Of a stretch of 24,000 bases of DNA, positions 1 through 24,000 are shown piece by piece. Numbering within the stretch: the first letter of the stretch is position 1; the number at the start of each line of letters is the position of its first letter. A program made the position numbers and the translations under genes. Source of the DNA: Ktedonobacteria bacterium brp13 (GTDB taxonomy: Bacteria > Chloroflexota > Ktedonobacteria > Ktedonobacterales > Ktedonobacteraceae); the NCBI GenBank assembly GCA_015099395.1, contig AP024096.1:5721485-5745484 (forward strand). The letters run 5' to 3'. The notes below the pieces were generated by a model. The model was not told the origin of the DNA. It saw only the letters and a program-made list of their open reading frames with translations, and searched no databases.

Positions 1-1
1 C

Positions 2-1087
2 CCGATCGGTATTATCGGTGTCATCATGGGTATGATCTTCCTGCGTGAGAGTGTGCCGCATCGTGTAAAGTTCGACTTTGTTGGCTTCATCTTTGCAGGC
101 TCTGGTCTTGCTCTTACACTGTATGGCCTCTCCTCCGCTGCCTCTGATGGCTGGGGTTCCGCTACGGTTGTCGGCTGTATCAGCGTTGGATTGGTTCTGC
201 TGGCGATCTTTATCGCACTGACATTGATCAAGGCCAAAACGGGTGCGGCGGTTCTGCTGGATCTGCGGGTCTTCGGTGATGCAAGCTTTACGATGAGCAT
301 TATTGCCAGTGCGCTGGTGACCTTTGCTCTGTATGGCGGACTCTTTGTCATTCCGATCTATCTGCAGACATTACGTGGCCTCTCTGCATATCAGTCTGGT
401 CTGGATCTCTTACCGCAGGCCCTTTTCTCGATGCTTGCGGTCTTGATTGGTGGTCGCCTGGTTGATAAGATTGGTGTCCGTGCAGTGGTTATTCCAGGTC
501 TGATCCTCCTGATTATTGCGCTGTATATGTTGACATCGCTCAACCTGTACGAGCCGGTCTCTACTGTGCAGTTTGCGCTTTGCCTGCGTGGTTTTGCCGT
601 GGGTCTCAGCTTCCAGCCACTCTCTGTATCGATGCTCGCAAATATCAAACCACGGATGCTTTCGCAGGCGTCCGCAGTCAATACCACGGTGCGTTTCGTT
701 ATCAGTTCACTGGCTGTCTCGATCATCTCAACCTATACAACTTCTCAGAGTCAACTGCACTTCGCCAATCTGGCGATGCTGGCTACGCCAGACTCTTCTA
801 TGGGTCATCTGATGACTATTATCCAGCAAGGGTTGCTTGCCAGTGGATACTCAGCACAGAGTGCGTTGGCGACAGCGGGCTCCTATGTCAGTGGTATGTT
901 GCAGGCGCAGGCGTATGTCCAGGCGATGGGCGACACCTTCTGGGTAACACTCATACTGGTTATCGTTGCCATTGTCGCTACAGCCTGTATCGGTGGCTTT
1001 AAAAAGAAAAATGGACAGGATCAACCGGCCGTTGAGCTAACCGATGAAGAAAAGAAAGCTATTGAAGAAGCAAAGATAGCTGTCTAA
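2..1087 (+). CDS. MFS transporter, DHA2 (EmrB/QacA-like), 5' end outside window
   Basis: The frame is open from the window edge. PIGIIGVIMGMIFLRES aligns with LPIGIVGLLMAFFFLHES of the full-length paralog at 3759-5378. By eye it is roughly half identical to the C-terminal two thirds of that paralog, including the identical block SMLAVLIGGRLVDKIGVRAVVIPGL. It has many hydrophobic TM segments. Confidence 0.9.
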   Translation, partial: PIGIIGVIMGMIFLRESVPHRVKFDFVGFIFAGSGLALTLYGLSSAASDGWGSATVVGCISVGLVLLAIFIALTLIKAKTGAAVLLDLRVFGDASFTMSIIASALVTFALYGGLFVIPIYLQTLRGLSAYQSGLDLLPQALFSMLAVLIGGRLVDKIGVRAVVIPGLILLIIALYMLTSLNLYEPVSTVQFALCLRGFAVGLSFQPLSVSMLANIKPRMLSQASAVNTTVRFVISSLAVSIISTYTTSQSQLHFANLAMLATPDSSMGHLMTIIQQGLLASGYSAQSALATAGSYVSGMLQAQAYVQAMGDTFWVTLILVIVAIVATACIGGFKKKNGQDQPAVELTDEEKKAIEEAKIAV

Positions 1088-1175
1088 AAAGCTCTGCTTA
1101 TTCATACACATTGATTATTCAGCAACAAGGAATGATGTATTCCAAAGGCATTATTTTAAGAAGGAGACTCAAGCG

Positions 1176-1832
1176 ATGCGTCGTAGTAGTGTGATCTTAG
1201 TTCCGGTTCTCATTTTCGTTGCCATCCTGGCAATTGTTATTGGTGGTGGTCTGTATTTCTACAATGGCTACCTGTATTATTCGACAGATGATGCTCAAGT
1301 CGCTGGCAAGATGCTGAGTATTAGCAGCACTGCCAATGGTCAGTTGACGACTATTGTGAATGTCGGCGATAAGGTGGCTGCTGGCCAGACCGTGGCTACG
1401 GTGGCTGGCGTCTCAGCCACAGGTCACAAGACCCTGAGTGATATTACCTCTTCAATCAGCGGCACCGTTGTGCAATCCAGTGCCATTCAGGGCCAGGTCG
1501 TTGCTGCTGGTACTCCTCTGGCGCAGATCGCCAATATGGACAATCCTACCGTTACCGCGTATATTGATGAGAGTCAATTGAATAACGTGAAGGTCGGTCA
1601 GCAGGTTGATGTCAATGTTGATGCCTTCCCAGGTACTACCTACAACGGTCATGTGCAGCAGATCGTCCAGGCGACCGCCGGAACTTTCTCGCTGATCCCG
1701 TCGACCGACAATACCAGCGGTAACTTCACGAAGGTTTCACAGCGCGTGCCAGTGATCATCACTCTGGATGGTACTAGTACTAACGATCTTGTCCCTGGCT
1801 TGAGTGCAACGGCAAAAATTCACCTGCACTAA
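1176..1832 (+). CDS. HlyD/EmrA-family membrane fusion (adaptor) protein, short form lacking the alpha-hairpin
   Basis: AAGGAG RBS lies 7 nt upstream of the ATG. There is an N-terminal TM helix followed by YYSTDDAQV. The split lipoyl-like halves (GDKVAAGQTVATV ... ISGTVV) are only ~15 aa apart. The C-terminal motif GNFTKVSQRVPVIITL is typical of EmrA-type adaptors. It is a paralog of 5447-6124. Confidence 0.85.
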   Translation: MRRSSVILVPVLIFVAILAIVIGGGLYFYNGYLYYSTDDAQVAGKMLSISSTANGQLTTIVNVGDKVAAGQTVATVAGVSATGHKTLSDITSSISGTVVQSSAIQGQVVAAGTPLAQIANMDNPTVTAYIDESQLNNVKVGQQVDVNVDAFPGTTYNGHVQQIVQATAGTFSLIPSTDNTSGNFTKVSQRVPVIITLDGTSTNDLVPGLSATAKIHLH

Positions 1833-1856
1833 GATCTTGTATGGTATTGAGCTCCA

Positions 1857-1883
1857 GGCAAGCAAGCTGAAGAATTGCTTGCC
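1857..1883 (+). terminator. Intra-operon hairpin (possible attenuator or partial terminator)
   Basis: GGCAAGCAA (1857-1865) pairs perfectly with TTGCTTGCC (1875-1883) around a 9-nt loop. The downstream tract tgtgtgtatggtttt is only weakly T-rich. Confidence 0.3.
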
Positions 1884-1910
1884 TGTGTGTATGGTTTTAA
1901 GGAGAACAGT

Positions 1911-2570
1911 ATGAACAGTACGTTCATTACTATTATATGTGCCGTGGTCGCGGTCGTAGCTCTGTTACTGGCTTTCTTGCTGGCTCGCGGCGGTGGCGCA
2001 AGTGCAAGCAGCGCGAGCAGCGCAAGTGTAGAGCCAAAGGCCAATGTTGAAGCGGCCTCCACACAGCCTGTAGAGTCTGCACAATCTGCTGAGCCTGCAC
2101 CAGTAGAGCAGCAGCCAGATTTCCAGCATTCACGGCCACTGGCTGATTTCCAGCGTTCGCAGCCTCTGCAGCCGCAGGTCACGCGCCAGTTTGTGCAGGA
2201 TCACGTTGAGGCTCCTGAGTATGTCGCCAAACAGACGGTGCCCGTCGCTGACTTTAACGAGGCTCCAACGACCGTGAACAATCACGTTCAGCCGGAGGTG
2301 TCACATCTCTCACACCTCACCCATGCGCCCTCGCTGTCGCTGCTTCACGAGAACAATAGCAACGAGATTACAGCGGTGAGTCGCCATCTCTATGAGATCG
2401 CCGGTCAGGTGCATATCTTACAGCGTCAGTCGCAGGAGATCGAGCAGAGTCTGGCCCAGTTGAGCGGCGTTATCGAGCGCTTGCAGCAGCAGCAGCACAC
2501 GCAACCCCCGCGTGAGTCTATCGGCTCTCTGTATACGAACGCCAGACCATATGGCGAGAGCAATTTCTAA
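1911..2570 (+). CDS. Hypothetical membrane-anchored protein: N-terminal TM, low-complexity P/Q/A/S linker, C-terminal coiled-coil motif
   Basis: I moved the start to ATG 1911, which has AAGGAGAA 6 nt upstream. The N-terminus FITIICAVVAVVALLLAFLLARGGG is a TM anchor. The C-terminal LYEIAGQVHILQRQSQEIEQSLAQLSGVIERL is conserved in the paralog at 6253-6726. It occupies the same third position after MFS and HlyD. Confidence 0.6.
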   Translation: MNSTFITIICAVVAVVALLLAFLLARGGGASASSASSASVEPKANVEAASTQPVESAQSAEPAPVEQQPDFQHSRPLADFQRSQPLQPQVTRQFVQDHVEAPEYVAKQTVPVADFNEAPTTVNNHVQPEVSHLSHLTHAPSLSLLHENNSNEITAVSRHLYEIAGQVHILQRQSQEIEQSLAQLSGVIERLQQQQHTQPPRESIGSLYTNARPYGESNF

Positions 2571-2606
2571 TATGTTCTGGTACATTTAGTGGTTTAATAC
2601 GCATGG

Positions 2607-2638
2607 AAGGAGCGACACGTGATCGCTCCTTCTTTTTG
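2607..2638 (+). terminator. Rho-independent terminator of the first efflux cassette
   Basis: A perfect 9-bp stem AAGGAGCGA (2607-2615) / TCGCTCCTT (2623-2631) has a 7-nt loop and is followed by CTTTTTG. Confidence 0.8.
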
Positions 2639-2735
2639 TATCCTCTAATATTCTTACCTATGTGAGTGCCTACTATAGCAAATACAGCGTTGTATGCGCA
2701 TCTATTGATCCTCCTATCTTTCTATCCTCCTATAC

Positions 2736-2764
2736 TTGACTTTACTATGACCTTCTGGTAATAT
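2736..2764 (+). promoter_or_regulatory. Sigma70-like promoter upstream of the TetR gene
   Basis: TTGACT (2736-2741), a 17-nt spacer, then TAATAT (2759-2764). It lies ~100 nt upstream of the TetR start. Confidence 0.55.
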
Positions 2765-2766
2765 CG

Positions 2767-2780
2767 TGACTGTAGAGTCA
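2767..2780. promoter_or_regulatory. Candidate TetR operator palindrome
   Basis: TGACT-gtag-AGTCA is a perfect inverted repeat starting 3 nt after the -10 box. Further AGTCA/GGTCA half-sites lie at about 2796, 2816 and 2835. An adjacent 10-bp palindrome ATGAATTCAT is at 2780-2789. Confidence 0.4.
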
Positions 2781-2861
2781 TGAATTCATTCTAAAAGTCA
2801 AAATTAACTTTTTTTAGTCAATTACTAACTGGCTGGTCACTAGCCTTTCTGGAGTATACCT

Positions 2862-3512
2862 GTGCCTGAGAAGGCTTATTCGCGCTCGTTAAAAGAGAGA
2901 CAGAAGCGGCAGCGTGAAGAACTGATCCTGCAGTGTGCCGAGGCGGTCTTGCTGGAGAAGGGCTATCATGATATGTCGATGGATGAGATCGCTGCGCGTG
3001 TTGGTATCGCGAAGGGGACGGTCTATCTGCATTTCGCGAAGAAGGAAGATCTTGTCCACGCGTTACTGGATCGTGAGATGCTGTCTGTGCTACAAATGAT
3101 CGAAACCGCTAAAGCTATGGATGGAACGGTGCGTGCCAGGCTGGAGACGATTCTGCGCTCGCTGTATCCGGGCCTGTCGGAGAAGCGGGATCATCTGTTG
3201 TATCTGCTCTTTAGTGAGAGTGATATTCGTACGGCGATGCACGAGAAGCACAGTGCGGTGATGTATGAGATGTCGATGCAAGTGACGCAACTGTTGGAAG
3301 AGGGCAAGGCACGCGGCGAGTTTCGAGCGGAGATCCCTACGCGGGTTATGCTGCTGACGTTCTTTAGCCTGCTCTCTGCGCGCTCATACAAACGTACATT
3401 GAAGGATTGGGATATCGAACCAGAAGTGGTAATAGACAATATTGCAGGCATCTACTTTCGGGGGATCGCCGCTGATAGACCCGAACGTCATGATGAAGAT
3501 GAAGCTCGCTGA
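2862..3512 (+). CDS. TetR/AcrR-family transcriptional regulator
   Basis: GTG start with a GGAG RBS. The N-terminal HTH is typical of the TetR family (ILQCAEAVLLEKGYHDMSMDEIAARVGIAKGTVYLHFAKKEDL), followed by a helical C-terminal ligand domain. It sits between two efflux cassettes. Confidence 0.9.
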   Translation: MPEKAYSRSLKERQKRQREELILQCAEAVLLEKGYHDMSMDEIAARVGIAKGTVYLHFAKKEDLVHALLDREMLSVLQMIETAKAMDGTVRARLETILRSLYPGLSEKRDHLLYLLFSESDIRTAMHEKHSAVMYEMSMQVTQLLEEGKARGEFRAEIPTRVMLLTFFSLLSARSYKRTLKDWDIEPEVVIDNIAGIYFRGIAADRPERHDEDEAR

Positions 3513-3758
3513 AATGGAGAGAGAAGAGATCGGATAATGTTCTCTGCTCCCGCGTAGAGGAAAAGTAGTCGAGGAGGAAGGGATGTGGCGGAATGATTCA
3601 TGTATCCACATATACAAGAATAATACTGCTCCTCACGTGTGATTGCGAGCTGTTTTTTTTGTGCTCTATCCTGTGTGCATACCAGGTAGTTTGCTCAAGA
3701 GTGATGATTACAGGTGTGCTCACGCTGTTGAACCGCTATGTAAGGAGTTTTCTCGACC

Positions 3759-5378
3759 ATGCAAGCAACTGTACCTGTCGCGCGTAGCGAGAGGGGGGTA
3801 GCATATAAATGGATCGTGGCGATGGTGGTCATCTTTGGGATCTTTATGAGCATCCTCGATAGCACGATCGTAAATATCGCTATTCCTCGTCTACAGACTG
3901 CGTTTGGCTCAAGTTTGAATGATGTGCAGTGGGTCTTGACCGGGTATACGCTGGCGCAAGGTGTCGCGACCCCGCTGACGGCGTTTATATCGGATCGTAT
4001 AGGAACGAAACGTTTCTATATGTTATCGCTGATCGGTTTTATTGTGGGGTCGGCCTGCTGTGGTTTCGCCTGGAGTTTGCCAATACTGATTGTGTTTCGT
4101 GTGTTCCAGGGTGCGAGCGGTGCGTTTTTGACACCGTTGGCGATGACTCTCCTCTATCGTGAATTTCCCCCCAGCGAGCGTGGTACGGCGATGGGTGCGC
4201 TGGGTATCCCGATCTTGCTCGCACCTGCCCTGGGTCCGACGCTTGGTGGCTATATTGTGACTTTCGCTGGTTGGCAGCTCATCTTCTTTATTAATCTGCC
4301 AATCGGTATTGTTGGTCTCTTGATGGCGTTCTTCTTCCTGCATGAGAGTCCGATCAACCCGCGGATCGATTTTGATCTGCTTGGTTTTATCACGGCTGCC
4401 CTGGGCCTGGGACTCCTGCTCTATGGTCTCTCGGATGCCAGTACTGATGGCTGGTCCTCTGGTATTGTACTGGGCTGTCTGATCGGCGGTGGCCTGCTGC
4501 TGGTGATGTTTATCCTGGTGGAACTAGGACGGATCAGGCGCGAGGAACAACCATTGCTCGATATTCGGGTCTTCAGTAGCCGTCCATTCTCGTCGAGTAT
4601 GATCGCCAGTACACTGGTCATCTTCGCGCTCTATGGAGGCCTCTTTCTGGTGCCTGTCTATCTCCAATCGTTGCGTGGCTATAGCGCATTTCAGGCTGGA
4701 CTCGTCCTCTTACCACAGGCGTTCGCTTCTATGCTTGCGGTCCTGATCGGCGGTCGCCTGGTTGATAAGATAGGCGTACGAGCCGTCGTCATTCCTGGTC
4801 TTGTGATTACAGCCATATCGCTATGGCGTCTGACCTTCCTTAACCTTTACATTCCAACATCGTCGTTCCAGCTTATTCTGATCCTGCGTGGCTTTGGTAT
4901 CGGTCTGTGTTTGCAGCCACTGATGGTCTCGGCAGTTGCTGAGATGCCCATACGGCGTATGGCCCAGGCTTCGGCTGTCAGCACAACCATTCGTTTCGTT
5001 GGTAGCTCGCTTGCTGTGGCGATTATCGCGACGCTCGTACAGAGCCAGACCAAGCTTCATTATGCCCATCTCGCTGAGCGTGTAACTCCAAACTCCAGCC
5101 AGGGTCAGCTGGTGAATTTATTACAGGCGCTCTTCATCTCGCATGGCTTTCCCGTTGCCTATGCGCAGGCCTATGCTGTCAAGACGATTGGTGGATTGCT
5201 CGAACGGCAGTCCTACATGCTCGCGATGCAAGACGCCTTCTGGATAACGCTTGTGCTCGCCATTCTCGCAATCGTCGCATCATTTTTCGTTGGCTCCCGT
5301 CGTAGCAAAGCATCAGCGGTCGTAACGCTTTCTGAAGAAGAGATCGCTGCACGTCGCGAAGCCTTGATCGCTGGCTAG
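3759..5378 (+). CDS. MFS transporter, DHA2 (EmrB/QacA-like, 14-TMS type), full length
   Basis: 539 aa with AAGGAG 10 nt upstream. The N-terminal DHA2 signatures are MSILDSTIVNIAIPRL, LTGYTLAQGVATPL, DRIGTKRF and FRVFQGASGAF. It is hydrophobic throughout. Confidence 0.92.
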   Translation: MQATVPVARSERGVAYKWIVAMVVIFGIFMSILDSTIVNIAIPRLQTAFGSSLNDVQWVLTGYTLAQGVATPLTAFISDRIGTKRFYMLSLIGFIVGSACCGFAWSLPILIVFRVFQGASGAFLTPLAMTLLYREFPPSERGTAMGALGIPILLAPALGPTLGGYIVTFAGWQLIFFINLPIGIVGLLMAFFFLHESPINPRIDFDLLGFITAALGLGLLLYGLSDASTDGWSSGIVLGCLIGGGLLLVMFILVELGRIRREEQPLLDIRVFSSRPFSSSMIASTLVIFALYGGLFLVPVYLQSLRGYSAFQAGLVLLPQAFASMLAVLIGGRLVDKIGVRAVVIPGLVITAISLWRLTFLNLYIPTSSFQLILILRGFGIGLCLQPLMVSAVAEMPIRRMAQASAVSTTIRFVGSSLAVAIIATLVQSQTKLHYAHLAERVTPNSSQGQLVNLLQALFISHGFPVAYAQAYAVKTIGGLLERQSYMLAMQDAFWITLVLAILAIVASFFVGSRRSKASAVVTLSEEEIAARREALIAG

Positions 5379-5446
5379 CTCATACTGAACATTGCAATAG
5401 AACATATTACAGAAATGTACGATAGAAGAAGAAGGAGATACGTGCT

Positions 5447-6124
5447 ATGCGCCGTACTGTTCTTGTGACTACGCTGATCTTCATTGCCATTCTGGCAGTG
5501 TTGGGTGGTGGTGCCTGGTTTTTTTTCCAGAACTACCAATATTACAGTACCGATGATGCCCAGGTGACAGGTCCGATGCTGACCGTGAGCAGTCCTGCCG
5601 CCGGTCAACTCAACACACTCTCAGTCAAGCTGGGTGATAAAGTGACCTCCGGCCAGATTCTTGGGACCGTGACGGCTCCTCCGGTAGCAGGAGCAACTGG
5701 CGCTACCAGTAAGGCCACGGCCACGGTTGTGAATATCACCAGTCCGATAGCGGGGACAATCGTGCAGGTTCCAGCTGTGCAGGGGCAGATGGTTGCGCCT
5801 GGCGTGGGTCTGGTCGAGGTTGCCGATCTGAGTAACCTTACCGTGACGGCCTATGTTGATGAGGGAGCGCTCAGAAATGTGAAGGTAGACCAGAGTGTGG
5901 ATGTTACGGTTGATGCCTATAGTGGGACAACCTATAGCGGACATGTGCAGCAGATCGTGCAGGCGACGGCTGGTTCATTCTCGCTGCTGCCCACCTCAGA
6001 TCCGACCAGCGGCAACTTCACCAAGGTCTCACAACGCGTACCGGTGATCATTTCACTGGATGGCATCGGTAGCAACGATCTCGTCCCTGGACTGAGCGCC
6101 GAAGTGACGATCCATCTGCATTAA
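5447..6124 (+). CDS. HlyD/EmrA-family membrane fusion protein, short form (paralog of 1176-1832)
   Basis: AAGGAGA RBS. The motifs are shared with the paralog: YYSTDDAQV, the split lipoyl halves, YSGHVQQIVQATAGSFSLLP and GNFTKVSQRVPVIISLD. Confidence 0.85.
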   Translation: MRRTVLVTTLIFIAILAVLGGGAWFFFQNYQYYSTDDAQVTGPMLTVSSPAAGQLNTLSVKLGDKVTSGQILGTVTAPPVAGATGATSKATATVVNITSPIAGTIVQVPAVQGQMVAPGVGLVEVADLSNLTVTAYVDEGALRNVKVDQSVDVTVDAYSGTTYSGHVQQIVQATAGSFSLLPTSDPTSGNFTKVSQRVPVIISLDGIGSNDLVPGLSAEVTIHLH

Positions 6125-6252
6125 GGATCGTATTCCGCACGTGGAATAGTGGAACAGGAAAAGATCAGAGGAGCGATATCTGCAGACCTGAATAATCTCA
6201 TCGCCCCTCTGAACGCTAACGAACGATAACGATAGAGACGAAAGGAAGAACC

Positions 6253-6726
6253 ATGCTTATTCCAGTAGGATTGATTGCTGTCGCTGTTGTTGCCCTGCTG
6301 GCTGCGTTTTTCCTGTCACGTGGTGGCGGTGACGGGGAGAGAGCCGGGGAGAGAGCCGCGGATATCATGCCAGAGAACCAGACTATAGCGACCCCAACTA
6401 CAGCAATCCCAACGCGTCCAACGAACTCAACGCGTCCACTGGAGACCATGACCGAAGAGGTTCCTGCAATCCAGACAACCCCGGCGACTGATCCAGCGAC
6501 CGAGGATAACGATGACAGCGCAACGGATACCACGATCACGACCCTTAACCGGGAGCTCTACGAGATGGCCGACCAGCTTAGCACTCTACAACGTCACTCG
6601 CGCGATATGGAACAGCGTCTCACCCATCTCAGCGGTATCATTGAACACCTCGCAACACCGATCCTGCCGTATCCTCGCCAGCCCGAACCGAGTGTCGAAG
6701 ATTATGAGTTAGCCCACGACGAATAA
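6253..6726 (+). CDS. Hypothetical membrane-anchored protein (paralog of 1911-2570)
   Basis: There is an N-terminal TM (LIAVAVVALLAAFFLSRGGG), a T/P-rich linker, and a conserved C-terminal LYEMADQLSTLQRHSRDMEQRLTHLSGIIEHL. Its operon position matches the paralog. Confidence 0.6.
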   Translation: MLIPVGLIAVAVVALLAAFFLSRGGGDGERAGERAADIMPENQTIATPTTAIPTRPTNSTRPLETMTEEVPAIQTTPATDPATEDNDDSATDTTITTLNRELYEMADQLSTLQRHSRDMEQRLTHLSGIIEHLATPILPYPRQPEPSVEDYELAHDE

Positions 6727-6751
6727 GCTGTATAGAAGAGAAGAGATAGGA

Positions 6752-6770
6752 GGAGCACACAAGGTGCTCC
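6752..6770 (+). terminator. Hairpin after the second efflux cassette (terminator-like, no U-tract)
   Basis: GGAGCAC (6752-6758) pairs with GTGCTCC (6764-6770) around a 5-nt loop. It is followed by CCCATCC rather than a T-run. Confidence 0.35.
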
Positions 6771-7532
6771 CCCATCCTTCCGCATTCTCTATATTTTCGC
6801 CATTATCCTATCCCCTCCACAGAAGTGAACCCCTTTGCATTCATGAATTAGTCGCAGGTATTAGCGCAAAATAGTTGATAAAACGGAGAAAAGATAAGAT
6901 CATCTACATAATTTGGCGTGTGTAATGTACAATGTTGTAGTACAATAAGAGGAAGCGCGAAACATATTGTAGCCATACGTAGTGTGACGCATTGTGACAC
7001 CGGTATTGTCACAAAACGGGAACGTAGACAACTGTACGCTGTTAGTAGCAGGTAATATGCTACTACTACCATTTCTACTGGTGCATTTGCAGAAATCAAT
7101 GCCGAAGAGTGCGATGGGCAGATGAGCAGATGAGTAAGACCAGGAGCGGGGGAGACGACGGCTACAGGCAGATTGCAGGCGCACTGGAGTAAATGAGAAA
7201 CGCTCTTTCGGGAGCCGAGTAACATATCCGGTTGGCCGGCTACCAGCGTCAATATATATTGTACAATTTGAGTATGTTGGCGAGAGCTGGTATCCGCGCT
7301 GTGAGAGATGATAGACTTTGTCGCGTATACCTTTATAGGGGGCAGAGTAGAATGCATTCTTGCACTCTTCTTAGCTACAATCTTATTCCAAACACCGCTA
7401 TAATTGACGTCACTAGTGTTAGATAGTGTTAGATACGTAGGTGTGCGGACAGGGAGGGTAAGTAGTGCAGAAGAGTACCGGAGATGTTGCGCGTATAGAT
7501 AGTAATAGTAACATGTAAGGAGCGGGGCTGTA

Positions 7533-7763
7533 GTGAAAACGACCGAACAAGAACCAACGACAGATATTGATCAGCAGCTCGTGCGAGAGCTGAAAGACGG
7601 CGACATACATCCGACGACCGCCAGAATCATCGAACTCATTGGTAAAAATTCTCGTATGACGGATGAAGAGATTGCGCAAGAACTGGACCTCAAGAATGCC
7701 CAGATCGCCCATGGCTGGCGTGTGGTAGCTGAAGAGACACTCAACGAGCGCAAGTGGAAGTAG
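7533..7763 (+). CDS. Small winged-helix/HTH protein (Lrp/AsnC-N-terminal-like pattern)
   Basis: GTG start with AAGGAG 10 nt upstream. TTARIIELIGKNSRMTDEEIAQELDLKNAQIAHGWR has the pattern of an HTH. A hairpin with GAGAGAG...CTCTCTC arms follows at about 7794-7837. Confidence 0.5.
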   Translation: MKTTEQEPTTDIDQQLVRELKDGDIHPTTARIIELIGKNSRMTDEEIAQELDLKNAQIAHGWRVVAEETLNERKWK

Positions 7764-7898
7764 TGAATCCAACATAGTATAGATATAAAGAACAGAGAGA
7801 GTTGCCCTTTCTTGCCAGAAGGGGTAGCTCTCTCTCTCTGTCTGCCTGCCTGTCTGCCAGGTGGTTAGCCGCCACAGGGTCCAGGATAGGATTTCTAC

Positions 7899-7927
7899 TT
7901 GACACCACCATAGAAGTCTGCTATCTT
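7899..7927 (+). promoter_or_regulatory. Sigma70-like promoter for the tRNA
   Basis: TTGACA (7899-7904), a 17-nt spacer, then TATCTT (7922-7927). This is 31 nt upstream of the tRNA 5' end. Confidence 0.5.
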
Positions 7928-7958
7928 TGTATCGGTTGCAGGTCGTAAGACTGCCTCT

Positions 7959-8031
7959 GGGGCTGTAGCTCAGTGGATAGAGCGTCGGTTTCCTAAACCG
8001 TGCGTCGGCGGTTCGAGTCCGCCCAGTCCCA
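7959..8031 (+). tRNA. tRNA-Arg (anticodon CCT)
   Basis: Cloverleaf folded by hand. Acceptor GGGGCTG/CAGTCCC has one G-U pair. D arm is GCTC-AGTGGATA-GAGC. Anticodon arm is TCGGT-TTCCTAA-ACCGT, with T33 and A37 flanking CCT and a U-U at 27-43. The variable loop is 5 nt. T arm is GGCGG-TTCGAGT-CCGCC, with discriminator A. No CCA is encoded. Total length 73 nt. Confidence 0.9.
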
Positions 8032-8039
8032 TTTCTCCC
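7989..8039 (+). repeat. attL core: 3' 43 nt of tRNA-Arg plus 8 nt downstream
   Basis: TTTCCTAAACCGTGCGTCGGCGGTTCGAGTCCGCCCAGTCCCATTTCTCCC is identical to 22177-22227. Confidence 0.9.
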
Positions 8040-8301
8040 TCCCACCGCTCCCCAACTGGCTTCGCAAGGAAACCGACACAGAAGAAACACCATTATTTTT
8101 TAGCTTGTTCTTCCCTCGGACGGTACAAACTTTACTTCGGAGAGCTAGAAAACCGTACTTCGGATATCTATTTGTCTCTCCCTCGGAACAAAGAGTACCA
8201 TACTCTGATTCATTTATGCAAGAGGTCACTAAAAACGATAGAAATGACTGGACTGTATCTGATGAAAAACTAGAACTTCTGCATATTCCTAAACACTCTT
8301 C

Positions 8302-8475
8302 GGTGACTTTTTTTCTTTACCCCAACACACCAGCGAGTTTATTTTCTTTTTGGGTGAGTTTCCAGGGACTTTTTATTTTCTCAGGCGAGTTTTGGGAAAT
8401 TTTTTATTCGGCAGGGTGAGTTTGATTTATTTGGTGTGAGTTCCAGGGTGAGTTTTTTATTTGGCTGGTGAGTTT
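8302..8475 (+). repeat. Eight same-strand copies of GGTGAGTTT-like motif with helically phased spacing
   Basis: Copies start at 8302 (GGTGACTTT), 8332 (AGCGAGTTT), 8353, 8384 (GGCGAGTTT), 8415, 8435 (TGTGAGTTC), 8447 and 8467. Spacings are 30, 21, 31, 31, 20, 12 and 20 bp, with T-rich spacers. Confidence 0.7.
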
Positions 8476-8574
8476 TTTTTATTCCCCTGTTCTGTTGAGT
8501 AAGATTTAGGTGATAGCCAAGAGGTTATCAGCGAATTCGGGGTTGCTTCGGTGCGGCGATTCGTGTTCAAGGGA

Positions 8575-8617
8575 GGCGGGTAGTTGCCTCTCAAAAATAA
8601 CCCTCAATTCTGAAAAC
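8575..8617 (+). repeat. Dispersed ~41-43 bp element, copy a (CRISPR-repeat-related)
   Basis: GGCGGGTAGTTGCCTCTCAAAAATAACCCTCAATTCTGAAAAC matches copy c (10976-11016) at about 34/43 positions. It shares the core GTAGTNNCCTCTCAAAAT with copy b. Confidence 0.7.
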
Positions 8618-8671
8618 ATATCCCCACACAAAAAACACCCTTGAGCTTTATTTCTCTTGGGTGTCTTCTAC

Positions 8672-9074
8672 CAATCAGTATCCTCTGCGGATCGTGGCCT
8701 CTGCAACCAAATTTATTGACATGATCAACTCATCAGGTTCGACTTTCAGTATCCTCAAGCGGATCGTGGCCTCTGTAACAATGGGCGTATTTCTGAAGTG
8801 GGCTATTACCACAGAGTTTCAGTATCCTCAAACGGATCGTTTCCTCTGCAACTACCAAGAGATGATTCTTTCTCAGAAGGCGGCGATTGTGTTTCAGTAT
8901 CCTCAAGCGGATCGTAGCCTCTGCAACCAGCAGACTTCGAGGCTGTCATTAAAACCATCAATGATCTTTCAGTATCCTCCAACGGATCGAAGCCTCTGCA
9001 ACTCAGTCTTGATCGACCCGGTTACTAGTGAGCCAGCCTTCCAGTATCCTCAAGCGGATCGAGGCCTCTGTAAC
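8672..9074 (-). CRISPR. CRISPR array, repeat family A (6 degenerate 36-37 nt repeats, 5 internal spacers)
   Basis: Repeats lie at 8672-8707, 8743-8779, 8816-8852, 8891-8927, 8966-9002 and 9038-9074. The plus-strand consensus is GTTTCAGTATCCTCAAGCGGATCGTGGCCTCTGCAAC. Spacers are 35-38 nt and unique. The reverse complement GTTGCAGAGG...ATACTGAAAC has the usual GTTGCA...GAAAC form, so I infer minus-strand transcription. Every repeat differs from the consensus. Confidence 0.85.
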
Positions 9075-9110
9075 AAACTGAAAATCGAGTGCGGCGATAT
9101 GCTAGAGACA

Positions 9111-9360
9111 GTTTCCATTCTAAACGGGTTCAGCAGGCCATTTAGCCAGACAAAAACAACCCTGTAGGAAGAGGATTTGTAGTTTCAATCCCCAATGGGT
9201 TCAGCAGGCCATTTAGCCACTGGAAATATGGGGTTTTTACATTTGAGCCGTTTCAATCCCTCACGGGTTCTGCTGGCCGTTTAGACAGAGACAACGCCGC
9301 GACGGTATACCACAGGTTGGGAAGTTTCAATCCCTGACGGGTTCTGCAAGCCATTTAGAC
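9111..9360 (-). CRISPR. CRISPR array, repeat family B (4 degenerate 37 nt repeats, 3 internal spacers), directly abutting family A
   Basis: Repeats lie at 9111-9147, 9182-9218, 9250-9286 and 9324-9360. The plus-strand consensus is GTTTCAATCCCTNACGGGTTCTGCAGGCCATTTAGAC. Its reverse complement ends in AGGGATTGAAAC. Spacers are 31-37 nt. A 36-nt spacer-like gap (9075-9110) joins it to family A with no leader between them. The AT-rich candidate leader is 9361-9630. Confidence 0.85.
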
Positions 9361-9552
9361 TGCCACTCTTCTAGAATAACATAGGAAGCTGTTCAATACA
9401 AGTGTTTCCGAACGTCACAAAAAATCCATCATAGCAAGGGAATGTAAGGGGGTGTACGTTTATGAAAAGGGAAAAGAAGCGGTTGAAATTGATGATCGGG
9501 GTATCAGTGATTTTTAGGATTGCTATGGCGCAAAGTGTTTGAAGCAAGACAT

Positions 9553-9578
9553 ACGCGTAGTAGCCTCTCAAAATCATC
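9553..9578 (+). repeat. Dispersed element, copy b (core only), inside the putative CRISPR leader
   Basis: GCGTAGTAGCCTCTCAAAATCATC shares the core GTAGTNGCCTCTCAAAAT with copies a and c. Confidence 0.5.
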
Positions 9579-9638
9579 TTCTTAGCCATACTTTGAACTT
9601 TATGGATTCATGAGCGTCTATATCGATAGAGGTGAAAT

Positions 9639-10931
9639 ATGGCAAATCAAGAGCATCTAGACGTCCTTAAGCAAGGAGTAGCGGTTTGGAATAAGTGGCG
9701 CGAGGAACATCCAAACATACAACCTGATTTGAACCAAGCCGTGCTTAATGGTCTTGATTTGAGCAGATATAACTTCAGTAACGTTCAACTTGTAGGAGCA
9801 TTTCTTCATCAAGCAAAACTCATTGAAGCAAATCTCAGCTCCACCACAGGAACCAGCACAGTTTTTAGTGAAGCGGATCTGAGCATGGCAAATTTAAGCT
9901 GTTCCAATTTTAGCAGAGCAAATTTTAGTCGTGCCAATCTTTATCATGTCAATCTTCAATATACCTATCTATTTGGAACCATGCTCAAACAAGCAAACCT
10001 GAATGAAGCAAAATTGGATGAAGCCCTCCTCAGTGAGGCTGACTTGAGTTTTGCCAGTCTTGTCACGGCAACGTTAACGAAAGCAAATCTCACCAGAGCG
10101 AACCTGAGCTATACCTGGCTTACTAACGCCGATCTTAGCAATGCCATTTTGGCCTCAGCTTACTTTGCAAATGCGAACCTTCCAGGCGTGTATCTTTGTC
10201 ATGCAATTCTTGTAGGAGCCAATTTTACTGATGCTGATCTTTACGCGGCTCATCTTGATAATGCAAATCTTGAGAGAGCCATCTTTGTTGGAACAAGGTT
10301 AAAAAAGGCAGACTTAAGCAATTGTTTCATTCATGGTATTTCATCCTGGAATGTTCAGCTTGAGGAAGCCACTCAACGTAATCTTATTATTACTCGGCGC
10401 AATGAGCCCAAGATCACTGTCGATAGCCTTGAAGTTGCTCAGTTTATCTACCTTCTCCTCAATAACCAGAAAATTCGCGATGTTATCAACACGATCACCT
10501 CGAAAGTGGTCTTGATATTGGGTCGCTTTACAGATGAGAGAAAACTAGTTTTAGACGCTCTAAGGGATGAACTGCATAAACATAACTATTCTCCCGTTGT
10601 ATTTGATTTTGATCCATCAGCAAAACGAGATCTGACAGAAACTATCAGTACTCTTGCTCATATGTCCCGTTTCATTATTGCCGATCTTACTGATGCTAAA
10701 AGCCTTCCTCAAGAACTACAAGCTATCGTGCCGAATCTCCCTTCGGTTCCTGTCCAACCTATCTTGCACATAGATGGTCGAGAATACGCTATGTTTGAGC
10801 ACTTCAAGCGCTATTCCTGGGTACTGGAAACCTACCGCTACCAAGATATTCCTACAATGCTTGCATCCCTCAATGAAAACATCATTGAACCAGCAGAAAA
10901 GAAGGCCATAGAGTTAGAAGGTCGAAGATAG
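9639..10931 (+). CDS. Pentapeptide-repeat protein fused to a C-terminal alpha/beta domain of unknown function
   Basis: AGAGGTG RBS. Residues ~30-235 are continuous A(D/N)LXX pentapeptide repeats (ANLSRANLYHVNL, ADLSFASL, ANLTRANLSY, ADLSNAIL, and more). The C-terminal ~150 aa (VVLILGRFTDERKLVLDALRDELHKHNYSPVVFDF...SRFIIADLTDAKSLPQELQAI) has a strand-helix-strand pattern reminiscent of TIR-like or nucleoside-deoxyribosyltransferase-like folds. This fold assignment is unverified. Confidence 0.85.
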   Translation: MANQEHLDVLKQGVAVWNKWREEHPNIQPDLNQAVLNGLDLSRYNFSNVQLVGAFLHQAKLIEANLSSTTGTSTVFSEADLSMANLSCSNFSRANFSRANLYHVNLQYTYLFGTMLKQANLNEAKLDEALLSEADLSFASLVTATLTKANLTRANLSYTWLTNADLSNAILASAYFANANLPGVYLCHAILVGANFTDADLYAAHLDNANLERAIFVGTRLKKADLSNCFIHGISSWNVQLEEATQRNLIITRRNEPKITVDSLEVAQFIYLLLNNQKIRDVINTITSKVVLILGRFTDERKLVLDALRDELHKHNYSPVVFDFDPSAKRDLTETISTLAHMSRFIIADLTDAKSLPQELQAIVPNLPSVPVQPILHIDGREYAMFEHFKRYSWVLETYRYQDIPTMLASLNENIIEPAEKKAIELEGRR

Positions 10932-10975
10932 CTGTGTTCAGGATTACTACAGTGCTAGTCGACGTGGTGAGGATC

Positions 10976-11016
10976 GGCGGGTAGTGACCTCTCAAAATAA
11001 TCCTATTTTCTGAAAC
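10976..11016 (+). repeat. Dispersed ~41-43 bp element, copy c
   Basis: GGCGGGTAGTGACCTCTCAAAATAATCCTATTTTCTGAAAC lies 45 nt after the pentapeptide gene stop. Confidence 0.7.
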
Positions 11017-11254
11017 TTGCTCGATAGAATAGGTACTCCTCTATTCAGTTAGGATTTCTAAATTCTTCTGCTGTTAATTTTGCTTGAGATTATATACCTT
11101 CTAACATCTCTAAATCGAGAGAAATAGATCGAAAAGCATTATTCGTTCGGTACTGTTTAGGTATATTTTAAGTAAATCATGTTGCCCCTCTTCCGAATAC
11201 CCTCCTCTTTGTCTCTTCTCATCGCGGACCTAGTGACTTCTCTACTCAATATGC

Positions 11255-12007
11255 TCACTTATTTTTTCGCCTTGTATCGTAAAGGTACAGAGCTACCGCG
11301 GAAACAACGGTAATAGCAGCAATATAAGTAAGTATTGTATCAAGCGGAGAAAGGGTATTAACTTGTGCCCTGCTATTGGTATTGATGGTAAACTCATAAA
11401 CTGATATGGAGATGCCAAGCATTAAAAGAAATGGAATCAAATAAGATATCATTGCACGATTATATTGCTGTTTTAATGCTTTGATTTGCGCATTAGCAAT
11501 TCTTCCCCCAACATAAATACTTTGATCTTCTCCGTCAATCAAGGTAGATATGGAAATTTCATCCTTTGGATTAAAAAGCTTTTTCTGAAGAGTTATTTCT
11601 GATCCCTGCCATTGGACAAAATCTTTCTTGTCTTCTGGTTTAAGAAAAAAGTTTTGTGGATCTGTATTTAGAACTTCTGCGCTTATAATTGTGGCTCCTT
11701 GGATTTGAATTGATAGGGGATCTTCAATATCATCTTTTTTGACTGCGTCATTTCCTGTATTTATAAGCTTAATAACTATGAGCCTGGGGCTATTCATCTC
11801 AGATCCATCCAGAAGGATTTTGATTCTATCTTTCATTTTTTCATTAATGCTAACCAAAGGAGCATTGGAGACAATCTCATAGGAAATTTCTTTCTTTAAT
11901 TTTTGCCGCTTGTAAATCCAAATAGCAACTATAATTGCGGTAACGCCTACCACTACAGCTACTATGATGTTTACTATAAATTGCGTTAATGGGCTTTGAA
12001 AATCCAT
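11255..12007 (-). CDS. Hypothetical membrane protein (1 N-terminal and 2 C-terminal TM helices flanking a beta-rich middle domain)
   Basis: A long ORF in an AT-rich region. I prefer the ATG at 12007 (GAAGGA upstream) over the GTG at 12046. The TM segments are FIVNIIVAVVVGVTAIIVAIWIY, ISYLIPFLLMLGISISVY and ILTYIAAITVVSAVALYLY. No recognisable family. Confidence 0.6.
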   Translation of the reverse strand: MDFQSPLTQFIVNIIVAVVVGVTAIIVAIWIYKRQKLKKEISYEIVSNAPLVSINEKMKDRIKILLDGSEMNSPRLIVIKLINTGNDAVKKDDIEDPLSIQIQGATIISAEVLNTDPQNFFLKPEDKKDFVQWQGSEITLQKKLFNPKDEISISTLIDGEDQSIYVGGRIANAQIKALKQQYNRAMISYLIPFLLMLGISISVYEFTINTNSRAQVNTLSPLDTILTYIAAITVVSAVALYLYDTRRKNK

Positions 12008-12284
12008 AATGGCAACATTTCCTTCTGTATCGCTGCTAATATTCACGTTTATTGATGCAATATTAATTCATATACATAAAAATATCAATACAAAAATAGG
12101 TCCACTTCTACCTTTTCTCTCTACAAGAACCCTCAATGAAACTGCGCCGCAGTCATCAAGTATTTCCGTCAAGCTCCGTAATCACTGTAAGCGGCTCCTC
12201 TACCACTCTTTAGATAGAAAGATCCACCATAACATTTATTTCGCTACCCCACCCCACTATAATTGAAAACATTTTTAGGTTTTT

Positions 12285-12378
12285 AAAACGATTTGACAAA
12301 CGGTTTTTACGTGCATTTTCTGTGTTCTGCTGCCTGTAAAACGATTTTCAAAATTGAAAACGATTTGACAAACGGTTT
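12285..12378 (+). repeat. Perfect 22-bp direct repeat pair AAAACGATTTGACAAACGGTTT, each containing TTGACA
   Basis: Copies lie at 12285-12306 and 12357-12378. Related AAACGATTTT and CAAACGGTTTTTA fragments are at about 12338 and 12388. Confidence 0.8.
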
Positions 12379-12486
12379 GTAAAAATACAAACGGTTTTTA
12401 GGTCTAAACGACTCCTCATGTCGCAAGCATGGGTTGTACAGCTATATTGACAGCAATAAATTACCACATTACATGGAGTCTCTTTT

Positions 12487-12698
12487 GGTTACATCAAAAA
12501 ATGTAACCTTACACGGGTTACATCACTCAGCTCTATCGCTTCATGTAACTTACATCAATCTCCGTGTAACCAGTAATTTTTTCATGTAACATTATATCCT
12601 AGCTTGGTGTAACCTTTCCTGGGTTACATCTACTAACTCGGAGAGTTACATTTAATTACGTGTAACATTACATCTAGGCTCTGTAGGTTACATGTAAC
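12487..12698. repeat. Iteron-like cluster of GTTACAT / (A/G)TGTAAC heptamers (candidate replication origin or operator array)
   Basis: GTTACAT occurs at 12488, 12517, 12623, 12645 and 12687. ATGTAAC occurs at 12501, 12543, 12584 and 12692. GTGTAAC occurs at 12564, 12607 and 12660. There are additional TTACAT(C) partial copies. The cluster includes the palindromes GGTTACAT-caaaaa-ATGTAACC (12487-12508) and GTTACATGTAAC (12687-12698). Confidence 0.8.
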
Positions 12699-12785
12699 AC
12701 TACAATCTCATTTCTATCGCTTCCCATTTGGATGTGTAAAAAATACGCCATCTGGGTTTGCCAGATGACGCATCATGTTAAGCAC

Positions 12786-13154
12786 TTATCTTGTCCTCAA
12801 GGCATAAGCGTTTCTTTCTATTGCTCTTCTTGCTTTGTATACGGTACGTACTGGATCATTTCGAACCTCGCTAGCTGTGTAGCGGATAACTGTCCAGCCA
12901 CGTGATTCAATGTATCGTTGGCGGCGCTGATCTCGTTGTACTTGTTCTGGTGAGGTGTGATACGCATCTCCGTCAATCTCAATAATTGTGCGGCTTTCTA
13001 GGTGAGCGAAATCGGCGTAGTAGGAGAATTTACCTGAGTGGTGAGGTATTTCATACTGAGGAATGAGAGGGTAGAGGATGTTCTGTTTGTGCCAGAATGA
13101 GAGGAAGCGGGTTTCCTGGTAGGAGGTTTGAGGAATGAAGGCATTTGTGGTCAT
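12786..13154 (-). CDS. DUF559/Vsr-like PD-(D/E)XK endonuclease-domain protein
   Basis: YYADFAHLESRTIIEIDGDAYHTSPEQVQRDQRRQRYIESRGWTVIRYTASEV matches the DUF559 pattern (D-F...E-x-D-G..H....D..R...L...GW.V.R). The RBS is GAAAGGAC. Confidence 0.75.
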   Translation of the reverse strand: MTTNAFIPQTSYQETRFLSFWHKQNILYPLIPQYEIPHHSGKFSYYADFAHLESRTIIEIDGDAYHTSPEQVQRDQRRQRYIESRGWTVIRYTASEVRNDPVRTVYKARRAIERNAYALRTR

Positions 13155-13451
13155 GCTACGAGTCCTTTCTTGGGGAGGTTAAAAAAGAAGTTGAGGGGGT
13201 TGAAGGTGGGTTGATGGGGGGAGGGAGCCTCACCGCTCCACACCCCGGCGATAGAAATGATTGTGTGGGGCTCGTTGGAAACATCCACTCTAATTCCTTA
13301 TTTCTATCGCTTTACTATAATTAATGAATAAAAACAAACAAACGATAAAGAACACATAGGACGGATAGGACACATAAAATCCCAGAAATGAGAAATGAAA
13401 AATCATAATCCCAAAAAGGGGAAATCATGTGTCCTATGCGTTCATCTGTTC

Positions 13452-14897
13452 TTAGAAGGAATTAGTAGATGAGCGATTAGTTGAGACTAATCGTAATCCT
13501 ACGTATCCACGTGTTTGTGTTCCAGGCATCTTGGGTCTTAACTCTACCTGCGGATATCTTTTCTTTATTGCTTGCGAGAAGTGTTTGCCTTTCTTCGGCT
13601 CCACTGCATTCTCTTCACACCAATGTCCGTAAGACCTTATAACGTCGCCGCTTGCCGCCTGGCCTTCCCCATCGATAATGGCGCAATCTTCAATCCATTG
13701 GGAAATGGTATCTAATTCTTTTCGCCTCTCCTGAACGTTTTTCTTAAGACATTCTGGTACGATGAGCCGTCCTTGCTTGTACCACTCGATTGCACCTTCG
13801 ACTGCCCAACGTAATACACCTTGTTTTGCTTCGTAAGTTCTGAGTCGTTCTTTAAGGCTAATGTCTTCCTTATCGAGGTGGCTATTTGGAAACTCTACGG
13901 CAATCAAACGTCCCCAGATAGCGTCATCGTCAACATCTGCATCGACTTCAAAGTTAGATGTAAGGCAGATCTTAAACTTGGGTTTAAATCGAAATTCATC
14001 CTTGCCTTTGTATGCCGCTACCAACTGGTTACCTCCAGTCATGACCTTGACCTTAGCTGCATTGAGCGATTGGTATCTTGCACTTTCAGATGCGAATACC
14101 ATAAGTGCTGGCTTAAGAGACGCGAGGTCAAAGTTATTTGTGTTCTCATCATTCTTTGCGACAAAGGTGTTGATGCTCTTTTCCTGAGCAATAGGATCAG
14201 GGAGTAAACTGTGTAGTGTTTCAGTAAACGTCCCTTTCCCTGAACGGGTTGGGCCATAAATGTAAAGCATCTTCTCTTCTCTGGTATGTCCTGTGAGCAT
14301 GTATCCACACCACATCTTTAGGATTTTTACTCCTCCTACGCTCGAAAGTAGAAATTGTTCCCATTCACGATAGTCGGCATTAGGGTCATACTCTACGTTA
14401 GCTACAAACGTGAATCCTTTATCGGGATTGTGCGGTAGCAGTTCACCTGTTTGTAGATTAATGAGGCCATTAGGTACTGGTAAAAAGTCTATTTCTTTGT
14501 CAAACTCAGTTATCTCTGTCGCTACGTAACTTTCTAGGAGAGACATAACTGCATTGATGTTGCTGGCATCTGCGCTGCATTTCTTTAGCAGTCTGTCATC
14601 GTTAGCTAGCGCTGCTACTGTTTTTCGTTTGCGAAGTGTATCGATTACCAAGTGTTTTACTGCATGTCGATTCGTTTCCCAATATTTGCCATTCCAAATT
14701 ATCCAGCTTTGTTGATCTGTATAGCGAATAAAATCCCCGTATAAGAAAGCTACAGCACGTGCGTTTCCGTCGTTGTCTGGTTCAAACTCTAAGAGTTTTA
14801 TTTGCTGCTCATTCAACTCCAGATCTCGAATATACCGTAGTTTATTATTTGCGAAATCTGATGTGTTGTCGCTGCTCCCGTAAGCAAAATTTTTCAT
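13452..14897 (-). CDS. Phage/plasmid primase, P4 family (D5_N-like region plus SF3-type NTPase)
   Basis: 481 aa. Walker A is YIYGPTRSGKGTF and Walker B-like is ALMVFASES. The N-terminal NGKYWE / LPVPNGLINLQTGELLPHNP region and the C-terminal ISQWIEDCAI...SYGHWCEENA are typical of P4-alpha/D5-like primase-helicases. Confidence 0.85.
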   Translation of the reverse strand: MKNFAYGSSDNTSDFANNKLRYIRDLELNEQQIKLLEFEPDNDGNARAVAFLYGDFIRYTDQQSWIIWNGKYWETNRHAVKHLVIDTLRKRKTVAALANDDRLLKKCSADASNINAVMSLLESYVATEITEFDKEIDFLPVPNGLINLQTGELLPHNPDKGFTFVANVEYDPNADYREWEQFLLSSVGGVKILKMWCGYMLTGHTREEKMLYIYGPTRSGKGTFTETLHSLLPDPIAQEKSINTFVAKNDENTNNFDLASLKPALMVFASESARYQSLNAAKVKVMTGGNQLVAAYKGKDEFRFKPKFKICLTSNFEVDADVDDDAIWGRLIAVEFPNSHLDKEDISLKERLRTYEAKQGVLRWAVEGAIEWYKQGRLIVPECLKKNVQERRKELDTISQWIEDCAIIDGEGQAASGDVIRSYGHWCEENAVEPKKGKHFSQAIKKRYPQVELRPKMPGTQTRGYVGLRLVSTNRSSTNSF

Positions 14898-14954
14898 ATA
14901 TGTTCTCTCTTTCGTAATTTAAAAATTGGAGATTTCTTCTCTCTGTTACTGGGC

Positions 14955-15170
14955 TTACATGCGTATGCGTCGATTGGTGTCGTTCTGCATGTGGTGGACA
15001 TCTGACATAAGCTTGATAGACAGATCTACTGCACAGTTACTATGGAGGGTGATAGCTCCCACACTGCCAACCCAATGAATTGCAGGATAGCTGATATTGT
15101 GCCCACAGTAGAAGCAGTATTTCTGAACGTTGTGTTGGTATGGGTGATCAATGCCACGGAGATACGCCAT
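14955..15170 (-). CDS. Small hypothetical protein with a Cys/His cluster (possible zinc-binding)
   Basis: I moved the start to ATG 15170, preceded by GAAAGGACC, the same SD-like motif as the neighbouring island genes. The sequence YCFYCGH...LHSNC suggests a CxxC...HxxC arrangement. Confidence 0.5.
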   Translation of the reverse strand: MAYLRGIDHPYQHNVQKYCFYCGHNISYPAIHWVGSVGAITLHSNCAVDLSIKLMSDVHHMQNDTNRRIRM

Positions 15171-15260
15171 GTTATGGTCCTTTCGTGCAAACAAAAAAAG
15201 CCGTTGACAATCGTGTCCAGGCTTCTTGTCAATGTTGCTATTCTATTGTTGTGTTTGCTT

Positions 15261-15428
15261 CTATCGCTGCCGGTATTTAAGAGCAGTTAGTACCGACCGA
15301 AGCACTTCAGGCTCAATGAGTTGATACTGCCCTACCTTTTGCACAGGAATACGTCCTTTCTTATGGTGGAACAGAACAGAGTTATAAGGTACGCCAATTG
15401 TTTTTGCTGCATCTTTCAATGTATGCAT
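15261..15428 (-). CDS. Excisionase/AlpA-like HTH DNA-binding protein
   Basis: I moved the start to ATG 15428, with AAGAAAGGACTCGTC upstream. MHTLKDAAKTIGVPYNSVLFHHKKGRIPVQKVGQYQLIEPEVL fits the MerR-type excisionase-family HTH pattern. 55 aa. Confidence 0.7.
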   Translation of the reverse strand: MHTLKDAAKTIGVPYNSVLFHHKKGRIPVQKVGQYQLIEPEVLRSVLTALKYRQR

Positions 15429-15522
15429 GACGAGTCCTTTCTTTGTATTGGTGTTGAGGAAACGCAATTTGAGCGGTAGAATTGTTGCTGCTTTGTTAAC
15501 TTCCATAATAAGTATACCAAGA

Positions 15523-15582
15523 TTACCCCCTGTTATAGGACACTTTTTTATGAGTTTTTTCTGTATCCTTCAATGTGTGCAT
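15523..15582 (-). pseudogene. Truncated duplicate of the Xis-like gene 5' end (19 codons: MHTLKDTEKTHKKVSYNRG*)
   Basis: It lies within a ~100-bp imperfect duplication (15555-15650 vs 15401-15500). It shares the same RBS and the first 6 codons, then diverges into a stop. Confidence 0.6.
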
Positions 15583-16032
15583 GACGAGTCCTTTCTTTGA
15601 TATGGTTGTTGAATTGAGGAAATTTGTACAGGAAAATCGTTGTTGTTTATACTACTCAATTAGAGTATATAGGTTTCTAGGTCAGAGTTAGATGAGATAT
15701 GACTTTTGTCTAAAGATCCTATTATTCTTGAATATGTGAAGAATAGAGTAGTATAAACGCCTAATTTAGAGGGTTTTATTGATGACTATTTATAGCTATA
15801 TTGGGATCAAATCGAGCTTGATATAGTAGGTGGATACTCAAAAAAGGTTTTTCTATGTGGGTGGGTACATATTCATAAACTTCTCCTGAGATTGGTACGC
15901 CTATTGCAATAGCACAACTGATGAATAGCTGTCTACTCTCTCATTGAGCCCTATGTGAAGATAGCGATTGAGGAACAAAGCCGAAGAAACATGTGGAGTG
16001 CTAGAGGCTCCTGGTCTCCTCGGCTTTCGTGT

Positions 16033-16275
16033 TTAGTATGCTCGCTCTGTATATACTTTGATATCTGACAAATGAAGATTTGAGCCAACGAGACGTGAAA
16101 ATGCCTGAAGCACTTTGATAGCTGTCGCACGCTGTACAAAACCACCAATCTCAACTGCATAGGTTACAGAAAGTGGTAGGTTGGCTGCTCTAGCAAGATC
16201 AGAAGAACTGATAGGATGCTTTTTATCGTAATTATATTCACGCCGTAGTTGCAGTAGTGTTGGTTTCCTTTCCAT
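16033..16275 (-). CDS. Small HTH-like protein
   Basis: Start ATG 16275 has a strong AAGGAG RBS 7 nt upstream. ISSSDLARAANLPLSVTYAVEIG is HTH-like. Its N-terminus resembles that of the upstream gene (PTLLQLRREY vs LTLEQIRTLY). Confidence 0.65.
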   Translation of the reverse strand: MERKPTLLQLRREYNYDKKHPISSSDLARAANLPLSVTYAVEIGGFVQRATAIKVLQAFSRLVGSNLHLSDIKVYTERAY

Positions 16276-16306
16276 TGATGTACTCCTTAATAATGCTTTT
16301 AGCTTT

Positions 16307-16768
16307 TTATTGATCGGCTTTGACGTGTCCAGGGATCGAAATGTCACCAATCATAAGCCCTTCAGGACACGGTGTGAAGTAGTGATGTGGTAAATGTGGG
16401 CGATGCTCTAACCACGCGTGTGCTAACGCTGTGGCGTGCTTCTGGTCACGTGCATAGACAAAGTTGAACTCATCAAGTAGTTGGCTCTCTTTGACCTGCG
16501 GCTCTTCGGAACTTGCTCGCACAATCCAGAGGAACAGGTAGTCTTCCCATGTCACGATATCGACCTGATCAAACGAGAGTTGGAGGCCGATGTATTGCGA
16601 TAGGGCTGCTAGGATTTTATCTGCATCCACTTTATAGGCCGGTTTTTGCAGGAGAGTATGATAGACCGTCCGTGTACTGACTCCCGCTTGTGCTGCCAGT
16701 GTTGGGATATCAAAATGATACAGCGTTCTTATCTGTTCAAGCGTTAGCTTTTTATTTCTCTCGCACAT
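16307..16768 (-). CDS. HTH-domain protein with an unknown C-terminal domain
   Basis: The preferred start ATG 16768 lies 8 nt after the stop of the upstream gene, suggesting coupling. LTLEQIRTLYHFDIPTLAAQAGVSTRTVYHTL is HTH-like. The C-terminal ~90 aa are unassigned. Confidence 0.65.
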   Translation of the reverse strand: MCERNKKLTLEQIRTLYHFDIPTLAAQAGVSTRTVYHTLLQKPAYKVDADKILAALSQYIGLQLSFDQVDIVTWEDYLFLWIVRASSEEPQVKESQLLDEFNFVYARDQKHATALAHAWLEHRPHLPHHYFTPCPEGLMIGDISIPGHVKADQ

Positions 16769-16775
16769 AGGTTGG

Positions 16776-17006
16776 CTATCCCATCGTTTGAATATATGTC
16801 TCGACCGCAATCATGGCTGCTTCCTGTTCACCTACAATAGCCGCTAGCTGCTCCTGTATGCCCCCGATGCTGTCGTACTGATGCTGAATAATGTCGTGGG
16901 AGGCCGTAACTCGAAATCCTTCCATCGCTTGCTTCATCGCCTCACATTCCAGTTCTATCTGTCGCCTCAACAATGCAACTTCACTCAAGAGATTCTCCTT
17001 TCTCAT
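16776..17006 (-). CDS. Small coiled-coil protein, first gene of the leftward regulatory/replication operon
   Basis: MRKENLLSEVALLRRQIELECEAMKQAMEG has heptad-like character. No SD is visible. The start (ATG 17006 or TTG 17024) is uncertain and could be leaderless. Confidence 0.45.
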   Translation of the reverse strand: MRKENLLSEVALLRRQIELECEAMKQAMEGFRVTASHDIIQHQYDSIGGIQEQLAAIVGEQEAAMIAVETYIQTMG

Positions 17007-17094
17007 TCGGAAATCACCATTCAAATGGCACTATTTAGAAGTTACCATTACAGACACTCTATTGTCAAGCATGAGGTCGGTGTATCCTAAAACC

Positions 17095-17325
17095 ATGAGG
17101 ATAAGATTACGCGTCAAAGAGGTAGCAGAGGCTAAGGGCGTTTCGATGACAAAGCTACATATTAAGTCCGAAGTCTCCTACAACACTATCCGCCGCATAT
17201 TTCGAGAGCCATATGTTGAGATAACCACAACAACGCTTGCTCGGTTAGCTGAGGCTCTGGGGGTGAGTTCCCATGATCTCATCGAGGATGCCCCGGACGC
17301 TATCCCTGCACCTTCTACTGAATAA
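17095..17325 (+). CDS. XRE-family HTH regulator (controller-like), immediately upstream of the TIR-methyltransferase gene
   Basis: MRIRLRVKEVAEAKGVSMTKLHIKSEVSYNTIRRIF...TLARLAEALGVSSHDLIE is a typical Cro/C1-type HTH. An alternative start is ATG 17071. The ORF-track N-terminal extension to 16891 overlaps the divergent gene and I discard it. Confidence 0.75.
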   Translation: MRIRLRVKEVAEAKGVSMTKLHIKSEVSYNTIRRIFREPYVEITTTTLARLAEALGVSSHDLIEDAPDAIPAPSTE

Positions 17326-17390
17326 TTAATCGATTGCATATGCTTGATGTAATTCTTTTGTCTATTACTGAGTAGCAAGGAGCGCTATTA

Positions 17391-20300
17391 ATGACTACCC
17401 AGCCTATTGAAATTTTCTACTCCTACGCCCACGAAGATGAAGACCTCCAAAAGCAGCTTGACGAGCATCTTAGCTCACTCAAACAACAAAAACTGATTAG
17501 TGGCTGGTATGATCGAGATATTAGTGCTGGCGCATTATGGTCAGAGGAGATACAGCGTCATTTGCATTCTGCCCGTATTATATTGTTTCTTGTCAGTAGT
17601 TCATTTCTTGCATCGAAATATTGCTATGAAGTAGAGGTACAAGAAGCGTTAAAACGGCATGAGGCCGGTGAAGCAGTTGTTATTCCTGTTATTCTGCGCT
17701 CTTGCTACTGGCAAGTTGCCCCCTTTGGACAGTTTCAGGCATTGCCGAAGAATGCAAAACCTGTTACATTGTGGTCAAACCGTGACGCTGCTTTTACGGA
17801 TGTGGTGAAGGGCATTGTGAAGGTAATTAACGAAATCGATAGTCAGAAGAAGACGCTACCTACTCAGCAGAACGGTAAGCGAAAGAGGAGGATGGGCGAA
17901 GTGTTGGAAGAAGAGTATGAATCTACCGCAGCTATGCCAGAGATACCACACACACCAACAGCATTTAATAATACTCTCAAGAAGGCTATCGAGCGTTATT
18001 ATAAGGAACTCAAAGAGTATGAAGGCAAAGCAGACTACGAACTAGCCTTACGATCAGCGTTTCAGAACTTGCTGGCAGAAGCGTGTCGCCTTGTGAAGTG
18101 GACGTTGATTCCTGAGCAAACGTTAGAAGGTGGTATCCGCCCAGATGGTGTTGTGCGTGATGCTTTTGAATTGCGTCGTGGTTACTGGGAGGCGAAGGGG
18201 CCAAAGAGCGATCTGGATAAAGAGATTGCGAAGAAGATTGCCGATAACTACCCACTCATGAATACCCTCTTCGAAAATACCCGTGTAGCAGTACTGTATC
18301 AGAGTAAAAAGCGCTTGCCCTATGAATACGATTTAACGAAGCCTAACGATGTCAGCGACTTGATCAAGCAGTTTGTAACCTATACTGAACCGGATATTGC
18401 GAACTTTGAAACGGCTGTGGGAGAGTTCAAGCAACGCATTCCTGAATTGGCGAAGGCGCTACTAGACAGCATTGAGAAGGAACAAAAGCAGAATAAGAAA
18501 TTCATAACGGCCTTCGATACCTTTACTGAACTTTGCCGAACCTCTCTTGATCCAAAAATTAGCGACAATACTATCAAGGAGATGCTTGTTCAACACTTGC
18601 TGACTGAGCGCCTTTTCCGCACGATCTTTGGTAACGCCGATTTCGTCAACCGCAATGTGATCGCTGCTGAGATTGAGCGTGTTATTCAGGCTCTTACCAG
18701 TCGTTCTTTTGATCGCCAGGAATTTCTTAAATCACTGGATCGTTTTTACGTAGCGATAGAAAGTGCTGCGAAAGGTATTGAAAGTTGGTCAGAACGTCAA
18801 CACTTCTTGAACACCGTCTACGAACGATTCTTCCAGGGTTTCTCTGTCAAGCAAGCTGATACATTAGGTATTGTCTACACACCGCAAGAGATTGTAGATT
18901 TTATGTGTGCTAGCGTTGAGGAGGTCTTACAACGTGAGTTTGGTACTTCAATCGCTGAACCTGGTGTGCAAATCCTCGATCCTGCTACGGGAACAGGAAG
19001 CTTTATTGTGAATCTCCTACATCGTATTCCTCGTCATCAGTTAAAACATAAGTATAGGCATGATCTTTTTTGTAATGAGGTTACCTTATTGCCCTACTAC
19101 ATCGCATCACTAAATATTGAGCATGAATATTTTGAACGTGTCGGTGAATATGAACCGTTCGAGGGTATTTGTTTTGCTGATACTTTGGAGTTGGCTGAAG
19201 GTCAACAATTACCACTTTTTGTAGAGGAGAATACTGAGCGGGTACAACGAGAAAAAGATGCTCAAATTATGGTGGTGATCGGTAATCCTCCTTATAATGT
19301 TGGTCAAAAGAGTGAAAATGATAATAATAAAAACCGCAAATATCCTTTAACGGATGCTCGTGTAAGTGAGACTTATGCTAAAGATTCCAAGGCAAGTAAT
19401 AAGATTGCTCTGTCTGATGTCTACGTTAAGTTCTTTCGTTGGGCTTCTGATCGTTTAGGAAACCGAGATGGCGTTGTTTGCATGATTACAAATAATTCCT
19501 TTATTGATCAGGTGGCGTTTGATGGCATGCGTATGCACTTACAGAAAGATTTCACAACGATTTATCATATTGATTTGCATGGTAATGTGCGGAAGAATCC
19601 AAAAATATCTGGTACTACGCATAATGTCTTCGGTATTCAAGTTGGTGTGGGTGTTACTATTGCTGTTCGTAATGCCAAGCAGCTAAAAAAGGTTATCTAT
19701 TACAATCGTGTTCCTGATTTTTGGCGTAAAGCGGAGAAATTAGCGTTTTTAAAAGAAAAAGGCAATATTTCAGCTATAGAATGGCTAGAATTACAGCCAA
19801 ACGAACGGCATATCTGGATGACAGAAGGATTGAGACCGGAGTTTAGTACCTATTTCCCTATGGGTAGCAAAGAAGCTAGACTCGTTAAGAGTGGCACTAT
19901 AGCAGAGTCTAATGTTAAAACTATTTTCAAAACCTATTCGCTAGGACCACGTACAAATCGCGATGATTGGGTACGTGACTTTAATAGAGAAGCCCTTACA
20001 CGCAAGGTATTTAGGCTTGTAGATACGTATAATGGTGAAGTTGATCGTTGGCATAGAAGAGGGAGTAATAATACAGGAGTTGACGATTTTGTCATTTATG
20101 ATGATAAAAGGATAAAATGGAGCAGAGATTTAAAATTAGATCTTCAACGTGGTAGCTATTCACAGTATAATGAGGAGAAAATTCGTCGCTCACTATATAG
20201 ACCATTTTGTAAACAGTATCTCTTCTTTGACCGGGTTTTAAATGAAGAAGTTTATCAATTCCCTCAAATCTTGCCTACTTCTACTACTGAGCAAGAGAAT

Positions 20301-21086
20301 ATTTTTATTGGTTTAACAGATTTAGGTTCAGAGAAACCTTTCATGGTTATGGCCTCTAATCTTATCACTGATGTACATTTGGTGGGTGCTGGCTGCGGAA
20401 CACAGTGCTTCCCCTTTTATACTTATTCGGAAGATGGCAGTAATCGTCGTGAAAACATTACCAATTGGGCTCTCAATCAATTTCAGGCTAGGTACGGCAA
20501 TCAAGTTACTAAATGGGATATCTTTCATTACGTCTATAGCCTCTTGCACCACTCTCAATACCGTGAACGTTATGTTGAGAACCTCAAGCGAGATTTGCCT
20601 CATATTCCACTTGTCCATACACCAGAAACATTTCAAAGCGTTGTGAATATTGGCAAACAGCTTATGGATATCCATCTGAACTATGAGACAGCGAAAGAGT
20701 ATCGTTTGACATGGTTAGAAAATGAGAATGTGCCTTTTAGCTGGCGTGTGGAGAAGATGCGTTTGTCTACGGATAAGCGTGTAGTGGTTGTCAACGAGAG
20801 CCTGAGACTTGGACCATTGCCGCAGGAATGTTTTGATTATCGATTGGGAAATCGTTCTGCACTTGAGTGGGTTATTGATCAGTACCAGGTCTCAAAAGAT
20901 TCTCGTAACGGTATTGAGAGCGACCCTAATCGGCTGGATAACGAAGAGTATATTGTACGTCTAGTCTGCAAAGTAGTTCAGGTCAGTGTTGAGACGGTGC
21001 AGTTAGTGAATGAGTTGGCTCAGAAAGTGACTGTAGAGGATTGGACAGAGGAGAGTGTGAATGTAAGCGAGGCTACAGAGGTATAA
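17391..21086 (+). CDS. TIR domain + PD-ExK-like motif + gamma-class N6-adenine DNA methyltransferase + Type ISP-like C-terminal (target-recognition) domain fusion
   Basis: AAGGAG RBS. Residues 6-150 are a bacterial TIR (IEIFYSYAHEDEDL ... ILFLVSSSFLASKYCYEVE, with candidate catalytic Glu E80 at nt 17628-17630). A nuclease-like motif is D252...E267-A-K269 (IRPDGVVRDAFELRRGYWEAK, nt 18144-18197). AdoMet motif I is DPATGTGSF (nt 18978-19004). Motif IV is NPPY (nt 19284-19295). The C-terminal FPFYTY...ENITNWAL...IFHYVYSLLHHSQYRERYVENLKRDLPHIPL...LMDIHLNYE resembles, from memory, the C-terminal domain of Type ISP enzymes (LlaGI/LlaBIII). No Walker A or helicase motifs were seen. Confidence 0.8.
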   Translation: MTTQPIEIFYSYAHEDEDLQKQLDEHLSSLKQQKLISGWYDRDISAGALWSEEIQRHLHSARIILFLVSSSFLASKYCYEVEVQEALKRHEAGEAVVIPVILRSCYWQVAPFGQFQALPKNAKPVTLWSNRDAAFTDVVKGIVKVINEIDSQKKTLPTQQNGKRKRRMGEVLEEEYESTAAMPEIPHTPTAFNNTLKKAIERYYKELKEYEGKADYELALRSAFQNLLAEACRLVKWTLIPEQTLEGGIRPDGVVRDAFELRRGYWEAKGPKSDLDKEIAKKIADNYPLMNTLFENTRVAVLYQSKKRLPYEYDLTKPNDVSDLIKQFVTYTEPDIANFETAVGEFKQRIPELAKALLDSIEKEQKQNKKFITAFDTFTELCRTSLDPKISDNTIKEMLVQHLLTERLFRTIFGNADFVNRNVIAAEIERVIQALTSRSFDRQEFLKSLDRFYVAIESAAKGIESWSERQHFLNTVYERFFQGFSVKQADTLGIVYTPQEIVDFMCASVEEVLQREFGTSIAEPGVQILDPATGTGSFIVNLLHRIPRHQLKHKYRHDLFCNEVTLLPYYIASLNIEHEYFERVGEYEPFEGICFADTLELAEGQQLPLFVEENTERVQREKDAQIMVVIGNPPYNVGQKSENDNNKNRKYPLTDARVSETYAKDSKASNKIALSDVYVKFFRWASDRLGNRDGVVCMITNNSFIDQVAFDGMRMHLQKDFTTIYHIDLHGNVRKNPKISGTTHNVFGIQVGVGVTIAVRNAKQLKKVIYYNRVPDFWRKAEKLAFLKEKGNISAIEWLELQPNERHIWMTEGLRPEFSTYFPMGSKEARLVKSGTIAESNVKTIFKTYSLGPRTNRDDWVRDFNREALTRKVFRLVDTYNGEVDRWHRRGSNNTGVDDFVIYDDKRIKWSRDLKLDLQRGSYSQYNEEKIRRSLYRPFCKQYLFFDRVLNEEVYQFPQILPTSTTEQENIFIGLTDLGSEKPFMVMASNLITDVHLVGAGCGTQCFPFYTYSEDGSNRRENITNWALNQFQARYGNQVTKWDIFHYVYSLLHHSQYRERYVENLKRDLPHIPLVHTPETFQSVVNIGKQLMDIHLNYETAKEYRLTWLENENVPFSWRVEKMRLSTDKRVVVVNESLRLGPLPQECFDYRLGNRSALEWVIDQYQVSKDSRNGIESDPNRLDNEEYIVRLVCKVVQVSVETVQLVNELAQKVTVEDWTEESVNVSEATEV

Positions 21087-21145
21087 GCCCGTACGTAAGG
21101 GGTAGAAAGAGAGTGCGTTACTCCCTCAATACCCCCTATCGCTTT

Positions 21146-22081
21146 TTATCTACTAGTCCTTCGTCTGGTTGTATTCGGCGTCTTTCTCGCTTCTTCGGCC
21201 TGGAACGTCTTCAAGTAGACCTCTGTGACCTTTACTGAACTGTGGCCCATGAGAATACTTAGTCGATAGATATCACCTCCATTACGAAGGTAGTTCACTG
21301 CAAAGGTATGTCGGCACGTGTGAGCAGAGCAGCGTACTCCCTCGATTTTGCCCCATCGCGCCAATCGATCAAATAACATATCTATGCCCTTTATCGTGAG
21401 CGGCTGATAGTATCTTGAGGCGAATGCTGGTTCATCGTTACCTGCCTCTTTACGATATGCCTCTAAATAGCGTCTCAATCGCCTTCTGACCTCGTTTGGA
21501 AGCCCTACCTCTCTCCACTTCCTACCCTTGCCGTAGACTTTGATATGTGCGTCTTCTGGATGAAGGTAGATATTACCGACGGTAAGTGTGCAAAGCTCAT
21601 TAGAACGGATGCCAGTGTTTAGAAACAGGTCTAGTATCAATTCATCTCTATCGCGTAGATGTTGGTTGTATTCTTGCTGAGAGGCTTTGTAGAGCTCTTT
21701 GATATGGTCCTGTGTGAAGGTCTCAATGATCACTACGTCTACCTTCGGCGGCTTGATGCGTTTGACGGCTTTCTCGCTGACATGGCCCTCGTATTCGTCG
21801 TCTTGAGCACACCAGTTAGCAAAGCCTTTCACGACCTGGACATAGCCGTGTACTGTATAGCTAGAGAGTGTGGTATTCTTACGTGGTGAGCGCGTGCGAG
21901 AGAGATGATCTTGGAAGCGGGTGACTGTGCGGTTATTCATATCTGCAAGGTTGATGTCGTTCGCTGCACACCATTCGGAGAAAACGGCTAACTTCTGCTC
22001 GTACCACTGGTATGTCTTTGGCTGTAGTGTCTGGCATTCAGTCAGATAGTCGGCGATGGCGTTGGTTATGGATGTTCCCAC
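21146..22081 (-). CDS. Tyrosine recombinase / phage-type integrase
   Basis: GTG start with an AAAGGACC RBS. There is an N-terminal SAM-like core-binding region. Catalytic residues are recognisable: NTGIRSNEL (Arg), GKGRKWREV (Lys), AHTCRHTFA (His-x-x-Arg), LMGHSS (His) and TEVYL (Tyr). It lies 95 nt from attR. Confidence 0.92.
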   Translation of the reverse strand: MGTSITNAIADYLTECQTLQPKTYQWYEQKLAVFSEWCAANDINLADMNNRTVTRFQDHLSRTRSPRKNTTLSSYTVHGYVQVVKGFANWCAQDDEYEGHVSEKAVKRIKPPKVDVVIIETFTQDHIKELYKASQQEYNQHLRDRDELILDLFLNTGIRSNELCTLTVGNIYLHPEDAHIKVYGKGRKWREVGLPNEVRRRLRRYLEAYRKEAGNDEPAFASRYYQPLTIKGIDMLFDRLARWGKIEGVRCSAHTCRHTFAVNYLRNGGDIYRLSILMGHSSVKVTEVYLKTFQAEEARKTPNTTRRRTSR

Positions 22082-22176
22082 GATATTGGTCCTTTCGCAT
22101 AACCGTACCTTGGAAAGAGCTATTTTCGCTAAACCCGCTTGACAGGCTGGTTCATGGTGTATGTTCCGTGGTAATA

Positions 22177-22227
22177 TTTCCTAAACCGTGCGTCGGCGGT
22201 TCGAGTCCGCCCAGTCCCATTTCTCCC
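22177..22227 (+). repeat. attR core: displaced 3' tRNA-Arg fragment
   Basis: It is a 51/51 match to 7989-8039. It has no 5' tRNA half, since the upstream sequence gtaata differs from the tRNA. Confidence 0.9.
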
Positions 22228-22501
22228 AACCCGCTCCATAGGCCGATTGATGGAACTCTCCAACGCATACCTGACGCCCAGATTATTAAGTTCTGTCTCA
22301 AAACTGTACACCGCCCAAAATCTCATAACGAAGAATGAGCCTGAGAAGCGGCTTGAGTGCACTTTTCTGTTTCATATGAGAGGCACGCGTGTGCGTTCTT
22401 GACTGCACAAATGACCGCTAGGAGAGGTCAGGAACTGTCAGCAAGGTGTTAAATTTTAAGTTCTGTTGTCAAGTACCTGAATGTCTGCAACGACTTGAGG
22501 A

Positions 22502-23064
22502 CGCGTGGATGAGACGTATAGCAAAGTCAGGAACGTTTGGATGTACCTGTATCGGGCGGTGGATTCCGAGGGAACACCCTCGAGTTTCTCTTGAGTCCGA
22601 CGCGCGATGCCGAGGCGGCCACTCGTTTCTTCCTCAATGCGCTGCATTCCACCGCTGATGGAGCTCCTCAAGCTCATCCTGTCGAGGAACAGATGGCCCA
22701 ACCCGCGACTGTGGCCAACCCCGCCACATCAGCTCCTCGCATGATCAATGTCGATAAAAACGCGGCCTATCCCAAGGCCATGGCCGACTTGAAAGCCGCT
22801 GGCATCCTGCCTGAACACGTGGAATTGAGGCAAGTGAAATACCTCAACAATCTGATCGAGCAAGACCACCGGTTCATCTAACCGTTCCCCAACGGTTGAC
22901 GAAGCCAGGGATGGGCTTTTTCTCATTCGAGACAGCGTGGCGAACCTTACAAGGATACGCGCATGATGAACATGATGAGGAAAGGGTAAATACAAGGAGT
23001 GGCCAAAGGTGATGTGAGAGGCCAAGTTGCCTTGGTTGCCAGGCTATTTGGAGTGGTTGTCTAA
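22502..23064 (+). pseudogene. IS6-family (IS26/IS6100-like) DDE transposase, decayed by frameshifts and an in-frame stop
   Basis: RVDETYSKVRNVWMYLYRAVDSEG, then a 1-nt deletion, then LEFLLSPTRDAEAATRFFLNAL...INVDKNAAYPKAMADLKAAGILPEHVELRQVKYLNNLIEQDHRFI. After a further frame change comes KPGMGFFSFETAWRTLQGY, another frame change, then MMNMMRKG*IQGVAKGDVRGQVALVARLFGV. These blocks match the conserved blocks of IS6-family transposases as I recall them. The N-terminal ~80 codons are not intact. Confidence 0.8.
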
Positions 23065-23111
23065 GAAAATTGAAGAGGATCTGCTCACGTTCAATTTTTT
23101 TCTTCCTCGTT

Positions 23112-23125
23112 TTTGCAACACAACC
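23112..23125 (+). repeat. Candidate right terminal inverted repeat of the IS6-family remnant
   Basis: TTTGCAACACAACC compared with the IS26-type end TTTGCAACAGTGCC gives 10/14 matches. It is correctly placed ~50 nt after the transposase C-terminus. I found no convincing left IR. Confidence 0.4.
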
Positions 23126-23290
23126 GTTTGCCATATGCATGCCAGCTATATATTTGTACTAATGGTCATAAAAATCTATAAGAGCTGCCATTAAAACAAC
23201 AATAATACGACTGCATAGCTCCTTCACATGATGTCAGTGTGCAGTTGCGCCTGAGAAGCAGATGCCTGGAAAGTGAGAACAGTGGCCTCT

Positions 23291-23353
23291 TTTTACTCTA
23301 TTCAAGCGCTCCGCATCAGCCTCGCCAGCCCGCAGCAGCTGCGTGACTGGAGT
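23291..23353 (+). pseudogene. rpoC: Isolated fragment resembling the extreme N-terminus of RNA polymerase beta' subunit
   Basis: It translates to FYSIQALRISLASPQQLRDWS, compared with the conserved bacterial RpoC start (F/V)DAI(R/K)I(A/S/G)LASP(E/D)xIRSWS. Similarity ends right after WS and a stop follows 8 codons later. Confidence 0.5.
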
Positions 23354-23623
23354 GCTTGCGTACAACTGGCAAACGCATGAATTTGATCATAATCCTCTCG
23401 TGGTAGCATAAGCCACTAGGACAACTGTGCGGCAAAAAGCTATGCACTTAATTATCGCATGTACATCTATTCGGTCTATTTAATAGTATGTATAATTGTG
23501 TAGTATACTATTGTGAGTATATCCGCCATTGTGGATATTTTGCAACGCAGTAGAAACTCCTATCCCCGATAGAAAGATACCAGAGGAAAGTCTGAGTTTT
23601 GTAAGCAGGAAGGTCTCCACGAC

Positions 23624-24000
23624 ATGCAAAAAGAATCACTGTATACTCAAGGGGAAACTGCGCTACGGGCAGGGCATTATGAGGATGCCCTTGCGGAATT
23701 CAATCGTATCCTTGCTACTGACGAGAGTAACATAATAGTGCTTGGCTTACGAGGCTTGACGTATTGTTGTCTAAAACGTTATGATGAGGCTTTTGCGGAC
23801 TTTAATCATGCCCTTACTATTGATGCTAATAATGTTCGGATCATTGGATTACGTGGGGAGGCATATCGCCGGATAAAGAAGTATGCTGAAGCGCTTGCGG
23901 ACTTTGATCGTGCTCTTGCTATTAGTCAGAAATTCTGGTGGCTTTATAAAGAGCGAGGTAAAGTTTATGGTCTGATGGGACAGTATGAGGAGTCGCTTGC
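23624..24000 (+). CDS. TPR-repeat protein, 3' end outside window (absent from the ORF track)
   Basis: ATG 23624 has AGGAAGG 10 nt upstream. The frame stays open to the window end (125 codons). There are successive 34-aa TPR units (AGHYEDALAEFNRILATD, LKRYDEAFADFNHALTID, IKKYAEALADFDRALAIS, MGQYEESL). Confidence 0.8.
   Translation, partial: MQKESLYTQGETALRAGHYEDALAEFNRILATDESNIIVLGLRGLTYCCLKRYDEAFADFNHALTIDANNVRIIGLRGEAYRRIKKYAEALADFDRALAISQKFWWLYKERGKVYGLMGQYEESL

Follow-up and report, generated by a model that had tools for sequence, protein, structure and literature searches.

A possible fossil composite CRISPR array carried by a tRNA-Arg island in Ktedonobacteria bacterium brp13

The repeat locus at positions 8672-9360 of the window, by which we mean the whole 24-kb stretch of DNA analysed from the approximately 8.9-Mb genome of Ktedonobacteria bacterium brp13, a soil member of the Chloroflexota, is best explained as a fossil composite CRISPR array that forms part of the cargo of a tRNA-Arg island. 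Transcription and cleavage may still take place, but the array would not mediate interference in this host, and we give this reading as a whole a probability of roughly 0.55. In this composite, a short type III-D-style array, which retains a leader and promoter of its own, would run from the leader through B4, B3, and B2 to the degenerate B1 as its terminal repeat; one spacer-length downstream of this B block, a type I-style array without a leader would follow, from A6 through A2 to the likewise degenerate terminal repeat A1.

Architecture, orientation, and spacers of the array

Repeat finding and direct reading resolved the locus into ten repeats, six of family A and four of family B, which form one uninterrupted repeat-spacer series. 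The preliminary description of this DNA had proposed such a continuous series with a spacer-sized junction of 36 nt between the two families, and both features were recovered. The repeats are 36-37 nt in length and alternate with nine unique spacers of 31-38 nt, resulting in start-to-start distances of 68-75 nt. All of the repeats are assigned to the minus strand. The trailer-end repeat of family A, A1 (8672-8707), is 36 nt long, lacks one base of the loop, and has a mutated 3' handle. Repeats A2-A6 (8743-8779, 8816-8852, 8891-8927, 8966-9002, and 9038-9074), with spacers 2-5 between them, retain the core, stem, and handle. The junction spacer between the B block and the A block (9075-9110, minus strand, 36 nt) is without similarity to A-type leaders. 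The trailer-end repeat of family B, B1 (9111-9147), has a broken stem, in which the CCC opposite GGG is lost, and a mutated handle, while B2-B4 (9182-9218, 9250-9286, and 9324-9360), which enclose spacers 8 and 9, retain an intact CCC/GGG stem and ATTGAAAC handle.

Pairwise identities were 81-95% among A2-A6 and 76-89% among the B copies, and no identical pair was found, in agreement with the earlier statement that no two repeats are identical. The accompanying statement that every repeat is degenerate applies to A1 and B1, the only copies with a broken stem or handle; the other eight of the ten repeats keep both elements and differ mostly at positions that are naturally variable. Terminal repeats of CRISPR arrays are degenerate as a rule. 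In the transcribed orientation, A2-A6 vary at positions 4, 11-13, 21, 23, 34, and 37, and the clusters of substitutions previously noticed in family A were found again at plus-strand positions of about 15-17 and 25-27.

Direct repeats of 23-47 nt, regular spacing, and unique spacers of similar length were used as the definition of a CRISPR array. The locus possesses this repeat and spacer geometry together with repeat families that are linked to cas genes and a conserved leader with a promoter; the near-identity of repeats that is expected within one array is absent, with identities of 76-95%. The repeat series is not a product of chance, as long homogeneous arrays of either family are found in related genomes.

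Regarding orientation, transcription of the minus strand, as previously proposed, is supported by several features of the sequence. Read on this strand, the repeats end in an 8-nt 3' tag, which is ACTGAAAC or ACTGAAAG in family A and ATTGAAAC in family B. The broken copy is the trailer-end copy in each block, the arrays of relatives have their variant repeats at the 3' end in the same orientation, and the array of the Herpetosiphon aurantiacus plasmid pHAU01 has a degenerate terminal repeat at the end distant from the cas genes. The strongest indication is a MAFFT alignment that revealed homology between the minus-strand segment from 9361 to about 9430 and the leaders of ten natural family-B arrays. 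A single leader at 9361-9630 had been proposed; it does adjoin B4, but its conserved part measures about 50-70 nt and not 270 nt.

The leader of the window contains a promoter-like pair of hexamers, a -35 element TTGTAT at 9401-9396 and a -10 element TATTCT at 9378-9373, which are 17 nt apart. The consensus of natural B leaders is TTGCAT-17 nt-TATACT, and, thus, each hexamer of the window carries one change. A generic sigma-70 scan did not call this promoter because eight of the 12 positions matched against a threshold of nine. An A-type leader was sought upstream of A6, and nothing similar was found; therefore, read-through from the B block is the only visible source of family-A transcripts. 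This agrees with the earlier proposal that family A is read through from family B, of which the absence of an A-type leader is observed, while the read-through step itself is inferred.

A comparison of the spacers with phage, plasmid, and host sequences, which had been suggested previously, returned no second match in the genome of the strain itself and no significant match among INPHARED phages or PLSDB plasmids. The 24-mer cores of spacers 5 and 9 had no exact match in IMG/VR, and no high-identity match of spacer length was present among the matches listed for 111 genomes of the same bacterial family.

Repeat families in relatives and Cas content of the host

The distribution of the two repeat families was surveyed by pattern and BLAST searches in these 111 genomes, designated here by G numbers. 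The family-wide tallies include three unpublished genomes (G019, G057, and G065), on which no specific claim depends. Family A is present in more than 200 copies in long homogeneous arrays in G102 and occurs in many further genomes, including four of the same genus. In G051, which belongs to this genus, family-A arrays of 53 and 48 repeats flank a type I locus with genes for Cas3, a Cas8-sized protein, a DevR-type Cas7, a Cas5-sized protein, Cas6, Cas1, and Cas4. A plasmid search detected a family-A-related repeat in the long array of pHAU01, beside an annotated type I operon. The family-A arrays of G102 and G103 are situated at contig ends beside housekeeping or DISARM genes and are uninformative on linked cas genes. 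Family B fills arrays in at least ten genomes. On contig 65 of G110, a 57-repeat family-B array directly follows Cas1 and a type III-D-like system, namely a Cas6/Cas10 (Cmr2-like)/Csx10 RAMP operon, and more than ten further arrays of this family were recorded elsewhere. The match of family B to the Rfam model CRISPR-DR60 (RF01373) was weak (28.7 bits, below the gathering score of 45). The classification of the repeats, which had been recommended, thus links family A to type I systems (G051 and pHAU01) and family B to type III-D-like systems (G110), and the earlier view that two unrelated repeat families share one cas-less locus holds. The congeners G051 and G046 possess complete type I and type III systems with these same repeat families, and family-A arrays are mixed with RAMP genes in complex loci in G083 and G026.

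Heterogeneous arrays were also found in relatives in which cas genes are missing or broken (G050 and G035), which fits drift once adaptation stops. In G050, the chromosome of which is complete at 4.86 Mb, a family-A array of 43 repeats with nine repeat variants is located at 2055-2058.5 kb, and no match to Cas1, RAMP, or Cas6 was obtained on this chromosome; the genus thus has a second array without cas genes. On contig 8 of G035, at about 248.9-249.9 kb, Cas1 frames with in-frame stop codons adjoin a heterogeneous family-B array, and this region looks like a decaying adaptation module. A separate observation concerns a 10-kb contig of G102 (contig 188, 1651-9462), on which a 453-aa Cas1, a MerR-type HTH protein, and a family-B DNA polymerase are encoded together; this cluster is a casposon-like element in a Chloroflexota genome.

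The substitutions among the repeats of the window were compared with natural variation, for which the dominant repeat of each of 13 natural family-A arrays was used; 13 of the 37 positions vary among them. In A2-A6, 12 of the 14 substitutions and seven of the eight variable columns fall on naturally variable positions (binomial P = 1.5e-4 and Fisher P = 0.0011, values that are indicative only because the copies are related). The corresponding test in family B was not significant (five of eight variable columns naturally variable versus 16 of 37 sites), and the family-B copies of the window carry bases at position 16 that are absent from natural arrays. The pattern in family A points to constraint after adaptation had stopped rather than neutral drift, and it would fit purifying selection after the cessation of adaptation, a mosaic origin from several arrays, or mutational hot spots.

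The host genome is represented by a single contig of 8.88 Mb with an estimated completeness of 92%. Profile searches with Pfam and NCBIfam detected no Cas1, Cas2, DevR-type Cas7, Cas5, or RAMP protein and no Cas3 above the cut-off. When the full protein sets of the pHAU01 and G051 type I loci and the G110 type III locus were compared with the genome by tblastn, the only matches were two cas6 genes. Cas6-A (genome positions 548951-549937; 328 aa) aligns along its entire length with Haur_5080 of the pHAU01 operon at 42% identity (E = 6e-98), and its identity to the Cas6 proteins of the same genus that adjoin family-A arrays is 52-74%. For Cas6-B (3635188-3636150; 320 aa), identity was 58-63% with the Cas6 at the head of the type III operon in G110 and 76% with a Cas6 of G051 that is encoded beside RAMP genes. 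Both genes are uninterrupted and keep the glycine-rich C-terminal loop, and their neighbours are ordinary metabolic genes. Only cas6 itself is common to these surroundings and the cas loci of relatives, with no sign of a scar from deletion in place. On sequence grounds, the host thus appears to keep exactly two processing enzymes, one cognate to each repeat family, and no other cas gene. This absence applies to an assembly that is 92% complete; since congeners have two to seven replicons or contigs, a replicon with cas genes could be lacking from it. Outside this host, G010 (91% complete) and several fragmentary genomes of the family likewise possess genes of the Cas6-B type but gave no RAMP match.

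No other array was identified in the host genome by a k-mer chain scan, in which the remaining matches were coding or plain tandem repeats. Four more family-A-like relic repeats, in one or two copies each, occur at three sites (2214724-2214760, 6113601-6113715, and 39680-39716). The first of these sites lies beside an ISAs1-like transposase gene and the last near other IS genes, and the sites at 6113601-6113715 and 39680-39716 have a leader-like motif containing TATAAT in common. The preliminary description had reported no cas gene in the 24-kb window, which is correct, and had called for a genome-wide search for cas loci and arrays. Extended to the whole host, its statement stands for effector and adaptation genes, neither of which was found in the assembly, but has to be amended for the two solitary cas6 genes and the four relic repeats. 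Since solitary cas6 genes do not make a cluster, the locus is an orphan array in the sense of Bernheim et al. (2019).

The island that carries the array

The array is located between the attachment sites of an island of 14.2 kb. The integration target is a tRNA-Arg(CCT) gene on the plus strand (7958-8032), which was identified by ARAGORN and scored 64.3 bits with the Rfam tRNA model. The left attachment site, attL (7989-8039), overlaps the 3' end of this gene and is a 51-bp direct repeat of attR (22177-22227), with 51 of 51 positions being identical. An intact gene for a tyrosine integrase (21146-22081, minus strand) occupies the far end of the island, 95 nt from attR. The cargo includes a P4-type primase, a DUF559 nuclease, an HTH protein, a TIR-Type ISP restriction enzyme, and a pentapeptide-repeat protein.

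A related island is present at the same tRNA in G050 (OY969433.1), a metagenome-assembled genome of an uncultured Chloroflexia of the same genus, and shares with the island of the window the segment just inside attL and the backbone from the primase to the restriction gene. Shared sequence is thus found on both sides of the array, and the array therefore lies between conserved parts of the island. Its earlier placement inside an att-bounded mobile element is confirmed by the perfect 51-bp att sites, the integrase, and the backbone shared with G050. At this position, an array is missing from the related islands that occupy the same tRNA in G050, G045, and G054, and the array of the window is therefore considered to be lineage-specific cargo. 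A search of all species genomes based on the primase revealed no close island beyond that of G050.

Several further features of the island were recorded. The gene at 17391-21086 encodes a protein of 1231 aa in which an N-terminal TIR domain is fused to a Type ISP restriction-modification enzyme with coupler, methylase, and specificity domains, and this protein is defence-type cargo of the island. A conserved non-coding element of about 120-140 nt, which we call the m element, occurs at 8491-8620, about 9484-9600, and about 10908-11020 of the window, and these copies bracket the pentapeptide gene as well as the array. One more copy is located 35 kb away beside an IS fragment (genome positions 5780111-5780232), and in G045 and G054 the related islands, which are array-less, have homologues immediately inside their boundary. 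On the plus strand, the core of the element ends in a CTGAAAC-like tag, opposite to the orientation of the array. It was rejected as a structured RNA or leader, with no Rfam match, no convincing covariation, and occurrence in array-less islands, and it may mark the borders of cassettes. Short GGTGAGTT-type repeats are present just inside attL (8412-8474), a position at which the islands of G050 and G045 have analogous but different short repeats; these may be putative arm-type binding sites for the integrase or an excisionase. The handles and the pentapeptide gene also prompted a comparison with cyanobacterial CRISPR-associated transposons, which was abandoned because no Tn7-like genes occur in the window, the element is an integrase island, and the host clade belongs to Chloroflexota.

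Possible roles and comparison with known systems

As for the origin of the composite, fusion most likely occurred by deletion or recombination inside a complex locus with type I and type III components, and such loci are common in this bacterial family, as exemplified by G083 and G026. The fused array would then have been captured by, or recombined into, the island, which would have brought it into the present genome. Any transcription would start at the weakened promoter of the B leader and proceed on the minus strand through both blocks, and the two solitary Cas6 enzymes, as judged from their homology, could still cut this transcript into crRNAs. The assembly contains no adaptation or effector genes, and therefore neither spacer acquisition nor interference is expected in this host. 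The heterogeneity of the repeats would reflect a long time since the last addition of a spacer. A precedent for an array without cas genes is the heterogeneous orphan family-A array in the cas-less G050, with nine variants among 43 repeats. Several points count against a fossil. The island, with its perfect att sites and intact integrase, looks active and has nevertheless kept the array. The cognate cas6 genes are likewise intact, and a purely dead system does not obviously need them. In addition, the family-A substitutions look constrained, B2-B4 keep the stem and handle, and a replicon with cas genes could be absent from the assembly. Among the three readings that had been offered previously, a decaying relic provides the best fit in this host, whereas an array that borrows the effectors of its host cannot work here, the host assembly having none.

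The main alternative, which we consider rather unlikely, is that the island carries a working guide array that no longer adapts, the transcripts of which are processed by host Cas6 enzymes and loaded by the type I and type III-D effectors of the hosts that the island enters, for use against competing mobile elements, and that this array is idle here only through the loss of effectors. Such a role would be consistent with the restriction of family-A substitutions to tolerant positions, the intact stem and handle in eight of ten repeats, the bona fide leader with its promoter motif, the apparent mobility of the island, and the complete matching type I and type III systems of the congeners G051 and G046; moreover, the use of arrays in trans and arrays borne by viruses and plasmids are established (PMC7145637, PMC11656645, PMC9071438). 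It is at odds with the lack of effectors in this genome, the one mutation in each promoter hexamer of the leader, and the three related islands without an array. In the known mini-arrays of mobile genetic elements, the repeats are identical to those of the host, and one or two spacers target sister elements (PMC11656645), whereas all repeats differ here and the nine spacers are unmatched in the collections compared. The location between attL and attR, with island backbone on both sides, is that of an array on a mobile element; the host has no active system with which the repeats could be identical or nearly so, its other A-like repeats being relics of one or two copies.

We regard it as improbable that selection keeps the array as a Cas6-processed RNA locus, either as an effector-less module with the two solitary cas6 genes or as a dual set of decoys or guides against the predominant type I and type III-D systems of the family, with a function in trans in new hosts or a non-immune role in the present one. 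An RNA decoy alone, resembling an RNA anti-CRISPR, appears less probable again; its expressed repeats would soak up Cas6 or nucleate dead-end complexes and thereby shield the island in CRISPR-armed hosts. Both of the repeat families prevalent in the host family are indeed placed on one mobile element behind one promoter, the determinants of protein binding are conserved while the remaining repeat positions drift, and repeat-derived inhibitors on phages and plasmids have been described (reviewed in PMC11656645). However, unique spacers of normal length give the locus the look of an ordinary array and not of isolated repeat units, the terminal repeat of each block is decayed as in natural arrays, no genes for anti-CRISPR proteins were recognised nearby, and the array is not conserved in related islands. 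Finally, although an open frame spans the A block (168 codons, 8661-9167) and other iteron-like repeats are present in the island, the possibility that the locus is a protein-coding or iteron-type tandem repeat and not a CRISPR array is refuted, with hardly any probability left to it, by the homology of its repeats, which belong over their full length to two families that make up arrays beside cas genes in other genomes, and is further opposed by the attached CRISPR leader, the unique spacers, and the periods of the A block (72, 73, 75, 75, and 72 nt), which preserve no reading frame by design.

Orphan arrays are usually dismissed as debris. The locus described here offers a clean natural test case, in which two CRISPR types are joined in one unit and only the matching Cas6 enzymes are left. 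If its RNAs are made and cut, it would follow that Cas6 and an array can persist when the remainder of the system is lost or can serve a mobile island, with a bearing on the function of arrays in trans and on the decay of CRISPR systems. If they are not made, the fossil composite array that we favour becomes a dated remnant of a complex type I and type III locus, which shows how composite arrays arise.

Orphan arrays, defined as arrays in genomes without a cognate cas cluster, account for about 12% of arrays and are small, with an average of eight repeats, and drift has been proposed for them (Bernheim et al., 2019; PMC7145637). The present locus resembles them in that its genome has no cas cluster, its ten repeats are close to that average, and its repeats are typable by cas-linked arrays; it differs in that two families are fused behind one leader in one transcription unit, in its location on an integrative island, and in the two cognate solitary cas6 genes that the genome keeps. 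Cas-less arrays on viruses and plasmids are also known (reviewed in PMC11656645 and PMC9071438). With mini-arrays of the SPV1/SPV2 type, the locus has in common the absence of cas genes, the location on a mobile element, and repeats that belong to systems of the host clade. In contrast to these mini-arrays, it has nine spacers instead of one or two, its repeats are not identical to those of any host array, no target was found for its spacers, and its current host has no effector.

Regarding cas-linked counterparts, the type I array of pHAU01 (CP000876.1, about 101.7-109.4 kb) lies beside an operon for Cst1, DevR, Cas5, Cas3, Haur_5080, Cas1, Cas2, and Cas4. Its repeat is also 37 nt long and shares with family A the 5' two-thirds of the plus-strand repeat, and its Cas6-like Haur_5080 is the protein to which Cas6-A is 42% identical; however, the last third of the repeat differs, and the pHAU01 array is long, homogeneous, and adjacent to cas genes. 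Natural family-B arrays, such as that on contig 65 of G110, agree with the B block in repeat length, the CCC/GGG stem, the ATTGAAAC handle, and the leader sequence, whereas the B block has four copies that are all unlike, novel bases at position 16, and mutated promoter hexamers. Taken together, what is unusual in the present locus is the head-to-tail fusion of two repeat families behind one leader combined with the retention of both cognate solitary cas6 genes.

Follow-up and report, generated by a model that had tools for sequence, protein, structure and literature searches.

Restriction-modification (RM) and abortive infection (Abi) by NAD+ depletion are usually seen as separate layers of immunity. 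Among described RM enzymes, the closest to the one reported here is DrdV of Deinococcus (Type IIL, 1029 aa), which recognises an asymmetric site and, on host DNA, methylates a single strand at a slow rate; on several unmodified sites its protomers form dimers and then trimers or tetramers, the added protomers meeting at the N-terminal portion of the nuclease domain, and contacts between nuclease domains license double-strand cleavage. In EcoprrI-PrrC, two separate proteins are involved: a Type I RM enzyme keeps an abortive-infection anticodon nuclease latent, and this tRNA nuclease effector is triggered by a phage anti-restriction peptide. Here we describe a fusion gene of Ktedonobacteria bacterium brp13 that appears to join RM and NAD+-depleting Abi in nature.

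The gene lies in a 24,000-nt stretch of DNA (hereafter the window; Table 1), has an SD-like AAGGAG 8 nt 5′ of its ATG, and encodes a 1231-aa product that is 100% identical to a database protein of the same organism. On homology, this product is a DrdV-type (Type IIL) single-chain RM enzyme carrying an N-terminal TIR domain on a flexible linker of about 45 aa. Every domain that the initial annotation had listed in this ORF proved to be real (ORF, Pfam, PADLOC), and so did their order of TIR, PD-ExK nuclease, gamma-class N6-adenine methyltransferase (MTase) and target recognition domain (TRD), with no helicase among them.

Table 1. Features of the fusion gene and its surroundings; positions are those of the window, residues those of the 1231-aa product.
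Feature	Residues	Positions	Strand	Basis
attL, 51-nt repeat over 3′ part of tRNA-Arg(CCT) (7958-8032)		7989-8039	+	Direct-repeat search
Small XRE-family HTH gene, 65 nt upstream of fusion gene	76 aa	17095-17325	+	Pfam HTH_26, HTH_3
Whole fusion gene, TIR-linker-nuclease-connector-MTase-TRD	1-1231	17391-21086	+	ORF listing
TIR domain	5-150	17403-17840	+	Pfam TIR_2 at 8-128 (7e-15) and TIR (9e-9), both above gathering scores; PADLOC; AF2; Foldseek; family conservation
Catalytic Glu of TIR domain	E82	17634-17636	+	Alignment with Cat1, AbTir, AtTIR
Flexible linker	151-197	17841-17981	+	Composition, AF2 pLDDT, family alignment
PD-ExK endonuclease domain	198-345	17982-18425	+	Colinear alignment to DrdV 7LO5
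Nuclease residue	D252	18144-18146	+	Aligned to DrdV D64
Nuclease residue	K269	18195-18197	+	Aligned to DrdV K81
Helical connector/coupler	346-465	18426-18785	+	Pfam ISP_coupler 346-465 (7e-19); aligned to DrdV connector
Gamma-class N6-adenine DNA methyltransferase domain	466-728	18786-19574	+	Pfam N6_Mtase 470-651 (8e-14), Eco57I 619-728
MTase motif I, DPATGTG	530-536	18978-18998	+	
MTase motif IV, NPPY	632-635	19284-19295	+	
Target recognition domain	845-1190	19923-20960	+	Pfam Type_ISP_C 845-1190 (3e-98); aligned to DrdV, LlaGI, LlaBIII TRDs
Tyrosine integrase of element		21146-22081	-	Pfam Phage_integrase 6e-27
attR, identical 51-nt repeat		22177-22227	+	Direct-repeat search

The RM body is colinear with nearly all of DrdV (residues 198-1210 against DrdV 7-1025; phmmer, PDB 7LO5/7LVV, E 6e-193), and in PADLOC the helicase-less Type IIG profile PDLC03621 aligns with residues 215-1211 over profile positions 23-1014 of 1024 (2.5e-178). 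All five nuclease active-site residues are kept: E217, D252, E267, K269 and K282 align with DrdV E25, D64, E79, K81 and K94, and in TIR-bearing and TIR-less relatives alike each is invariant or conserved to 90% or more, so that the D252...E267-x-K269 motif picked out by the initial annotation is confirmed. As the nuclease is equally conserved in members with and without a TIR, the latter is an addition to the enzyme and not a replacement. The MTase has the expected gamma order, with the SAM-binding motif I, DPATGTG, N-terminal to a catalytic NPPY that aligns with DrdV N448..Y451, both motifs being invariant in the family alignment (A2), and the C-terminal region is, as the initial annotation had it, a Type ISP specificity domain. 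The helicase-like ATPase is absent, also as noted earlier: a motif scan found neither Walker A nor DExx in the 1231-aa protein, and helicase-bearing PADLOC profiles and structures match it only from residue 352 on. The designation 'Type ISP-like' holds for the homologous coupler, MTase and TRD, but the body as a whole is DrdV-type Type IIL. An odd, helicase-less Type ISP enzyme was rejected as a candidate identity because the body is a full-length member of a structurally solved DrdV-type Type IIL family, whose TIR-less members are common across several phyla.

The N-terminal domain has a TIR fold in its AF2 model (pLDDT 88, pTM 0.83), which Foldseek matches to the TIRs of Cat1, SARM1, AbTir and SPARTA (probability 1.00). 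Its nearest solved structures are NADase TIRs, with MAL and MyD88 filaments as well as plant TIRs also among the structural matches, and the best defence-database match of residues 7-161 is a ThsB1-type TIR (PADLOC, 4e-52). This TIR type also occurs in tandem, in proteins with 3-6 copies. A complete TIR with its catalytic Glu at E80 had been claimed; the fold and the Glu are there, but the latter is E82, a position that 64 of 66 homologues keep as Glu; it corresponds in the alignment to the catalytic residue of Cat1, AbTir and AtTIR and sits where catalytic TIRs place it, at the start of helix alpha-C, whereas position 80 is Gly in 44 of the 66 and Glu in three. An E80A mutant would therefore miss the catalytic residue. 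Conserved besides E82 are D16 (66/66), W39 and G47 (65-66/66; G47 in the BB loop) and Y77 (63/66), and with these hallmarks of a catalytic TIR the domain is predicted to cleave NAD+. The linker behind it is rich in T/A/S/G/P with a basic patch, varies from 37 to 71 aa across the family, and is modelled with pLDDT below 50 from residue 156 on. Close to its end is an in-frame Met, M182 (ATG at 17934), at the alignment position where TIR-less homologues have their start Met, and the linker appears to preserve an earlier SD and ATG from a gene without a TIR.

The fusion gene is cargo of an integrated element of 14.2 kb (about 8040-22227) at tRNA-Arg. The initial annotation had seen a tRNA-borne island here, with a neighbouring integrase and an upstream XRE gene; the perfect 51-nt direct repeat bears out the island, and both genes are present. 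In 11 of 16 TIR-bearing loci, an XRE homologue precedes the gene by 34-80 nt on the same strand; this is so in none of about 65 TIR-less loci (Fisher p = 4e-10, phylogeny ignored). The suggested likeness to C proteins of RM systems stands as far as a small HTH gene does lie upstream on the same strand, but neither a C-box palindrome nor similarity to C proteins was found: inverted repeats of 10 nt or longer are absent from positions 16950-17400, though an operator that is short or degenerate could escape this threshold, and the PDB sequence matches of the XRE protein include no solved C protein, the best being SinR, a weak match (E 0.2-0.65). The name 'C-protein' is thus an analogy only; the XRE protein would most likely hold expression of a potentially toxic enzyme low, or time it.

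By homology to DrdV, the RM body probably acts as that enzyme does, and as a Type IIL enzyme it would cut at a fixed distance. Since the TIRs sit on the N-termini of the same nuclease domains, and the linker joins where added DrdV protomers make their contacts, the TIRs would be gathered by the same DNA-templated assembly, and could then build the composite active sites on which TIR NADases depend; the resulting NAD+ cleavage would complement DNA cutting with growth arrest, abortive infection or an NAD-derived product. We regard it as an evenly balanced proposition that DNA-templated oligomerisation not only licenses cleavage but also switches on NAD+ cleavage by the TIR. Somewhat short of even, and put forward tentatively, is the proposal that the RM enzyme is its own abortive-infection trigger, its assembly on unmodified foreign DNA turning on the fused TIR NADase. 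A single chain would in that case methylate self, cut non-self and collapse NAD+ as non-self sites accumulate, for example where DNA cleavage is blocked or outrun. Confinement of the XRE gene to the TIR-bearing form supports such coupling, while the effector reading is supported by the kinship of the nearest TIRs with TIR + NB-ARC-TPR modules, which are activated by oligomerisation, and by the absence of a nearby ThsA-like receiver in the TIR-bearing loci inspected. On the other side, the TIR is dispensable for the family, having been gained or lost repeatedly, a flexible tether of 37-71 aa alone guarantees no productive TIR-TIR contacts, and the strongest defence-database match of the TIR is ThsB, a signal-producing profile. 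The mode of assembly is taken from overall homology only. The salt-bridge residues K8, D15, E41 and R46, which DrdV uses at the nuclease-nuclease interface of its cleavage-competent trimer/tetramer, align with A199, E206, R233 and V235 and are not kept, D15/E206 being the sole conservative change, and the higher-order geometry may therefore differ.

Could the TIR instead be a non-catalytic assembly domain, whose self-association makes the RM enzyme locally more concentrated and aids trimers or tetramers on site-poor DNA? Many TIRs are scaffolds, with the MAL and MyD88 filaments among the structural matches, DrdV-type cleavage is limited by oligomerisation, and the tandem-copy proteins would fit as well. 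We nevertheless consider this unlikely: E82, the aromatic Y77 four to five positions before it and D16 are kept as in NADase TIRs, which argues against a scaffold that could dispense with them, and constitutive self-association would risk cutting transiently unmodified sites of the host. It is also possible, though distinctly unlikely, that the TIR is a ThsB-like generator of signals which, when triggered by foreign DNA, makes a cyclic-ADPR-type or related messenger for a ThsA-like or other receiver, an effector encoded at another genomic site, and does not itself deplete NAD+. The ThsB1 match favours this, as does the conserved catalytic Glu, which signal production needs too. However, no ThsA-like or other signal-receiver gene occurs in the four TIR-bearing neighbourhoods inspected (the window and loci L001-L003), and no SLOG or Macro receiver gene stands beside the fusion gene in the window or in the TIR-bearing loci inspected gene by gene; moreover, a mobile element would require a compatible receiver in each host, and the nearest free TIRs come from STAND effector modules, not from Thoeris operons.

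Across genomes, the TIR-RM fusion is a conserved family. It accounts for 66 protein clusters (58-71% identity) among the best 120 matches and, in a set with one genome per species, occurs only in Ktedonobacteria, in about 15 species of several genera, including Thermogemmatispora, Ktedonospora, Dictyobacter and Ktedonosporobacter, at 54-71% identity. In the tree, TIR-bearing forms and their TIR-less siblings of about 1040 aa are intermingled, implying about 10 gains or losses of the TIR among 120 sequences, and standalone TIR-less siblings at 66-70% identity are common. At locus L021, the TIR is detached from the RM part by a frameshift. The nearest free TIRs, at 53-60% identity, belong to TIR + NB-ARC-TPR STAND systems, where they form the effector half of a pair or one chain with the partner protein. 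Taken at face value, the common TIR-less siblings, the repeated gains and losses, the split at L021 and the apparent former SD and ATG in the linker would suit an ordinary Type IIL RM enzyme with the TIR as an irrelevant or decaying passenger of a recent gene fusion. We find this quite improbable, as the fusion is intact in so many clusters, species and genera down to 54% identity, and the TIR roughly equals the RM body in conservation (mean column identity of 63% in the TIR alignment against a mean pairwise identity of about 66% in the core), with its catalytic residues retained. Least probable is a TIR acting on nucleic acid or protein and not on free NAD+, whether as a 2′,3′-cNMP synthetase/nuclease, an activity reported for plant TIRs, or by NAD-dependent ADP-ribosylation of bound DNA: the tether to a DNA-bound enzyme and the plant TIRs among the structural matches speak for it, but it has no specific sequence support and the closest structural matches (Cat1, SARM1, AbTir, SPARTA) are NAD+-cleaving TIRs.

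If NAD+ cleavage is indeed switched on by assembly on unmodified DNA, the fusion protein would contain the first TIR known to be gated epigenetically, and would link innate 'first-line' RM to Abi defence by a direct mechanism. DrdV's oligomerisation-licensed mechanism is known at atomic resolution, making the fusion a simple, testable system that could reveal how DNA sequence and methylation state template TIR activation, and what a suicide effector contributes to a restriction enzyme; a NADase gated by DNA sequence might also find use as a biosensor. PADLOC would class the fusion protein as a plain Type IIG RM enzyme, a label from standard defence annotation that hides the added effector, and counts of such additions to RM enzymes may be too low. 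The initial annotation knew of no described system with this architecture, and our literature search agrees, having found no published description or named defence family that combines a TIR with a Type IIL RM enzyme; the combination is apparently undescribed so far.

Several known systems nonetheless share parts of this design. EcoprrI-PrrC embodies the same idea, an RM system in physical association with a suicide effector, but has no homology to the fusion protein, which is single-chain. Thoeris ThsB is the best defence-database relative of the TIR (ThsB1 profile, 4e-52), yet here no ThsA effector, whether SIR2 or TM/Macro with SLOG, adjoins in the island of the window or in the TIR-bearing loci inspected gene by gene, and the TIR is joined to an RM enzyme and is not free-standing. 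The bacterial NLR-like TIR + NB-ARC-TPR STAND systems of Chloroflexota, in which the TIR is either a separate gene beside the NB-ARC-TPR gene or fused to it, are the source of the closest TIRs, although the fusion protein has neither a STAND NTPase nor a TPR sensor. SPARTA (short pAgo + TIR-APAZ) and the CRISPR-associated TIR protein Cat1 likewise combine a nucleic-acid sensor with a TIR NADase active only once oligomerised, and their TIRs rank among the best matches in both structure and sequence; they sense by guide-RNA/target pairing or by binding cA4 (cyclic oligoadenylate), whereas the putative sensor of the fusion protein is an MTase-TRD module reading sequence and methylation, with its own nuclease retained. 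[quoted passage not shown] DrdV itself corresponds, as a whole enzyme, to residues 198-1210, with the same order of nuclease, connector, MTase and TRD, the nuclease active site, motif I and NPPY in common, and no ATPase in either; it differs in having no TIR and in its four nuclease-dimer salt-bridge residues, which the fusion protein does not conserve, while the fusion gene, for its part, has an XRE gene as partner and travels on a mobile element.

The TIR-RM gene is a single unbroken ORF with an AAGGAG 8 nt 5′ of its ATG, and its product is, by homology, a DrdV-type Type IIL enzyme to which an N-terminal TIR domain has been added. The ORF and all of the elements listed in the initial annotation are present, far above chance, in Pfam, PADLOC and motif scans. 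PADLOC finds a ThsB1-type TIR match (aa 7–161, 4e-52) and a helicase-less ‘Type IIG’ profile of 1024 positions that spans aa 215–1211, nearly end to end (2.5e-178). The helicase, which had been reported as absent, is indeed missing: the 1231-aa protein has neither a Walker A nor a DExx motif, and the helicase-containing 1646-position PADLOC profile aligns from residue 352 onward only. The protein has no NCBIfam equivalog, the gene found no megablast match in a plasmid collection, and a promoter and terminator scan near the gene gave fewer matches than in shuffled sequence, which makes it uninformative.

Features of the window (nt) and of the TIR-RM protein (aa)
Feature	Position	Remarks
51-nt direct repeat, left copy	7989–8039	border of element
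168-aa ORF	8661–9167	probably spurious; overlaps array 1
Two adjoining CRISPR-like arrays	8670–9360	just inside attL
D5_N/DUF5906 primase	13452–14897	within element
XRE gene	17095–17325 (+)	within element; 76 aa
TIR-RM gene	17391..21086 (+)	within element; 1231 aa
Integrase	21146–22081	within element
DUF559 protein		within element
Pentapeptide-repeat protein		within element
Several small ORFs without family matches		within element
Small HTH-like ORFs		within element
51-nt direct repeat, right copy	22177–22227	border of element
114-aa ORF	22537–22881 (+)	just outside attR
TIR_2	aa 8–128	Pfam 7e-15
TIR		Pfam 9e-9
Linker	aa 151–197	
ISP_coupler	aa 346–465	Pfam 7e-19
N6_Mtase	aa 470–651	Pfam
Eco57I	aa 619–728	Pfam
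Type_ISP_C	aa 845–1190	Pfam 3e-98

Judged from alignments and a predicted structure, the N-terminal domain is a TIR that bears the hallmarks of catalysis. Its catalytic glutamate had been placed at E80, but among the 66 TIR-bearing proteins in our best 120 homologs this position is Gly in 44 and Glu in 3; the residue is instead E82, which is Glu in 64/66 and lies opposite the catalytic Glu in every printed alignment (‘DEL’ in Cat1, ‘YEL’ in AbTir, ‘DEL’ in AtTIR). In the same 66 proteins, D16, W39 and G47 are kept in 65–66, and Y77, which aligns with a Trp of AbTir, in 63. A profile of the TIR region searched against solved structures found TIRs, with Cat1 at the top (2e-8), and an AlphaFold2 model of the region built from the family alignment (pLDDT 88, pTM 0.83) has as its best Foldseek matches the NAD+-cleaving TIRs Cat1, SARM1, AbTir and SPARTA (against AbTir, TM 0.68, rmsd 2.6 Å); Pfam, PADLOC and structure prediction all support the TIR fold. 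Given the conservation of the catalytic residues, it is unlikely that the TIR is a non-catalytic assembly domain.

Beyond the TIR and linker, aa 198–1210 are colinear with residues 7–1025 of PDB 7LO5/7LVV (E 6e-193), and we infer 7LO5 to be DrdV, a 1029-aa Type IIL enzyme, because its length and domain order are the same as those given in bioRxiv 10.1101/2021.01.06.425610. The DrdV nuclease active site (E25, D64, E79, K81 and K94; bioRxiv 10.1101/2021.01.06.425610) aligns with E217, D252, E267, K269 and K282 here, all of them invariant or at least 90% conserved across the family; nuclease conservation is equal in forms with (TIR+) and without (TIR-less) the TIR, and both motif I (D530-P-x-x-G-T-G536) and N632-P-P-Y635 are invariant. 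By homology, the RM body is thus an ordinary DrdV-type Type IIL enzyme, of a family already known and understood in structural terms. The Type ISP-like body of the initial annotation holds for the coupler and Type_ISP_C matches, but the full-length match to 7LO5 makes it DrdV-type, and an anomalous helicase-less Type ISP identity was rejected on this colinearity. In DrdV, a single protomer occupies an asymmetric site with its own nuclease off its own DNA, a pair of DNA-bound protomers is a non-cutting dimer, and cutting occurs only when one or two extra DNA-bound protomers dock via nuclease–nuclease contacts, made by K8, D15, E41 and R46 near the N-terminus of that domain; methylation is slow, and cleavage requires several unmodified sites simultaneously (bioRxiv 10.1101/2021.01.06.425610).

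The 14.2-kb integrated element that carries the gene lies between two identical 51-nt direct repeats, each made up of the 3′ part of tRNA-Arg(CCT) and 7 further nt, and this bears out the earlier call of a tRNA-borne island. Related elements in Reticulibacter and Dictyobacter also carry the gene, and that of Dictyobacter alpinus (L002) has a like backbone: DUF559, a ~476-aa protein, XRE, TIR-RM and integrase. Only one partial relative (aa 350–1222) occurs in IMG/VR viral contigs, and the gene is not typically phage-borne. Two CRISPR-like arrays also lie within the element. In the first, a ~37-nt repeat (GTTTCAGTATCCTCAAGCGGATCG..GCCTCTGCAAC; period 72–75) occurs six times, and in the second another ~37-nt repeat (GTTTCAATCCC..ACGGGTTC.GC.GGCC.TTTAGAC; period 68–74) occurs four times. 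They may be degenerate, as repeats are only 66–96% alike, and no cas genes were found among the window ORFs of 8661–22081 scanned against Pfam. The 114-aa ORF beyond the element, ending ...VKYLNNLIEQDHRFI, may be a fragment of an IS6-family transposase.

The relatives of the TIR itself point to its role. A TIR-only profile finds very many 150–290-aa proteins at 50–67% identity, many of them on short contigs and possibly fragments; two free TIRs on long contigs sit directly upstream of NB-ARC-DUF7779-TPR STAND genes, and one homologous locus (L021) holds a fused TIR-NB-ARC-TPR gene (12235–15228). This kind of TIR thus serves NLR-like systems of these same bacteria as their effector module. There the effector fires when the sensor oligomerizes, which, with the STAND neighbors, favors the TIR acting here as an effector rather than as a ThsB-like sensor. 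The type is very abundant: a HMMER search of all representatives with aa 1–350 returned 28,607 cluster representatives at E ≤ 1e-3, a number dominated by free and tandem-repeat TIRs from which fusions are not countable. Among its top matches, P0241–P0255 carry 3–6 tandem copies and reach 1928 aa. That the TIR signals in ThsB-like fashion to a distant effector agrees with the PADLOC label, but is improbable for want of a partner and because the element is mobile: no ThsA-like or other receiver gene was found in the four TIR+ neighborhoods whose genes were examined one by one (the window and L001–L003), and among the remaining island genes PADLOC found no partner effector, only a weak PDC-S37 fragment match for the DUF559 protein alone.

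The protein is 100% identical to a Ktedonobacteria bacterium brp13 entry, and the best 120 homologs include 66 TIR+ clusters (58–71% identity) as well as TIR-less proteins of ~1030–1045 aa (66–70% identity over 84% of the query). In a neighbor-joining tree of the shared core, TIR+ and TIR-less forms are interleaved, with ~10 state changes among 120 sequences, so that the TIR has been gained or lost repeatedly. With one GTDB genome per species, 560 stretches encode relatives; in the best 80 of these loci, TIR+ forms occur only in Ktedonobacteria (Ktedonospora, three Thermogemmatispora, Dictyobacter, Ktedonosporobacter and several MAGs), at identities down to 54%, and TIR-less forms in Ktedonobacteria, Planctomycetota, Acidobacteriota, Armatimonadota, Binatia and others. 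Such conservation across genera makes a passenger domain very unlikely. Mis-called starts or split genes were rejected as the source of TIR-less homologs, as no TIR ORF lies upstream: the upstream gap is 177–248 nt in L004 and L007, and the sole upstream ORF in L005 and L006 is of 98 aa on the opposite strand. The 80 loci held no other N-terminal effector fusions on DrdV-like enzymes; longer ORFs considered as new fusions proved to be over-extended starts or TRD insertions, with one C-terminal extension. In L021, TIR (5992–6708) and RM body (6662–9676) are separate overlapping ORFs, frameshifted or split, with the TIR-NB-ARC-TPR gene 2.5 kb downstream. L045 (Chloroflexaceae) has a gene for a TIR-LysM protein (9057–10394) that is convergent with a TIR-less DrdV-like gene and 3 nt from its end.

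The linker (T/A/S/G/P-rich, 37–71 aa long across the family and disordered in the model) is a flexible tether that joins the TIR to the nuclease N-terminus. An in-frame Met at its end (M182, window 17934) lines up with the initiator Met of TIR-less homologs in 43/66 TIR+ proteins, and the linker ATG follows an SD-like purine-rich stretch (e.g. ggaggaggaacgATG) resembling TIR-less 5′UTRs in 9/14 TIR+ loci (L001–L003, L009, L010, L013, L014, L027, L044). Together these look like the footprint of the fusion event, and the ATG may still be in use as an internal start that yields a TIR-less isoform; in the window copy, no SD-like motif occurs within 12 nt of the M182 ATG.

A homolog of the 76-aa XRE protein is encoded upstream on the same strand, 34–80 nt away, in 11/16 TIR+ loci, distant Thermogemmatispora loci included, and in none of ~65 TIR-less loci (Fisher p = 4e-10, without correction for shared ancestry); missing from five TIR+ loci, it is not obligatory. 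The family, found beside TIR+ genes only, has the consensus MLRLRVKEIA..KG....KL.........TV..I.RDP.......TL..LA.AL.V...DLIED, and Ktedonosporobacter rubrisoli (L030, 5089–5928) has three tandem paralogs 5′ of its TIR-RM gene. The small upstream XRE gene is as first described, but its likeness to C proteins found no support: a C-box search turned up no inverted repeats in 16950–17400, matches to PDB were weak and SinR-type only, and we dropped the ‘controller protein’ label.

We take as established the architecture, the conservation of catalytic residues in all three enzymatic modules, the equal nuclease conservation with and without the TIR, the position of the tether and the effector-type affinities of the TIR, and propose that methylation and cutting would proceed as in DrdV, and that the multi-protomer assembly on unmodified sites that licenses cutting would also gather the N-terminal TIRs, which would then cleave NAD+. 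The TIR NADases of SPARTA, Cat1, SARM1 and plant NLRs all need assembly. Because one and the same event would license both effectors, such coupling would be no more self-toxic than the nuclease alone, and it would provide a second effector against phages whose bound DNA is inefficiently cut or cleared. The main caveats are that the DrdV interface is not preserved here, its four residues being replaced by A199, E206, R233 and V235, and that the TIR is evolutionarily dispensable. A TIR acting on nucleic acids, for which there is no specific evidence, is the most improbable reading.

PADLOC models would label the protein a Type IIG RM. In keeping with the initial impression of an unfamiliar architecture, that label is of a plain Type IIG RM, and the literature, with subscription journals thinly covered and absence therefore not proof, held no description of a TIR fused to a Type IIG, IIL, ISP, MmeI or RM enzyme; as far as we could tell, the combination with a DrdV-type body is unreported. 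As the fusion is conserved and built on a structurally solved scaffold, RM-to-Abi coupling is directly testable. The protein differs from Type ISP enzymes in having no motor, and from Thoeris in having no ThsA beside its gene; if our reading of the mechanism holds, it would be alike in principle to SPARTA and Cat1, in which assembly of a nucleic-acid sensor turns on a TIR.
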